From NCBI GenBank assembly GCA_963810095.1, contig CAWEMM010000008.1, positions 113,474 to 177,473 on the forward strand: a DNA stretch of 64,000 bases. The letters run 5' to 3'. Source of the stretch: an uncultured Chloroflexia bacterium (GTDB lineage Bacteria > Chloroflexota > Anaerolineae > CG2-30-64-16). Each line of letters starts with the position of its first letter. The first letter of the stretch is position 1. This document shows, piece after piece, positions 1-64,000 of the stretch. Both the position numbers and the translations under genes were made by a program. The notes beneath the pieces are model-generated. The model saw only the letters and a list, made by a program, of their open reading frames with translations, searched no databases and was not told the origin of the DNA.

Positions 1-2
1 AT

Positions 3-770
3 CCTAACGGTCGCGCACCGGAAATCTTCAGGCTGCTGGCGAACGATTTACGTTGGCAGCTGATCGTCGCGCTTGCCCGATCGGACCTTAAGGTGCAGGA
101 ATTGGCCGCTCGGACGGACCGGCCACAAAACCTCGTCTCCTATCATCTCAAGGAGCTCCGCGCGGCGGAGCTGGTTGTCGAGCGGCGTAGCAGCGCAGAC
201 GCGCGCGACGTCTACTATAGTCTCGACCTCGGCCGGCTCCGCGACCGATTGCTCGAGAGTGGGCAAGTCCTCCATGCAGTTCTGGGAAGCTCCGGTCGGT
301 CATCACGGATAATCGCCGAACGGGAATTGCCCGTATCGGTCCTATTCTTATGCACCCGCAATAGTGCGCGCTCCCAGATGGCCGAAGCCCTACTACGGGC
401 GCGCGGTCCGGCGTCGCTGCACGTCTGCAGCGCAGGCAGTGAGCCGGCTGCTGTTCATCCGTTGGCAATCGAAGCGATGGCCGAGATGGGCATTGACCTG
501 CGCGGGCACGTGGCGAAGCACTTTGAGCAGCTCGTGGGGCAACACTTCGACTATGTGATCACGGTATGCGACCGCGTGCGCGAGGTCTGCCCCGTCTTTG
601 CGGACGAATCCGAAGCGATCCACTGGAGCTTGCCCGACCCTGCAGCCGTGACTGGCTCGCCGGCCGAGCGCTATAAGGCGTTCCGGGAGACCGCCGCGGA
701 GCTCACTACCCGCATTGATTTCCTATTGCCAGCCCTATTGAGTGACTATTCGAAAGGAAGAGACGCGTGA
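3..770 (+). CDS. ArsR-type HTH fused to LMW-PTP-type arsenate reductase domain (5' partial)
   Basis: Frame is open from position 3 (…IFRLLANDLRWQLI…QNLVSYHLKELR), an HTH; then P-loop CTRNSAR, TVCD…CP and HWSLPDP. Confidence 0.85.
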   Translation, partial: PNGRAPEIFRLLANDLRWQLIVALARSDLKVQELAARTDRPQNLVSYHLKELRAAELVVERRSSADARDVYYSLDLGRLRDRLLESGQVLHAVLGSSGRSSRIIAERELPVSVLFLCTRNSARSQMAEALLRARGPASLHVCSAGSEPAAVHPLAIEAMAEMGIDLRGHVAKHFEQLVGQHFDYVITVCDRVREVCPVFADESEAIHWSLPDPAAVTGSPAERYKAFRETAAELTTRIDFLLPALLSDYSKGRDA

Positions 771-1222
771 GCAAGGTGAACGTACTGTTCTTGTGCACCG
801 GCAACTCGGCGCGCAGCCAGATGGCGGAGGCATTCCTCCGCGCGTATGGCGGCGAGCAATTTGAGGCGTTCAGCGCAGGGCTGGATCCGAAAGACATCAG
901 CCCCTACACACGACAGGTGATGGCGGAGCGCGGCTACGACCTGGCCGGCCAGCGCTCCAAAAATGTCAGCGAATACCTGGCCAAGAAGCACTTCGGCTAC
1001 CTGATCACCGTGTGCGGTCAGGCTGAGCAGAACTGCCCGCGGGCGTTCATGGGCATGGGGCGCCGCGTGCATTGGGACCTGGAGGACCCGGCGGCATTCG
1101 TGGGGACGGATGAGCAGATACTCGAAAAGTACCGTCAGGTGCGCGACGAGGTCGAGGCACGAGTTCGTGGTTGGGTCGCCGAGACGCGACCGACACTGCA
1201 GGGAGTGAATCTGAATGGCTAA
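767..1222 (+). CDS. arsC: thioredoxin-type arsenate reductase ArsC (LMW-PTP fold)
   Basis: VLFLCTGNSARSQMAE, TVC…CP, HWDLEDP. Confidence 0.85.
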   Translation: MSKVNVLFLCTGNSARSQMAEAFLRAYGGEQFEAFSAGLDPKDISPYTRQVMAERGYDLAGQRSKNVSEYLAKKHFGYLITVCGQAEQNCPRAFMGMGRRVHWDLEDPAAFVGTDEQILEKYRQVRDEVEARVRGWVAETRPTLQGVNLNG

Positions 1223-1643
1223 GCGACGAGTGTTGTTTCTATGCACCGGCAACTCCTGCCGCAGCCAATTGGCCGAAGCGATCGTCAACGCGCGCCTGGG
1301 CGATGAGTGGGAGGCGTATAGTGCGGGTACGCAGCCAGCGGGCTATGTTCACCCGTTGGCCGTGAAGGTCTTACGGGAGAACGGTATCGAGCACGAAGGG
1401 CGCTCGAAGAGTGCCAACGAGTACCGCGACATGGCGTTCGACCTTGTCGTGACGGTCTGTGACGATGCCGCCGAGAACTGCCCGGTGTGGTTGGGCAAGG
1501 GGCGGCGGGTCCACCTCGGCTTTCCCGATCCCGCCAAGGCAACGGGCAGCGCGGACGAGGTGCTGGCCGTGTTCCGGCGCGTGAGAGACGATATTGCACT
1601 CCGGGTCACTGAGCTTCTGGAGGAGACAAAACTCGGGGCTTGA
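1215..1643 (+). CDS. arsC: thioredoxin-type arsenate reductase ArsC
   Basis: VLFLCTGNSCRSQLAE, TVCDDAAENCP, FPDP. Confidence 0.88.
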   Translation: MAKRRVLFLCTGNSCRSQLAEAIVNARLGDEWEAYSAGTQPAGYVHPLAVKVLRENGIEHEGRSKSANEYRDMAFDLVVTVCDDAAENCPVWLGKGRRVHLGFPDPAKATGSADEVLAVFRRVRDDIALRVTELLEETKLGA

Positions 1644-1674
1644 CAAATCGCGAACTATATCGTATAAATACGAT
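1640..1674 (+). promoter_or_regulatory. sigma70-type promoter with overlapping ArsR-type operator
   Basis: TTGACA(1640)-17-TATAAA(1663); perfect inverted repeat ATCGTAT-AA-ATACGAT at 1659-1674. Confidence 0.7.
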
Positions 1675-1710
1675 GTGAATTGCGAGAGCAGATAGGCGGG
1701 GTTGGACGAA

Positions 1711-2097
1711 ATGGACACGATCACATTGCAGGAACGACGTAACACCCAGGACGAAGAGCGGCTGGTGCAGATGTTGAAAGCGCTGGGCAATCCCATCCGC
1801 TTTCGGATCATGCAGACGCTGGCCGAGCGCAAGACGTGCATTACGCAGGAGATCGTCGACACCACGCCGCTCGCCCAGTCCACTGTCAGCCAGCATCTGA
1901 AAGTGCTACGCGAGGCTGGGCTGATCGACGGCGAGACCGAGGGGCCGGCGACCTGCTACTGCCTCAGCGAGTCGGGCATCCGGTGGCTTAAGGAACAGAT
2001 CGAAGGCTGGTTGCCAGGCTGCTGCACCCCGAGCACTGGCAGGGTGCGCGACTTCGCGCCGGTGGACATCAAGGCGGCGAGCGGCTGCTGCAGCTGA
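1711..2097 (+). CDS. arsR: ArsR/SmtB family metalloregulator
   Basis: KALGNPIRFRIM…LAQSTVSQHLKVLREAGLI; C-terminal CC pairs; start may instead be TTG 1702. Confidence 0.85.
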   Translation: MDTITLQERRNTQDEERLVQMLKALGNPIRFRIMQTLAERKTCITQEIVDTTPLAQSTVSQHLKVLREAGLIDGETEGPATCYCLSESGIRWLKEQIEGWLPGCCTPSTGRVRDFAPVDIKAASGCCS

Positions 2098-2108
2098 GCT
2101 ACTCCGGC

Positions 2109-2154
2109 TTGACGGTGCTATTTTTTTGAGGTCAATCATCGTAATTAGCCGATG
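2109..2154 (+). promoter_or_regulatory. putative promoter and second ArsR-type operator upstream of the methyltransferase
   Basis: TTGACG at 2109; CATCG-N8-CGATG at 2137-2154, same ATCG-N8-CGAT core as 1659-1674. Confidence 0.5.
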
Positions 2155-2183
2155 AAATCCAACCAAGATAGGGAGATCGCATC

Positions 2184-3692
2184 ATGACGACCATGAGCGT
2201 AACGGGCAAGGCCACTATGCCTCGGGCTTCAGCCGAGTACTTCGAACGGGTGGCGGGCGAGTGGGACAGCCTGCGCAGTGGCTACTTCGGGGAGGCCGTG
2301 CGAGACGCGGCGATTGCGCGGTCATACCTGCGGCCAGAGATGGTCGTGGCCGACATCGGCTCGGGCACCGGGTTCATGGCAGCAGGGCTCGCGCCACTGG
2401 TCGCCAAGGTCTACGCGGTCGATGGCTCGGAGGCGATGCTCGAGGTGGCGCGCGAGAAGCTGGCGAGCTTCGGTAATGTAGAGCTGCAACTGGCCGATGG
2501 CGCGACGCTGCCGTTTGACGACGCGGCGCTGGATGCGGTCTTCGCGAACATGTACCTGCACCACTGCCCCGATCCACAAGCAGCTATCACCGAGATGGTG
2601 CGGGTGCTCAAGCCCGGCGGCCGCCTGGTGATCACGGACATGGACCAGCATGAGCACACCTGGCTGCGCGACGAAATGGCGGACGTCTGGCTGGGCTTCG
2701 CGCGGCAGGACCTGCGAGCGTGGTTCCGGACGGCGGGATTAGTGAACATCATCGTCGACCGCACCGGCGAGACCTGCAGTTCAAAGTCGACGAGCTGTGC
2801 AGGGGAAGGCATGGCGGATATCAGCATCTTCGTTGCTACCGGCAGCCGGCGGGTGAGCGGTGCAAAGGACGCGGTGCAGGAGAATTACGGCGCGCTGGCG
2901 GTCAACGGGGGGTGCTGTGGCTCGACCTCATCGCAGAGCAGCTGCTGCTCGACGTCGGACAGCGGCTCGCCAGCGAGCGGCTCGCCAGCGAGCAATTGCT
3001 GTTCTCCCGCTTCGAACGCTATGGAACTGGTCGAAGCCGGAGACCCGGACCTGGTCCTGTGGGAGACGGGGTACACCGCCGAGCAGATCAGCCTGGTGCC
3101 CGCCGAGGCGGTGAATCTCTCGCTAGGGTGCGGCAATCCGACGGCGATGGCATCGTTGAAGCCGGGCGAGACGGTACTGGATATCGGGAGTGGCGCGGGG
3201 ATCGACGCCTTCTATGCAGCCAAGCGTGTTGGACCTGAAGGGCATGTGATTGGACTGGACATGACGCCGGCCATGATCGAGCGGGCGGAGCGATCCGCAG
3301 AGGAAGCGGGGCTGACGCAGGTCGAGTTTCGGCTCGGCCAGGCGGAAGAGATGCCGGTCGAGGATGGAACGGTTGACGTGATCCTGTCCAACTGCGTCAT
3401 CAACCTCGCTGAGGACAAAGGCCGGGTCTTTGAAGAGGCGCACCGGGTACTAAAGTCGGGCGGGCGGTTGAGCATCAGCGACATGGTCACCGCCGGGCCG
3501 CTGCCGATGAGCCTTCGGAGCGATCCTGAGATGTGGGCGGGGTGTATCAATGGCGCCCTGCCCGAACGGGAGTATCTGGACCTGGTGCGGCAGGCCGGGT
3601 TTGTCGATGTGGTTGGGACGCGGAGCTTGAGCGGGGGCGAGTTGGAGGGTATCGAGGTGTACAGCCTGGGGGTCTCGGGGAGGAAGGGATAA
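2184..3692 (+). CDS. arsM: double SAM-methyltransferase; C-terminal domain is arsenite methyltransferase (ArsM)-like
   Basis: Two DIGSGxG motifs; C-domain has LGCGNP, SNCVINL and WAGCINGA (ArsM cysteines); CC-rich linker. Confidence 0.75.
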   Translation: MTTMSVTGKATMPRASAEYFERVAGEWDSLRSGYFGEAVRDAAIARSYLRPEMVVADIGSGTGFMAAGLAPLVAKVYAVDGSEAMLEVAREKLASFGNVELQLADGATLPFDDAALDAVFANMYLHHCPDPQAAITEMVRVLKPGGRLVITDMDQHEHTWLRDEMADVWLGFARQDLRAWFRTAGLVNIIVDRTGETCSSKSTSCAGEGMADISIFVATGSRRVSGAKDAVQENYGALAVNGGCCGSTSSQSSCCSTSDSGSPASGSPASNCCSPASNAMELVEAGDPDLVLWETGYTAEQISLVPAEAVNLSLGCGNPTAMASLKPGETVLDIGSGAGIDAFYAAKRVGPEGHVIGLDMTPAMIERAERSAEEAGLTQVEFRLGQAEEMPVEDGTVDVILSNCVINLAEDKGRVFEEAHRVLKSGGRLSISDMVTAGPLPMSLRSDPEMWAGCINGALPEREYLDLVRQAGFVDVVGTRSLSGGELEGIEVYSLGVSGRKG

Positions 3693-3814
3693 AGCGAGCG
3701 TTTCCCCGAGCGGCCGATCCTGCTCGTAACGACAAAGCGGGCGCCCGTCCTGATGACTGACTGCCCGTTGTTGCCCAAACTCATTGTCAGCACACAACTG
3801 GCGCGGCAGAGGGA

Positions 3815-3843
3815 TTGACCCGCGCTAGTCGTAGTGCTATGAT
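3815..3843 (+). promoter_or_regulatory. sigma70-type promoter with extended -10
   Basis: TTGACC-17-TATGAT preceded by TGc. Confidence 0.6.
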
Positions 3844-3879
3844 TTGCACAGGCGTAGGCTAACGCTGAAAGGAGATGGC

Positions 3880-4098
3880 ATGATGAAACGTCTTCAGAAA
3901 GCGATGCGGCCGGGCTACATTGAGGACACGCTGCAGGCGTGGGAGGACATGCGGGCCGAGGTCCTGCATGAGATCCAGGATGGCGGGCCGGTGCGGGAAG
4001 AACGGGTCGAGGCGGCCAGCGATATCGCGGCACATGTATTCCCGTGGGTGCTCGCCGAGCCGCAATCCGCTCGTCCAAGTCATGCTCACCGAAGGTAG
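3880..4098 (+). CDS. small hypothetical protein (72 aa)
   Basis: RBS AAAGGAG at 3868-3874 and a promoter immediately upstream; no recognisable motif. Confidence 0.5.
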   Translation: MMKRLQKAMRPGYIEDTLQAWEDMRAEVLHEIQDGGPVREERVEAASDIAAHVFPWVLAEPQSARPSHAHRR

Positions 4099-4151
4099 CT
4101 AGATCAAGCACGGGGGCCAGTGCAGGTCTGACCAGGCGCACAACCGTATAA

Positions 4152-4198
4152 GGGGATGAGGCTCCCCGGGGTTATAGACCCAGAACGTCGCAAGACTG

Positions 4199-4209
<11 letters not shown>
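4152..4209 (+). ncRNA. fluoride riboswitch (crcB motif) #1
   Basis: GGGGATGAGGCTCCCC … GTCGCAAGAC TGATAGCCTCTAC; P1, pseudoknot GAGGC/GCCTC; upstream of eno…fluC. Confidence 0.93.
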
Positions 4210-5560
<1,351 letters not shown>

Positions 5561-6187
5561 GTGCCCATGACGCGCTTCGTCCTGGTTCGGCACGGTCAGA
5601 CGGAGTGGAACCGGGTCGAACGGTTCCGCGGACGGGCCGATGTGCCGTTGAACGACGCCGGGCTGGCGCAGGCGGAGGCGACCGGGCGGCGGGTGGCCGA
5701 GGAATGGCAGCCCGCCGCCGTGTACGCCAGTCCGCTTAGCCGGGCATACGTGACGGCGGAAGCGATTAGCGTACGCTGCGGCCTGCCGGTGGCGCCGTTG
5801 GCCGGCGTGATCGATATCGATTACGGGGAGTGGCAGGGACTGACGCCCGAGGAGGTCGCCGCCCGCTGGCCAGACCTGCTGCACGCCTGGTATACCGCGC
5901 CGCAGACGGTGCAGGTCCCCGGCGGTGAGTCGCTGGCGGGACTGCGCGAGCGGGCCATGCGGTCTCTTTGTGAGCTGGTGGACCGGCACCGTGACGAGAC
6001 AGTCGCGGTCGTGAGCCACACGGTGGTCAACCGGGTGATCCTGTTGGGCATCCTCGGGCTGGGCAATGAACGGTTTTGGCGGCTGCGGCAGGACAACTGC
6101 GCAATCAATGTGTTCGACGCGGACGCCAGCGATTTCACGCTGGTGACACTAAACGATACCAGCCATCTGCGCTGCGCTGAGAAATGA
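5561..6187 (+). CDS. histidine phosphatase / phosphoglycerate mutase family (GpmB/CobC-like)
   Basis: LVRHGQT.WN…RFRG, SPLSRA, GES, VVSH. Confidence 0.9.
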   Translation: MPMTRFVLVRHGQTEWNRVERFRGRADVPLNDAGLAQAEATGRRVAEEWQPAAVYASPLSRAYVTAEAISVRCGLPVAPLAGVIDIDYGEWQGLTPEEVAARWPDLLHAWYTAPQTVQVPGGESLAGLRERAMRSLCELVDRHRDETVAVVSHTVVNRVILLGILGLGNERFWRLRQDNCAINVFDADASDFTLVTLNDTSHLRCAEK

Positions 6188-6209
6188 GCCGCCGCGCACC
6201 TGGAACGAG

Positions 6210-6761
6210 GTGACCGTGAATAACTTATGGCTTGAGCTGCGCATGGGGCCGAAAGCGCCTGATATCGTATATGCCATCGTCGAGTCGCCCAAGGGCCAGC
6301 GGAACAAGACGGAGTATAACATCAACAGTGGTGCGCTCGTGTTGAGCCGCACGCTCGCCTCGTCGCTGCACTACCCGGGCGACTATGGGCTCATCCCGCA
6401 GACCTTCTTCGAAGATGGTGAGCCCATGGACATCCTGACCATGACCGGCGAGCCGACTTTCCCCGGCTGCGTCATCCAGGCGCGCCCCGTGGGCATTCTG
6501 CGACTGATGGACGCCGGCCATCACGACGACAAGGTGCTGGCGGTGGCTGCCACGGACCCACTCTTCGCCGAGTACCAGGCGCTGAAGGACATCCCCCCTC
6601 ACTTCCTGCGCGAGGTGCAGCACTTCTTCGAGACGTACAAAGACCTGGAGGGCGGCAAGCGCGCGCAGGCGATGGGGTGGGAGGACGCGGCGGCGGCCAA
6701 GGAGGCCATCCTGCGCGCCCACCAGGTGTTCTTGGAGCGTTTCAGTCTGAAGGGCCTGTAG
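6210..6761 (+). CDS. ppa: family I inorganic pyrophosphatase (variant active site)
   Basis: YPGDYGLIPQT, DGEPMD, D…DDK, FFETYKDLE. Confidence 0.92.
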   Translation: MTVNNLWLELRMGPKAPDIVYAIVESPKGQRNKTEYNINSGALVLSRTLASSLHYPGDYGLIPQTFFEDGEPMDILTMTGEPTFPGCVIQARPVGILRLMDAGHHDDKVLAVAATDPLFAEYQALKDIPPHFLREVQHFFETYKDLEGGKRAQAMGWEDAAAAKEAILRAHQVFLERFSLKGL

Positions 6762-6849
6762 GACAGCGGCATCGTAGGGCGCCTGAGAGACGAGCCTATG
6801 AGCCGCGAGCGCCTGGTGTGGAGGCGTGCAGCAATGCAGAGGGGAGTGC

Positions 6850-7224
6850 ATGACGAGGTTCCTGTTGATTGGCCTGGGCGGCATGGTGGGCGCGAATGTG
6901 CGCTACTGGCTGCAGCAATGGGCTGCCAACCGCTGGGGTGCGGCGTTTCCCTATGGGACGTTGATCATCAATGTGAGCGGGAGTTTCATCCTCGGTTTCT
7001 TCATCGTATTGGTCACCGACCGGCTCGCGGTCTCGCCCAACTGGCGTTACCTGATTGCGGTCGGGCTGTTAGGCGGCTACACGACCTTTTCGTCGTTCAC
7101 GGTCGAAACGCTTACGCTGGCCGGGAGCGGGCGCCTGCTGCCCGCGTTGTTGTATCTGGGCGGCAATGTGGGGCTTGGCCTCATCTTCGCCTATCTTGGC
7201 ATGGCACTGGCACGGGCGCTTTAG
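6850..7224 (+). CDS. crcB: fluoride channel FluC/CrcB
   Basis: GGMVGANVRY, PYGTLIINVSGSF, GLLGGYTTFSSF; 4 hydrophobic segments. Confidence 0.96.
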   Translation: MTRFLLIGLGGMVGANVRYWLQQWAANRWGAAFPYGTLIINVSGSFILGFFIVLVTDRLAVSPNWRYLIAVGLLGGYTTFSSFTVETLTLAGSGRLLPALLYLGGNVGLGLIFAYLGMALARAL

Positions 7225-7276
7225 GAGCGCCTGCGAGCGGAGCACGCGCTCCTGGCAGAGCGTTCGGAGGTGCGAG

Positions 7277-8553
7277 ATGGAAATCGTCGGGACTGCCAAG
7301 AAAGTGACGGTATACATCGGCGAGAGCGACCGCTGGGCCGGTAAGCCGTTGTACATGGCGATCTTGGAGGTGCTCAAGGCGGCCGACTGCGCGGGGGCAA
7401 CAGTAACGCGAGGCGTCGCAGGTTTCGGCGCGCACAGCCGCATCCGGACCGCAACCATCGTCGACCTGTCGCCCGACCTGCCCCTCATCGTGGAGTGGGT
7501 CGACGACCCGGGGCGGGTCGAGCGTGTCATGCCGAAGCTGATCGAGATGGTCGCCGAAGGCATGATCACCTGCTCGGAGGTCGAGGTGCATGACTTACGG
7601 GCATCGCGAGCTGCGCCGGCTGCGGGCCTCGGCGCCGGTGCATGACTTGATGAGTCGCGAGGTCCGTTCTGTGCGGCCAGACACGAGCGTGGCGGATGCC
7701 GTAGAGATGCTGATCGGCAAGGCCTATAAGGCGCTCCCCGTCGTCGACGATGAGCGCCGCGTGGTCGGGATCCTCACGGACGGCGACGTGCTGCGGCGAT
7801 TGGGACTCCCGGCTGCTGGCGTGCAGTCGGCACTGACGCGCGCGGAGCTCGGCCGGGAGCTCGAGGCGCTGCGCCACAGCGGGCAGACGGTCAAGGATAT
7901 CATGGTGAGCCCGGTGGTAACGACCACGGAGGATGCGCCAATCGCCCAGGCCGTCAAAGTGATGACACAGCGGGGCATCAAGCGGCTGCTGGTCGTGGAT
8001 CGGGACGGCCGGCTCATCGGCGTGGTCAGCCGGGTCGACGTGCTCCGTGCGTTAGCTCAGCCGGCCGTGGCGGAGGCCCCCCAAGCCGAGGTGCGGCCGG
8101 GGCACCACGTCCAGGTACGCGACGTGATGGTGACGGAAGTGCCAAAGGTGCACGTCGATGCTGGGCTCAACAAAGTCGTGGACCTGCTGGTCAGCTCGGC
8201 CGAGCGCCGCATCGTGGTGGTGGATACGGATGAACGGGTACTGGGCATCATCACGGACGGCGATCTGATCAAGCGCGCCAGCGGGACCGAACGCAGCGGG
8301 TTGCTGGGCGCCCTGAGCCGCCGGCTTAGCAGTGCAGAGGGAGTCAACCTTGCCGCTCGGACCGCGGGCGAGGTGATGACGGCTAACCCCGTCACGGTGA
8401 CACCCGAAACCCGCCTGTTGGATGCCCTGCAATTGCTCTTGCGCGCACAAGGTCAAGCGTTTGCCTGTCGTGGACGACACGGGGCGGCTCGTGGGTCTCG
8501 TCGGTCGGGGCGAGATACTGCAGGCGCTCGCTTCCGAGCTGCCTGAGGAGTGA
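7277..8553 (+). CDS. DUF190 (PII-like) domain plus tandem CBS pairs; frameshifts near 7590 and 8445
   Basis: VYIGESDRW…GATVTRGVAGFG…DLSPDLP; then four CBS repeats ending HKVKRLPVVD…GEILQAL. Confidence 0.8.
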
Positions 8554-8554
8554 C

Positions 8555-8998
8555 GTGCTCAACACGGCGCAGCGCGCGGCGATCACGATCGGCCTGCGCG
8601 CCTTCGAGATGCACTTGCACGAGATCGCGCGCTGGCTGCGAGGCGCACCGGATGCCGGCGTTCTGTTTTGGGAGCACCTTGATTTCAGCGACGAGGTGCG
8701 CATACAGGCCGAGGAGCAAGTTGCGGCTGCGCTTGCCCTGGTCGCGGAGCTGGCCCAGCGTTTTGAACTGGAACGGACCCCAATCGACCTGGGGGCGAAG
8801 ATCACGGGCATGATGAGCGTCGACTGGGCCGACCTGGTGGACCTGCAGGCGAGCAAACTGCGGCGCTACGGCGGGGTAGCGGCTGAATTGAGTGGTTTGC
8901 TGGACGCCGATGTCGAACGACTCGCGGACACGGCGAAGGAGCTGGCAAAGCTCAGAGGGGCTCCGAGCGGACACGGGGCGGCAGAAGTAGATGGCTGA
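8555..8998 (+). CDS. hypothetical helical protein
   Basis: 147-aa ORF tightly packed between neighbours in the operon. Confidence 0.65.
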   Translation: MLNTAQRAAITIGLRAFEMHLHEIARWLRGAPDAGVLFWEHLDFSDEVRIQAEEQVAAALALVAELAQRFELERTPIDLGAKITGMMSVDWADLVDLQASKLRRYGGVAAELSGLLDADVERLADTAKELAKLRGAPSGHGAAEVDG

Positions 8999-9671
8999 GC
9001 AGGACACGCTATTCCACGAAATCTTGGACGCGCTCAAGGCGGGTGGCTGCCCGATATGCCGGCTGGGACACCGTGCGCGCGACGCGCTACATCGACACGC
9101 TCAACTACGAGGGCGTCAACGATCCGGGCCTGCGCGAGAGCCTCCGCAAGTCGCGCGGGCTCTGCAACCGGCATGCGTGGGAATGGTCGCATGTGCGCGG
9201 CAGCCCGCTGGGTGTTGCCATCGTTTACCAGAACCTGGTCCGGGACCTGGCCGAGGTGGTCGCGAACGGCAAGGCTCGCTACCAGAGCAAGGCCATGGCC
9301 GTCGAGGAGTCGGGGGGCCGCTGGCTCCTGCGGCACGCTGTCCAGCCTGCGTGGCCGAAGACGATGCAGGCGACCGTTATGCGACGACGCTGCTAGAAGT
9401 ACCTCGAAGGCCGGAGATCGACGAGGTGTACGTCAGATCGGGCGGACTGTGTCTGCTACACTTACGGGTGGCCGTCAACTTAGCGGACGTCGGGCAGATC
9501 ACGAAACTGGCGAACTGGCAGGCGGCCGTGTATCGCGGGCTGGACGAGCAGCTCGGCGAGTTCATCCGCAAGCACGACTACCGGTTCGCGGGCGAGCCGA
9601 TGGAGGCAGAGAAAGACTCGTGGACGCGCGCCGTGGCGGCAATCGCGGGCCAGGAGGAAGACGTGCGTTAG
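8991..9671 (+). CDS. DUF6062-like protein with two CxxC…CxxH units; frameshifts near 9080 and 9325
   Basis: CPIC…GLCNRH and CPAC…GLCLLH…FIRKHDYRF assembled across two frames. Confidence 0.7.
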   Translation: MAEQDTLFHEILDALKAGGCPICRLGHRARDALHRHAQLRGRQRSGPAREPPQVARALQPACVGMVACARQPAGCCHRLPEPGPGPGRGGRERQGSLPEQGHGRRGVGGPLAPAARCPACVAEDDAGDRYATTLLEVPRRPEIDEVYVRSGGLCLLHLRVAVNLADVGQITKLANWQAAVYRGLDEQLGEFIRKHDYRFAGEPMEAEKDSWTRAVAAIAGQEEDVR

Positions 9672-9736
9672 CAGGGCGGCTGGCGGCATGCTCGCCTTGC
9701 TTACATCAATGAATACATTGTCTACAAGGAGCTTGC

Positions 9737-10171
9737 ATGACTTCCTTTCCAACCTGGTTCGTCTGGGCGCTTTTATCCGCCGTCTTCGCGGCGTTCACCG
9801 CCATCTTCGCAAAGATTGGCATTAAAGGCGTAGATTCAGACTTGGCTACGCTCGTGCGAACTGCAGTCATCATTGTCCTGTTGGCGGGCTTCGTTTGGGC
9901 AACTGGGAAGTGGAGTAACCCGCTTACACTCCCGCACAAGACCTTGCTATTTCTTGGACTGTCCGGCCTTGCCACTGGAGCTTCCTGGGTTTGCTATTTC
10001 CGCGCGCTCCAGATCGGAGATGCTTCGAAGGTCGCTCCCGTAGACAAGCTGAGCTTGGTGCTCGTCGCCATTTTTGCTTTCGCGTTGCTCGGCGAACGGC
10101 CAACACTCCGCGAATGGACGGGCATTGCGATGGTCGCGGGCGGCGTGCTTGTGCTCGCGCTTAAGAGATGA
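9737..10171 (+). CDS. EamA/DMT family small transporter
   Basis: FAKIGIKGVDSDLAT.VRT, YFRALQIG.ASKVAPVDKLS; RBS AAGGAG. Confidence 0.9.
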   Translation: MTSFPTWFVWALLSAVFAAFTAIFAKIGIKGVDSDLATLVRTAVIIVLLAGFVWATGKWSNPLTLPHKTLLFLGLSGLATGASWVCYFRALQIGDASKVAPVDKLSLVLVAIFAFALLGERPTLREWTGIAMVAGGVLVLALKR

Positions 10172-10230
10172 GGCGAAGGGGACCTCCTGCGGTCATTGGG
10201 CAGACCGATCGTGAGCAGAACCCCAGCGTT

Positions 10231-10258
10231 TTGATGTTTGCGCCTTAGGTGCTAAGAT
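10231..10258 (+). promoter_or_regulatory. putative promoter for riboswitch #2
   Basis: TTGATG … TGcTAAGAT (extended -10), ending 15 nt before the aptamer. Confidence 0.5.
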
Positions 10259-10273
10259 GCGCCCAACTGAATA

Positions 10274-10332
10274 GGGATGAGGCTCCCGGCCGGGGCGAAC
10301 GCTCCGGTTGTCGCAAGACTGATAGCCTCTAC
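10274..10332 (+). ncRNA. fluoride riboswitch #2
   Basis: GGGATGAGGCTCCC … GTCGCAAGAC TGATAGCCTCTAC. Confidence 0.92.
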
Positions 10333-10364
10333 CAGTGCGCTACGGCACTGGTAGAGGCTTTTTT
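10324..10364 (+). terminator. riboswitch intrinsic terminator
   Basis: 15-bp stem AGCCTCTACCAGTGC / GCACTGGTAGAGGCT followed by a T tract. Confidence 0.88.
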
Positions 10365-10399
10365 GTTGTTTAGGGTTGGATCGGATCGTGAGGCGAGGC

Positions 10400-11626
10400 A
10401 TGAGCGACGATGTCGACGGAATGGCGGAGAAGGTTCCGGCGGACGCGTGGCTGAACCGCAACGTGGTCGGCATGGCGCTGGCCAGCTTCTTCAGCGACGC
10501 GGGGCACGAGATGGCGACCGCGGTGCTGCCATTGTTCCTGGTAGCAATCGGCGCACCGGCCGCAGCGCTCGGTGCGATCGAAGGCGTGGCGGACGCCGTC
10601 TCCTCCTTCGTGAAGCTGGGCTCAGGCTGGCTTAGCGACCAACTCGGGCGCCGCAAGCCGATCGCCGTTACGGGGTACGTGCTAACCGGCGTGACGACAG
10701 GATTGTTCGCGCTGACAACTACATGGCCGCAGGTGTTGGTGGTGCGAGCCGCTGGCTGGTTCGGCCGCGGCATGCGCGGTCCAGTGCGCGATGCGATGCT
10801 GGCAGATTCGGTTCCTGATGCGGCGCGCGGTCGGGCCTTCGGCTTCCACCGAGCCGGCGATACACTGGGCGCTATCGTCGGACCGTTGCTCGCCCTGCTC
10901 ATGCTGCGACTGTTGGGCGGGCGCGAGACGCCGGAAACGACCTACCGCCAGATCTTCTGGCTGACTCTCATCCCTGGTCTGCTGGCTGCACTCGCATTCG
11001 CAACCTTAGTGAAGGAACAGCGGCGGACGGGCAACGGCAAGTTCAACCTGTTCCATGCAATCGGACGGCTCCCGACGCCCTTTCGACGATTCCTCCTTGG
11101 GGTAGGGATATTCGGAGCAGGCGACTTCGCACACAGCTTGCTGACACTCCGCGCCGCGACCATGCTGGCGCCGTCGCTCGGCGTAAACCAAGCTGGCCAG
11201 GTCGCAATCGGCCTCTACGCAGTGCACAACATCGTCTACGCTGCGCTGTCTTACCCAATAGGCTCGCTCGGAGACCGCATCGGCAAGCGAGGCCTCCTCG
11301 CCTTTGGCTACAGCCTCGCGGGCGTAATGGCGCTCGGCTGGATCTTCGCCGTGCCCTCAGTCTGGTACCTCGGCGTGTTGTTTGCGCTCGGCGGGGCGTT
11401 CATCGCGGCCGAGGATACGCTCGAAGGCGCGCTGGCCGGAGATCTGCTGCCGGTTGACGTGCGCGGCACGGGCTACGGCGTTCTGGCCACCGTGAACGGC
11501 GCTGGGGACTTCCTGTCGAGCCTGCTCGTCGGCCTGTTGTGGTCGGCCGTGAGCCCTGCCGCCGGCTTTGCTTATGCAGGTGTGCTGGCTCTTATCGGGG
11601 CGACCATCGTGTTTCGAGTGCGATAG
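10400..11626 (+). CDS. MFS transporter
   Basis: GWLSDQLGRRK and GSLGDRIGKR motif A repeats; about 12 hydrophobic segments. Confidence 0.92.
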   Translation: MSDDVDGMAEKVPADAWLNRNVVGMALASFFSDAGHEMATAVLPLFLVAIGAPAAALGAIEGVADAVSSFVKLGSGWLSDQLGRRKPIAVTGYVLTGVTTGLFALTTTWPQVLVVRAAGWFGRGMRGPVRDAMLADSVPDAARGRAFGFHRAGDTLGAIVGPLLALLMLRLLGGRETPETTYRQIFWLTLIPGLLAALAFATLVKEQRRTGNGKFNLFHAIGRLPTPFRRFLLGVGIFGAGDFAHSLLTLRAATMLAPSLGVNQAGQVAIGLYAVHNIVYAALSYPIGSLGDRIGKRGLLAFGYSLAGVMALGWIFAVPSVWYLGVLFALGGAFIAAEDTLEGALAGDLLPVDVRGTGYGVLATVNGAGDFLSSLLVGLLWSAVSPAAGFAYAGVLALIGATIVFRVR

Positions 11627-11679
11627 GCGAGGAGAAACCAGATGGACGCCAAAGGCGGAATGAATTCGGAGGTTGCTTG

Positions 11680-13262
11680 ATGGCCGTCAGCGTGCCAGAG
11701 ACTCGGATCAGCACGTCCAAGACGGCGTTCTGTAGCGTCCTGTTTCTGCGACCCGAGGATAGGACCGAGAGCGAGACGCGCGAGGAGCCGGCCTGCTTCG
11801 GCGATCTGAACCTCGACCAGGTCGTCGATGCCGTGACAATCGGCAAGCAGGGCTATGACCTCAAACGCTTCTACTATACGCCCTTGCACGACGTGGACGC
11901 GATCCAGTACCGCCACGAGGTCATGCAGGACCTCGAACGCCGGACGCTGTTCGAGAAGATCGAGGAGTTCGCGCGCCGGATGCGGACCATGCGCGAGCAT
12001 CTCAAGCAGGCCGAGAAGCTGTATTACAAGCTGCAGAAGCAGCGCTGGTTCCTGGATGCGGTGAATACGTCTATTGCAGCGCCGTCCAGCCGCCTGGCCG
12101 AGGACCTGGCCGCGGAGAATCCGCAGTCGCGCGGGTTTGGAGCCCTGCGCGCCCACCTCGACGCGTACGTAGCCGGCGAACCTTTCCAGGTGCTCGCGGG
12201 CGAACTGCACGAGCTGCTCTCAGGCCTGGCCGGCGTGCGCTATGCGTTCGTGCTCAAGGGCCAGACGGTGAGCGTGCGGAAGTACGAGGAGGAGACCGAC
12301 TACAGCGCCGAAGTGCTGCGGACTTTCGAGCGGTTCAAGCAGGGCGCGGTCAAGGAGTACCTGGCCGAATTTCGCGAGCCAGTGGACATGAACCACGTCG
12401 AAGCACAGGTGCTCGAGTTGGTCGCCCGGCTCTACTCTGACCTCTTTGGTCGCATCGAGAGTTACTGCACCCGGCACGTCGATTTTATCGACGAGGTGCT
12501 TGGCGTCTTCGACCGCGAGGTGCAGTTCTATATCGGGTACATCGACTTCATGCGGTCGTTGCAGCGGCGGGGCTTGCGGTTCTGCTACCCGGTCGTGTCG
12601 GCTGACAGCAAGGCTGTATCCAGCCGTGAAGGGTTCGACGTGGCGCTTGCGCGCAAGCTGGCGGGCGAAGAAGCGAACGTGGTCTGCAACGACTTCAGCA
12701 TGCAGGGGGTGGAGCGGGTATTCGTGGTATCGGGGCCGAACCAGGGTGGGAAGACCACGTTTGCCGCGGGCTTTCGGCCAGCTGCACTACCTCGCCAGCA
12801 TCGGCTGTCCCGTGCCGGGCCGAGAAGCCCACCTCTACCTGTTCGATCAGCTCTTGACGCACTTCGAACAGGAGGAGAACCTCACTAACCTGCGCGGCAA
12901 ACTGGAAGACGAACTGGTGCGCATCCATGAAATCCTCCAAGCGGCGACGCCGCGCAGCATCGTGATCATGAACGAGATCTTCACGTCGACGACGCTGCAG
13001 GACGCGGTCTTCCTGGGCGAGCGGGTCATGCAGCGCATCCTCGACCTGGATCTCCTGTGCGTCTGCGTGACCTTCATCGACGAGCTGGCTGCGCTGAGCG
13101 ACAAGATCGTCAGCATGGTCAGCACCGTGACGCCGGAGAACCCGAGCATGCGGACCTACAAGATCGTGCGGCGGCGGGCCGACGGGCTCGCGTACGCGAT
13201 TTCGATCGCCGAAAAGCATCGCTTGACCTACGAAGCGTTGAAGGAGCGCCTCGCGACCGTGA
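11680..13262 (+). CDS. MutS-like ATPase A (domain V only, no mismatch-binding domain); frameshift near 12765
   Basis: FGDLNLDQ, Walker [14 protein letters not shown]…LRGKL, MNEIF, ADGLAYA. Confidence 0.8.
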
Positions 13263-14780
13263 AAGCCTTCCTGATGTATCCGCAGCGGGATTTCGACGTG
13301 AAGCAGGCGTTGCCGCCGAATGCAGAAGCCCTGGTGCAGGACCTCGAGCTCAGCACCTTGTTCGCCGCGATGGCGCACGGCGACAAGTTCCTGTTCGAGG
13401 TGGCCCGGGTTGCCGTTTTGTCCGGCGCGGACGCCGACGTGCGCACGATCCTGTATCGGCAGGGCGTGCTCAAAGACTGCCTGAACCATGCGGCGCTCAT
13501 TCGGCAGATCTACGACTTGGCTGTGGACACCATCGAACGCGAGAAGCATGTGTGGTGGGGCGCATTCGGGAGAATGCCGGACACAATACTGCACCGGTCG
13601 GTCGAAGTGCTTGAGCTATTCGTCGGCGTGCTCAAGACGTTGAGGCGGATCGCCGACGAGCATGTTTCAGGCTTCGAGTCGGAGGGCTTCAAGGCGTTCT
13701 TCGCCATGCTCCAGCGGGAGCTCGACGACGTGTTCTTTGCCGAGGTCCAGCAGCACGTGCGCAATCTCAAGTTTCGCGACGGCATCCTGGTCAGCGCGCA
13801 GCTCGGCCAGGGCAACCGGGGGGTGGACTACGTGCTGCGAAAGCCGAACCGCAAGCAAGGCAACTGGTTCCAGCAGGCATTGGGGCCGCGGCCGACCGCC
13901 TATTCCTTCCGTATCGCGGATCGGGACGACAACGGTGCGCGGGCCCTCTCCGAGTTGCGGGACCGGGGCGTCAACCTGGTGGCAAACGCGGCCGCCCAGT
14001 CATGCGACCACATCCTTTCGTTCCTCACGCTGCTGCGCACCGAGCTCGCCTTCTACGTGGGTTGTCTGAACCTGCACGACCGGCTACAGGAGAAAGCCAC
14101 GGCAACGTCCTTCCCGGTTCCCTTGCCGCCGACGGAGTGCCGGCACACGGCGCGCGGGCTGTACGACGTTTGCCTGGCACTCGTCGTCGACCAGCCGGTG
14201 GTGGATAACGACCTGGACGCTGACGGCAAGAACCTTGTCGTCATCACCGGCGCGAACCAGGGGGGCAAGTCTACCTTCCTGCGGGCCATTGGCCTGGCCC
14301 AGACGATGATGCAGTGCGGCATGTTCGTGCCGGCCGAGGCGCTGACAGCGAACGTCGCGGATCGCGTCTTCACGCACTATAAGCGCGAGGAAGATGAGAG
14401 CATGAAAAGCGGCAAACTCGACGAGGAGTTGGGCCGGATGAGCGAGATCGTGGACCACATGACCCCGGATTCCCTGCTGTTGCTAAACGAGTCGTTTGCC
14501 GCTACGAACGAGCGGGAGGGATCGGAGATCGCGAGGCAGATCGTCACCGCACTGCTGGAGCGCGGGATCAAGCTCTTCTACGTGACGCACCTATACACAT
14601 TCGCCCGCGCGATGTATGATAAGAATCTATCTCATGCCCTGTTCTTGCAGGCCGAACGGCGCGAGGACGGCGAGCGCACGTTCAAGCTGGTTGCCGGTAC
14701 GCCATCGCAAACGAGCTTCGGCCCGGACCTGTACGAGAAGGTTTTTGCACGGGACGGCTCGGTCGGCCGAGGTTTCGTAG
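13259..14780 (+). CDS. MutS-like ATPase B (3' boundary uncertain; reads in frame into the next gene)
   Basis: KAFLMY..RDFD start after [39 protein letters not shown]. Confidence 0.8.
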
Positions 14781-14797
14781 ACGCCGGAGTATCGCCC

Positions 14798-16486
14798 TTG
14801 GAAACCATTGTCACGGTCCTTCGGGACGGCAAGCCGACAAACATCGGAGAGGACGCGCTGCGCAAGGGAGACACCTTGCTCCTCCAGGCGGGCGAACTCG
14901 TCGCGGCCGATCTGAAGCTGGTCGGGGCCAGGGGCCTGGAAGTCGACGAATGGGACCTGACCGGCGAGATCGTGCCCGTTGCGAAGCGCGTCGACGGACA
15001 CGAGGACGTCTTCGTTTACCGCGGCAGCCGGGTGACACGCGGGAATGGCAGCGGCGTGGTCACGGCCGTCGGGGAAGCGACAGAGTACGCCCAGTGCGTG
15101 AAGCAGTCCTGGGAGCGCACGCGTTATCGCCGGCCGTCGGCTCCTCACCCGGGGCTCCTTCGTCGTGTTGGCCCTCCTGGCGCCGCCCTTTGCCATGGCC
15201 GCGGTGCGGCACGAGAACGGGATCTTGCTGGGGCTCCTCGCCGCCGCCTTGGCCGTCCTCGCTGTCGTTCTTGAGAACAGCGCGCTGTTCGACTATGCGG
15301 TGACCGGGAAGGAAGTCAGCCGGATCGAGCAACAGGGCATTCAGATGCGTGACGTTGGTGCACTTGAAGTGATGGAGCGCCTGAATGTCCTGTGCGTGGA
15401 CAAGACCGGCGTCCTGACGACCCGCGACCTGAAGGTGAAGGAGATCTACCTGGCAGATGGTCCCTGCGAGCTGGCGGTACTTTGGCACCAACGAGGAGCC
15501 GGCCACGCTGGTCCGCACCGGCTGCGCGCTCTGCAACGACGTAATGTATGCCGAGAAAGCGAGCCTGGCCGCGCCGATCGATCGGGCCCTCATCGCGTTC
15601 GCGCGGGCCAGCGGGACCGACATCGCGGACGCGCACCAGACCTATCACAGGGTGTACGACAAGCCGTTCGATTCCGAGGAGCGCTACATGGCCTGTGGCT
15701 TCGAATCTGGCGAGAAGACCGTGTTCTTTGCCAAGGGCGACCCGGACGTCGTGCTGAAAATGTGCGGCACGTACAGCACGCCCTCGGGCAGTCAGCAGAA
15801 GCTAGACTTGCCTTTCTGGATATCCACGCGAACTCATGCCGAATCGATCAGCAAGGCGGGCGACGTGGTCATGGCGCTGGCCTACGGCGTCGGGGGATCG
15901 GCGACACCTCCGCTGCACTACACGTTTCTCTGCCTGATCCAGCTCGAGAATCCGCTTCAGCCAAACGTGCCCGGCACGCTGCGCGAGCTCAGGGGGAGGG
16001 CATCCGTACTGTGATGCTGACCGGCGATAGGACAGAGACCGCGTCAAAATCGCGGTCGCGGCCGGCATTGCCTCGGACGAGAGGCTGTGTCTGACCGGCC
16101 GGCTGATGGCGCACATGGGCGCGTTTGATATCCGCGAGCAGGCAACCTTCATCCCCATCTTTGCGCGGCTCCTGCCATCACAAAAGGCGCTCATCGTCAG
16201 GCTATTGCAGCAGAAGAACAAGGTCGTGGCCATGGTGGGTGACGGGGCAAACGACACACTGGCGTTGAAGGCGGCGGACGTCGGCATGGCCTTTGGCAGC
16301 GACGCGTCGCCCATGGCGAAGCGGGTAGCCCCCATCCTCATCAACGACCTGGCCGATCTGGTTACGCTTGTTGAAGGCGGCAGGCGCATTCACGAGCGCC
16401 TGGGTGAACTGGCCATGTTCCGGGTCGCGCTGCTGATCGTGATGTTCCTGGGGCTGTATGGGTGGGTATATAGCTTGTTGAGATAG
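14798..16486 (+). CDS. shortened P-type ATPase (A, P and N domains, about 3 TM); several frameshifts
   Basis: LTGE (14960), DKTGVLT (15399), KGDPD, MLTGD, GDGAND motifs; possible TTG start after GGAG. Confidence 0.72.
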
Positions 16487-16524
16487 GACAAGAGCCGGGA
16501 GTGGAAGCGGGTGAACCTCAATAG

Positions 16525-17645
16525 TCAGCTATTGCCAAGCAGTAGTATGAGCGCCTCTCTCCGTAAGGCCAGCCGAACCGGCTCGCCTGCCTCCAGGCTA
16601 AGCGGCGTGTAGCTATACGGCGGGTGTGACACCTCGATCTGGTGCCCGTTCGGCAGCAGCACCTTCAGGCGCCGGGCGCCAGGCCGCAGGTAGCTCTCGA
16701 TGATCCGTCCGGTCACCACGTTGTGCCGAACGGTCTCCGACAGCGGTCGATCCACGTAGAGCACCTTGACGTCTTCGGGACGGATGTAAGCTGTCACGGT
16801 GCTGCCCGGCTCAACCTCCTGCGGCGGCGCAGTAAGGGACATGCCGTCCCAGTCGAGAGTCAGACCGCCTGCCTCCGCCGCGACCACTTGCGCACGGAAT
16901 ACGTTCGCGATCCCCATGATTTGGGCCACGTCGGCGTTGGCGGGATACCGAAAGACCTCGTCGATGGGGCCGACCTGTTTGACCTCGCCGTCGCGCATGA
17001 TGGCCAGGCGCCGCCCCACTGCAAAGGCGTCTTCGAGACGGTGCGTTACGTACACGACAGGCAAACGCAGTTCGCGCTGCAGCGCGACAAGGTCCAGCTG
17101 GAGGCGATGGCGTGCGGCGACATCAAGGGCCGAAAAGGGCTCGTCCAGGAGGAGAACACGAGGTGCTGCCGCCAGGGCGCGGGCAATTGCGATGCGCTGT
17201 TGCTGCCCCCCGAAAGTCGCTCGGGGTAGCGATCCGCCAGGTGAGGGATGCCCATGCGATCCAGCAGCTCAGCAGCGCGCTTCCGCCCTTCCCGACCTTG
17301 CAATGGGTAAGCTACATTCTCAAGTGCGGTGAGGTGCGGAAATAGTGCATAGTGTTGAAATACATAGCCCAAGCGCCGAGCGTGGGCGGGGAGGTTCACC
17401 GTCGGGGTTCCAGCCTCTCGCTGGAAGAGTATCTGTCCGCCCAGGGTGATCCGGCCCCGCTCGGGAACGATCAACCCGGCGATGGCGTTCAGGGTTGTCG
17501 TCTTGCCCGACCCGGAAGGGCCGAACAACACGAGGACCTCGGCGTCTACCTGCAAATGCACGTGCAACTCAAAGTTCAACTGCCGGACGGAGAACCCAGC
17601 GTAGAGACAAGGAGTCGGGCAAGGGTCCGAAACGTTGTCCATCAT
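16525..17645 (-). CDS. modC: molybdate ABC transporter ATPase with TOBE domain; frameshift near 17205
   Basis: GPSGSGKT, FQHYALFPH, LSGG, VTH. Confidence 0.85.
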
Positions 17646-17646
17646 G

Positions 17647-18325
17647 CTAACCTTGCTCGGCTGGGTCCAAGGCAACAGGGGCCCGCCTGGGCTGTTCGAA
17701 CCGGCGCACCGCCCACAGACTTAGGAAGGCTAGCGCGGTCATCAGCACCACCATCGCGTTGGCCTGGTCATACTGGCGGTTCTGCACGGCGTCGTAGACC
17801 GCGAGCGGCAAGGTCTGTGTGCGGCCGGGAATGTTCCCGGCAACCATGAGGGTGGCGCCGAACTCGCCGAAGGCGCGCGTCGCGGCCAGTACCAGCCCGG
17901 CGAGGATACCGCGGCGTGCGAGCGGCAGCGTCACGCGGCGCAATAGCGCGAGCTCGGAGGAGCCCAACGTGCGAGCAGCCTGCTCGAGCGCCGGGTCCAC
18001 TCCCGCGATGGCGGCACGCGCGGCCTGCACGAGCAGCGGCAGCCCGACGATCGCCGACGCCAGGGCCGCCGCGGGCCAGGTGAACAGGATGCGCCAGCCA
18101 AACCACTCCACCACCGGACTGCCGCGGCCCAAGAGCAAGCAGCAGGTAATAACCGACGACGGAGGGCGGCAGAATCAATGGGAGCATGATGACGGCCTCT
18201 ACGATCGTGGCGCCTCGGAACTTCTTGCGCGCCAACAACAGGGCGAGGGGAAGTCCACCGACGATCATCAGGACGGTCGCAACGGCCGTAACCTGGAGCG
18301 ATAACAGCAGTGGGTGCCAGCTCAT
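17647..18325 (-). CDS. modB: molybdate ABC transporter permease; frameshift near 18135
   Basis: LPLILPPSVVGYYLL, AARTLG, FGEFGATLMVAGNIPGRTQTLPL. Confidence 0.92.
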
Positions 18326-19159
18326 TGCACGGGCGCCTCGCCGGGTAAGATAAAGCCGTACTTGCGCATGATCAGCCGTCCTTGAGGTCCGTTCACGAAC
18401 TCGGCAAACGTGCGGCGCCGCAGCCTCGTGCGGCGTGCCCTTAATGACTGCCAGCGCCTGGTCGATCGGCGGATGCAGCTCTTGCGGAATGAGCGTGTAG
18501 CGACCGGGAGCTCCCTGGGCGGCTGCCGGGATGCTTAACGACAGGGCGACGATCGCTACCTCCACGTTGCCGGTTTCGGCGTACTGCAGGGTCTGACTGA
18601 CATTCTCGCCGAGCACCAGCTTGGGCTGCACTGCGTCCCAGATGCCTGCCGACTGCATGGCCTGGCGCGCGGCGACACCGTAAGGCGCGTGGTCCGGGTT
18701 GGCAATCGCGACGTGGACGATCTCGGGGCGTGTCAGGTCCTCCAGCTGGGTGACCTCCAGCGGGCTATCGGCACGGCTCCAGAGCGCGATGCGACCTCGC
18801 GTGTACAGATGTTTCGTGTCCGGTAGGATCAGATCCTGCTTTTCCAGGTCATCGATGTAGCTCTGGTTCGCGGCCGCAAATACGTCAACGGGTGCGCCCT
18901 TCTCGATCTGCTGCGCGAGCTGCCCGGTCGAGCCGAAGTTGAACACGACCTTGTTCCCGGTGTCGGCCTCGAACTGCTTACCAATCTCGCCGAAGGCGTA
19001 AGTCAGGTCGGCAGCAGCGGACACGGTGAGGGTGACCGGTTGCTGCTGAGCCGGCGCACGGGAAGCGGCTGGCAGCCGGCCAGGACCAGGCAGGCCAGTA
19101 TCAGTAGGGGAAAGCGCGGTAGACCCGGCACGCTGCGAGAGTCGGGTGTGGCGTATCAT
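18322..19159 (-). CDS. modA: molybdate-binding protein; frameshift near 18410
   Basis: VSAAADL, FGSTGQLAQQI, ANPDHAPYG, GENV. Confidence 0.9.
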
Positions 19160-19708
19160 GGAGCTTCCGTTGTGTGTGGGGAGCAGCGGGAAACCGCCAG
19201 GCGGCGAAACTCATCGAGCGCATCCAGGGTCGCCTGGACCTGCGCCTCGCGCAAGTGATGAACCAGGGCGACCACGTCGTTCTCGAAATGTCTGCTGCTG
19301 TGCCTGATTGAGCCAGTCGCCAAGCGCACGCTTTTGCGCGTCAATGAGTCTCGACTGCTTCGGACGGGTCCCGGCGCAGTGCCATCCAGACCCTGGCCAG
19401 GAGTGCGGTTCGCAGGTTACGCGGCCGGACTTCGGGGGTGCGAATCCACTGCTCAAAAGCCGCGCGGCCGCTGTTCGGTCGGTTCAAACATGTCCGTGCC
19501 GGCCCCTTCGATTGCTCTTCGGCCAACTCGACGATGAAGGCCTTCTGCTTGAGCTTGCCCAGCAGGAAGTAAATCTCGCTGCGCTCAATCCGCCAGATCG
19601 CGCGCAGAGCTGCATCCGCTTGCACGAAACGCGAAGCTCGTAGCCGTGGATCGGGCGTTCGCACAGCAGCCCCAGGATGATGTTCTCACTTGGCCAATCA
19701 GCATGCAC
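19156..19708 (-). CDS. PadR family transcriptional regulator (frameshifted)
   Basis: IILGLLCERPIHGYEL…IWRIERSEIYFLLGKL winged helix across frames. Confidence 0.75.
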
Positions 19709-19768
19709 AGAGGACGCTCCGAACCAATGGTGGAGAGACTATTCAGAATCTAACCACGACTCGGTTGC

Positions 19769-19797
19769 AGTATAGGGCTTGTCATTGTGCATGTCAA
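19769..19797 (-). promoter_or_regulatory. sigma70 promoter of padR-modABC
   Basis: TTGACA-17-TATACT on the minus strand. Confidence 0.7.
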
Positions 19798-21419
19798 TTG
19801 TGACGGACAACGCGGAAGAGGATGCAAGAGGTGACAGAGAAAGGACCGGCGGGAGAACGGTCGCCGGGGGTCCTGGCTGCCCAGGCGCCCACGCGACCCC
19901 GGCACAGTGGAGGCGCTGCGGGCTGTGCCGTCAGGTACGTCCAGCGTCCACGCTCCAAGACGCTCGAGCAGGCCCTCAATCGATCCGCCCGAAAGCCTGC
20001 CCAGGCCTCGACGGCGGACCGCGCGACGTCCTCCGAAACGGGTGCGGCACTGTAGCGCGCTTGCATATAGGCGTCCGTAATCGTAGCCAGCGCGGCGCCT
20101 TGCTCCGGATGCGCAGCGCTCAGGCTCGCCAGGTACTCCAGCGGCGTGACGCCGGGCGGCGACCGCCCGCCCCGTCAGCAGCCCATGCCAGCAACGCCTG
20201 GTAGACCCGCCGGACCTGCGCGGCGGGATCGTCTCCGACGACGGACGCGAAGGGCGGGGGCGCCTCAGTGCGTTTTCGGCCTTTAAGCAGGTTGCCCAGC
20301 TGCGCGTGGAGCAGGTCGAGTGAGAGCACGCTCTCGCGCTGCTCTTCGACATCCTCCTCGCTGTAGGTGCGAAAACGGCGGAACGCCAGGGCGAACAAGA
20401 AAAAGACGAGCGCCGCAACGAGTGCGGCCCCGACTACGCGGAAGATAAGGTAGGCGGTCGGCGACAGGCCGGCCGGCTGTTGCTGTAGATCACCAAACTG
20501 GTCGGCCAGGCTCGGGGGTGTCTGGATGTTGACATCCGATAGGGTGAGCGGCCGGAAGTGAAGGACCAGGCCGACGAGGCCGCCTACTTTGAACACGACC
20601 CAGGCGATGGCAAGGATAACCCAATAGAGGATTCGTGCGACTATGTCGAGCACGCCGGACAGCGCGGCCATAAGCTTGCTGACGGCCGAGGGCGTAAAGA
20701 GCTGCGCCAGCAGCAGGCCGCTCACTAACAAGGCTGCGATGACCACGACCACGGTGACAGCCCAATAGCGTGTCAGGCGGAAGGCTGATGGGTCGGGCGC
20801 CCCTTGAGCGCGCGCGGTGCTGCGCAAGCTGGCGATGGCGAGGCTTGCGAGCCCCAAGGCAAAGAACGCCAGGATGGGCGACAGCATGGCGCCCAGGCCT
20901 ACGGGATCAAGCGCATAGTGCCAGATTGCCGCTCCGCCCAGGGCAAAGACGCCCAACGCGAAGTTGGCCGCATAGGTATCGTAGCCGGGGGTATCGCGGC
21001 CCGCAAGCAAGCCCCACCACCACAGCCACGCTGCGAAGATGACGATCACAATGGCCTCGAGCGGCTGGTTTGCGAGCGAGAATAACCAGGCGCGGCTCCA
21101 GAGCGGGAAGCGCGCCGCTGCCGAGCGCCGCGTAGAGGGTGAGGGCGATCGCGAGCAGGCCGGCGCACGCGACAAGCAGCTGGCCTTGGCGCTCCGAGCG
21201 AATCCGGAAGGCGGCGGTCTCGGCTGCGGCTGTACTCAGAGCCAGGAGCGCAAGGATGATGGGGAAGCCGATCAGCTCACCGTGGCCAGGACCCCGGACG
21301 GATGCACTAAGGACGAAGAGCAGGGCATAGACCCAGACGGCTCGCATGCCGGCAAGGAGATACGGCAGAAGGCCGTTGTCGATCGGGTGCCACTTGCGAT
21401 CATGCAGGTCGAGACGCAT
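19794..21419 (-). CDS. polytopic membrane protein with C-terminal DUF4129-like domain (frameshifted, 3' end uncertain)
   Basis: Many TM segments then VRRVYQALL…TPLEY…ITDAYMQARY. Confidence 0.7.
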
Positions 21420-22632
21420 CGAGCACGAGCTCCGTCAGGTGGTTGTAGGCCGAGCGGCCGCCGATCCAGAAGGTCGGAATGTCAGGAGAAAACGTGCGCG
21501 GTGGCGCGTCCCCGACGGTGACCAGCCCGACCGGATGGCGGGCTGCGCGCACGTCCAGCAGTACGGCGGCAAGGTCGGTATTGGGCACCGCGGTAATGAC
21601 AAGGACGGTTGCGCCGAAGGGGAGCCGCGGCGTCTCGACCTGGAGCATGTGTTTGAAATCGGCTGCCGTGAGCCCGGACAAGCGGGCGAGGCCATCCAGG
21701 ATATCGAACCAGTGATCGGGCCGGCGCGAGGGCGGGAGGCGCAGGGTGAGCGCTCCCGTCCCGCGCCACCCCCCGTTCACGTAAAGTCCGACCGCATGGC
21801 GCTGGTCGAGCAAGTGGCGCGCCAGTGACGCCGCGGCACTGATCCCGTATTCGAGGTATTCGGGTACGTAGCCCGGCGAATCGGGTAGTGTGCGAAGGTC
21901 AAGGAACAGGCCGGTCACCTGCGCTGCGCTGGGATCGAAAGTCCTGGTCTGGAGCTCGCCCCGCCGGGCGGTGGCGCGCCAATGAATCGTGCGCAAGCTG
22001 TCGCCTGCTGCGTAGGCACGGACGCCGGAAATCCGCAGCGGATCGTCGGCCACGCGGCGCAAGGCCTTCTCGTCGCCGAAAGGATACCCGGCGGGCAGCC
22101 GGAACGGTGCAACGGGCACGACGCGTGGGTAGACGATGAGGCGGTCTACTTGGAGCACCTCCTGCTGTTGATCGCGGAACCCGAACATATCGCCTGAGCT
22201 AATCTCGGCCGGGCCAAATTCCAGCGCGCCGCGGTGCACGGCCTGGATCCGGTACCGCTTGCGGATGCGTTGGTAGAAGCGTAGCGAGACGATGTTGATC
22301 AGCAGGCGGCGCCCCGGCTTCCAGTGATAGTGTAGCGTCCCGCGCAGGAGCTTGACCTCGTTCGGCCACTCATCCTCGACCTTGAGCCAAGATAGCGGCA
22401 GCGGCTTAGCGTTGACGATCTCGACCGTCACGTCCGTCTCCTCCCCAACAAAGAGCCGGGGTTCGCCAAAGTGGCGGGTGTAGGTGACCCCCGCGAGGGC
22501 GTAGCGGTCCCAGAGCCCGGTTACGATCGCGAGCAGGAGCAGCAAGACGCCGGCCAGGAAGAGCAGGGGGTTGCGCAGCACGAGCGCAATTGCGAGCGCC
22601 AGGAACGTCAGCCACTTGAGAAGACGGCTCAC
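21400..22632 (-). CDS. DUF58 domain protein
   Basis: GVRAYAAGDSLRTIHWRATARRG, VYPRV. Confidence 0.9.
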   Translation of the reverse strand: MSRLLKWLTFLALAIALVLRNPLLFLAGVLLLLLAIVTGLWDRYALAGVTYTRHFGEPRLFVGEETDVTVEIVNAKPLPLSWLKVEDEWPNEVKLLRGTLHYHWKPGRRLLINIVSLRFYQRIRKRYRIQAVHRGALEFGPAEISSGDMFGFRDQQQEVLQVDRLIVYPRVVPVAPFRLPAGYPFGDEKALRRVADDPLRISGVRAYAAGDSLRTIHWRATARRGELQTRTFDPSAAQVTGLFLDLRTLPDSPGYVPEYLEYGISAAASLARHLLDQRHAVGLYVNGGWRGTGALTLRLPPSRRPDHWFDILDGLARLSGLTAADFKHMLQVETPRLPFGATVLVITAVPNTDLAAVLLDVRAARHPVGLVTVGDAPPRTFSPDIPTFWIGGRSAYNHLTELVLDASRPA

Positions 22633-23606
22633 GGGGTGGAGGGCTCCAGCGACCAGGTTTCTTCTACCGGCACAGGCGTGCGGGCGGCGATCTCTAGCAG
22701 CACATCGTTGATCGAACGGCCACGCACGCGGGACTGGCTGCTGGCAAGCAGGCGGTGAGCCAGGACGGGCTGGAGCAGGCGCTTGACGTCGTCCGGCAGC
22801 ACGAAGACGCGGCCGGAGAGCGCGGCAAGCGCCTGGCCAGTGCGGTAGAGAGCGAGAGAGCCGCGCGGGCTCGCGCCCAGCTGCAGAGCTTCATGTTCGC
22901 GGGTGGCCCGCACGAGGCGCAGGATGTAGGTTTCTATGGCCGGATGCACGAAGACCTGGCGGATCGCCTGTTGAAGCCAGAGGATATCCTCCACCGAGGC
23001 AACGGGCCGGAGTGTGGCGAGAGGCTGCTGCTCGCGGAAGCGGCGCAGAATCTGACGCTCATCGTCCTCGCCGGGGTAGCCGAGCGCCAGGCGCAGCAGG
23101 AAACGGTCGACCTGGGCCTCGGGCAGCGGGAACGTGCCCTCCAACTCGATGGGGTTCTGCGTCGCCAGGACGAGGAAGGGCCGGGGGAGTGGGCGGGTGA
23201 CGCCGTCGACAGTGACCTGGCGTTCTTCCATCGCCTCGAGCAGGGCTGACTGAGTACGCGGTCCGGCGCGATTCACCTCGTCGGCGAGCAGGATCTGTGC
23301 CATAAGCGGGCCGGGGCGATACTCGAAATCGAGCGTGCGCTGATTGAAGACGCTCACGCCCGTGATGTCGCCAGGCAACAGGTCGGGCGTGAACTGGATG
23401 CGCTGGAAGCTGCATCCGAGCGAGCGGGCGAGCGCCTTGGCAAGCGTGGTCTTGCCGATGCCCGGCACATCCTCGAGTAGCACGTGGCCTTCACAGGCCA
23501 GCGCTACGAGCAGTAGCTCGATGACCTCGTCCTTCCCCACGATGACCCGTGCCACGCTTTCACGCACGTCGCCCGCGATGCACTGCACCCGTTCGATGTC
23601 GGTCAT
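22629..23606 (-). CDS. MoxR family AAA+ ATPase
   Basis: HVLLEDVPGIGKT, RIQFTPDLLP, DEVNR, ATQNPIE.EGTFPLPEAQ.DRF. Confidence 0.96.
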   Translation of the reverse strand: MTDIERVQCIAGDVRESVARVIVGKDEVIELLLVALACEGHVLLEDVPGIGKTTLAKALARSLGCSFQRIQFTPDLLPGDITGVSVFNQRTLDFEYRPGPLMAQILLADEVNRAGPRTQSALLEAMEERQVTVDGVTRPLPRPFLVLATQNPIELEGTFPLPEAQVDRFLLRLALGYPGEDDERQILRRFREQQPLATLRPVASVEDILWLQQAIRQVFVHPAIETYILRLVRATREHEALQLGASPRGSLALYRTGQALAALSGRVFVLPDDVKRLLQPVLAHRLLASSQSRVRGRSINDVLLEIAARTPVPVEETWSLEPSTP

Positions 23607-23662
23607 GCCAAACGGCCTCCTTCTTTAATTCTGCCAGTCTCCTGCGGCTGGCCACATAGGGC

Positions 23663-23699
23663 AAACAAAAAGCCTCTACGGAACCGGTCCCGTAGAGGC
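23663..23699 (-). terminator. riboswitch intrinsic terminator
   Basis: Minus strand GCCTCTACGG…CCGTAGAGGC then TTTTTGTTT. Confidence 0.85.
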
Positions 23700-23740
23700 C
23701 ATCAGTCGGCAGTCCGACGGTTGACAGCGAGCCTCATCGC
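23692..23740 (-). ncRNA. fluoride riboswitch #3
   Basis: Reverse complement GCGATGAGGCTCGC tgtcAACC GTCGG actg CCGAC TGATGGCCTCTAC, the compact canonical form. Confidence 0.92.
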
Positions 23741-23764
23741 ATGGCGACTGCGTCGCCGAGCAAC

Positions 23765-23815
23765 ATTCTATGCTTGCGATAGGTCGTTGTCAACTGCGCG
23801 CCGATCTGGTATAAT
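23765..23815. promoter_or_regulatory. divergent sigma70 promoters with overlapping -35 boxes
   Basis: Minus: TTGACA(23793-88)-17-TAGAAT(23770-65); plus: TTGTCA(23787-92)-17-TATAAT(23810-15) with TG extension. Confidence 0.8.
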
Positions 23816-23831
23816 GGGACTAATCGAATAA

Positions 23832-23891
23832 GGGATGAGGCTCCCGGCCGGCGCATCGCGCACGGCCTGTCGCAGGACTGATAGCCTCTAC
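23832..23891 (+). ncRNA. fluoride riboswitch #4
   Basis: GGGATGAGGCTCCC … GTCGCAGGAC TGATAGCCTCTAC. Confidence 0.9.
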
Positions 23892-23923
23892 CGGCGCGTT
23901 GCCGCGTTGGTAGAGGCTTTTTT
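23883..23923 (+). terminator. riboswitch intrinsic terminator
   Basis: AGCCTCTACCGGCGCG / CGCGTTGGTAGAGGCT followed by a T tract. Confidence 0.85.
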
Positions 23924-23943
23924 GTTACGGTGTGGAGGTCAGT

Positions 23944-24952
23944 ATGACGGCCCTGGATCGATTCGCAGATGAAGTAAAAGACATGGCGAGTCTCGCAGAA
24001 CCCGTGCAAATCGCCATCGAAAAGGAGTTATTGCCCGGGGAGGTCGTGCGCCGGATCATCTACGCGCCGCCTCATGAGGGGGCGGCCCGCAGGCGCAGGG
24101 TGGGCGGGTGGCTTTCCTGGCGACCTTCCCCGGCGTGGGTCCTGGTGTTGAGTGACACCCGGCTGCTGCTAGCGACGATCGAAGCGGACGAGCCTGTCCC
24201 GACGGTAAGCGCGGCCCCCGTGGCCGACATGCTTCGGATCGAGCTCGGCGAGATCCTCTTATACGCCTGGTTGGAATGGTCGTGGGCCGCTGACGGCGAG
24301 CTACGACAGGAGCGGGTCTATTTCAACTCGGTGCGCGCAGATCTGTTCTCGAAGGTGGTGGAAACGGTTCGCGCGGATATCGTCGCGCAATCTGGTCTGC
24401 CGCTGGCGGGCCAGGAGCGCGACCTGGCCTCGTTCAAGAGTCTACCATTCAAGTTCGCGAACATCATTCCGCACTTTCTGCTCTTCCGCGGCGAGTATGC
24501 AGAAAGCGTCGTCTTTCAGCCGGCGATCTGGGGGCGGCACCTGGGCCTTCTGCCCGTACAAGCGCGCGCCAGTAACCGTTGCTGTCTTGACGCCTCACTA
24601 CCTGCTGTTCGTACAAGATGATCTGTCTCACCAGAAGGCAGCCTACGGAGTGATCGCCAGCTACTGTCCTCGCAATCGGGTGACAGCTCTCGAGCTCGAT
24701 CGCAAGGAGAACGACGTAGTGCTGAATGCGACGCTTCGGTGGCAAGAGGCCGAAGAGAAGCTGAGCTACCTCTTTGAAGCAGAGGCAGAGCCGAGGCTGC
24801 GGGCGTTGATTGCCACGCTGGAGGGATCGACGAGCGTGGTGAAGATGGCTGGTCCCGATGCGGGCGAGGAATCGAGCAACGGCAGAGCGGAGACGAACGC
24901 CGGGGAAGATGGCGCCGAGATCGAACGAAGAGGCCTTGGGAGGCCGCAATAG
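23944..24952 (+). CDS. hypothetical soluble protein (~335 aa); frameshift near 24565
   Basis: RBS GGAGG; ORFs 23932-24621 and 24497-24952 join into one coherent product. Confidence 0.7.
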
Positions 24953-25007
24953 GAATCGCTGCCAGCTTCGTGCCAGCCCGACTGACTCGCTTTGGGTATG
25001 GAAGTGA

Positions 25008-25327
25008 GATGCTGATGGGGTTGATCATTGGTTTAGGAGGGCTGCTCCTCTCCATGTTCATGCTGAACGACCTGGTCTCCCAAGTGACGGACGCGGCATG
25101 GAACGCGGCAGAAGTGGCGGGCGAACATGCGCCGGCTCCTGCGCGCGCCCCTGTTGTGGCTCTTTCTGGCGGGCTGTGCCGTCACCGTCCTGTCGGGGAC
25201 GCGTGCAGGAGCGTTGTCAGCTGAGGAGGGCCGGAGCTTCTTCGCCGTATCGCTCACTTGGTGCTGCGTCATCATGGTCGCCGTGCGCTGGGTCCGCGCC
25301 CGTGCGGACCGCAGCGATGACGGATGA
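25008..25327 (+). CDS. possible small membrane protein (frameshifted)
   Basis: Three hydrophobic stretches across ORFs 24970-25224 and 25127-25327. Confidence 0.35.
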
Positions 25328-25388
25328 CGTGCAGTGTGTGACTAATGCAACTAAAATGTGAGGCAGTGCAGCGCACAAGGAGTCAAAG

Positions 25389-25844
25389 ATGATTACCCCG
25401 CGAGTGCTTTTCGTGTGTACGACGAATTCGGTGCGCAGCCAGATGGCCGAGGCGCTCTTGCGCAAGCATGCCGCTGGCAGGTTTGAGGCCTACAGTGCGG
25501 GCATCGAGCCGGGCAAGGTGAACCCCCTGACCGTGCGCGTGCTCAACGAGGTGGGCATCGATCCGTCGCTACAGTGGGCGAAACCCGTCGAGCTCTTTCG
25601 CGGCAAGATGCATGTCGACTACGTGATCACCTTGTGCAACAAGGCGGAACAACGCTGCCCTACTTTTCCGGCTGCGACCAGCCGGCACCACTGGTCTTTC
25701 GACGATCCGGCTGCGGGCGGCGGTTCGGAGGATGAGAAGCTAGCACGGTTTCGCAAGGTGCGCGACGAGATTGAAAAACAGATCCTGACCTGGATCGCCG
25801 AACTGAACGCGGAGCGAAATGGCGCCACGCTCAAGGCCAGCTGA
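25389..25844 (+). CDS. arsC: arsenate reductase ArsC (LMW-PTP fold)
   Basis: VLFVCTTNSVRSQMAE, TLC…CP, HWSFDDP; RBS AAGGAG. Confidence 0.85.
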   Translation: MITPRVLFVCTTNSVRSQMAEALLRKHAAGRFEAYSAGIEPGKVNPLTVRVLNEVGIDPSLQWAKPVELFRGKMHVDYVITLCNKAEQRCPTFPAATSRHHWSFDDPAAGGGSEDEKLARFRKVRDEIEKQILTWIAELNAERNGATLKAS

Positions 25845-25884
25845 TGCCGGTGCCAGGTCCGACGCCGTCACGCGCGTGAGGTTG

Positions 25885-25922
25885 AGGGGGGGAGCGACCT
25901 AACAGCCTCGCTCCCCCCCTTT
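25885..25922 (+). terminator. hairpin, probable terminator
   Basis: AGGGGGGGAGCGA / TCGCTCCCCCCCT followed by TT. Confidence 0.55.
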
Positions 25923-25964
25923 CCGTTCTCTACGCAGCTCAGTCGTGCCAGGGAGGAGAGTGTT

Positions 25965-26416
25965 ATGGCAGAATGTCTATTCTGCAAGATAGCGGCTGGC
26001 GAAGCACGGTGTCACAGGATTTGGGAAGACGACAACGATCTCGCATTCCTTTCCATCTTTCCCAATACCGCGGGGTAGGCGTAGTCATCACCAAGGAACA
26101 CTATCCGAGCTATGCCTTCGAGCTCCCAGACGGCGTGCTTATGGCGTTGATGCTCGTGGCCAAGAAGGTCGCGCTGCTCCTTAATCGGAAACTCGACGAC
26201 GTTGGTCGAACGGGAGCAGTTGTGGAGGGTTTTGAGATCGACCATGTCCATGTGAAGCTCTATCCGTTGCATGGCACGATGATGGACGCCTGGGGTCCCG
26301 TACCATCGTCGGTGGACAAGTACTTCGAGAAGTACGAGGGATACATCTCGTCGCACAACTTGCGCAGAGCGGACGATGAAGCGCTATAGCGACTGGCTGC
26401 GCTGATTAGCGGGTGA
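25965..26416 (+). pseudogene. HIT family hydrolase, frameshifted (near 26075) and with a possible premature stop
   Basis: MAECLFCKIAAGE…LAFLSIFPNT in one frame, then GFEIDHVHVKLYPLHG in another. Confidence 0.7.
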
Positions 26417-26461
26417 CCGGTGCTCTCACCAAGTGTGAGCTTTGAACGGGCTTGCCTTCAA

Positions 26462-26760
26462 TCAACGACGTCGCTCCCCCTTTCGCATCCTCATCCCGGC
26501 GTGTTCGAGTCCTGGTGTGCTTCCTCGCTCTTCTCCCCGGTCGCGACCTTCCGCGCGGCCCCGTTGCTGCTCGGCGCAGCTTTCAGCCGGATGATCACCC
26601 AGCTCCCGGCCGGCGACGCGGATCGGCGTCGGCTCGAACTGCACCTTCTTGCCGAAGCAGGCGGTCACGTCGTCGCCGAAGAGCGCCTGCAAGGCGTCCT
26701 GGTTGGCGCCGGACAGCACCAGCCCCTTCTTGGCCTCCTGGAAGTGTAGTGCTAGAATCG
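26462..26760 (-). pseudogene. fragment of a phage-like hypothetical protein
   Basis: LHFQEAKKGLVLSGAN..AL..LFGDD…GKKV resembles phage OB-fold-like proteins; no clean start. Confidence 0.4.
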
Positions 26761-26892
26761 AGATGGATGACATTCAGCTTCACTGAAGACGATGGTCATC
26801 AAGCTGGCATCGGACGGCAAAAATGCCTTCTGAGGCATGTAGGACGTCCGCTGCGAGGACATGCTTAGCGACACGGGGAAAAAGGCATCCAT

Positions 26893-26937
26893 CTTCCCAA
26901 GCTGGATGTCACCGGTTCGAATCCGGTTACCCGCTCC
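26893..26937 (+). other. 3' half of tRNA-Gly(CCC), probable integration (att) site remnant
   Basis: C-TTCCCAA-GCTGG anticodon arm, T-arm ACCGG-TTCGAAT-CCGGT, acceptor TACCCGC-T-CC; no 5' half upstream. Confidence 0.82.
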
Positions 26938-26942
26938 TCCTA

Positions 26943-26972
26943 CGACCGGTAGTGGTTCGCCGCTACCGGTCG
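26943..26972 (+). terminator. 13-bp hairpin with TTCG loop directly after the tRNA fragment
   Basis: CGACCGGTAGTGG-TTCG-CCGCTACCGGTCG. Confidence 0.55.
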
Positions 26973-27503
26973 CCTGTATTTAGAACACCTAACCAAACCC
27001 GGTCTGTCGGACGATTTGCGCTCAGATGCACGCTGTCTGGCAAAATGGGTGGCGGCATTCAAGCGCAAGCTTGCCCGCGCCGACCCGTGGGCGACGGAGT
27101 TCCTCTGGGATCACGTCGTCGGGAAGGCGCCGGCCAGGCAGGAGCTCGGCGGCATGGAAGGCGAGCCGCTGGAGATCATCGTCCGGCACGTGGCGGTGCC
27201 ACTGCCCGACCTCGCTTCGGTGGAGTGAGGCAGGTTCAAGCCCCTCCCGCTCCACGTTCACTTCGCAGGTGTCGCCGGCCCGTCGCTAGCCCGCCGGCGT
27301 ACCTCCCGCCACGCCGGCCTAATCTGCGCTGCTCGTCGCTTGCGCTATGGCTAACGCAACGCCGAGCGTCAGTTTCCTGACGACCTGCGAGCTATTGTTG
27401 CTTCTTTTCCGGAGCGGCGTAGCGGCGCCTCCCGACCTCCAGCACGCCTCGCTTCCGGCGTCGCTCCAAGTGACCTGGTAACCGAAGAAGGTACATCGCA
27501 GTC

Positions 27504-27584
27504 GTGGCAGACAAGAACGGAACCACCGCCAAGAACGGCACGGCCGGTCCCCTCGGCTTCGAGGCGAAGCTGTGGGCGGCGGCT
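27504..27584 (+). pseudogene. N-terminal remnant of a type I R-M methyltransferase (HsdM)
   Basis: MADKNGTTAKNGTAGPLGFEAKLWAAA, a typical HsdM N-terminus, after which the frame decays. Confidence 0.6.
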
Positions 27585-27729
27585 GAGCGAGCCGTGGTTA
27601 TCATCGGGGGAGACGCGGCAGCGCTTGATCGTGGGTACTGAGAAGAAGATCACCCAGGCGGGCATCGATGGATCAAGCACTAGGTTCGCTAGGTGCGGCT
27701 CGGTCGTAATTGCGGGGGCGGGACATCGT

Positions 27730-28359
27730 CTGGTGGACCCATCCCAACCGACCACGTCACCGTGCTGCGCCGTCTTGGTCAGGGCGTGGACAAAGCAGCC
27801 GACCAGGAAGGCAAGACATTCAAATTCGAGGAAGCGCAGGGCGGTTTGATCCAGCATGATTTGGATGTTGGCCGGAAACTCGTCATCCGCCTCGTAGAAG
27901 ACAACCCGCAAGGGGATTTTTGGCAGAACTGCGAAGTCCCAGTACATGTTTGCCTTCCCATGCCTCTTCGGCTACCCCACCCAATTTCAGCGCTGCTTCG
28001 CCGAACTTGGCGTAGTCGTTACGGAAACAGCGTTCTAGCGGTCGATTCATCAACCGGAGCTCTGTGTGAAGTCCGCCCCCCATTCCCGGTATGCTCTCGA
28101 ACAAAACGAAACGGTTCTCCGGGTCTCCGCTGCCGCGCGATAGGAGGTAATAGAGAAGCACGCTGCGGTTGTTTACATTCACCGGTTGGCCGTCCAGCGG
28201 TTCGGCGCCGTCCACAGTAATACGATAGTCTCTCTCCAGGAAACTTGCTTGAATGCGTCCATCGACATAGCTGAGGCCGAGCCGTCTGGCAGCTTCTTGA
28301 AAGTCGCAGCCAGGGAGTCTGCTCACCAATCCGAGGTAAATTGAATCATAGCCCGTCAT
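27730..28359 (-). CDS. DUF3786-like protein; frameshift near 27950; 3' end approximate
   Basis: VLLYYLL…F…IPG…LPKIPLRVVFYEADDEFPA..IMLD..A..FL..E.L. Confidence 0.7.
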
Positions 28360-28407
28360 TAAACGAATCCCGCCTCCTTGCTGCCTGTCCGAAGAACCGG
28401 CATAGAG

Positions 28408-28854
28408 CTAGCGCCCTTTGGCCGTCTCTTCGCGCAGCGTCATTTGGGTGCTACTCGCACGCGCCACCAGTGACTCCGCCTCATCAAAAATGTCACACTC
28501 CACCAACCCCACCGTCCGCCCGCCCTTAACGACGTGCCCTACAGCGGTAAGCTTTGTTTTCCAGACGGGCTTCAGAAAATTGATCTTCAACTCAAGCGTG
28601 GTGAAAGATTCGCCTGGACGCAGCAGGCTTGCGTAGGCCATGCCCATAGCAGCGTCGGCCAGGTCGCACAGTATGCCGCCGTGTAGTGTTCCCATCGGAT
28701 TAGCATGGCGTTCGTCCGTTTGAAGCTCAAAACGAGCTATGCCGGGCTCAAGCGAGACGAGATCGAAACCGATCAGGCCGGCAACGGGCGGTGGTAGTTT
28801 CATCTTGCTCGCGAGTTCCTCGAGCAGAGGATGATCGGCTGGAATATTGGCCAT
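28408..28854 (-). CDS. PaaI family hot-dog thioesterase
   Basis: HANPMGTLHGG..DLAD.AMG, TLELKINFLKP. Confidence 0.93.
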   Translation of the reverse strand: MANIPADHPLLEELASKMKLPPPVAGLIGFDLVSLEPGIARFELQTDERHANPMGTLHGGILCDLADAAMGMAYASLLRPGESFTTLELKINFLKPVWKTKLTAVGHVVKGGRTVGLVECDIFDEAESLVARASSTQMTLREETAKGR

Positions 28855-29295
28855 TTTTCACTCCTCAGTGATGCTCTTGAAGCGTTTGCTCGGCAATGCC
28901 GTCCTCGCGGCACAGGTCCGCAAGCGGCTTCTCGCCTTTGTCTGCCGCCCGCAGAGTACCAACGATCCCTTCTTCGAGAACCGCTCCTGCCTCGTTTAGA
29001 ACCTCTCACCTATCCTGAGATTCTAACACATCAAGTGGCGCGAATTTCGGGGACCAGGTCACTCTGCGACGAGCCGTATTTGTGGGTAGCGCTGAAGAAT
29101 TGCCACAGCGCGAGATGTGGGCACTGTTACAACTTTCCGCCGTTCCCAACGGCTTCGCTTTAGGCTAAAATCGTTTCGATGACCCGGAGCAGGTTTCGAG
29201 TTTGCCGGGCATCGCGTTGCGACTGCGCGATTGCGATCGCTGCTCATGCCTGTCGTGGCAGTATCTTGATGGCAGAAGGATGACCAAAGCAGCGT

Positions 29296-32022
29296 ATGGC
29301 CCCAAACGTACTCGAAAACCGTCCTCATTCCGCAGATACCGGCGCGCTTCCTGACGAGCGCGGAGACGCGCACGCTCGTCTTCTGGCCCCCGAGCTGGCG
29401 GAGATCGCCGAGGCAGCGCGCTTTCCCGAAGAGAATCCCAATCCGGTCTTTCGCGTGGCCGCTGATGGCCGGCTGCTCTACGCCAATCGCGCGAGCCGGC
29501 CGCTGCTGGCGACGTGGGGCGTGGATGATGGCGGATGCGTTCCGCCGCCGTGGCGGAATCGGATCACTGAGGTTCTGGCAGGGGGTCAGCCCCGCAAGTG
29601 GGACGCCGAATGTGGCGACCAGCTCTTGCAGCTGCATTATGTGCCCATTCTCATCAGTGGATATGTCAATGTCTACGGGGCCGATGTCACCGAGCGTGTC
29701 ACGGCGCTTCAGGCTGGGCGCGCGTCTGACGCTAAGTATCGTCTATTATTCGACTCGATTGATGTGGCTTTCTGCATCATCGAAGTCCTGTTTGACGAGA
29801 GCGGGAAGCCGGTCGACTATGTCTTCCTCGAAGCCAACCCGGCGTTCGAGCGCCAGACGGGCCTCGTCGACGCAATCGGGCGCCGCATGCGAGACTTGGC
29901 TCCCCTGCATGAGGAATATTGGTTCCAAATCTACGGCAAGATCGCACTCACGGGCGAGCCGGCGCGTTTTGAGAATGCCGCCGCACAGTTTGGCCGGTAT
30001 TATGACCTCTACGCCTTTCGCATTGGCGATCCCGCAGAAAGAAAAGTCGCGGTCCTGTTCAGCGATATAACTTCGCGCAAGCAGGCGGAGGCAGAGCGAG
30101 ACCGGCTGTGGCGTGAGGTCGAGGCGCGTAATCGTGAGCTCGAGGCTCAAGCGGAGCAGATCCGGACGCTGAACGCGGGTCTCGAGCAGCGCGTGCTCGA
30201 GCGAACGGCGGAGCTGGAGGCGATTTTTGCGAGCATACCGGACGCACTCTATGTCGCCGACGAAAGCGGGGTGCTGCGCTGCAACCGGGCCGTGCTCGAT
30301 GCCTTCGGGTGCGAGACCGTGGACGAACTCAACGAGAAGCGCCGACAGCTGGTATCCCAGATGTCGCCACGCTATGCCGGCACCGGGCAGTCAATCCCGC
30401 ACGCGGAGCTCGAACGGGGGCCGCGGCGGCGAGGCGAGCGGGCAGTCGTCGAAATGACGATCCGTCATCAAGCGACCCAGCAAGATCGGACCTATCGTGT
30501 GGCGGCTGCGCCAGTGCCATTGCACGGCCAGACCGTCGCGTTCGTGGCTCATGCCACCGACATCACCGAACAGAAGCGCACTGAACTGGAACTGGCTTAT
30601 CAGGCGAACCTGCTGGCCAACGTGAGCGATGCGGTGATCGCGACCGACCTGGACCACCGGATTACGTCGTTGAATCGCGCCGCCGAGGAGATGTTCGGTT
30701 GGACGATTGCAGAAGCGCGGGGCCGGCCAATTGAAGAAGTCCTGCCGAGCCGCTTCATTAAAACGTCGGTTGCGGAGGTCTACCGTGAACTGGCGGAAGA
30801 GGGACGGTGGCGCGGGGAAATGATCGTGACCTGTCGCGACGGGCGGGAGCTGCACGTCGATGCGAGCCGCATGCCCGTGCGTGATGCCCGCGGCCAGGTC
30901 ATCGGCCAGGTGGGCGTGAAGCGCGACATCACGGCGCAGAAGCAAGCCCGCGCACAGATAGACCACATGGCCGATCTGCTCGAGAACGTCAACGACGCTA
31001 TCTTTGCCTACGATGTCAACATGCGCATCACCGCTTGGAACAAGCGCGCGGCGGAACTGTACGGCTGGAGCGCCGCCGAGGCGATCGGGGCTTATGGGCC
31101 TGATATCGTCGGTTCGCGCCTAACCGTGGATCAGCGGGACGCCGCGATGCGGCACATAGCCGAGATCGGTCGCTGGCAGGGCCAGGCTATGCATACTCGG
31201 CGCGACGGCACCCCCATCATCATCGAGGCGACCGCAATGCGGTTGTGCGACGAGACCGGCCGCGTCAACGGCTACGTGACCGTGAACCGTGACATCACCG
31301 AGCGCAAGAGGATGGAGGACGAACTCAAGGCCCGTCGGGAGGAGCTAGAGGGTTTGTCGCGGCGACTGGTAACCATGCAGGAGAGCGAACGCAGCTACGT
31401 GGCGGATCAGTTATATAACCAGGCGGGGCAGGTCCTGGCAGCGCTCCAAATGCAGCTCTCTCGGCTCGGTCGTGAGGACGGACGCGAGGGGCCGGCGGAG
31501 CAGTTGCCGCGCATGCAAGCCATGCTGCAAGAGGCGATTGGGGAACTGCACGACCTGGCCAAGGAGCTGCGGCCGGCCGGCCTCGATCGTTCGAGCCTGG
31601 CCCGCGTTTTGGGGACTTACGTGACCGAGTTCGGCAAGTCGCATGGGCTGGCGGTGCAATTCCGGCCGGGCACGGCGGAAGCGCTGCGCGTGCCGGCGGA
31701 CGTTGGAACTGCGATCTTCCGCTCTGTACAAGAGGGGCTGACGAACGTCGCGCGGCATGCTCGGGCATCGGAAGTTGTCCTGTCGTTGGCAGTGGAGGGC
31801 GACGACCTGGTGGTGACGCTAACGGACAACGGCGTCGGGTTTGGCGCCGGCGTTGCTTTCGGGGAGGACGGTCGCGAGCTGAGGGCCGCGATGGGCCAGC
31901 CGGGTTGGCTCGGCCTGGCCAGCATTCGGGAGCGACTGGAAATCATTGGCGGTCACCTGACGATTCTGAGCGGGAAATCAGGGACAACGCTGACGATGAC
32001 GGCGCCAATCGTCGGGCGCTAA
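29296..32022 (+). CDS. multi-PAS sensor kinase, NarX/HisKA_3 type, with a non-canonical H-box
   Basis: About five PAS/PAC repeats (DIT..K), QEGLTNVARHA, DNGVGF, GLASIRER; H-box reads DQLYN. Confidence 0.88.
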   Translation: MAPNVLENRPHSADTGALPDERGDAHARLLAPELAEIAEAARFPEENPNPVFRVAADGRLLYANRASRPLLATWGVDDGGCVPPPWRNRITEVLAGGQPRKWDAECGDQLLQLHYVPILISGYVNVYGADVTERVTALQAGRASDAKYRLLFDSIDVAFCIIEVLFDESGKPVDYVFLEANPAFERQTGLVDAIGRRMRDLAPLHEEYWFQIYGKIALTGEPARFENAAAQFGRYYDLYAFRIGDPAERKVAVLFSDITSRKQAEAERDRLWREVEARNRELEAQAEQIRTLNAGLEQRVLERTAELEAIFASIPDALYVADESGVLRCNRAVLDAFGCETVDELNEKRRQLVSQMSPRYAGTGQSIPHAELERGPRRRGERAVVEMTIRHQATQQDRTYRVAAAPVPLHGQTVAFVAHATDITEQKRTELELAYQANLLANVSDAVIATDLDHRITSLNRAAEEMFGWTIAEARGRPIEEVLPSRFIKTSVAEVYRELAEEGRWRGEMIVTCRDGRELHVDASRMPVRDARGQVIGQVGVKRDITAQKQARAQIDHMADLLENVNDAIFAYDVNMRITAWNKRAAELYGWSAAEAIGAYGPDIVGSRLTVDQRDAAMRHIAEIGRWQGQAMHTRRDGTPIIIEATAMRLCDETGRVNGYVTVNRDITERKRMEDELKARREELEGLSRRLVTMQESERSYVADQLYNQAGQVLAALQMQLSRLGREDGREGPAEQLPRMQAMLQEAIGELHDLAKELRPAGLDRSSLARVLGTYVTEFGKSHGLAVQFRPGTAEALRVPADVGTAIFRSVQEGLTNVARHARASEVVLSLAVEGDDLVVTLTDNGVGFGAGVAFGEDGRELRAAMGQPGWLGLASIRERLEIIGGHLTILSGKSGTTLTMTAPIVGR

Positions 32023-32056
32023 TGGTAGACCCGTTTAGCAGTGTGGAGAGATGGGC

Positions 32057-32513
32057 ATGAACGATCCTCAGCCGCGACGGAAATGCCGGCAATTCGATCC
32101 GGGTGCTAATCGCCGACGACCATGCGATGGTGCGGACGGGCCTGTGTATGATCCTGGAAGACGAGCCGGATTTGGAAGTGGTTGGGGAGGCCGAGGATGG
32201 GGCCCGGGCCCTGGAATTGGCGCTGGCGCTGCTGCCCACCGTGGTTCTGGCAGACATCAGCATGCCGCGGCCGGACGGGATCGAGCTGGCGCGCCTGCTT
32301 TGCCGGGACGCGCCCAGCGTAAAGACGATCATGGTTAGCATGCATCAGGATCCGGAAATCGTGGACGACGCCTTCGCGGCCGGGGCGGCCGGCTTTGTTC
32401 TTAAGCAGTCGGGGCCTGATGAGCTCGTGCAGGCAATCCGGCGCGTGGCGGCAGGCGGGCGGTATCTCGACGCGCAACTGCGCGAGCGCGGGATGAAGTT
32501 TGGGGAGATCTAG
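32057..32513 (+). CDS. NarL-type receiver domain without an HTH (5' frameshift)
   Basis: VLIADDH, ADISMP, GFVLK; stop directly after the receiver domain. Confidence 0.85.
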
Positions 32514-32547
32514 AGCCGCCATTCTTCTGGTCGCGACCAAGCAAGAC

Positions 32548-34488
32548 CTATTCAATCTGATACGGCACGTTGGTAATAACTACTCCATGTCGGCCACGCA
32601 GCGCAAGCTCCAGCCACGTTGCCGTCTGAGTGTGGAGCAGATTCGCCGCGGCCTGCTCGGGCACGAACTGCGGGACCACAACAGTGATGATTTCGTTCGG
32701 CTGCCGTTCCTTGTAGATGCCCTCGATGTACTGCAGTAAAGGCTCCATCAGCAGGCGGTAGGGCGACTCAAGCACCACCAGGCGCACGCCTTCGCCCCAC
32801 GTGTCCCATTTCTTCTTGACTCGCTCAGCATCGTCCGGATCGATGGAGACATGCACAGCGGTGACGTCTGGCGACAAGGCCTGGGCGTAACGCAGTGCAG
32901 CCAGCGTCCCGCGGTGAACCCCGCTCAGCGGCAGTATGACGCGCTGACGCGTAATGGGTGGCGGGCCGCCAAAATCGTCCAGAGACAGGCTCCGCGCCAA
33001 GCGCCGGTAATGGCGGTGAATCGTGCTAAGGCCAAGGACCAGAGTAGGAATCAAAACAAGAATGATCCATGCGCCGTCCTTGAATTTGGCAACCGCAAAG
33101 ACGACAGCGACGATCGCGGTCATCACTGCGCCGAACCCGTTGACGAACAGCTTGCCGTGCCACCCGGATTCATACGCCAGCTTCGAGCCGCGCTCCTGAA
33201 CTTCCTCACCCGGCTTCAGCTGGCCGATCTTCCGCCAGCGGAGCGCCATACCGGTCTGCGAAAGCGTAAAGGAGAGAAACACGCCGATTGCATACAACGG
33301 GATGAGGGCGGTGACCGATGCCTCGAACACGATAATCAGCAGGGAGGCGATGAGCGCCAGGGCCACAATGCCACGCGAGAAAACCAGGCGGCTGCCACGA
33401 TACGCGAGCTGGCGCGGCAAGAAGCCATCCTGCGCAAGGAGAGCCGACAGACGTGGAAAGTCGGCGAAGGCGGTATTGGCGGCCAGGATGAGGATCAGCG
33501 ATGTCGCGGCGATCAGGAGCAGATAGGGCAGGTCGCGTCCCCCGTAGACCGTGCGCCCCAATTGCGAGATGACGGTCTCGAGCTCCGACGGCACTGCGCC
33601 GATCTGCACTGACAGAAATGTGATACCGAGGAGCAGCGTACCCAGGATCGCCGACATCCAGATGAGCGTGATGCCCGCATTGTGACTGCGCGGCTGCTTG
33701 AACGCGGGGATGCCGTTCGAGATCGCCTCCACACCCGTTAGCGCGCTGGTTCCGTTGGCGAACGCACGCAGGATCAGGAAGAGCGAGACGGCTTGGGCGC
33801 CGTGAATCATCTCAAGCTCGGGGGGATCGACAACGGTGCCGAGGTCGCCTGTCAGGTAGCGCAGCAAGCCGACAATCACCGTAACGAACATCATGACGAT
33901 GAAAAAGTAGGTGGGGATGGCGAAGACGGCGCCGGATTCCTTTACCCCGCGCAGGTTCATCACCATTACGAAGAGCACCAAGGCTACCGAGAGCTCGACC
34001 CGCAGCGGAAAAAGCGCCGGAACAGCGGAGGTAACCTGCGCGACGCCAGACGAAACCGAAACTGCGACGGTCAGGATATAGTCCGTGAGCAGCGCGGCAC
34101 CTGCAATTTGTGCCGGCAGCTCGCCTAAATTGTCACGCGAGACGATGTATGCACCGCCGCCACCCGGATAGGCGTGGATCGTCTGCTCGTACGAGATGGT
34201 AACAATGGCGAGCAGGCCAACAATCGCGATCGAGAGCGGGATTGCGTAGCCGAGCGCGGCTGAGCCGGCGAGCGCCAGGACGACGAGCATTTCCTGGGTC
34301 GCGTAGGCTGAGGACGACATCGCATCGGAAGAAAAAACGGCCAGGCCAACGATCTTGCTGATCGCCTGATGCGGCGCATCGGCCGTTCTCAGAGGTCGCC
34401 CAAACAGCCAGGTGCTCCACGAACGGCGGGGCACTGAGCCCGCAGTGCGGTGTTGAATGGTTATGGCTTCTTCTTCAACTCGTTGCAT
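32548..34488 (-). CDS. APC family permease, KimA/YdaO-like K+ transporter
   Basis: VFSSDAMSS.AY, AYPGGGGAY, TGVEAISNG, PLYAIGVF, cytosolic C-domain SPYR. Confidence 0.9.
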   Translation of the reverse strand: MQRVEEEAITIQHRTAGSVPRRSWSTWLFGRPLRTADAPHQAISKIVGLAVFSSDAMSSSAYATQEMLVVLALAGSAALGYAIPLSIAIVGLLAIVTISYEQTIHAYPGGGGAYIVSRDNLGELPAQIAGAALLTDYILTVAVSVSSGVAQVTSAVPALFPLRVELSVALVLFVMVMNLRGVKESGAVFAIPTYFFIVMMFVTVIVGLLRYLTGDLGTVVDPPELEMIHGAQAVSLFLILRAFANGTSALTGVEAISNGIPAFKQPRSHNAGITLIWMSAILGTLLLGITFLSVQIGAVPSELETVISQLGRTVYGGRDLPYLLLIAATSLILILAANTAFADFPRLSALLAQDGFLPRQLAYRGSRLVFSRGIVALALIASLLIIVFEASVTALIPLYAIGVFLSFTLSQTGMALRWRKIGQLKPGEEVQERGSKLAYESGWHGKLFVNGFGAVMTAIVAVVFAVAKFKDGAWIILVLIPTLVLGLSTIHRHYRRLARSLSLDDFGGPPPITRQRVILPLSGVHRGTLAALRYAQALSPDVTAVHVSIDPDDAERVKKKWDTWGEGVRLVVLESPYRLLMEPLLQYIEGIYKERQPNEIITVVVPQFVPEQAAANLLHTQTATWLELALRGRHGVVITNVPYQIE

Positions 34489-34572
34489 GTTTTCCTGGCC
34501 CCGCCTACTGGCGCGACTTAACCTCCCTGCTGGGTGATGACCAAACGCGATGGACGAGCTCTCCAACAAGGG

Positions 34573-34637
34573 AGTGTACCTGAGGACACATCAAGACGGC
34601 GTCAAATCGGGGCCAAAACGTGTCAAGAAAACGTCAA
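34573..34637 (-). promoter_or_regulatory. promoter with five phased TTGAC-like repeats (putative KdpE boxes)
   Basis: TTGACG, TTGACA, TTGGCC, TTGACG, TTGATG at 10-11 nt period, then 10 nt, then TACACT. Confidence 0.6.
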
Positions 34638-35329
34638 GATGCCCGCAGCCGGTACCCAACGCCAGGCTCGTTCAGGATGTACCGGGGCATCGCGGGTTCC
34701 GCCTCGATCTTGCGCCGGAGGTTGCTGATGTTGACGCGCAGCAGGTGCGACTCCGATTCGGACGTCGGCCCCCACACCTCCCGCAGCAACTGTCGCTGGG
34801 TAAGCACCTTTCCGGCATGGGTGATCAGCACACGCAAGAGGTCGTACTCGGTCGGCGTCAGCTGCACTGCTTGTCCGGCAATGGTCACGAGCCGCCGCGA
34901 CAAATCGACGGCCAACTCGCCGGAACTGAGTGTTGCGTTCGCAATCTCTGGCGTCCGGTGGCGTACCGCAACCCGCAGTCTTGCCAGCAGCTCGCCGACG
35001 CCGAAAGGCTTTGTCAGGTAATCATCGGCTCCCGCGTCAAGGGCACGGATCTTCTCTGCCTCGTCGTTACGGACGGATAGGACAAGGACCGGCGTCGTGC
35101 TCCACTCGCGCAGCCGTGTCGTAACCTCGACGCCGTCGACGTCGGGCAGACCGAGGTCAAGGATTACGATGTCAGGCCTGGTGACCAGGACGGCGTTGAC
35201 TGCTTCCGCGCCAGTCGTCGCCTCGAAGACCGTGTAGCCATGGGCCGAGAGGGACGCGCGCAGAAAGCGGCGAATGGGCCTTTCGTCGTCAACGATGAGC
35301 ACGCGCAGCTGGTCAAGTTCATTCGACAA
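34634..35329 (-). CDS. kdpE: KdpE-like OmpR family response regulator
   Basis: LDLGLPD.DG, ADDYLTKPF, LTPTEY..L…HAGKVLT, LRRKIE..P..PRYI..EPGVGY. Confidence 0.88.
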   Translation of the reverse strand: MSNELDQLRVLIVDDERPIRRFLRASLSAHGYTVFEATTGAEAVNAVLVTRPDIVILDLGLPDVDGVEVTTRLREWSTTPVLVLSVRNDEAEKIRALDAGADDYLTKPFGVGELLARLRVAVRHRTPEIANATLSSGELAVDLSRRLVTIAGQAVQLTPTEYDLLRVLITHAGKVLTQRQLLREVWGPTSESESHLLRVNISNLRRKIEAEPAMPRYILNEPGVGYRLRAS

Positions 35330-37265
35330 GGTAGGGCACGTCCGTTATCACGATCTCGGGCCGCGTCAACAGCGCGAGCCGGAGCCATGTCGCGGTCTGG
35401 GCGTGCAGCAGATTTGCCCACCAATGACGAGACACGAATTGCGGCACGACAACCGTGATCTTATCGCCCGGCTGCCGAACCGCGTCGAGCTCGGTGATAT
35501 AGGCGAGCAACGGCTCCAGAAGCATGCGATAGGGCGACTCAAGGATTTCCAGACGCACCCCATCCCCGTACAGCTCCCACTTATGGCGCACCCTTTCGGC
35601 TTCCGCAGCGTCCATGCTCACGTGTACGGCCGTGACGTCCGTACCGAGAAGCTCGGCGTAGCGCAGCGCGGCCAGCGTTCCCTGGTGCACACCGCTGATC
35701 GGCATGATCACCCGGTGACGCCGCGCGGGGAGCTCGGGCTGGTAGTCGTCCAGCGACAAAGTGTGTGCAACCGTCTTGTAATGATGATGGATCTGGAAGA
35801 AGATGAACACCATTACGGGGACGAGCAAGACGATGATCCATGCCCCGTCGTGGAATTTGGTCGACGCGAACACGATCATCACGACGAACGTCATCACGGC
35901 GCCCACGCCGTTGATCAGGAGTTTAGCCTGCCAACCCTTTTCGTAGCGCAACGTCGAGCCGGGGTCTACGATCTCCTCGCCGGGTTTCAGATGGCCGACC
36001 CGCCACCAGCGCTTCGCCATGCCGCTTTGGGACAGCGTGAAGGACAGAAACACGCCGATGGCGTAGAGGGGAATCAGCCGGCTGACGCTGGCCTGGAACG
36101 CGATAATCAGGAGCGACGCGATGAGGCCCAGTGCCATGATGCCGCGCGAGAAGACCAGCCGGCTGCCCTTGTAGGTAAGTTGCCGCGGCAGGAAGCCGTC
36201 GCCCGCATGGAGGGCCGCCAGGCGGGGGAAGTCGGCAAACGCCGTGTTGGCTGCCATGATCAGGATTAAGGTCGTGGATGCGATGACGGCCAGGTAAAGG
36301 GCTTGACCGCTCAAGGCAGTGCGCGCAAGCTGCGAAATGACGGTTTCGCCCGTCTCCGTCGGCACCGCGCCGATCTGGCGGGCGAGAAAGGTGATCGCGA
36401 GCATCAGCGAGCCCAAGATGACGGACATGACCAGCAGCGTACGGCCGGCGTTGTGGCTTCTGGGCTCCTTGAAGGCCGTGATGCCGTTCGAAATGGCCTC
36501 AACTCCGGTAACAGCGCTTGTGCCGCTGGCAAACGCGCGCAACACCAGGAACAGTGTTAGCGGCAGGACCCCTTCTGCTGCCATTGTCGGTGGATTGCTG
36601 ACCATCGGCAGCGTGCCGGTAAAGTGCTTGAACAGGCCAATGCCCACGGTCAGGAAGGCCATCAAGAGGAAGAAGTAGGTGGGCACGGCGAAGATCCGCC
36701 CCGATTCCTTCACCCCCCGCAGGTTGATCACAGTGACCACCGCGACCATAGCGACCGACAGTTCGACGCGGTAGTTGTACAGTCCGGGGAAGGCGGAGAC
36801 GATTTGGGCCACCCCGGACGAAATCGACACCGCGACCGTCAGGATGTAGTCGGTTAGCAGCGCTGCGCCCGCGGTCTGCGCGGGCAACTCGCCGAGGTTG
36901 TCACGCGCGACGATGTACGCGCCACCGCCGCCAGGGTAGGCGTGAATTGTCTGCTCGTAGGACAGCGTCAGTATGGTGAGCAGGACGCAGATGCCAATCG
37001 CGAGCGGCACGGCGAGCGCAAGCGCGCCCGCACCTGCCAGCGCCAGGATCAGCATGAGTTCCTGGGGTGCGTAGGCCACCGACGACATCGCATCCGAGGA
37101 GAAGACGGCCAGCCCGATCACCTTGTTGATGGCCTGGTGGGGCGCATCGGCTGTCGCCAACGGCCTTCCGATCAGCCACGTTCGCCACGATCGAGCGGGA
37201 CGATATTCCGGCATCCGCTGTAATATGCCGATGTGCTCCGCACCGGCGCTCTCCACAATCTGCAT
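35319..37265 (-). CDS. second KimA/YdaO-like APC permease
   Basis: Same motifs as 32548-34488. Confidence 0.9.
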   Translation of the reverse strand: MQIVESAGAEHIGILQRMPEYRPARSWRTWLIGRPLATADAPHQAINKVIGLAVFSSDAMSSVAYAPQELMLILALAGAGALALAVPLAIGICVLLTILTLSYEQTIHAYPGGGGAYIVARDNLGELPAQTAGAALLTDYILTVAVSISSGVAQIVSAFPGLYNYRVELSVAMVAVVTVINLRGVKESGRIFAVPTYFFLLMAFLTVGIGLFKHFTGTLPMVSNPPTMAAEGVLPLTLFLVLRAFASGTSAVTGVEAISNGITAFKEPRSHNAGRTLLVMSVILGSLMLAITFLARQIGAVPTETGETVISQLARTALSGQALYLAVIASTTLILIMAANTAFADFPRLAALHAGDGFLPRQLTYKGSRLVFSRGIMALGLIASLLIIAFQASVSRLIPLYAIGVFLSFTLSQSGMAKRWWRVGHLKPGEEIVDPGSTLRYEKGWQAKLLINGVGAVMTFVVMIVFASTKFHDGAWIIVLLVPVMVFIFFQIHHHYKTVAHTLSLDDYQPELPARRHRVIMPISGVHQGTLAALRYAELLGTDVTAVHVSMDAAEAERVRHKWELYGDGVRLEILESPYRMLLEPLLAYITELDAVRQPGDKITVVVPQFVSRHWWANLLHAQTATWLRLALLTRPEIVITDVPYLVE

Positions 37266-37335
37266 CTCGTTCTCCAGGCAAAGCTATGGCGCAACGCCAC
37301 GTTGTCACATGCGGCACTGCGCCCTCACGCAACAG

Positions 37336-37401
37336 AGCATACAGCGCCTGCGCGTCAAAGGGACGAAAAGAAACGCAGCAGGAAGGTCAAGGTTGCGTCA
37401 A
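37336..37401 (-). promoter_or_regulatory. promoter with phased TTGAC repeats
   Basis: TTGACG(37401), TTGACC(37390), TTGACG(37358), then TATGCT. Confidence 0.5.
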
Positions 37402-37446
37402 GGTGCACGAGCAATACAGGCACCGTGCCGGCGGCGAATCTCCGGC

Positions 37447-37511
37447 TTGACCTGTTCTTGACCCGCGGCGACTCCTTCTTGTCCCCTCCGTGACCTGATT
37501 TGTCCTACAGT
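37447..37511 (+). promoter_or_regulatory. kdp promoter with phased TTGAC repeats
   Basis: TTGACC 37447, TTGACC 37458, GCGACT 37468, TTGTCC 37479, GTGACC 37490, 10 nt, TACAGT. Confidence 0.6.
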
Positions 37512-37607
37512 AAGTCTCGAAAGGCACCGACCCGCGGCACTGGCGCTGGACGCCAGGCGCCGTGAAGGTAGGCGCCGTCCAACCGACGAGGAGAGGAAAG
37601 AGTAGCG

Positions 37608-37694
37608 ATGGCGGACATTCTCTATCTGGCAATTGGTCTCGGTTTCTTCGGCCTCTGCGCGGCACTGGCCGGGCTCTTCAAGCGACTTATGTGA
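37608..37694 (+). CDS. 28-aa hydrophobic peptide upstream of kdpF
   Basis: [28 protein letters not shown] after a purine-rich RBS. Confidence 0.65.
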
Positions 37695-37705
37695 GGCTAC
37701 GGACG

Positions 37706-37798
37706 ATGGATGCGACGTATGTACTCGCCGGGTTGGTCGCCTTGCTCTTGCTTGGGTACCTTGTGGCGACCCTGCTCAAACCGGAGTGGTTCGGATAA
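37706..37798 (+). CDS. kdpF: K+-transporting ATPase subunit F
   Basis: …[15 protein letters not shown]; stop overlaps the kdpA start. Confidence 0.88.
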
Positions 37799-39516
37799 TG
37801 TTTGAAACTTCGCTTCAACAAGACTGGCTGCAACTCGGGATTTTCATCGCGCTGCTGGTGCTACTGGTACGGCCGCTCGGTGCATACATGGCCCGGGTCT
37901 ATCGCGGCGATCGCACGCTGCTCTCGGCCGTCTTCGGGCCACTTGAGCGCGGCCTGTACCGGGTCGCCGGCATCAGGTCGGACGCCGAGATGACGTGGCA
38001 GATGTACGCGGTGGCGGTGCTCCTGTTCAGCGCGGTGAGCTTCGCACTCCTATATGTACTGCTACGCGTTCAGCATCTGCTGCCGCTGAATCCGCAAGGT
38101 CTCGGCCCACTCTCGCCGGATCTGGCGTTCAACGCTGCTGCAAGCTTCGTGACCAACACGAACTGGCAGGCCTACGGCGGCGAGACGACGATGAGCTACC
38201 TCTCCCAGATGTTGGGGCTGACGGTGCAGAACTTCGTGTCAGCCGCAGCCGGCATGGCGGTGTTGGTCGCATTCATTCGCGGCCTGAGCCGCGAGAAGAG
38301 CCAGGGGCTCGGCAACTTCTGGGTCGACCTCACGCGGACCGTGCTGTACATCCTGCTGCCGCTCGCGTTCGTGCTGGCTCTCGCGCTCGTCTCGCAAGGT
38401 GTCGTGCAGACGCTCGGCAACTACCAGCCGGTGACGGGGCTGCAACCCGGCTCCGGCCAATTGCTGCCCCTTGGACCGGCCGCGTCACAGGTCGCGATCA
38501 AGCAGCTCGGCACCAACGGGGGCGGCTTTTTCAACGTGAACTCGGCGCACCCGTTCGAGAACCCGACGCCGCTCAGCAACCAGCTCGAACTGCTGTCGAT
38601 CCTGCTTATCCCGGCCGCGTTGACCTACACGTTCGGCCGGATGATCGGCGACACGCGGCAAGGCTGGGCGCTGCTGGTGGTCATGGTCGTCGTATTCGTC
38701 GCAGTCGCCGGGGTGACGATCTGGGCGGAAGCCCGGCCGAACCCTGCCCTCACAGGGCTCCCGATCGATCAGTCGGCAGGGAACCTGGAGGGCAAAGACC
38801 TGCGCTTTGGCGCGGCAGGATCGGCGCTCTGGGCATCCGCGACGACCGCGGCGTCGAACGGGTCCGTCAACTCGATGCACGACTCGTTCACGCCGCTCGG
38901 GAGCCTCGGCCCCATGTGGCTGATGCAGCTCGGCGAGGTCATCTTTGGTGGCGTGGGCTCGGGCCTCTATGGCTTACTCGCGTTCGCCATTATCGCAGTA
39001 TTCATCGCGGGGCTCATGGTGGGGCGTACGCCTGAATACCTGGGCAAGAAGATCGAAGTGTTCGAGATGAAAATGGCCGCACTGATCGTGCTGATTCCGG
39101 TTGTCACGGTGCTGCTGGGGACGGCCGCCGCTGTGACGGCGCCGGCGGGCGTGGCAGGCATCTTCAACAAGGGGCCGCAAGGCTTTAGTGAAGCGCTCTA
39201 CGCATTCTCGTCGGCCGGCAATAACAACGGCAGTGCTTTTGCGGGGCTGGGAGCCAACTCCCCGTTCTATAACACGGCCCTGGGGATCGCGATGTTGATC
39301 GCGCGCTTCTGGCTCGTCGTGCCGACCTTGGCGATGGCCGGGAGCCTGGCTGCCAAGAAACGGGTGCCGGCGAGCGCGGGCACTCTGCCAACCCATTCGC
39401 CACTGTTCGTCAGTTGGCTGGTCGGCGTGGTGCTGTTGGTGGGCGCGCTGAGCTTCCTGCCTGCCCTGGCACTAGGACCGATCGTACAGGAGTTGATGCG
39501 GGGGAGGTTGTTCTGA
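37798..39516 (+). CDS. kdpA: K+-transporting ATPase subunit A
   Basis: [39 protein letters not shown]. Confidence 0.97.
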
Positions 39517-41658
39517 TGTCGGTCGAGTTGAGAAACGATGCGGCGACTTTGCGCAGGCGGCTTTATCGCCGGGCCTTTCTGGAGAGCTTCGTTAAGCTTG
39601 ATCCGCGGCGCCAAGTGAAGAACCCGGTCATGTTCGTGACCGAGGTGGGGGCGCTCTGCGTAACGGTGTTAGCCGTTCAGGCCATCGCCTCCAGCGCAAA
39701 CCTCGTGGCTTTCACGATCGGGATTGCCGGCTGGCTCTGGCTAACCGTGCTGTTTGCGAACTTCTCGGAGGCTCTCGCGGAGGGCCGCGGCAAGGCCCAG
39801 GCAGAGGCCTTGCGGAAGACGCGCCGGGATACCCAGGCCCGCAAGATCGTACCCCCGGCCCGGGGTGGGTCGGGGCATGGTGCAAACCGCCGGGTAGAGG
39901 TCGCTCCGTCGACCTCCCTCCGGCAGGGCGACCTTTACCTCGTCGAAACGGGCGACGTGCTGCCGGCCGACGGCGAAATCGTGGAAGGCATCGCTTCCGT
40001 GGACGAGAGCGCGGTGACGGGTGAAAGCGCGCCGGTGGTGCGCGAGGCAGGCGGCGACCGCAGCGCGGTCACGGGCGGAACCCGGCTGTTGTCGGACTGG
40101 CTCGTCGTGCGCGTAACGGCGGAGCCCGGCCACGGCTTTCTCGAGCGAATGATCGCGATGGTGGAAGGTGCGAAGCGCCAGCGGACGCCTAACGAGATCG
40201 CCTTGAGCATCCTGTTATCGAGCTTCACGATCATGTTCCTGGTCATCTGCGCGACTTTGCTCCCCTTCTCAATCTACAGCGTGCAGGCGGCGGGCCAGGG
40301 TGCGCCTTTGTCGATCACCGTGCTCGTTGCGCTGCTCGTGTGCCTCATCCCGACGACCATCGGCGGGCTACTGTCAGCTATTGGCATTGCCGGCATGGAC
40401 CGCATGATCCGGCGGAACGTCGTTGCCACGTCGGGGCGGGCAGTCGAAGCCGCGGGCGACGTGGACGTCCTGCTCTTGGACAAGACGGGGACGATCACCT
40501 TGGGCAACCGGCAGGCGGTCGAGTTCGTCCCGGTTGCCGGGACAGCGGTCCGTGACCTGGCGGAGGCTGCGCAACTCGCTTCACTCGCCGACGAGACGCC
40601 GGAGGGTCGCAGCATCGTCGTGCTGGCGAAGGAGAAGTACGGCCTGCGGGCACGCACGCTGGGATCGAGCGACGGAGCGCCGGATTCGCATTCGCATGAG
40701 ATGGAGTTCATCCCCTTCACCGCGCAGACCCGCATGAGCGGGGTCGATATTCCGGCCAATGGGCGGGCCGCGGCGACAACCGCATACCGCAAGGGCGCGC
40801 CGGATGCCATCATCAACCTGGTCGAGGCTGCAGGCAACTCGACGCCACCCGACTTGCGCGGCGGCAGTGGAAGCTATTGCGCGCTCGGGCGGTACGCCGC
40901 TGGTCGTCAGCCAGGACGGCTGCGCGCTGGGGGTGGTGCACCTGAAGGACATCGTCAAGGGTGGGATCAAAGAGCGCTTCGAGCAACTGCGCCGGATGGG
41001 CATTAAGACGGTGATGATCACGGGCGATAACCCGCTGACCGCGGCCGCGATTGCGGCGGAGGCCGGGGTCGACGACTTCCTGGCGCAGGCGACTCCCGAG
41101 ACAAAGCTGAAGTTGATCCGCGAGTACCAGGCCGGTGGGCGGCTGGTCGCCATGACGGGGGATGGGACGAACGACGCACCTGCGCTCGCCCAGGCCGACG
41201 TCGCTGTGGCGATGAATACCGGCACGCAGCCCGCCCGCGAGGCTGCCAATATGGTCGACCTGGACTCGAACCCGACGAAGCTGATCGAAATCGTCGAGAT
41301 CGGCAAGCAGTTGCTGATGACGCGCGGCGCGCTGACGACGTTCAGCATCGCCAACGATGTGAGCAAATACTTCGCCATCATCCCGGCCGCGTTTGCCGCG
41401 ATCTACCCGGAGTTGGGCGTGCTCAACTTCATGCACCTGGCTACGCCGCAGAGTGCGATCCTGTCGGCGGTTATTTTCAACGCGCTGATTATCGTCCTGC
41501 TGGTGCCGCTGGCCTTGCGCGGCGTGCCCTACCGGGCGCTGCCGGCCAGCCAACTGCTCCGAAACAATCTCTTGATCTACGGCCTGGGCGGGCTGATCGC
41601 GCCCTTCATCGGGATTAAGCTGATCGACATGCTCCTGGTTGCCCTTCGGGCGGCGTAA
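39516..41658 (+). CDS. kdpB: K+-transporting ATPase subunit B; frameshift near 40860
   Basis: [40 protein letters not shown]. Confidence 0.96.
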
Positions 41659-41693
41659 TCGCCGAAGCATGACACGCCGAGTAGGAGTTTCGA

Positions 41694-41900
41694 ATGAGAA
41701 GAATTGACGAGATGCGAAGATCTGGCCCAGCCCGGAGCTGGCTCCCGCTATACGTGGCGTTTGCGGTCGTACTGGGTATGCTGTGGCTAGAGCGACATGC
41801 GTCACTGACGCCGACAGACCACACGATCGCATTACTCACCGTCCTGGCGATCTTCTTCGTCGTGACGTGGCTGTGGCTCGGGACGGAGGAGCGAAGATGA
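41694..41900 (+). CDS. small 2-TM protein between kdpB and kdpC
   Basis: RBS AGGAG, two hydrophobic segments, ATGA overlap with kdpC. Confidence 0.6.
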   Translation: MRRIDEMRRSGPARSWLPLYVAFAVVLGMLWLERHASLTPTDHTIALLTVLAIFFVVTWLWLGTEERR

Positions 41901-42508
41901 CTTTGAGAGCCCAAGTGCGTCCGGCGTTAGTGACCTTCGCACTGCTGTCGCTGTTGACCGGGTTGATCTATCCTCTCGTCGTGACAGGGGTGGCGCAGGT
42001 CGCGCTGCCTGGCCGGGCCAACGGCAGCCTGGTCAGGGGCGTCGACGACGGCTACATCGGCTCCAGCTTGATCGGTCAGAACTTCACCGATGCCAAGTAC
42101 TTCTGGGGCCGGCCATCGGCTACGGCGGGCGCGCCGTACACGCCCTACGACGCCAAGGCGCTCACCGGGTCGAGCGGCTCGAACTTGGGACCGCTCTCCG
42201 CCGACCTGCGTACGGCGGTCGAGGATCGGATCGCGGCGTTACGCGCCGCAGACCCTGGGAACACCGCCGACATCCCGGCCGACCTGGTGACCGCCTCGGC
42301 CAGTGGGCTCGACCCAAGCATCAGCATCGGGGCCGCACTCTACCAGGCGCCGCGTGTAGCGCGTGTGCGTGGCATCGAAGAGGCGATCGTGCGCGGGCTG
42401 ATCGACAAGCACGCAGAGAGCCGGTGGCTGGGCGTCTTCGGCGAGCCGCGCGTGAATGTACTGGCCCTGAACCAGGCATTGGACAGCCTGCAGCAAGGTG
42501 TACAATGA
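41897..42508 (+). CDS. kdpC: K+-transporting ATPase subunit C
   Basis: GSSLIGQNF, YFWGRPSA, VTASASGLDP, GEPRVNVL.LN. Confidence 0.96.
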   Translation: MTLRAQVRPALVTFALLSLLTGLIYPLVVTGVAQVALPGRANGSLVRGVDDGYIGSSLIGQNFTDAKYFWGRPSATAGAPYTPYDAKALTGSSGSNLGPLSADLRTAVEDRIAALRAADPGNTADIPADLVTASASGLDPSISIGAALYQAPRVARVRGIEEAIVRGLIDKHAESRWLGVFGEPRVNVLALNQALDSLQQGVQ

Positions 42509-42512
42509 GGTC

Positions 42513-45175
42513 ATGATCGAGCGACCGGATCCTGATGCATTGCTGAAGCGTGTGCAAGCCGAGGAAGAGCGTGCGGGTCGTGGTCGACTGAAGATCTTCC
42601 TCGGCTACGCTGCAGGCGTCGGCAAGACTTTCGCCATGCTCGAGGCGGCACACCAGCGCAAGGCCGAAAGCGTCGACGTCGTGGTGGGATACATCGAAAC
42701 CCACGGCCGCGCCGAGACCGAAACGATGCTCGCAGGACTCGAGGTGCTGCCTCGGCAGCAGGTGTCATACCGAGGCGTTACCCTCCCCGAACTCGACGTC
42801 GACGCGCTGCTCGCACGCCACCCGCAACTCGCGCTCATCGACGAGCTGGCGCACACCAACGCCGAGGGCGTCCGGCATCTGAAACGCTACCAGGATGTGG
42901 AGGAGCTCCTGGCGGCGGGCATTGACGTCTATACGACCCTCAATGTGCAGCACCTGGAAAGCCTGAACGACGTCGTCGCCCAGATCACAGGGACACGCCA
43001 ACGCGAGACCGTGCCTGACCGGGTGTTGGACGAGGCCGCCGAGATCGAGATGGTGGACCTCCCGCCCGACGAGTTGCTCCGGCGCCTGCGTGAGGGCAAG
43101 GTCTACGTGCCGGATCAGGCCAGCCGGGCTATCGAGCAGTTCTTCCGCAAGGGCAACCTGACGGCCCTGCGCGAAATGGCGCTGCGTCGGGCTGCGGAAC
43201 GCGTCGACGATCAGATGCGCAGCGTACATGCAGACGCGCGCGATCCCTGGGCCGTGGCACGCCAGCGAGCGCATCCTGGTCTGCGTGAGCGCCAGCCCTT
43301 CATCCGAGCGGCTAATCCGTTCCGCGAGGCGTCTGGCGGATGAGCTAAAGGCACCCTGGTACGCCTTGCACTTCCAGTCCGCAAGGCGACCGGATTTGCG
43401 CGAGACGGATCGCGAGCGCGTCACCGCGCACCTGCAACTGGCCGAATCGCTCGGCGCCGAGGCCGCGACGTTGACGGGCGAATCCTTTGCGGACACAGTG
43501 CTCGACTTTGCCGTCACGCATAACGTCACCAAGATCGTTATTGGGGCCTGGGTTCGTTCGCGCTGGCTCGACGCACTTCGTGGCTCAGTTGTCGAGGACC
43601 TGGTGCACAAGAGCGGCGATATCGACGTCTACATCATCAGCGACACGCCCTCGCCAGCCCCCCAACTGGCGCCTGTGCATCACCCCCGCGTCCAGCTCGC
43701 TTGGCGCGGGTATGCGTGGAGCGCCGGCCTGGTCGCGCTTGCAACGCTATTCGGCCTGGCGCTGCGCGGCCGGGTTGAGCCGACCAACCTGGTCATGCCC
43801 TACCTGGCCGTCGTCCTCCTTGCCGCCCTCTACCTGGGCCGCGCGCCCGCGGTGCTGAGCGCGCGTCCTGGGCGTGCTGGCCTTTGATTTCTTCCTCGTG
43901 CCGCCCTATTTCACGTTTGCGGTTAGCGATACGCAGTACGTGCTGACGTTCTTTGGCCTGGGTCTCCTCGGGCTGATCGTCAGCGACCTGGCGGCCCGGG
44001 CGCGCGACCAGGCGGTGGCCGCGATCCGCCGCGAGGCCCAAACTGCCGCGCTGTACGACTTGAGCCGCGAACTGACCTCCGCCACAGACCTGCAGGGAAT
44101 CGTAAACGTAGTGATTGCGCAGGTCGAGCGCGTGTTCGAGCGCGGCGCCGTGGTTTTCCTGCCTCAGGGCGAGATGCTCGAGCCATTTGCGGGCGCGGGG
44201 ATCGCGGAAGCGAGCGAACACGATCTGGCGGTAGCCACGTGGGCCTTCGAGCACGGTCAGCCTGCCGGCAGGGGGACCGACACGTTACCGGCTGCCGGCC
44301 TGCGCTGCCTGCCCATGCTCACCCCGCGGGGGGCCGTCGGGGTGCTGGGGATCCGGCCGGGGCCAGAAGAACGGATGCTGACGACAGATCAGCGCCGCAC
44401 GCTCAATTCCTTTGCGAACCAGGCAGCTCTCGCAGTGGAGCGCGAGCAGCTCCTCGAAAAGGCGCGCGCCGCCGAGTTGCTGCAGGCCACCGAGAAGCTG
44501 CAGCGCTCGCTGCTTGATTCGGTGTCCCACGAACTCCGCACCCCGCTCGTAACGATCACGGGCGCACTCAGCACGCTGGAGGAAGACGGCGCTCAGTTGG
44601 ATAGGGCCACCCAGCACAGCCTGGTCGACAGCCGCGCGCGAAGAAGCGGACCGTTTGAACCAGGTGGTCGCGAATCTCTTGAGCATGAGCCGGTTGGAAG
44701 CCGGGCGCGCTGCATCTGTTATTGGCCGGGCGCCGATGTGGAAGACCTGGTCGGCAGCGCACTGGACGCGCTGGGCCGGCGGATCAAGGGGCGAGAAATC
44801 GCTACGTGCTTACCGACTGATCTACCCATGGTGCGAGTTGATTTCGTCCTGATGGTCCAGGTCTTCGTCAACCTGTTGGATAATGCGCTAAAATACTCGC
44901 GAGCCGACCAGCCAATCAGCATCGAGGCCGTCCGGGAGGGCCATGTCGTGAAGGTGGCTGTGGCCGACCACGGCCCCGGCATCCCGGCGACGGACATCGA
45001 CCGCGTCTTCGACAAATTTTACCGGGTTCAGCATGCAGGAGTGGCCAGCGGGACAGGGCTGGGGCTGTCGATCTGTCGCGGCATAGTCGAGGCGCACGGC
45101 GGGCAGATTTGGGCGAAGCCAACCTCGGGCGGCGGGACCACGGTCACCCTGGCCCTGCCCATAGATAATTCGTAG
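42513..45175 (+). CDS. kdpD: sensor histidine kinase KdpD; frameshifts near 43225, 43865 and 44635-44720
   Basis: GYAAGVGKT, DELAHTN, USP domain, 4 TM, SHELRTPL, NLLDNALKY. Confidence 0.93.
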
Positions 45176-45182
45176 CGATGCG

Positions 45183-45875
45183 ATGAGCGAGCCTGCCTTG
45201 CGAGTTCTGGTGATCGACGATGAGGCGTCCATCCGGCGCTTCCTGCGGACCGCGCTCACGACCCACGGCCACAAGGTATTCGAGGCGGGGACGGCGCAAG
45301 AGGGTATGGTTCGCATCATCGACGACCGCCCGGATCTTGTCATCCTCGACCTCGGTCTCCCAGATGGGGACGGCGTGGAGGTGACGCGCCGCGTGCGCGA
45401 GTGGAGCCAGGTGCCGATCATCATCCTTTCAGTCCGGGAGGCGGAGGCGGAGAAGGTCGGCGCACTTGACGCGGGTGCGGATGACTATCTGACCAAACCC
45501 TTCGGCCTGAGCGAACTCCTGGCCCGCATGCGGGTGGCGATGCGACGCCAGGTCCGGGAGACCAGCGAGCCGGTCATCCGGGTGGGAGAGCTGACAGTCG
45601 ACCTGGCGCGGCGTATGGTCACGGTTGGCGAGGCGCCGGTCAGCCTGACGCCAACTGAGTATGCACTGCTCCGAGTACTGGCCATGCATGCGGGACGCGT
45701 GCTGACACACAACCAACTCCTGCGCGAAGTCTGGGGGATGGGCTACGAAGACGATCTCCACATGTTGCGCGTGAACATGAGCAACCTGCGGCGCAAGATC
45801 GAGCCGGATTCGACGCGGCCGACTTATATTCAGACCGAGCCCGGTGTAGGGTACCGGCTAAGGGTGACCGACTAG
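45183..45875 (+). CDS. kdpE: response regulator KdpE
   Basis: OmpR family regulator directly after kdpD. Confidence 0.94.
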   Translation: MSEPALRVLVIDDEASIRRFLRTALTTHGHKVFEAGTAQEGMVRIIDDRPDLVILDLGLPDGDGVEVTRRVREWSQVPIIILSVREAEAEKVGALDAGADDYLTKPFGLSELLARMRVAMRRQVRETSEPVIRVGELTVDLARRMVTVGEAPVSLTPTEYALLRVLAMHAGRVLTHNQLLREVWGMGYEDDLHMLRVNMSNLRRKIEPDSTRPTYIQTEPGVGYRLRVTD

Positions 45876-46213
45876 AGCATCATCATTGAATGACCTACGA
45901 TGACATTGAGCTTCGCTAGATGATCCTGGTGATCGATCTGGCACCGGACGACAGAAATCCCTTCTGACGTATGTACGACGTTCGCTGTGAGATTGCTCTT
46001 GGTAAGATCGGGAATAAGACATCCAGCTTCCGAAGTAGTCGGCAAAACGGTGAGACTGGGCTGACGCTCCGCACTGGCTGCCCTGCGCATAGCGGTGTAC
46101 AATGGAACCAAGCTGCTGGCTACAGTCAATAGCACTGCTGCGAGTCCATGCGTGCGGCCAGCCCGGCTCCGCGCTTGCGAATCTTCTAATAGCGAGGAGA
46201 GGTCTTCCTACAG

Positions 46214-48996
46214 ATGCGGACGGTTGAGTTGCTGCAGCCCAAGCTGCAGAGGCCGCGAGTTCCTCGCTATTACCTGCCGCGCCCCCGCCTCATCGAGCGG
46301 CTCGGCCAGGGAGCCCAAGGGCCCCTCACCCTGGTCTGCGCCGGGGCGGGCTACGGCAAAACGACGCTGGTAAGTTCATGGGTCGAGAGCCTGACGGTTC
46401 GGAACGACCCGGTCTCACGCCAGCGTGTCATCTGGCTATCTCTCGACGAACGGGATAGCGATCTTGACGTTTTTCTGCGGTACCTAATCGCAGGGCTGCG
46501 CACGGTCTTCCCTGACGCCTGCCAAAACGCATCGGCGCTGCTCGTCGGGTCGACGCAAGCGCCGTTTGACGTTCTCTCTACCACGCTCATTAACGAGATT
46601 GCCGGCCTCCCCGATGATTTCGTCCTGGTCCTGGACAATTATCATTTCGTCAGTGGGACGGTTGTACCCGATTTCTTTGGCGAGTTGGAACGCCACTGGC
46701 CACAAGCGATGCACCTGGTGCTGCTTTCCCGCTATGCTCCTCCCTTGCCGCTGGCGGCATTGCGCGCCCACGGGCAACTGACGGAGATTCGCGCACGCGA
46801 CCTGCGATTCACGCGTGACGAGATAGGCGAGTACCTGCTCAAGGCGGCACAGGCCCCCCTGAGCCCGAACGGCATCAATCTGATCGAGCGCCGGACCGAA
46901 GGCTGGGTTGCCGGACTGCAGCTCGCCAGCATCGCCCTGCGGAATACCGACGATCATGACGCCGTGCTCGCCACCCTTGCCGGCCTGCAGTCCGAATTTG
47001 CGCACTACGTGGCCAGCGAGCTGCTGGCGCACCAACCCGCGCCGGTCCGATCGTTTCTTCTTCAAACCTCCATCCTCGAAAGCTTTTGCACCGAATTGTG
47101 CGACGACGTCATCGAGGCTGAGGATTCTGAGTGGAACGTGCGGCGGTGTATTGACTGGATCGAAAGCCATAATCTGTTTGTTACGTCTCTCGATAGCCGG
47201 AGGGAATGGTACCGTTATCACCAGATGTTCCGCAGTGCGCTGCTCGAGCGCGCTCTGGCAGAGCTGGGTCCAGGGCGGGTCAACGAACTGCAGTGTAGTT
47301 CAGCAAGCTGGTTTGCACAGCGTGGATCGATCGATGAAGCGGTGTCGCTTGCGCTGGCAGCCGGCGATCGTGAGCTGGCAAGCCGTTGCATCGCCAACGG
47401 ATTTCGCGATGCCCTCGACCGCCAGGACAGGGCCACGCTGGACCGGTGGCTGAGACTCTTTCCAGATGAATTCGTCCGGGCTCGTCCAGATCTCATGCTG
47501 GTGCGATGCGCCAGCCTACAGATCTCCTGGCAGCTCGGCACGCTGGCCACAGAGCTTCGCCATACGGTCAAACTGCTGGGCGAGCCGGTTTTCGGCTCCA
47601 CTGGGATCGACCTCGACACGGTGCGTGGATGCGTGAGCGTCCTGTCGGCGATAGACGCGTACTTGGCCGATGACCCTGTCCGCAGCGCCGCCTACGTCGC
47701 GGGATGCGCTCCCGTTAGTTGCCTGAGTCATGGTCGTTCATGCGGGGATTGGCTCTTCTTGCACGGTGCCTCAGCATGCAGGCCCGTGGGCAGGGCTCGG
47801 CGGCCGTGCGGCACTTGATCGATAGCTATGGGATGCTCGGCGACCGGGCCACTCCGTATGCTCTGCGTCATCTTCAGGTTCTCTCATTCATCTACTATAT
47901 GGAGGGCGAGGATCTCGACCTGCTCAGTCAAACCGCGCAGAAACTGAGCGAGGAGAGTGAAACGAGGGCCCTGCCCTTTCTGCAGAGCTGGGGCTTGCTG
48001 ATGCACGGCCTCGCCCAATATCAGCTCAACGAACTCGCCGACGCCAAGCAGACCCTCGCTCGGCTTACTGCGTTCAGATATACCGGAAACCTGGGAGCAC
48101 TGCGTGGCGGAACGTCCCAGCTGGCACTCATCCTGCAGAGCATGGGTGAAGAGCATGAGGTCGAGGACCAGATGAAGTTGCTCCGCCAGCTCGACCTGGA
48201 CCAATTCGGACGGGAGAGCGATGAGACCCGCTCGCTCGACGCGCGGCTGGCGCTGATGCGCGGTGATTGGCATGGCGCATGCCGGTGGGCTGATGGTTTC
48301 GCCGCGCCTGTGCCCCAAGTGGCGTGGCCCTGGCAGGATCCCCCGCATATCGTCAAAGCTCGGATCCTATTGGCGAGAGGAGCAGAGACCGATTTGCGAG
48401 AGGCGCTCGAAATCCTGGATGAACTCCACGAGAGAGCTTCGCGCAGCCACAATGTGCGGCTGCAGATCGAGATACTTGCGTTGCGTTCCCTGGTCCTCGA
48501 CGCAATGCAAAGGACCGCCGATGCCCTGAGCGCGCTGCAGGCCGCGGTGGATCTCGCTCGGCCGGGGGGCTTCGTCCGCCCGTTTGTTGATCTGGGTTCG
48601 CCCATGCGGGAAGCGTTGAGCCGGCTGGCAAGGCGCGAGGATGTGCGCCTTCTCCCAACGCTTCGTGCTATCCTCGGTCAATTCGGCGGCCAGGCGACCG
48701 GGGCAGCGCCGGGAGGTGGGGCACGCATGGATAGCACGGGCGACGACGGCGGCCAGCCGGTGAGCGGGTTCGATCCCGACCTCATACCATTGGTCGAGCC
48801 GCTAACCGCTCGCGAGCTCGAGATCTTGAGGCTCTTACCCGAGCCTCTAGCTGGCAAGGAAATTGCGCGACAGCTCCACATTTCCTATCAGACGTTCAAG
48901 CGTCACAGCATCAACATTTACGGGAAACTCGGCGTCAATAAGCGCTGGGCTGCCGTAGCCAGGGCAGAGGCTCTCGGCCTTCTTCCTCCACGCTAG
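46214..48996 (+). CDS. MalT-like STAND ATPase-LuxR transcriptional regulator; frameshift near 47710
   Basis: AGAGYGKTT, WLSLD..D, TEGWVAGLQL, YRYHQMF; C-terminal LTARELEIL…IYGKLGV. Confidence 0.9.
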
Positions 48997-49081
48997 CCAA
49001 CTCTTCTCCTACACCCATTCTACTCCCTTTTGGACCCTCTGGATGGTAGCGCCGTGCTCGCGGTGATGCTACGCTTGCTTC

Positions 49082-49349
49082 ATGATGGATGCGCCAGATT
49101 TTGATGCCTTAACGTTTGACGGGCCGGCGTCTTACCGGATTCGAGTGCGCGGGGAGGTCCCGGCTCGATGGTCGCACTCGGCTGGAGGGGATGGCCATCG
49201 CGGTGCAGGCCTCGGCCGACGGCCCACCCACCACAATCCTCACCGGAAATCTGGAGGACCAGGCAAGCCTGGCGGGAGTTCTCCGCACGCTGTACGAACT
49301 GCATTTGCCGGTGCTGTCTGTCGAGTGCCTGGTTGCCCGACGCGCCTAG
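49082..49349 (+). CDS. small conserved hypothetical protein (frameshift near 49175)
   Basis: YRIRVRG…RWS..LEGM…LTG.L.DQASLAGVL..LY.L.LPVLSVE, a pattern commonly seen beside MalT-like regulators. Confidence 0.65.
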
Positions 49350-49388
49350 CCTTGAAGGGTCCATACATAGATTAAGGAGGCACTTCTT

Positions 49389-50886
49389 ATGAGCGTCACG
49401 TCTACACCTGCCACCCAGACCAGGCGGAAGTTCAACTTCCCGTCGGCATTCACGATCCTCTTTATCCTGCTAATCCTTATCGCTGCCGCGACTTTCATCA
49501 TCCCGGCCGGCCAATACGATTACGACGCGGACGGCGCCCCCATCCCGGGCACCTATCACTCGGTTCCGGCCAACCCGCAGAAGTTGCTCGCCAGCGCACT
49601 TAAGGGCCCGATCAATGGCATGTACGGCATCGAGGATGCCAGCGGCAACGTCGACTTCTGGAACTCCGGCGAGTTGTTCGGTGCGATCGACGTTGCGCTC
49701 TTCGTCCTGATCATCGGCGGCTTCCTCGGTGTCACGATGAAGACCGGCGCTATCAATGCCGGCATCGCCTGGGTTGTCAGCAAGCTCAAGGGCAAAGAGA
49801 AGTGGCTCTTCCCCATCCTGATGACGATCTTTGCCATCGGCGGCACGAGCTACGGTATGGCCGAAGAGACGCTGGCCTTCTACGCTCTCATTATCACGGT
49901 CATGCTCGCGGCCGGCTATGATGGGCTGGCCGCCGGCGCAACGATCCTTCTGGGAGCCGGCATCGGCGTCATCGGCTCTACCGTCAACCCATTTGCAACC
50001 GGCATCGCCTCCGGGTTTGCCGGCACGACGATTAGCGAGGGCTTGATCGGCCGGCTCGTCATCCTGATCGTCGGCACTATCCTGGGCATCATCTTCGTCG
50101 TGCGCTACGCCGAGCGGGTCAAGAAGGACCCGAGCAAGTCGCTGATCTACAGTGAGAAATCCGAAAACGAAAAGCAGTTCATGTCGGGGAATACAGAGGG
50201 AACCGACTTTGGTCAAGTTCACCGGCCGGCACAAGGTGATCCTCTTCTTCTTCTTCCTCGCCTTCGTCGTGATGGTTTACGGCGTGATCCCCTGGGCCGA
50301 TCTCGGCCTCGCCATTCCCACGTGGTGGTGGTGGTTCCCCGAGATGACCGCCTGCTTCCTGTTCTTTGGGATCCTGATCGGCATCATCGGTCGCCTCCCT
50401 GAGAAGGAACTCGTCAACACGTTCGTCGACGGCGCTCGCGACATGCTCGGCGTCGCCCTGATCATCGCCGTCGCCCGCGGCGTCACGGTGATCATGAATA
50501 ACGGCCTGATCACCGACACCGTGCTCAACTGGGCCGAACAGGCAGTCGCCGGCCTCAGCAGCGTAGCATTCATCATCGTCACCTACATCCTGTATTTACC
50601 GCTGTCGTTCCTGATCCCATCCAGTTCCGGTCTGGCCACTGTGTCCATGCCGATCATGGCCCCGCTCGGCCAGTTCGCCGGGGTGCCGAACTACCTGATT
50701 GTCACCGCGTATCAGACCGCGAATGGCCTCGTCAACCTGGTGACGCCGACTTCGGCCGTCGTCATGGGTGGCCTCGCCATCGCGCGGGTGGGCTACGGCA
50801 CATGGTGGAAATTCGTCTGGCCGCTGTTGATACTGCTCGCCGTCCTCAGCATCCTGGTGCTGGCCGTCGGCGTCGTCGCGGCGTAA
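49389..50886 (+). CDS. YfcC family transporter (candidate arginine/ornithine antiporter); frameshift near 50215
   Basis: FPSAFTIL, IPAGQY, GGTSYGMAEE, TVNPFATGIAS, PSSSG…MPIM.PL. Confidence 0.9.
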
Positions 50887-52286
50887 TTGGAGTTACCCAA
50901 GGAGGCAGGCGTGACCGTCGCCGGCGAACCCACAACAACGTACTACACCTCGGATGCACGTCGCGAGATCGGCCGCGGGCGGCGCACGAGCGCTTCGCGT
51001 GCCGCCCACGGTGAGTGGAAGCCGGCCGCCGGCCGCCGCAACCCGATCGACATCCTGGAGGAGTCCAACATCGGACGCGTGCCCGACCTGGTGCCCATTC
51101 GCTTCGGCCGCATGGTGACCAGCCCGTTTGCGTTCCTGCGCGGCTCCGCTGCGGTCATGGCCGCGGACCTTGCGCCCACGTCGACCAGCGGCATCTTCGT
51201 GCAGGCGTGCGGCGACTGCCACCTGTCCAACTTCGGCCTGTTCGCTACGCCCGAGCGCAACCTGGTCTTCGACCTGAACGACTTCGACGAGACGCTGCCC
51301 GCGCCGTGGGAATGGGACATCAAGCGGCTCGCCGCCAGCTTCGTCGTTGTCGGGACGCGAGAACAACTTGGCTGACAGCCGCTGTGAGGCCATCGTGCGG
51401 GTCCTGGCAGACTCCTATCGCACGCACCTGCAGGAGTACTCCGAGATGCGGGTGCTGGACGCCTGGTATGCGCGCCTCGACGACCGGATGCTGATCGCGA
51501 CGGCGCCGGATGCCGAGGCGCGGCAGCGGCGCAAGGCAATCGCGGTCAAGGCGCGCGCCTCTGTGGCCGAATACTTGTTCCCGAAGATCAGCAAGGTCGT
51601 GGATGGGCGCCGCCGCGTTGTCGACCAGCCGCCGCTGGTGTTCCATTCCACGGCGCACGGTGAAGAGCAAGGGCGGGTCATGGCGGTCATGAGTGCTTAT
51701 CACGAGTCGCTGCCGGAGGACCGCCGCAAGTTATTCGAAAGCTATCGCTACCAGGACCATGCTTTCAAGGCCGTCGGTGTCGGGAGTGTCGGCACGCGCT
51801 GCTATGTGCTGCTGTATCTTGCTGACGACAAGGATCCGCTGCTCTTGCAGGCCAAGGAGGCGCGGCGGTCGGTGCTCGAGCCATACGCGGGCAAGAGCCA
51901 GTACGCCCACAGCGGTCAGCGCATCGTGATCGGGCAGCGTCTGATGCAAGCCGCCAGCGATATCTTCCTGGGCTGGACAAGCGGAGTGGACGGGACGCAC
52001 TACTATATCCGCCAGCTGCGAGATATGAAGTTCTCCGTGCCCCTCGTCGACCTCGACGCGAAAGCGCTGGCCAATTATGCCGCTCTCTGCGGTTGGGCGC
52101 TGGCTCGGGCCCACGCCAAGGGCGGCGATGCCGCCATGATCTCGGGCTACCTGGGCCGCAGCGACGCGTTCGACCAGGCGCTCGGCGAAGTTCGCACTCG
52201 CCTACGCGGACCAGACCGAGCGCGACCATGCGGCCCTCGTCATGGCTGTCAAATCAGGCCGCGTGCAAGCCGTCACGGTTGCGTGA
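50887..52286 (+). CDS. DUF2252 family protein (kinase-like motifs); frameshifts near 51350 and 52190
   Basis: RFGRM..SPFAFLRG, CGDCHLSNFG, FDLNDFDE, KAVGVGSVGTR, RQLRDMK. Confidence 0.88.
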
Positions 52287-52417
52287 CACCGGCAGCGCGG
52301 AACTCAAGCCGGCAAGGGCTCGGCGCTGGCGCTCGATTTGTTCACCAACCATCGCGTGTTATCAAGCAACCAACGTGGCGACTCGCGCCACGACACACTC
52401 AACAGGAGAGACTTAGA

Positions 52418-53423
52418 ATGGCGTTCAATCTGCGAAACCGCAACTTCCTGAAGGAACTCGACTTCACCCCCGAAGAGCTCAAGTTCCTGCTCAAGCTGTC
52501 TGCCGACCTCAAGGCGGCCAAGTACGGCGGCTACGAGGTCGCAGCGCCTCAAGGGCAAGAACATCGCCCTGATCTTCGAGAAGACTTCCACCCGCACCCG
52601 TTGCGCGTTTGAAGTGGCCGCCTACGACCAGGGCGCGCACGTGACCTACCTGGGGCCGTCCGGCTCGCAGATCGGTCACAAGGAGTCGATGAAGGACACG
52701 GCCCGGGTGCTGGGCCGCATGTACGATGGCATCGAGTACCGCGGCTTCGGCCAGGAGCTCGGTCGAGATCCTCGGCGCAATACGCCGGCGTGCCCGTGTG
52801 GAACGGCCTGACCGACGAGTTCCATCCCACTCAGATGCTGTGCGACATCCTGACCATGATCGAGCACAGCGACAAGCACCTGAACGAGATCGCCTACTGC
52901 TACCTGGGCGACGCGCGCAATAACATGGGCAACTCGCTCATGGTGATGGGCTGCAAGATGGGCATGGACGTGCGGTTGTGCGCGCCCAAGGCACTGTGGC
53001 CCGCGCGATGACCTGGTCGCCACCTGCCGCGCCATCGCGGCCGAAACCGGCGCCCGCCTGACGCTGACCGAGAGCGTCGAAGAGGGCGTCAAGGGCGTCG
53101 ACTATCTGTACACCGACGTGTGGGTCTCGATGGGCGAGGCGAAGGAAGTCTGGGACGAGCGCATCGCGATGCTCAAGCCGTACCAGATCAACATGGACGT
53201 GGTGAATAAGACCGGCAACCCGAACGTCAAGTTCATGCACTGCCTCCCGGCCTTCCACAACCGCGAGACCAAGGTCGGCGAGGACATCTTCCAGAAGACC
53301 GGCATGGACGCACTCGAAGTCAGCGACGAGGTGTTCGAGTCCGACCGCTCGATCGTGTTCGCGCAGGCCGAGAATCGCATGCACACGATCAAGGCGATCA
53401 TGGTCGCCACGCTCGGCGACTAA
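52418..53423 (+). CDS. arcB: ornithine carbamoyltransferase (catabolic type); several frameshifts
   Basis: [54 protein letters not shown]. Confidence 0.93.
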
Positions 53424-53450
53424 ACTAACCGCAAAGTGGAAAGGACTCGT

Positions 53451-53478
53451 TGTAGGGCGAGCTAGAGCTCGCCCTACA
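53451..53478. repeat. perfect GTAG-type palindrome (REP-like or terminator)
   Basis: TGTAGGGCGAGCT-AG-AGCTCGCCCTACA. Confidence 0.55.
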
Positions 53479-53651
53479 TGCGCAAGCTCATTGAGCGACT
53501 GGTTTAGCCGTTATGTTTTCGGCATTGGCTCGACGATCGGGGCCATCGCGGATGCGGCTTTCCGGGCGTCGTGCTCTGCCGGCGGAGCTATTGTCCTTCT
53601 GCCGGCAACCTGGCGCGCGACCGGCAAGCGGCAGATGAAGGTGGAGACGCA

Positions 53652-55178
53652 ATGACAACCGGGGCCGCACCCGTGAAGGCGAAACCCATACGCGATCCCA
53701 GCCTGGTCGACGCGCTGATCCCGCTGGTCTTCATGATCATCATGCTGACCTGCTCGATCGTGTTGTTCGGCGTCGACGCGGCCGGCGGCCCGCTGCAGGT
53801 GGCGCTCTTCATGAGTGCGGTCGTCGCCGCCGTCGTCGCGCACAAGAACGGTCACCCGTGGGATACCTTGGGCCAGGAGATCGTCAAAGGCATCTCACTC
53901 GCCATGAGCGCCATTCTGATCCTGCTCATGGTCGGCGCGCTGATCGGCGTCTGGAACATGTCCGGTACGATCGCGACGGTGGTTTACTACGGCATCAAGT
54001 ACATCAACCCGACGTGGTTCTACTTGGCCGCAGCGATCCTGACCGGCCTGATCGGCATCGTCACCGGCAGTTCGTGGACAACAGCCGCAACCCTGGGCGT
54101 CGCGTTCGTCGGCATCGGCAACGCGCTGGGTATGTCGGAGGCCATTACCGCGGGCGCGGTCATCTCCGGCGCGTACTTCGGCGACAAGATGACGCCGCTT
54201 TCCGAGACGACCATTCTGACGCCGCAGATCGTCGGCAGCAATGTCTACGCTCACATTCGCAGCATGTCCAAGGCGACGATCCCGGCCTATCTCATCTCGC
54301 TGGTCCTGTTTTTCCTGATTGGCCGGCGGGGCGGCGTAACCGTGCCGCCGATGGACCCGACCGCGGCGCTGAACGCTCTGGGCAGTGTCTATCACATTAG
54401 CCTGTGGAATCTCGCGCCGATCGTCGTATTGCTGTTGCTCGGCGTCCGCCGATACCCTGCGTTCCTGTCGATCCTGATCGGCACGCTGGCCGGCGCTGGA
54501 ATCGCTGTCATTATGCAGCTACCGCTGCTCATCACTTTCGCCAGCGACCCCGCGCTCAGCGCGCCTTTGGCTGCGCTTAAGTCGGTCTGGATGGCCATGG
54601 CGAACGGCTTCACGCTCACGAGCCCGTATCCCGAGCTTAACACGCTTTTCTCGGGCGGCGGCATGAGCAGCATGCTCTCGACCGTCTGGCTGATTCTCGG
54701 CGCGATGTCTTTCGGCGCCATGATGGACTACGGCGGTTTCAACCAACGGCTGATCGCCCCCGTCATCCAACGGGTGAAGTCCGACGGCGGCGCGATCGCC
54801 ACGGTGATGCTTACGTCGATCGGGCTCAACATCGTGGGCGGCGACCAGTACGTTGCCATCGTCCTACCTGCGCGTATGTTCATGGTGACCTTCCGCAAGC
54901 GCGGCCTGCATCCGGAGACCCTGGCGACCGCAGTTGAGAACTCCGGGACGGTGACCTCGCCGCTGATTCCCTGGAACTCGTGCGGCGCCTACATGTCCTC
55001 GGCGCTGGGCGTCTCGACGTTCGTCTATTTCCCGTACTGCTTCTTCAACTTTCTCAATCCCATTCTGGGGTTGATCTTCGGCTTCGTGGGGATCAACGTG
55101 CAGCGGCTACCTCCGGAGGGCCAGAGCAAAGAGCCCATGCCGGCGGAAGCCATCCCAGCCATGGCGCTGCAGAAGTAG
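53652..55178 (+). CDS. nhaC: NhaC family antiporter
   Basis: TGSSWTTAATLGVA, SGAYFGDKMTPLSETT, LIPWNSCGAYM. Confidence 0.9.
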   Translation: MTTGAAPVKAKPIRDPSLVDALIPLVFMIIMLTCSIVLFGVDAAGGPLQVALFMSAVVAAVVAHKNGHPWDTLGQEIVKGISLAMSAILILLMVGALIGVWNMSGTIATVVYYGIKYINPTWFYLAAAILTGLIGIVTGSSWTTAATLGVAFVGIGNALGMSEAITAGAVISGAYFGDKMTPLSETTILTPQIVGSNVYAHIRSMSKATIPAYLISLVLFFLIGRRGGVTVPPMDPTAALNALGSVYHISLWNLAPIVVLLLLGVRRYPAFLSILIGTLAGAGIAVIMQLPLLITFASDPALSAPLAALKSVWMAMANGFTLTSPYPELNTLFSGGGMSSMLSTVWLILGAMSFGAMMDYGGFNQRLIAPVIQRVKSDGGAIATVMLTSIGLNIVGGDQYVAIVLPARMFMVTFRKRGLHPETLATAVENSGTVTSPLIPWNSCGAYMSSALGVSTFVYFPYCFFNFLNPILGLIFGFVGINVQRLPPEGQSKEPMPAEAIPAMALQK

Positions 55179-55185
55179 GCGTAAA

Positions 55186-56604
55186 TTGGCGGACGAGTCC
55201 AACAAGGTGCGTGAATCGGAGGTGGCGGAGGCCGCCGGCGCTGCCGTAGGTTCTGCTGTTGCGCCGAGCCAGCTCGCCCCGGCGGGCTTGCCCGTCATAG
55301 GCGACCCAGACCTGCTGCGGTGCCTGGGCGGGATCGGCAAGGGACTGATCGCTGCCGGCAGTTCGGTCGGCACCGTCGAGGACACCCTCGGCGAAATCGC
55401 CCGCGCACACGGCTCCGAATGCGAGATCGTGGCCCTGCCGAATACCCTGATGATTAAGCTCGGGCCGCCAAGCGCGCCCGGGCGCCCAAACATTTCCGGG
55501 CAGTGGGATCAAGGTGAGCGGTGGGCGCCGCTGCTGGACTTCACCGTTCAGCGGCTGACGAGCCTCAAGCTCGACCAGATGTCCGAGCTGATGCCGCTCA
55601 TTGACAGGGTGCGCCGCAAGACGCTGACGCCCCGAGACGCAGCCCAACAGATCGACCGGGTCCTGGCCCAACCGCACCGGTTCCCTTGGCCGCTCATCAT
55701 TTTCGGGTACTTCCTGTCATGCGCAGGCTTGACGCTGCTGTACCAGCCGTTTTGGCGATCGGTCGCGGTGACAGGCGCGATGGGCATTTTCGTGGGCGCA
55801 ATGTCGCTCTGGTTCCGACGGCGGCCACGATTCGAGCTTCTGCTGCCCGTGCTTGCGGCCATCGTCGTGTCCACTGTGATGTTCACCCTGGCCGAATCGG
55901 GCGTGATCTACGGCGCCGCGACGCTGATCGTGCCGCCCCTGGTCATGTTCCTGCCCGGAGCTATCCTGACGACGGGCATGATTGAGCTGGCTTCGATGCA
56001 CATCCTTTCCGGGTCGGCCCGGTTGATGTACGGAGCCGCCACGCTCTTTTTGTTGTACATCGGGATTGCCGTGGGGTTGAGCCTTTCCGGGCTGCCGGCC
56101 TCCCAGGTGTATGGGTCGCAGGTGACCAGCTTCCCCTGGTGGGCGCCGGTCCTCGGCACCCTGCTGTTCGGGGCCGGGACGTTCATCCGCCTGTCCGGCG
56201 CGAATCGCGACCTGTTCTGGATGCTGCTGGTTCTCTATGTGGCCATGGTGAGCCAGGCGGTGGGCGAACGCTGGGTAAGCCCGTACTTCGGCGCTTTTCT
56301 CGGCGCGACGCTCATGACGCTTAGCTCGGAGCTGATTGCACGGTCACCGAAGCGGACCCCCGCCCTGGCCTCCAGGGCGCTGGCCTTCTGGTTTCTGGTG
56401 CCCGGCGCCCGCGGGCTGCTGGGCGTCACAAATATCCTGGGCAAAGACTACCAGAGCGCGGTGATCGGCATCGGCGAGATGCTGGGGCTGATGGGCGCAA
56501 TTGCACTGGGGGTGTTGCTGGGTACGCTGACCGTGTCGCCCCGGCAGTTCGGATCTGCGGACGCGGGCACGGCGGCGAACGAGTTTGCGGGCAGGGCGGT
56601 ATGA
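55186..56604 (+). CDS. ThrE family threonine/serine exporter
   Basis: N-terminal soluble domain, 10 TM, FLPG..LTTGMIELA…SGSARL, FLVPG. Confidence 0.82.
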   Translation: MADESNKVRESEVAEAAGAAVGSAVAPSQLAPAGLPVIGDPDLLRCLGGIGKGLIAAGSSVGTVEDTLGEIARAHGSECEIVALPNTLMIKLGPPSAPGRPNISGQWDQGERWAPLLDFTVQRLTSLKLDQMSELMPLIDRVRRKTLTPRDAAQQIDRVLAQPHRFPWPLIIFGYFLSCAGLTLLYQPFWRSVAVTGAMGIFVGAMSLWFRRRPRFELLLPVLAAIVVSTVMFTLAESGVIYGAATLIVPPLVMFLPGAILTTGMIELASMHILSGSARLMYGAATLFLLYIGIAVGLSLSGLPASQVYGSQVTSFPWWAPVLGTLLFGAGTFIRLSGANRDLFWMLLVLYVAMVSQAVGERWVSPYFGAFLGATLMTLSSELIARSPKRTPALASRALAFWFLVPGARGLLGVTNILGKDYQSAVIGIGEMLGLMGAIALGVLLGTLTVSPRQFGSADAGTAANEFAGRAV

Positions 56605-58099
56605 GCGCTGTGGTCATCGATCTACTTTGGGCGATACTCGCCATTCTCCTCATCACCACGATCTACGTGACCGTGCGTACGCTCCTGTTCGCACGCAGCC
56701 AGCGTGCAATGCGGGCCGTCGAGGGCGTGCCGGTCGACCAGACTGCGGTGGCCGGGCACCTCGCCGCCTCGATCCGGTGCCAAACGGTCCCGCTCGACGA
56801 CACCGGTACGCCTGATCCCGAGGCGTTCAAACAACTGCACCAGTTTCTCGCCGAGTGCTACCCGCTGGTGCACCAGAAGCTGAAACGCGAGGTCATCAAC
56901 GGGTATAGCCTTCTCTATACCTGGCAGGGGACCCGGCCCGATCTGGACCCGGTGATGCTGATGGCGCACCAGGATGTCGTCTCGGCCGACCGCGGCCGAT
57001 TGGACGCATCCACCGTTCGAAGGTGTGATCGCGGATGGCTTCGTGTGGGGACGGGGCACGCTTGACATCAAGAACCAACTGATCGGCATCTTCGACGCGG
57101 CCGAAACCCTGTTGGCGCACGGTTACGTCCCGAGCGGACGATCCTGTTCGGCCTGGGGCATGACGAAGAGACCGGCGGGCGTGAACGGCTGCAAGGTGAT
57201 GGGGCAATTGCTCAAGGAGCGGGGCGTCCACCTTGCCGGCATCGTTGATGAGGGGGGTGGGATCAGCGCAGGGCTCGCCGCGGGCGTGCGCGGCGCGATC
57301 GGCCTGATCGGCGTCAGCGAGAAGGGCTATTTGACGGTCGAGTTCCACGTGCAGGGCCAGCCCGGGCACTCTTCGACCCCACCGCCGCAGACCGCCATCG
57401 GCATCCTCGCGCGCGGCCTGGCCCGCCTCGAGGCGCATCCGATGCCGACGCACGTTCGCCGCCTGCGGCCCATGTATCGCGGTATCGGCAAGGCCGCGCC
57501 CATCTGGTTGCAGGTCGCGTTTGCGAACGTCTGGCTGTTCGGCTTCTTCCTCAGGCGGTGGCTGATGAGCAATCCCGAGATGAATGCCAGCATCCGCACG
57601 ACGACGGCCCTGACAATCATCCAGGGAGGCGTGGAAGACAATACCGTTCCTGCCGAGGCGAAGGCGTTTGTCAATTTCCGCCTCCTGCCCGGCGACACCA
57701 TCGCCGATGTTCTGTGGCATGCGAAGAAGGTCATCAACGACGAGCGCGTCACCTTCAAGCCCGTCGAGGGCAAGTTCAACGAAGCCCTGCCTGTCTCGCC
57801 CAACAACGGCCCGGCGTATGACAGCCTGAAGAAGGTGATCCGACCAGATCTTCGACAACCCGCCGGTCGCGCCGTTCGTGATGCTGGGCGGCACCGATTG
57901 TCAGCACTTCGTCCCGGTGTGCGATCACATTTACCGCTTCACTTCGGTTGTGATGGATGAGAGCTTCCGCGGCCTGGAACACGGCATCGACGAGCGCATC
58001 CCTGTCGAGGCGATGGCGAAGATGGTGCAGTTTTACGCGCAACTGATGCAGGCCTGGGGCGCGAAAGACATGGCGGGTGAGAGAGCAAGATCAATCTGA
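56601..58099 (+). CDS. M20 family metallopeptidase (carboxypeptidase S-like); several frameshifts
   Basis: MAHQDVV, WGRGTLDIK, GHDEE, VDEGG, GHSSTPP, GGTD, HGIDERI. Confidence 0.88.
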
Positions 58100-58135
58100 C
58101 TCGCAGTTCAACAACGAGGAGGTAAAGAGGTTCCG

Positions 58136-58510
58136 GTGAAAAACAAATGGCTCATCCTTAGCTTCGTCGTGCTTCTACTCGGCGCCGCGGCGTGCTATCC
58201 CCCCACGCTTCCTGCCAGCCCGGCGTCGCCGACCGCCGATCCTGCCATCTACAACCAGGTGCCCGATACGACGGTGTATGACCCGGGACAGTGTACAGCG
58301 GTGCTCAAAGCGCCGGCCCCCGCCTACACCTCGAATACCCTGGCGGGGCAGCCGAGCGGCGAGATCCCGGCCGGTCAGTATGAAGTGGGCGTAGTAGCCG
58401 ACTACGGCAGCAGCGTCTTTTACGGACTGAATAATGTGGGTACGGTGAACTGGATCAAGAGCACCAGTGTCTCGTCGCTCACCGGCGCTTGCGCCACGAA
58501 AACCAATTAG
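58136..58510 (+). CDS. small putative lipoprotein
   Basis: MKNK plus hydrophobic stretch plus AAC lipobox-like site. Confidence 0.65.
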   Translation: MKNKWLILSFVVLLLGAAACYPPTLPASPASPTADPAIYNQVPDTTVYDPGQCTAVLKAPAPAYTSNTLAGQPSGEIPAGQYEVGVVADYGSSVFYGLNNVGTVNWIKSTSVSSLTGACATKTN

Positions 58511-58571
58511 CCGGCGCCAAGCCGTCAGTGCCCGGCCATCACACTGCTCAGGAAGCAGAAGGAGCTTTCAC

Positions 58572-59847
58572 ATGGGACAGTTCGGTGTTTACTCTGAAGT
58601 TGGTAAGCTGCGGAAGGTTATCGTGCACCGTCCGGAGCTTAGCCTTAAGCGGCTGACCCCTACGAATCACGACGAGCTGTTGTTCGACGATGTGCTCTGG
58701 GTCGAGCGCGCCCAATGGGAGCACGACCAGTTTGTCGCCGCGATGCGGGCCCGCGGGACCGAGGTGTTCTACCTCGAGACGCTGCTCGCCGAAGCCCTCG
58801 CGGCCAGCGAAGAAGCCCGCCACAAGATCATCAACCTCGTCGCGTCCGAGTACACGGTCGGCTGGTCGCTGGTTGACGAGGTGCGCTCGTGCTTGTGGGA
58901 CATGAAGCCGGATGTGCTGGCGTCGCACCTGATCGGTGGCCTCACGGTCGGCGAGATGGATATCGACTTCAAGGCCATGAAGGAGCTATCGCTGGGTGCG
59001 GCTGCGCTCGACGTCGAGGCCGAAGGCCGGGAGTATTTCGTCATACCGCCGGTGCCGAACTCGCTGTTCACGCGTGACTCGTCGTGCTGGATCTTCAACG
59101 GCGTGTCGGTCAATCCGATGTACTGGCCGGCCCGGCGCAAGGAATCGCTCAACCTGCTGGCGATCTACCGCTACCATCCGATGTTCCAGGATGCCAACTT
59201 CGAGTGGTGGTACCCTGAGCTGGGTGACGACGGCAAGTTCAACGCCCAGGACTTCGGCCAGTCCTCGTTGGAAGGCGGCGACGTCATGCCCATCGGCAAC
59301 GGCACGGTGCTCATCGGCATGAGCGAGCGCAGCCAGGCGCGCATGATCGAGCAGATCGCCAAGAACCTCTTCGCCAAGGGTGCGGCCGAGCGGGTGATCG
59401 CGGCAGTGATGACCAAGGACCGGGCGCACATGCACCTGGACACCGTCTTCACCTTCCTGGACCGGGACGTCGTGACCGCGTATCCCAAGGTCGTTCCCAA
59501 CATCCGGGCAATTAGCCTGCGGCCAGGCCGGCTGGAGCGGCGATTTCCATGTCACGGTCGAGGACAGCTTCCTGGGCGCAGTTGCGGATGCGCTCAAGGT
59601 CAAGAAGCTGCGTGTGGTCGAGACCGGCGGCGACAGCTACCAGGCGCAGCGCGAGCAGTGGGACGATGCCAATAACACCGTTGCACTCGAGCCGGGCGTG
59701 GTGGTGTCTTACGAGCGCAACACGTACACCATCAGCAAGATGCGCGAGGCCGGCATCGAGGTGATCCCGATCGCCGGGTTCGAGTTGGGCAAGGGCCGCG
59801 GCGGTGGGCACTGCATGACTTGCCCGATTCAGCGGGACGCGATCTAC
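58572..59847 (+). CDS. arcA: arginine deiminase; frameshift near 59530; stop not visible (3' end approximate)
   Basis: [49 protein letters not shown]. Confidence 0.95.
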
Positions 59848-59884
59848 GGACGCGCGCGACCTGGGCCGCGAAGGGAGGTACATC

Positions 59885-60079
59885 TTGAGCAAATTCTGGG
59901 CATGGGTGGCCGGCATCCTGGTGGCGGCTTGCATCATCGGCCTGCTCATCAGCCCGAAGCCACCGCCTCACCAGAAAGGTGTGGTCTACGCGGCGGTGCG
60001 TCGCGCCGTTCAACCGCAGGCGCAATTGCAGTCACCGGAAGGCAACTGGCTGCTGATACGGCGCATTCCGCGACCGTAA
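59885..60079 (+). CDS. small membrane-anchored hypothetical protein
   Basis: RBS GGGAGG and a single N-terminal TM. Confidence 0.45.
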
Positions 60080-60138
60080 CTGCACGGGTTGGCCGGGCTA
60101 CCGGTGCAACCCGGATGATGTGAAGCAGGAGCAGTCAG

Positions 60139-60885
60139 GTGCTCATAGCATGCCTCTGGGGCGGCCTGGCGGCGGCATCGCTGCTGCTCGGTTATCTGTT
60201 CGCCGAGCGGGGCCTTTCGAACCGGACCGTGGGGATGATCATGGGCATTGGCGCGGGCGCGCTAATCAGCGCCATCGCCTATGAACTCATCCCCGAGTCC
60301 GCACTCGGTGGCATCGGCATGGCGGTCGCGTTCGCGCTGGGCGCGATCGCCTTCTTTGCCGGCGACTGGCTGGTAGACCGACGGGGCGGAGCGGAGCGGA
60401 AAAGCATCGCCGGCGGACGCGGGGCCGGGCCTGGTGCGGCCGAAAGCGGCGTCACCGGCAGCGGGCCGGCGATCTTTATCGGCACGTTGCTCGACAATAT
60501 ACCCGAGTCCCTCATCCTGGGGATGGGCCTTGCCCTCGGGGGCGGGATCAACGTCGCCTTCCTGGCAGCGGTCTTCGTGTCGAATCTCCCAGAAGGCGTG
60601 GCCGGGACGGTCAATCTGCAGGCCGCAGGCTACTCGCGTGCAAGGATACTACGGCTGTGGCTGATGCTGGTGGTACTTTCGGCGGCTTGCGCGGGCCTGG
60701 GCTACGCCGTTATAGGCTGGCTGCCCGGTATCGACGGGCGCTATGCCCAAGCGTTCACCGCAGGCGCAATGCTCACCATGCTGGCGGATGCTATGATGCC
60801 GGAAGCATTCGAGCACGGCGGCAAACTCGTCGGTCTTGGCACAGTGTCTGGGTTTCTGGTTGCAGCCCTGCTGAGCGCTTTGTAG
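60139..60885 (+). CDS. ZIP family-like metal transporter
   Basis: LLDNIPES, FVSNLPEG, AGAMLTMLAD.MMPEAF. Confidence 0.85.
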   Translation: MLIACLWGGLAAASLLLGYLFAERGLSNRTVGMIMGIGAGALISAIAYELIPESALGGIGMAVAFALGAIAFFAGDWLVDRRGGAERKSIAGGRGAGPGAAESGVTGSGPAIFIGTLLDNIPESLILGMGLALGGGINVAFLAAVFVSNLPEGVAGTVNLQAAGYSRARILRLWLMLVVLSAACAGLGYAVIGWLPGIDGRYAQAFTAGAMLTMLADAMMPEAFEHGGKLVGLGTVSGFLVAALLSAL

Positions 60886-60934
60886 CGGGCAAGAGCCGCG
60901 AGAGTTTGCGGCCCTACAAGGCATTGGCAGCGCC

Positions 60935-61180
60935 ACAGAGGTGTACGATGAATCAAAGCAAGGACAAGATGTAAGCAGAGAAGGATTTCCCGGACAAGCC
61001 GTGGTACGTGGTGGACTCGCACGATCAGAAGCGGGAAGACTGAACTGCATTAGCCACCTGTTGAGCCAGGTGCCATACCACGAGGTGCCGCACGAGAAGG
61101 TGAAGCTGCCGGAGCGCCAGTCAAAAGGCGACTACGAGGAGCCGAACTACCCGTTCCGCTGGGTGCCCGCCAAATTCTAG
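60935..61180 (+). pseudogene. ppk2: C-terminal remnant of polyphosphate kinase 2
   Basis: RLNCISHLLSQVPY.EVP.EKVKLP.RQ…YEEPNYPFRWVP matches the PPK2 C-terminus; upstream part is degenerate. Confidence 0.72.
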
Positions 61181-61196
61181 GAGGGGGTAACTGACC

Positions 61197-64000
61197 GTGA
61201 CAGAAGATACGCAACCTAAGTGGTTTACCATGACCCCGGAGGCGGTCGCCGAAGGAGCTGAACGTCGATCCGGCGAAGGGGCTGAGCGCGGCCGAGGTGG
61301 CCCAGCGGCTGCAGAAGTACGGCGCGAACCAAATGGCCGCGAAGAAGAAGGAATCGGGCGCGCAGGCCTTCATACGCCAATACAAGGATTTCATGCAGAT
61401 CATCCTTGTGGCGGCCGCGATCATTAACCTGATCGCCACCCGCCAGCTGAGCACGACGATCGTGCTGCTGGTCCTGACAGTCTTCAACGCGGTGCTGGGC
61501 CTGCGCGGGGAATCGAAGGCCGAGGCCAGCCTGGCCGCGCTCGAGAAGATGATGAAGAACATCACCCGCGTACGTCGTGACGGCCAGGCGATCGAGATCG
61601 AGGCCGAGCAGCTCGTGCCGGGCGACATCGTGCTGATGGAGGCAGGCAACCGCGTCCCGGCGGACGGGCGTCTCTTCGTCACCGCGACTCTCGAGATCGA
61701 GGAAGCTGCGCTGACGGGTGAAAGCGTCGCGTCGCCGAAGGACACCGAGACGATCCAGAAAGTGGACGCACCTCTCGGCGACCGTCACTGCATGGGCTAC
61801 ATGAACACGGCGGTTACACGGGGCCGCGGCGAGATGATCGTCACGACCACCGGCATGGGTACCGAGATGGGGCACATCGCGGACCTGCTGAACAAGACTG
61901 AGGCCGACAAGACGCCGCTCCAGAAGCAGTTGGACAGGCTGACCGTCGTTATCGCGGGCCTGGCCGGCGTCGCATTCATCCTGATGGTGATCCTAGGTCT
62001 CAGGAACGGTGATCCCTTCGATGTGATATTCACGGCCGGGATCGCACTCGCCATCTCGGCAATCCCGACGGGCATGCCCGCGGTCGTCACAACGTTGTAT
62101 TCAATGGGCACCCGCACCCTGGCCGGGCAGAATGCTATCGTCAAGCGTCTGCCATCGGTCGAGACACTCGGCTCGGTCTCGGCGATCTGCTCGGACAAGA
62201 CGGGCACGCTGACGCTCAACAAGATGACGGCGCGCGAGTTCACCATCCCTGGGCAGAACCGCTTCACGGTGACCGGTGAAGGTTATGGCACGCAAGGGAC
62301 ATTGACGCTGTCCAGCGGGATTGCGGGATTGCAGCCCTGGCAGAAAAACACCCTCGCTTACAGCACAGAAGGCAAGCTGCTCAGCGCTGGTGGCGCCAAG
62401 GTGGACCTCGATCCGATCCTGCTGCCGATGGCGTTGTGCGCCGACGCCCGGCTCGACAACGGCGCCTTGATCGGCGACCCGACCGAAGGCGCACTGATCG
62501 TGCTGGCGGAGAAAGGCGGCATCAGCATCGAGGGCGCGCGCCAGATGTACCCGCGGGTTGCCGAGGTGCCGTTCGACTCCGACTACAAGTTCATGGCCAC
62601 CTTCCACAACATGACGAACGAGCAGGGCAAGCCAGTGGTGCGGGCCTTCGTCAAGGGCGCGCCCGACGTGCTAATCGCGCGCTCGCGCTCGTACTGGATG
62701 CCGGAGGGAGAGGTCCTGGAAGCGAACGAGGACAAGGGCCGGCTGGCGCTCGAGGAAAACGAGCGCATGGCGAAGGCGGGCGAACGGGTGATGGTCGTGG
62801 CGCGCCGCGATTTCGACCCGGCCACCTTTGACCCGAAGAGCAAGCTGATCGACCTGATGACAGACCTGACAATGCTGGCGATGGTCGGCATCGTGGATCC
62901 GCCACGGGCTGAGGCGAAGGCCGCGATCGCCAAGTGCCACAGCGCGGGCATCCAGGTGCGCATGATCACGGGCGACCACGCGGTCACTGCCGCGGCGATC
63001 GGCAAGGAATTGGGCATCACGGGCAAGGCCCTCACCGGCGCGCAGTTCGCAGCCATGAGCGATGAGGAACTGAAGAGGGAGTTGCCTGACATCGGCGTGG
63101 TGGCCCGCGTGGCGCCGGAGGACAAGATCCGGCTGGTGCGGCTGCTTCAGGAGCAGAGCAACATCGTGGCGATGACGGGCGATGGCGTCAACGATGCGCC
63201 GGCCCTCAAGAAGGCCGACATCGGCGTGGCCATGGGCATCACGGGCACCGAGGTCTCGAAGGGCGCCGCGGTCATGATCCTGACCGACGACAACTTCGCC
63301 ACCATCGTCAAGGCGGTCGAGTTCGGCCGGGGGATCTACGACAACCTGGCCAAGTACGTGCGCTTCCAGATGACTGCGTTGGTCGCGTTTATCATCAGCT
63401 ATCTGGTTGCGGCGCTGTTCCGCATTCTGGGTGGGGTGCCATTTACGCCGCTCGTGGTGTTGTGGATCAACTTCCTGGTGCAGGTGCCCCTCGCGGTGGC
63501 TCTGGGCTTCGATACGCCTGCACCGGGTCTGATGGAGCGCAAGCCGCGGCCGCTGAGCCAGCCGGTGCTGTCCCGGGCGCAGTGGATGCGGATCATCTTC
63601 ATCGGATTCCTGGTCGCGCTGGGTACGATGGTCCTCGAGTACCTCCAGGTCGACCCGGCGGTGGCGGCGACGATGGGGTTCGTGGTCTTCTCACTGTGCA
63701 ACATTACGATCGCGCTGTCAGTGCGCGACGAAAACGCCAGCGCGTTCAACCGGGAGTTCCTGTCGGACCGCCGGCAGCTGATGCTGTTCGGGTTGTCGCT
63801 GCTGTTCGTGTTTGTACCAGTTGAACTAGGCTTCCCGCGCTTCCTCGGCCTGACCCGCTTGAATGGGTACACCTGGCTGCTTTGTATCGCAGTCGCCGTG
63901 GCAGTGCTGCTGGTCGACGAAACGATTAAGATCTTCCGCCGCCGCAAACTGGCCCGCGCCAAGGCCGCAGAGGGAACGTTGCCGATCACCCACCAGCTGC
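61197..64000 (+). CDS. cation-transporting P-type ATPase (type II), 3' partial; frameshift near 61255
   Basis: LTGES, AIPTGMP, CSDKTGTLT, GDPTE, KGAPD, MITGDH, TGDGVND. Confidence 0.93.

Follow-up and report, generated by a model that had tools for sequence, protein, structure and literature searches.

We found that the stretch of DNA analysed here (64,000 nucleotides of a contig from an uncultured Chloroflexia bacterium, referred to below as the window) encodes an accessory family I inorganic pyrophosphatase (PPase) with a conserved Glu at the position that holds the nucleophile, in a riboswitch-type operon beside crcB, with a canonical paralogue elsewhere in the genome. Riboswitch-linked paralogues in three phyla have the same Asp-to-Glu substitution. 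Fluoride tolerance of the Glu-type enzyme of the window is plausible from these features, and we regard it as an even call.

The PPase gene occupies the open reading frame at 6210..6761 on the + strand (183 aa). Its translation matched the Pfam profile PF00719 at 2.3e-50, with 170.8 bits against a curated cut-off of 23.5, over profile positions 1-150 of 153, that is, over the whole domain. The real start is probably GTG 6216, because homologues begin with MNNLW, and E71 of the original prediction is therefore E69 when counted from that start; the numbering used below is that of the full frame. Among solved structures, archaeal family I PPases come closest (E 7e-54 to 2.4e-51), the best PDB match being 1UDE at 7e-54, which places the protein among the solved family I enzymes by kinship as well, and these archaeal relatives read e-d-g-D-p where the window PPase has Glu. 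All of the 63 distinct PDB sequences that it matched were deposited as inorganic pyrophosphatase or diphosphatase, or under names without a function.

Residues 69-74 of the window PPase read D-G-E-P-M-D, codon 71 being GAG (6420..6422, + strand), with Glu replacing the second Asp of D-G-D-P-x-D. Residues 33-35 are K-T-E and residues 46-47 S-R, as compared with KYE and DR in canonical enzymes. The protein retains E25, K33, E35, R47, Y55, Y59, D69, D74, D101, D106, K108, Y143 and K144, which are 13 of the about 14 conserved active-site residues of the family; the signature D-[SGDN]-D-P-x-D with the complete set of these residues is not present, the second Asp being Glu. In the local alignment to yeast PPase chains, query residues 67-155 were paired with chain residues 113-203, and residue 71 of the window PPase therefore corresponds to yeast residue 117. 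The top-scoring yeast chain was that of PDB entry 117e, which we take to be the D117E variant. The E. coli equivalents of the positions discussed here are presumably D67, Y30, D42 and Y51, in a numbering that differs from that of the window PPase by a constant offset of 4. The original prediction had described a family I PPase with its nucleophile-positioning Asp changed to Glu, with GAG at 6420-6422, KTE for KYE, SR for DR and the remaining catalytic residues intact, and each of these points was confirmed by the translation, the Pfam match and the alignments. The role that it had given to yeast Asp117 with respect to the nucleophilic water likewise agrees with a review, which states that Asp117 and two metal ions activate this water. 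On sequence grounds, the window PPase is predicted to hydrolyse PPi.

The conservation of the Glu was examined in an alignment of 122 rows, consisting of the window PPase, its own-genome paralogue and the 120 best database homologues. Position 71 was Glu in seven rows, namely the window PPase and its six nearest homologues (P0001-P0006, 71-93% identity), and Asp in all 115 remaining rows. The seven Glu rows also have T, M or L for Y34 and N, K or S for D46; other exceptions at these positions were one D46Y row and F or S at position 34 in seven rows. Within the window's taxonomic order, for which 37 genomes were searched, 28 of the 29 fetched loci from other genomes read DGDPLD, and five further PPase rows lay outside these 29 loci. 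The only one to read DGEPMD was that of G022, a sister genome of the same genus, whose DGEP copy is 86% identical to the window PPase. In a comparison of five sequences (the window, G022 and the metagenome relatives L210, L211 and L212), three use GAG and two use GAA for this Glu, and dN/dS ranges from 0.04 to 0.19. The clade has diverged to dS of ~0.7-2 with the Glu fixed, in 7/7 proteins plus G022. Glu at position 71 is a conserved clade signature under purifying selection, which argues only for some function of the protein.

A base-call error at GAG 6420-6422 was rejected as a candidate explanation, since Glu occurs in G022, L210, L211 and L212 with GAG or GAA as its codon. The original prediction had called for the codon to be confirmed in reads, and GAG was found again in a 242-nt Logan contig (run X1), which spans 6383-6624 with 0 differences and whose source sample is possibly the same; the Logan contigs are short, with gaps over parts of the PPase gene. 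A wider suspicion of sequencing or assembly error, or of a decaying pseudogene, could draw on the draft state of the source genome (88.5% complete, 4.8% contamination) and on the relative L214, in which a DGEP-type PPase is present as a frameshifted copy. However, the window PPase has an open frame on which purifying selection acts, its Glu recurs in independent assemblies, and the read-derived contig is concordant. As far as these data go, such an artefact is already refuted, and we consider it extremely improbable.

A variant fluoride riboswitch aptamer is located at 4143..4215 on the + strand. It matched RF01734 over model positions 1-64 with 26.7 bits, short of the gathering score of 34 (E 1.7e-4 for a search space of 3.8 kb), and scored 47.9 bits with our own model R1. 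At the gathering level, Rfam gave no match in the whole window, and its aptamers were found only in E-value mode or with R1. The element at 4143-4215 has the RF01734 core together with P1 (4152-4167), P3 (4187-4196) and the pseudoknot of the P1 loop with the 3' tail, which reads GAGGCU/AGCCUC as compared with the consensus GGAGU/ACUCC, the changes being paired; a lineage-specific hairpin of 13 nt (4169-4181) is inserted after P1. A terminator hairpin plus U-run lies at 4198..4251 on the + strand (hairpin 4198-4243), with a fold of -45.5 kcal/mol and a z of -3.3, and 0 of 200 shuffles were as stable. Its 5' arm is the 3' pseudoknot strand of the aptamer, as expected for an ON switch, so that the aptamer is accompanied both by a competing expression platform and by downstream fluoride genes, with crcB in the operon. 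From these features, the element at 4143-4215 is a putative fluoride riboswitch that would induce the operon under fluoride. A search of the whole genome with R1 gave exactly four aptamers, all in the window and with the same core. The other three are at ~10265-10338 on the + strand, preceding an MFS transporter gene, at 23686-23750 on the - strand (30.6 bits), preceding a MoxR-type AAA/DUF58 operon, and at ~23823-23897 on the + strand, preceding an ORF without a family assignment.

The genes from 4247 to 9671 are tightly spaced and all lie on the + strand. They encode an enolase paralogue (4247..5560; Pfam Enolase_N and Enolase_C), a histidine-phosphatase (phosphoglycerate-mutase-like) protein (5561..6187; PF00300 at 1.2e-61), the PPase, a CrcB/Fluc fluoride channel (6826..7224, likely start ATG 6850; PF02537 at 2.4e-28), a DUF190 protein (7166..7645; PF02641 at 3.1e-35, matched from ORF residue 45) and a four-CBS-domain protein (7590..8546; PF00571 at 3.4e-49 in four stretches), followed by a co-directional ORF without a family (8555-8998) and a co-directional gene for a DUF6062 protein (8991-9671), both of which have counterparts downstream of the DGEP PPase of L211. 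The PPase gene is two genes past the aptamer and immediately 5' of crcB, and on the + strand of 4247-9671 a single terminator-like site was called, a weak one inside crcB (7127-7145). The original prediction of fluoride regulation agrees with the setting of the PPase gene, with an aptamer-like element and terminator upstream and crcB next downstream, and the arrangement of a riboswitch followed by co-directional genes for PPase, enolase, phosphoglycerate mutase and CrcB is of the type described for Enterobacter cloacae FRM. The SGASTG loop of the operon enolase, the only active-site stretch of this protein inspected, appeared canonical by eye. Searches of the own genome showed a second enolase on contig C2 that scores better than the operon copy, a second CrcB elsewhere, and a canonical PPase paralogue on contig C11 that reads DGDPLD, KYE and DR and is 69% identical to the window PPase.

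Relatives of the window clade keep a fluoride context, with exceptions. In L210 (= P0004), of the DGEP type, a MutS_V gene is followed by the variant aptamer (25.6 bits), after a further 41 nt by the PPase, and then by CrcB and DUF190; in L212 (= P0006), the PPase reads DEEP and stands between a PGM-like gene and a CBS gene. L215 contains the same variant aptamer (40.4 bits), an ORF of 147 aa, four MutS_V genes and the start of the PPase, an N-terminal fragment at the contig end. One exception is L211 (= P0005), with two MutS_V genes, a dynamin-like GTPase, a 497-aa PPase-like protein, the PPase, the homologues of the ORF without a family and of the DUF6062 gene, and a CBS gene further on, and with no aptamer within 19 kb. 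The other is G022, where the DGEP PPase adjoins a GNAT gene and modABC, and where crcB, eno, pgm and the aptamer are all absent nearby.

A pattern scan (YG.[ILVMF]..T...DGEP.D) over one genome per species gave at least 120 stretches, and the 120 listed comprised 82 full-length PPases, 33 members of a mini PPase-like family and five chance matches. This mini PPase-like family is distinct, with DGEP in 33/33 of the pattern matches listed. By a Jackhmmer search from one seed in 8-kb blocks, which misses a CrcB just beyond the block, CrcB was found near two of the 82 full-length DGEP PPases listed (2 of the 120 stretches listed); in both cases, it is immediately downstream of the PPase, which carries S46 as in the window. 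At the Rfam gathering level, the PPase operon was immediately preceded by an aptamer at 4 of the 18 loci tested (L052, L095, L162 and L163). Our model R1, run over the 82 DGEP PPases listed, added three loci, which are L100 with a decayed aptamer (36.5 bits), L070 of an Actinomycetota MAG with a clear aptamer (33 bits) and L083 with a doubtful match (20 bits), giving six, and a doubtful seventh, of the 82 full-length DGEP PPases listed with an aptamer directly upstream. The gene order in L070 is aptamer, MutS_V, an ORF of 506 aa, aptamer, PPase, NUDIX, IS66, aptamer and NADHdh.

Most DGEP PPases among the matches listed, mainly actinobacterial ones, have no fluoride genes around them. The actinobacterial Glu copies occur in varied neighbourhoods without fluoride genes, and some of their clades show further catalytic changes, namely E35V in Kitasatospora and changes at D101, D106 and K108 in Rubrobacter. 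RF01734 gave no match in the five actinobacterial genomes tested, and the riboswitch test is therefore uninformative there. Among the 15 PPase copies fetched, out of 17 rows, from five Acidobacteria genomes, those preceded by an aptamer were 5 of 6 with DGEP, 1 of 6 with DGDP (L168) and none of the 3 degenerate ones. The Glu copy was always accompanied by an Asp copy in the genomes checked (12/12; G000, G022, G037-G041 and G192-G196), which fits a specialised back-up enzyme.

On a tree of 104 rows, made with a quick method, the distribution of Glu requires at least seven changes of state. The window clade lies within the canonical PPases of Chloroflexota, and the Glu copies of Acidobacteria form two separate clades. 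One of the latter, with Y55F, is located inside a clade of riboswitch-linked paralogues whose other members read DGDP (L179 and L180) or DEDP (L181); this nesting within the Acidobacteriaceae suggests that regulation came first and the active-site change after. At least four lineages have a Glu-type PPase immediately downstream of a fluoride aptamer, namely the window clade in Chloroflexota, two clades of Acidobacteriota and the MAG L070 of Actinomycetota, and together these span three phyla. D46 was lost in about five Glu lineages, with the tree read by eye, but in only one Asp-type row whose site is otherwise canonical. Because its loss is almost confined to the Glu background, there is a hint of coupling between positions 46 and 71.

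The frequency of riboswitch linkage was assessed in three samples collected without regard to the motif. In 151 genomes of the family Acidobacteriaceae, 119 of which have riboswitches, at least 4 of 114 non-seed PPase rows were riboswitch-adjacent, with adjacency assessed for 150 of 176 riboswitch matches, cross-matched by eye on contig and coordinates. None of these four PPases has the Glu; L179 and L180 read DGDP, L181 reads DEDP and L182 reads DDDP. All 15 non-adjacent PPase copies fetched from this sample read DGDP. L183 (G058:C33) reads DDDP with no aptamer in its locus; it lies 8.8 kb downstream of a same-strand aptamer and was counted as unlinked. Riboswitch-adjacent PPases numbered 0 of 67 rows in the Acidobacteriota sample (150 genomes plus the seed) and 0 of 71 rows in the Chloroflexota sample (150 plus the own genome), giving a base rate of at least 4/252 family I PPase rows over the three samples. 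Six genomes with an unpublished flag (G043, G066, G220, G243, G378 and G485) enter only these tallies and are the source of no named locus. The whole riboswitch survey covered ~450 genomes, and the motif-blind riboswitch-adjacent cases are the four among the matches listed.

Riboswitch linkage was seen in 4 or 5 of ~7-12 Glu lineages, which is far above the base rate of 4/252 among the riboswitch matches listed. Extra paralogues in the same samples were riboswitch-linked in ~4/30 cases among the riboswitch matches listed. Glu copies are always extra paralogues, and with these as the null the enrichment disappears (not significant, ~p = 0.06, a hand calculation from counts). Tests on independent pairs, which related Glu to riboswitch linkage, the altered loop to riboswitch linkage, and Glu to the loss of D46, had no power (4-7 pairs only, p ~1). 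The original prediction asked whether DGEP homologues are enriched behind fluoride riboswitches or next to crcB. This is supported in so far as the association recurs in at least four lineages and three phyla, but the excess is not significant in comparison with extra paralogues, and many Glu-type PPases have no fluoride context. Canonical DGDP is also present in riboswitch-linked family I PPases (L168, L179 and L180).

We prefer the hypothesis that the window gene encodes an accessory, fluoride-induced family I PPase in which the Glu, together with the second-site changes, would lower fluoride sensitivity with PPi hydrolysis retained, and we give this hypothesis an even chance. According to this model, fluoride would be bound by the variant riboswitch at 4143-4215 and the terminator would fail to form, and one transcript would carry a spare enolase and PPase, both fluoride-sensitive kinds of enzyme, with the PGM-like enzyme, CrcB, the DUF190 protein and the CBS protein. 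The nucleophilic water of PPase occupies the position that is taken by inhibiting fluoride. The accessory PPase is altered at the very Asp that, with two metal ions, holds this water, and the change to Glu with Y34T and D46S may reshape the site, resulting in weaker fluoride binding and a somewhat lower catalytic rate. The accessory PPase could then go on removing PPi while the canonical enzyme is blocked.

One alternative is that the operon merely raises the dosage of PPase, with Asp-to-Glu, Y34T and D46S as drift tolerated in a duplicate under relaxed constraint and fluoride sensitivity unchanged. This would agree with the published view of such operons, which are described as supplying additional copies of inhibited enzymes, and with a report that overexpression of a fluoride-sensitive family I PPase alone raises the fluoride tolerance of yeast. 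Canonical copies behind riboswitches and the lack of significance against the extra-paralogue null point in the same direction. Drift is, however, less in keeping with a Glu fixed throughout a clade of dS ~0.7-2 at dN/dS of 0.04-0.19 at a position where Asp is invariant elsewhere (115/115 non-clade rows of the 122-row alignment), with at least seven independent changes of the same residue on the tree, repeatedly in riboswitch-linked paralogues, and with the loss of D46 in about five Glu lineages as compared with a single otherwise canonical Asp-type row. We consider this explanation unlikely, though it deserves serious attention. It is also conceivable that the protein is no longer mainly a Mg-PPi hydrolase and uses another metal (Mn or Co), a phosphoanhydride or fluorophosphate substrate, or MutS_V, dynamin-like, NUDIX or AAA partners. 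Glu-type PPases are never the sole copy in the 12/12 genomes, they recur beside MutS_V paralogues, dynamin-like GTPases, AAA ATPases and NUDIX genes in three phyla, large actinobacterial Glu clades occupy unrelated neighbourhoods, some with more catalytic changes (Kitasatospora and Rubrobacter), and all 33 listed pattern matches in the separate mini PPase-like family read DGEP. Nevertheless, all other catalytic residues are kept in the window clade, the window gene is located between glycolytic paralogues and crcB with no NTPases adjoining, and reviews regard PPase itself as a fluoride target. A change of function seems to us distinctly improbable.

The preferred hypothesis of a fluoride-tolerant accessory enzyme can be extended, tentatively and with rather low confidence, to family I PPases in general. 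These may have evolved fluoride insensitivity naturally and repeatedly by remodelling of the D-G-D-P loop (DGEP, DEDP and DDDP), with second-site changes at the equivalents of E. coli D42, Y30 or Y51, in paralogues that had already been recruited to fluoride riboswitches, within a cross-phylum fluoride island of CrcB, MutS_V-type ATPases and dynamin-like GTPases. PPase and enolase genes are known members of fluoride riboswitch regulons, and the usual view is that they provide more of the inhibited enzyme. If Glu-type enzymes resist fluoride, they would offer a model for a family I site that excludes fluoride yet activates water, a reason for their coexistence with the canonical copy, and a small Mg-dependent, fluoride-tolerant PPase for strains engineered in organofluorine synthesis or degradation. 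If they do not, the window operon would be one further member of a known operon type.

That type, a riboswitch-driven operon of eno, pgm, PPase and crcB genes, is already known. In E. cloacae FRM, a riboswitch-driven ppaC-uspA-eno-gpmA-crcB operon is needed for high fluoride resistance, and the authors (Liu et al. 2017, PMC5533749) interpret its enzymes as extra copies of the targets that are inhibited. Like it, the window operon combines a fluoride riboswitch with PPase, enolase, phosphoglycerate mutase and CrcB, as extras beside housekeeping genes. The two differ in gene order, in the absence of UspA and the addition of DUF190, CBS and DUF6062 proteins in the window, and in the inserted hairpin of its aptamer. 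The PPase of E. cloacae FRM is a Mn-dependent enzyme of family II (ppaC), whereas that of the window belongs to family I, with one altered catalytic residue. The family II PPase of Streptococcus mutans has been described as fluoride-insensitive, and a review counts PPase among the genes most often tied to fluoride riboswitches and states that less fluoride-sensitive PPase homologues exist. In the literature searched, we found no description of a family I PPase with a natural Asp-to-Glu change that belongs to a fluoride regulon, and nothing relevant on D42 or D67 mutants of E. coli PPase; as far as these searches show, the natural Glu variant and its recurrence are undescribed.

The yeast D117E variant has the identical substitution at the aligned position (query 71 = chain 117). 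Its structure, as an engineered variant, was reportedly presented by Tuominen in 1998, and kinetics by Pohjanjoki in 2001 are said to have found D117E to have the largest effect on fluoride binding among yeast PPase variants. In contrast to this laboratory mutant of a eukaryotic enzyme, the Glu of the window PPase is natural and conserved, and is accompanied by second-site changes at positions 34 and 46 and by a fluoride-operon setting. With the PPases of Pyrococcus horikoshii (1UDE) and Thermococcus (3I98) and the C11 paralogue, the window PPase shares the same length and 13 of the 14 catalytic residues; it differs from canonical prokaryotic family I PPases in having DGEP for DGDP, KTE for KYE and SR for DR, and in that its gene is riboswitch-linked, whereas the canonical genes are housekeeping ones. 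The riboswitch-linked clade of Acidobacteriaceae (L162, L163, L174, L168, L179, L180 and L181) resembles the window in consisting of extra family I copies, several of them with Glu. Its members sit directly behind RF01734 aptamers, and on the tree their origin is independent of the window clade. They have Y55F as the second-site change, as compared with Y34T and D46S in the window clade, some read DGDP or DEDP, and their neighbours are MutS_V, dynamin-like and AAA genes, in place of the eno and pgm genes of the window.

Among the listed matches of the pattern scan for DGEP, 33 loci (e.g., L046, L104, L106, L114 and L127) encode a distinct, mini PPase-like protein family, which carries the motif IDRPLGSxHP...YP.NYGY.PGT...DGEP.D and is found in Rhodothermales/Salinibacter, Clostridia, Dehalococcoidia, Anaerolineae and other hosts. 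These proteins are typically about 115-170 aa in size, with several open frames being longer, and match PF00719 in its middle only (41-45 bits, profile positions 30-115). DGEP looks like the normal state of this family.

Additional catalytic changes were found in actinobacterial DGEP paralogues, namely E35V in Kitasatospora (e.g., L088 and L116), and D101E/S/T, D106E and K108T/N in Rubrobacteraceae (Rubrobacter loci, e.g., L091 and L151); the proteins concerned may be something other than ordinary PPases. Three acidobacterial loci (L175, L177 and L178) encode degenerate PPase-like paralogues with several catalytic residues substituted (D101Q, D106N, K108R/H, Y55F, Y59F). Immediately upstream of its DGEP PPase, L211 encodes a 497-aa protein (7605-9098) whose PPase domain is weak, and in the metagenome locus L214 the DGEP PPase gene (2950-3341) has a frameshift after about 54 residues. 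In some riboswitch-adjacent PPases the neighbouring residue of the signature is altered instead of the Asp->Glu position: that of L181 (G087:C31) reads D-E-D-P, and that of L182, in genome G058, reads D-D-D-P and also carries Y59C. The PPase of L183, from the same genome, shares D-D-D-P with L182, and a member of the window clade (P0006/L212) reads D-E-E-P.

In the sister genome G022, a long, near-perfect inverted repeat with arms of about 27 nt (L043, ~10290-10395) lies upstream of the DGEP PPase, between this gene and the divergent modA; this repeat is no fluoride aptamer. The housekeeping canonical PPase of the window's own genome (L001, G000:C11) is flanked by ORFs resembling, by eye, bacterial-microcompartment shell (BMC) and EutN-like proteins.

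The Glu-type PPase is repeatedly accompanied by a riboswitch-controlled gene set in three phyla: Acidobacteriota (L162, L100, L163, L052 and L095), Chloroflexota metagenomes (L210, L211 and L215) and an Actinomycetota MAG (L070). The set comprises two to four MutS_V-domain proteins in tandem, a dynamin-like GTPase, AAA_16/ATPase_2 proteins, NUDIX in some loci, and an NADHdh-type membrane subunit preceded by an aptamer of its own.

Within the window, the region 12446-16486 contains a 942-aa ORF that joins two MutS_V stretches and an E1-E2 ATPase piece, followed by separate Cation_ATPase and Hydrolase fragments; it may represent a P-type ATPase gene disrupted by frameshifting, or else an ORF-calling artefact. 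An arsenic-type cluster (93-3692 and 25389-25844) adjoins the fluoride operon. Its genes encode an ArsR-like regulator, four arsenate-reductase-like LMWPc proteins and, at 2184-3692, a tandem double methyltransferase, so that the region has the look of a toxic-ion resistance island.

Besides the aptamer at 4143-4215, variant fluoride aptamers occur at three other places in the window, and all three have terminators of their own. One (10265-10338, + strand) precedes an MFS transporter (10376-11626). The other two form a divergent pair: that at 23823-23897 (+) lies upstream of a no-family ORF (23932-24621), and that at 23686-23750 (-) upstream of a MoxR-type AAA_3/DUF58/membrane-protein operon (23606 down to 20120), MoxR/DUF58 not being known as a fluoride-linked gene class.

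Follow-up and report, generated by a model that had tools for sequence, protein, structure and literature searches.

Weinberg et al. 2010 (PMC2864571) describe the crcB motif (RF01734) in the 5′ UTRs of genes annotated as mutS, which they term DNA-repair genes. Among described proteins of the MutS type, MutS2 is a homodimer whose core comprises lever, clamp and ATPase regions, lacks a mismatch-binding domain and continues into KOW and Smr domains. The Walker B motif of canonical MutS is Asp-Glu. MutS-related genes are reportedly also present behind fluoride riboswitches.

Here, a locus of an uncultured Chloroflexia bacterium was analyzed within a stretch of 64,000 nucleotides (hereafter the window). 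The best explanation is a single transcription unit of four genes, encoding an MFS transporter, the MutS-like proteins A and B, and a P-type-ATPase-like protein that is short and has three helices, behind a fluoride-type leader. An anatomy of four separate genes, with an artefactual frame running across them and a leader of the fluoride type, is considered highly probable. All features described below lie on the plus strand.

The leader and its likeness to fluoride riboswitches

An aptamer core resembling that of fluoride riboswitches was located at 10273..10332 by its core features, using our own scanner. It is made up of P1 (10273-10288, loop GAUGAGGCU), an extra 9-bp hairpin (10288-10309) that constitutes a 22-nt insert between P1 and P3, P3 itself (10310-10319, GUCGCAAGAC, then UGAU) and, after UGAU, the 3′ pseudoknot strand AGCCUC (10324-10329). 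P1 has three pairs (AGGG/CCCG), its loop fits the 8-nt pattern AUGRNNNN, and the pseudoknot GAGGCU x AGCCUC is paired at 6/6 positions. A terminator scan detected an intrinsic terminator at 10324..10365, consisting of a 15-bp stem (10324-10359) and a U tract. The pseudoknot strand of the aptamer doubles as the 5′ arm of this stem, which is thus the expression platform and competes with the pseudoknot. The fold of 10262-10368 has an energy of -56.2 kcal/mol (z -5.73), and none of 200 shuffles was as stable.

Comparison with RF01734 revealed a common set of traits: a P1 closed by a GAUGR loop, pairing of this loop with the strand following UGAU as a pseudoknot, a short P3, and a terminator that overlaps the 3′ strand of the pseudoknot. 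Typical of the motif, too, are the surrounding genes, since enolase, pyrophosphatase and CrcB are present in the same window as second copies behind a sister leader. By contrast, the leader differs in the 22-nt hairpin inserted between P1 and P3, in GUU ahead of P3 where relatives have AAC, and in its score, since the RF01734 model gave 9.3 bits (E 2.7, 10265-10338) against a gathering threshold of 34 bits. An Rfam scan of the whole window at gathering threshold produced no match. Both the low score and the GUU replacing the AAC linker would suit a hairpin that acts only in termination or attenuation and resembles the fluoride aptamer by chance, in which case the operon would not be fluoride-regulated. 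We regard this as improbable. The leader contains P1, the GAUG loop, the fully paired pseudoknot, P3 and UGAU in the right order, with the terminator overlapping them, and the combined-pattern search with our scanner on both strands of G000 (12.3 Mb) returned 25 matches, of which the four judged convincing all lie in the window, against a background of 21 other matches in the 12.3 Mb. Moreover, the MFS gene of the orthologous MFS-A-B operon in the related genome G016 is preceded by a certified riboswitch (36.7 bits), and certified riboswitches, for example L033, L034 and L038, tolerate insertions in the same linker.

A certified RF01734 element also stands upstream of A-B in G012, and in G016 the P-type-like gene is headed by a near-identical leader that includes the inserted hairpin. 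Hairpins of differing sequence occupy the same position between P1 and P3 in 15 leaders of related genomes, although the extra hairpin was stabler than shuffles (no more than 18 of 500 as stable) in only six of the 15. An extra hairpin of this sort brings fluoride riboswitches of the clade below the Rfam threshold, so that they are under-counted. The preliminary description of this DNA had called the operon riboswitch-led; this is borne out as regards the aptamer core and the overlapping 15-bp terminator, whereas the Rfam threshold is missed by a wide margin. Judged from its sequence, the operon is a real one belonging to the known fluoride regulon, with a predicted response of the leader to fluoride.

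Four genes and a 942-codon frame

The MFS gene (10400..11626; Pfam MFS_1, 131.4 bits) probably starts at ATG 10400, behind GAGG, the listed open reading frame opening at TTG 10376. Related MFS genes adjoin A and B, or follow a riboswitch of their own, in several loci. MutS-like A was traced by alignment with A proteins of relatives and by tblastn in two parts, an N-terminal one of 362 codons in frame 1 (11680..12765), which reaches Walker A, and a C-terminal one of 164 codons in frame 2 (12767..13258). Between them, one surplus base at 12766 breaks the frame, and the pieces abut without loss of residues (TTFA/RAFGQ). The C-terminus, KERLAT, is the same end point as in all relatives. A related contig, 94% alike, is five letters shorter than the window over the whole span 11942-13681. 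This internal split of A was missed in the preliminary description.

A second break lies at the A/B junction (13254..13262), which reads ACC GTG A. With one base fewer it becomes ACGTGA, in which the TGA stop of A overlaps the GTG start of B. ATGA or GTGA overlaps of this kind are found in 19 of the 21 A/B junctions of relatives (20 loci), and in none of the 21 are the genes in frame; in addition, two short-read contigs depart from the window at 13253 and 13257. MutS-like B, identified by Pfam MutS_V and by comparison with relatives, starts at GTG 13259, with an expected end at about 14752 (or at TAG 14778-14780). Its residues 1-500 are 60-65% identical to B of relatives, and in the nearest ones (83-84% identical) B is a stand-alone protein of 494-499 amino acids that begins VKAFLMYP and ends EKVFGAR. 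As indicated by these C-termini, and by a related contig that lacks base 14765, the B stop was lost in a third break at 14750..14766, either through a missing T (CGG TGA turned into CGG GAC) or through a surplus base at about 14765, which would put TAG 14778 out of frame.

The short P-type-ATPase-like gene starts at TTG 14798 and ends at 16486 (Pfam E1-E2_ATPase, Cation_ATPase and Hydrolase). According to tblastn it is distributed over five frame pieces (14807-15136, 15138-15476, 15481-15996, 15990-16049 and 16043-16480), which together correspond, without loss, to residues 5-561 of the 562-amino-acid orthologue of G016. The breaks, located by tblastn and by contigs, are at 15137, 15477-15480, 15991-15995 (a G5 run) and 16046-16049 (an A4 run). 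Base 15137 is absent from related contigs X3 and X4, and a contig 99% alike has two more letters within 15937-16189. The gene is unbroken in the nearest relatives (83-87% identical), one of which, P0085 (87%), stays in one frame across all four break sites. Among the best 120 homologues, 119 have 531-594 amino acids and 44-100% identity.

Thus, seven single-base frame breaks occur within the 4.8 kb of 11680-16486, a density of about one per kb, and the long open reading frame at 12446..15274 is one symptom of this pattern. As the preliminary description had it, this frame of 942 codons is open throughout from the C-terminus of A across B into a P-type actuator domain, and Pfam agrees in finding two MutS_V stretches (123.9 bits in total) and an E1-E2_ATPase actuator domain. 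The ribosome-binding sites and starts it listed at both junctions were also located in the sequence (AAGGAG at 13241-13246 ahead of GTG 13259; GGAG at 14786-14789 ahead of TTG 14798), as were the nearby out-of-frame stops (TGA 13239, TGA 13260 and TAG 14778). Its suggestion that single-base errors account for the fusion is strongly supported by the pattern of breaks and by the separate genes of relatives: indels of the assembly at the ends of A and B removed both stops and created the single frame. The 942-codon frame is an assembly artefact, not a protein, and its reading as one fused protein is not supported.

A true fusion in this strain, of A with B or of B with the P-type-like protein, made as a single polypeptide or joined by programmed frameshifting, would be in keeping with the open frame and would be biologically tolerable, given that other lineages have A and B naturally fused, both with linkers (e.g. 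P0256, with 1034 amino acids and 10 members, P0259 and P0246) and, in P0242, linkerless (RERLRA/MKAHLLY). This is nevertheless very improbable, since the A/B junction retains its ribosome-binding site, GTG start and overlapping TGA, merely one base out of register, B stands alone from the same GTG in the nearest relatives, and contigs cease to fit the window at 13253 and 13257. A itself requires a change of frame at 12766, and no slippery sequence was seen there. As for B and the P-type domain, 119 of the best 120 homologues of B have 494-634 amino acids and MutS_V alone, the only one to combine MutS_V with E1-E2_ATPase being the window's own public gene call (P0121, 806 amino acids). The same seven breaks in 4.8 kb might be genuine, in an operon or a whole genome decaying into pseudogenes, and the best public read runs, in which only 5-12% of sampled words matched, come from relatives and none from the same strain, so that a real mutation in this strain retains a small probability at any individual site. 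Against decay, which is judged very improbable, all joints are seamless, and the pieces are 55-80% identical to the distant orthologue and free of internal stops. Two missing bases fall in the homopolymer runs G5 and A4, as read errors predict, and contigs 96-99% alike carry extra letters at these sites; over the operon, related short-read contigs show bases absent or added at 15137, 14765 and within 15937-16272. Furthermore, the genome's rpoB and rpoC likewise run over more than one frame, and breakage of these essential genes would be intolerable to a living cell. Elsewhere in the window, at least nine more frame breaks split eight other genes, with the affected genes and domains being ABC_tran, a binding-protein/permease pair, KdpB, KdpD (twice), DcuC, DUF2252, OTCace and ADI. 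The whole assembly, then, shares a fault of single-base indels and is poorly polished.

Properties of the A-B pair and of the short P-type protein

Intact A and B of relatives score 68-74 bits with MutS_V and have Walker A motifs, GPNQGGKTT in A and GANQGGKST in B. By contrast to the canonical motif, Walker B reads Asn-Glu in both proteins; N410-E411 is invariant in 23 B sequences and N416-E417 is at least 90% conserved in the A alignment. Alignments also show that A lacks the conserved His, and together these changes imply ATP sites that are unusual and asymmetric. In Pfam searches with intact A and B, MutS_V was the sole MutS-family domain, without any match to families of MutS domains I-IV. 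Consistent with this, residues 15-494 of a B model (pLDDT 78; clamp region 173-239 of low confidence) align to residues 260-771 of E. coli MutS with a Z of about 28, covering domains III-V only. Domains I and II of mismatch-repair MutS1 are thus missing, and the NCBIfam mutS1 model, whose cut-off is 641.7, scored 62-75 bits.

The closest match in architecture is the MutS2 core. When compared with structures from T. thermophilus (7vuf/7vuk), B. subtilis (7qv3) and T. maritima (9kce), residue 21 of the B model corresponds to residue 1 of MutS2 and the alignment, within MutS2 residues 1-497, continues to include the ATPase domain (352-387 residues aligned, Z 27-29), so that lever, clamp and ATPase are shared and a mismatch-binding domain is absent from both. 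Unlike MutS2, A and B have the ATPase domain at their C-terminal end, are about 500 amino acids long and have no KOW or Smr tail; they carry NE instead of DE in Walker B, and score 62-79 bits with NCBIfam mutS2 (cut-off 400). Also unlike the MutS2 homodimer, the two paralogous genes predict a heterodimer. KamC, the ATPase of the lysine 5,6-aminomutase reactivase (NCBIfam NF052383), is of the MutS type as well and is named for a non-DNA role. Its ATPase region matched about 120 residues of B at 72-76 bits, far below the 300-bit cut-off, and this likeness is a lead rather than evidence of membership.

In 20/20 loci the gene immediately upstream of B is A, and in 13 of the 20 certified RF01734 riboswitches precede the pair, in Chloroflexota, Proteobacteria, Actinomycetota, Spirochaetales and Verrucomicrobiota MAGs. 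The preliminary description was right in stating that MutS-related genes occur behind fluoride riboswitches, the association with the motif being the same as for the mutS genes in PMC2864571. By contrast to the DNA-repair label of that paper, the genes found here form obligate A-B pairs of proteins of about 500 amino acids without MutS domains I/II and with an Asn-Glu Walker B. Indirect support for the heterodimeric, non-mismatch MutS-type ATPase proposed earlier comes from the constant adjacency of the genes, the restriction of the B model to domains III-V, the lack of Pfam matches to MutS domains I-IV in A or B and the natural single-chain fusions, which argue that A and B work together.

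As to the P-type-like protein, the G016 orthologue has the motifs TGE, DKTG, KGD, TGD and GDGAND of P-type ATPases and scores 176.8 bits with NCBIfam TIGR01494 (cut-off 62.3); the window pieces contain DKTGVLT, LTGEIVP, MLTGD and GDGANDT. The orthologue aligns to residues 113-700 of the 880 of the type II P-type ATPase LMCA1 from Listeria (199.8 bits). Unlike LMCA1 and SPCA1, the short protein has about 560 amino acids and lacks M1-M2, M6-M10 and a PEGL motif. Only three hydrophobic segments were counted with a hydropathy window, rather than a topology predictor, against the six or more helices and PEGL-type M4 site of ion pumps, making an ion pump of the usual type unlikely. A certified riboswitch lies directly upstream of the short P-type family in 11/26 loci, and our scanner gave a figure of 12/26 for these loci, versus 1/34 canonical P-type control loci with any plus-strand match.

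Proposed operation and significance

By analogy with the known riboswitch class, fluoride together with Mg2+ would stabilize the pseudoknot GAGGCU/AGCCUC, which would withhold the 5′ arm of the terminator (10324-10359) and permit transcriptional read-through. A and B would be translationally coupled through the GTGA overlap, as in relatives, and would assemble into a heterodimer of MutS2-core architecture, with lever, clamp and ATPase and no mismatch-binding domain, the fold being that of the B model and the dimer being suggested by the natural fusions. As the alignments show, the ATP sites of the two subunits are unusual and asymmetric. It is improbable, but would be of interest, that in this lineage the A-B pair, a membrane-anchored, non-pumping P-type ATPase and the MFS transporter act jointly, the MFS and short P-type families being themselves widespread targets of fluoride riboswitches. 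The more general idea of the preliminary description, that a transporter and a P-type-like enzyme are working partners of A and B, finds little backing: the P-type-like gene was present in 0/20 wider A-B loci, being near A-B only in the window's own family (G022 and G016), and a B-MFS fusion was found once, as a singleton.

Our best guess, a tentative one, is that A and B are a predicted clamp on nucleic acid or ribosomes with a nucleotide switch tolerant of Mg-fluoride. It is an improbable further step that, in a heterodimeric clamp of the MutS2-core type, the Asp-to-Asn change in both Walker B motifs would uncouple the ATP sites from Mg2+ and make the switch insensitive to Mg-fluoride transition-state mimics, the pair replacing or rescuing, under fluoride stress, some process on DNA, on ribosomes or on an enzyme that fluoride has poisoned.

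P0121 is a product of assembly errors, and its fused architecture should stay out of databases and not be read as biology. The short three-helix P-type ATPases emerge as a family frequently under riboswitch control. The 'mutS' genes that follow fluoride riboswitches, long without explanation, can now be pictured as obligate A-B pairs that share a MutS2-like core and an unusual Asn-Glu Walker B and, if true, a clamp insensitive to Mg-fluoride would explain a gene association unexplained since 2010.

The open frame 12446–15274 and its breaks

The operon comprises a leader, an MFS gene, the genes for the paired MutS-like ATPases A and B, and a short P-type-ATPase-like gene (10273–16486, + strand); the preliminary description had read 12446–15274 as one fused A/B/P-type frame. 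ORF listing confirmed that this frame (942 codons) is open, and Pfam placed in it two MutS_V stretches plus an E1-E2_ATPase actuator domain. The ribosome-binding sites and starts (AAGGAG then GTG 13259; GGAG then TTG 14798) and the out-of-frame stops (TGA 13239, TGA 13260 and TAG 14778) were likewise found in the sequence as described. Because G+C is 62–66% across most of the window, long open frames are present in all six of its frames.

The operon region was searched by tblastn with intact proteins of relatives, and the pieces were then aligned. Frame 1 holds MutS-like A at 11680–12765 and frame 2 its remainder at 12767–13258; the first piece ends in TTFA, and the second, which abuts it exactly, starts with RAFGQ. 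The end of A, ...KERLAT, falls in the alignment column where nearly all A proteins of relatives stop. The P-type-like gene is divided into five pieces that occupy frames 2, 0, 1, 0 and 2 in turn. The joints are at 15137 and at about 15478, 15993 and 16046, and the pieces jointly span residues 5–561 of the 562-aa orthologue from the related genome G016 without loss; two missing bases of this gene fall in runs, G5 (15991–95) and A4 (16046–49). If the breaks are errors, one base would be surplus at each of 12766, 13254–13258, 15137 and 15477–15480. With the A/B and B/P junctions included, seven single-base breaks fall within 4.8 kb. At the A/B junction the window reads ...GCG ACC GTG AAA, which minus one base would become ...GCG AC[G TG]A, the overlap usual in the family. 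The loss of the B stop is explained either by a missing T at 14750–55 (CGG TGA to CGG GAC) or by a surplus base near 14765, whose removal brings TAG 14778 into the frame of B; either suffices.

No public sequencing run contained at least half of the sampled words of the stretch (best share 0.12), and the contigs aligned to the window were those of relatives, not of the source strain. Base 15137 was absent from contigs of two studies and base 14765 from one related contig. Two additional letters were present in 15937–16189 of a 99%-alike contig (2 other letters in 253) and one in 16006–16272 of a 96%-alike contig; a 94%-alike contig was shorter than the window by five letters over 11942–13681, and two contigs ceased to fit at 13253 and 13257, on either side of the A/B junction. 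Among public proteins, P0122 (499 aa, 84% identical to B) begins with VKAFLMYP, equivalent to the GTG start of the window, and shares the C-terminal EKVFGAR with P0123 (494 aa, 83%), while P0085, a separate P-type-like protein 87% identical (149/172) to the middle piece and encoded on a contig as long as that of P0123, stays in one frame across all four P-type break sites. A was directly upstream of B in 20 out of 20 public-genome loci (21 pairs), with an ATGA/GTGA overlap at 19 junctions, a short gap at two and none in frame; no additional Pfam domain was found in a 928-aa "B" frame at one locus (L043).

Breaks in the rest of the assembly were assessed by counting split Pfam domains, since GC3-based frame calling separated frames too poorly to count frameshifts. 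Candidate coding segments were stop-to-stop frames that were 75 codons or longer and passed a GC3 filter (160 in all); 142 were scanned against Pfam, the 18 left out being the operon's own. At least nine further domain splits across neighbouring frames were observed in the rest of the window, in eight genes: a binding-protein frame that continues into its permease, ABC_tran, KdpB, KdpD (twice), DcuC, DUF2252, OTCace (ornithine/aspartate carbamoyltransferase) and arginine deiminase. Split or run-together genes occupy 16528–19210 (−), 39273–45172 (+), 49371–53420 (+) and 58449–60120 (+). In the genome as a whole (G000; 16 contigs, 88.5% complete), profile searches placed the last 137 profile positions of rpoB in a different frame and showed rpoC scattered among three or more frames. 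Both genes are essential and so cannot be pseudogenes; their breaks are therefore consensus errors. Frame breaks are a trait of the whole assembly, not of the operon.

A real fusion is not absurd, because A and B do occur as natural fusions. Twenty-one long forms were found by a search among longer proteins and five of them were read: P0256 (1034 aa, 10 members), P0259 (from a contig of 1.5 Mb) and P0246, whose linker has 24 residues, are A–B single chains with a linker, and P0242 is one without. Such chains speak for joint action of A and B. In the fifth, P0247 (934 aa), a linker some 45 residues long connects a complete MutS-like B with an MFS transporter of the type found in the window. It was considered as a Rosetta stone and rejected: none of the best 150 representatives covered both halves, P0292 being a HEAT+MFS protein, and P0247 is treated as a singleton and may be an artefact too. 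For the window, one fused protein was not borne out, given the seven frame breaks and the 21 A/B junctions of relatives, none of which is in frame. By contrast, the suggestion that single-base errors had produced the frame held up against the break pattern, the relatives and the split essential genes. Given what is seen locally and how often the assembly errs, the fused frame is with high probability an assembly artefact, which is far likelier here than a real fusion. Any finding in the window that is based on reading frames calls for equal caution.

Proteins encoded by the operon

MutS_V was the sole MutS-family Pfam domain of intact A and B. A structure model of B (pLDDT 78, pTM 0.78; region 173–239 uncertain) aligned through residues 15–494 to residues 260–771 of E. 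coli MutS and from its start to residues 1–497 of MutS2 (Z 27–30), and as modelled B would be a lever-clamp-ATPase core without the mismatch-binding and connector domains. B also weakly matched the ATPase region of the reactivase KamC. Homologues in the culturable Moorella/Neomoorella glycerini were among the listed matches. The Walker B motif of MutS is Asp-Glu; alignments showed Asn-Glu in both the A and B families, and Thr-Phe in A at the site where B retains Thr-His. The P-type-like protein, to which residues 113–700 of LMCA1 align, retains TGE, DKTG, KGD, TGD and GDGAND and has three hydrophobic segments, PEGL being absent. It belongs to a large family, 119 of its best 120 homologues measuring 531–594 aa. 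Elsewhere in G000, A and B had distant MutS-family matches only, and the short P-type-like gene had only matches of 25–29% identity, taken to be canonical P-type ATPases. In G016 and in a Ca. Amarolinea record, the place of the window's P-type-like gene after B is occupied by a conserved gene encoding some 335 aa (63% identity; L021 10825–11832, L030 9087–10085), for which no Pfam or NCBIfam match was found.

A fluoride island and its regulon

A simple scanner for P1, loop and pseudoknot, run on both strands of the 6.1-Mb G000, returned 25 matches. Four were judged convincing, at 4152 (+), 10273 (+), 23831 (+) and 23741 (−), and all four lie inside the window, which is a fluoride island. Behind the 4152–4209 (+) leader Pfam identified enolase, a histidine-phosphatase-family gene, pyrophosphatase, CrcB, DUF190 and a CBS protein, most of them second copies of genes elsewhere in G000. 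Enolase, pyrophosphatase, CrcB, DUF190 and CBS look like fluoride-inducible spare copies, because each has a closer paralogue elsewhere in G000 (63–81% identity). The same stretch (4247–10171, +) also holds a DUF6062-like frame and EamA, and its histidine phosphatase is of the phosphoglycerate-mutase type. Behind the 23692–23741 (−) leader, 21400–23606 (−) encodes a MoxR-type AAA ATPase (AAA_3, 213.7 bits) together with a DUF58 protein, a pair that is not known to be a fluoride-riboswitch target; ORF 23932–24621, behind the 23831–23891 (+) leader, has no Pfam match. At the window start, an arsenic-type cluster (3–3689, +) carries ArsR-type regulators, a double methyltransferase and three low-molecular-weight phosphatase (ArsC-like) genes.

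Certified RF01734 elements were found upstream of A–B on the coding strand at 13 of 20 loci, in agreement with the earlier statement that MutS-related genes stand behind fluoride riboswitches and with PMC2864571, where mutS genes downstream of the crcB motif are already in print; the aptamer-core scanner was positive at 15 of the 20. These loci come from MAGs labelled Chloroflexota, Acetobacteraceae, Xanthobacteraceae, Burkholderiales, Actinomycetota, Spirochaetales and Chthoniobacter. Among metagenomic short P-type loci with the N-terminus present, the scanner detected an aptamer core no farther than 130 nt upstream in 12 of 26, and any match at all in 1 of 34 canonical P-type control loci. 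An Rfam check of 20 of the 26 (the 12 positives and 8 of 14 negatives) upheld 11 of the positives and found in the eight negatives one element only, on the opposite strand. Literature searches found no paper linking the short P-type family to the fluoride riboswitch and no functional study on this riboswitch with MutS or a P-type ATPase; the gene lists and supplements of Baker et al. 2012 may already name both MFS and short P-type (HAD-annotated) genes. According to a review, HAD-annotated genes are often associated with riboswitches (PMC11139923). The operon is a real, four-gene operon of fluoride-riboswitch type, and the regulon is already known.

Leaders with an additional hairpin

The term riboswitch-led, applied earlier to the operon, stands as regards the aptamer core and overlapping terminator, both present, but not as regards Rfam, which gave no gathering-level match anywhere in the window. 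The leader consists, in order, of P1, the GAUGAGGCU loop, P3 (GUCGCAAGAC), UGAU and AGCCUC, complementary to the loop; terminator scan and folding showed AGCCUC to be the 5' arm of a 15-bp terminator. RF01734 scored 9.3 bits at 10265–10338, a low value due to a 22-nt hairpin (10288–10309) inserted between P1 and P3. Two of the three further window leaders were also sub-threshold (26.7 and 30.6 bits), and that at 23831 (+) has another inserted hairpin and its own terminator.

The leader upstream of the P-type-like gene of G016 is nearly identical, with the same hairpin stem and a different loop, and the stem recurs in another related genome (G024), where one base pair is compensated. The MFS-A-B operon of G016, orthologous to that of the window, carries a certified RF01734 (36.7 bits). 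Fifteen leaders of related genomes have a hairpin that begins no more than one or two bases from P1; its sequence varies, and in 6 of the 15 it is clearly more stable than shuffled sequences. Extra P1–P3 hairpins whose stems differ in sequence are present at loci L021, L023, L025, L026, L027, L049, L050 and L054 and in the window. A pattern scan covering 301 genomes from the class had the wrong P3 spacing and missed the window's own leaders, and its 7 matches were used as examples only. An extra P1–P3 hairpin is often present in fluoride riboswitches of this bacterial class; several leaders therefore fall under the Rfam cut-off, and standard annotation would miss them.
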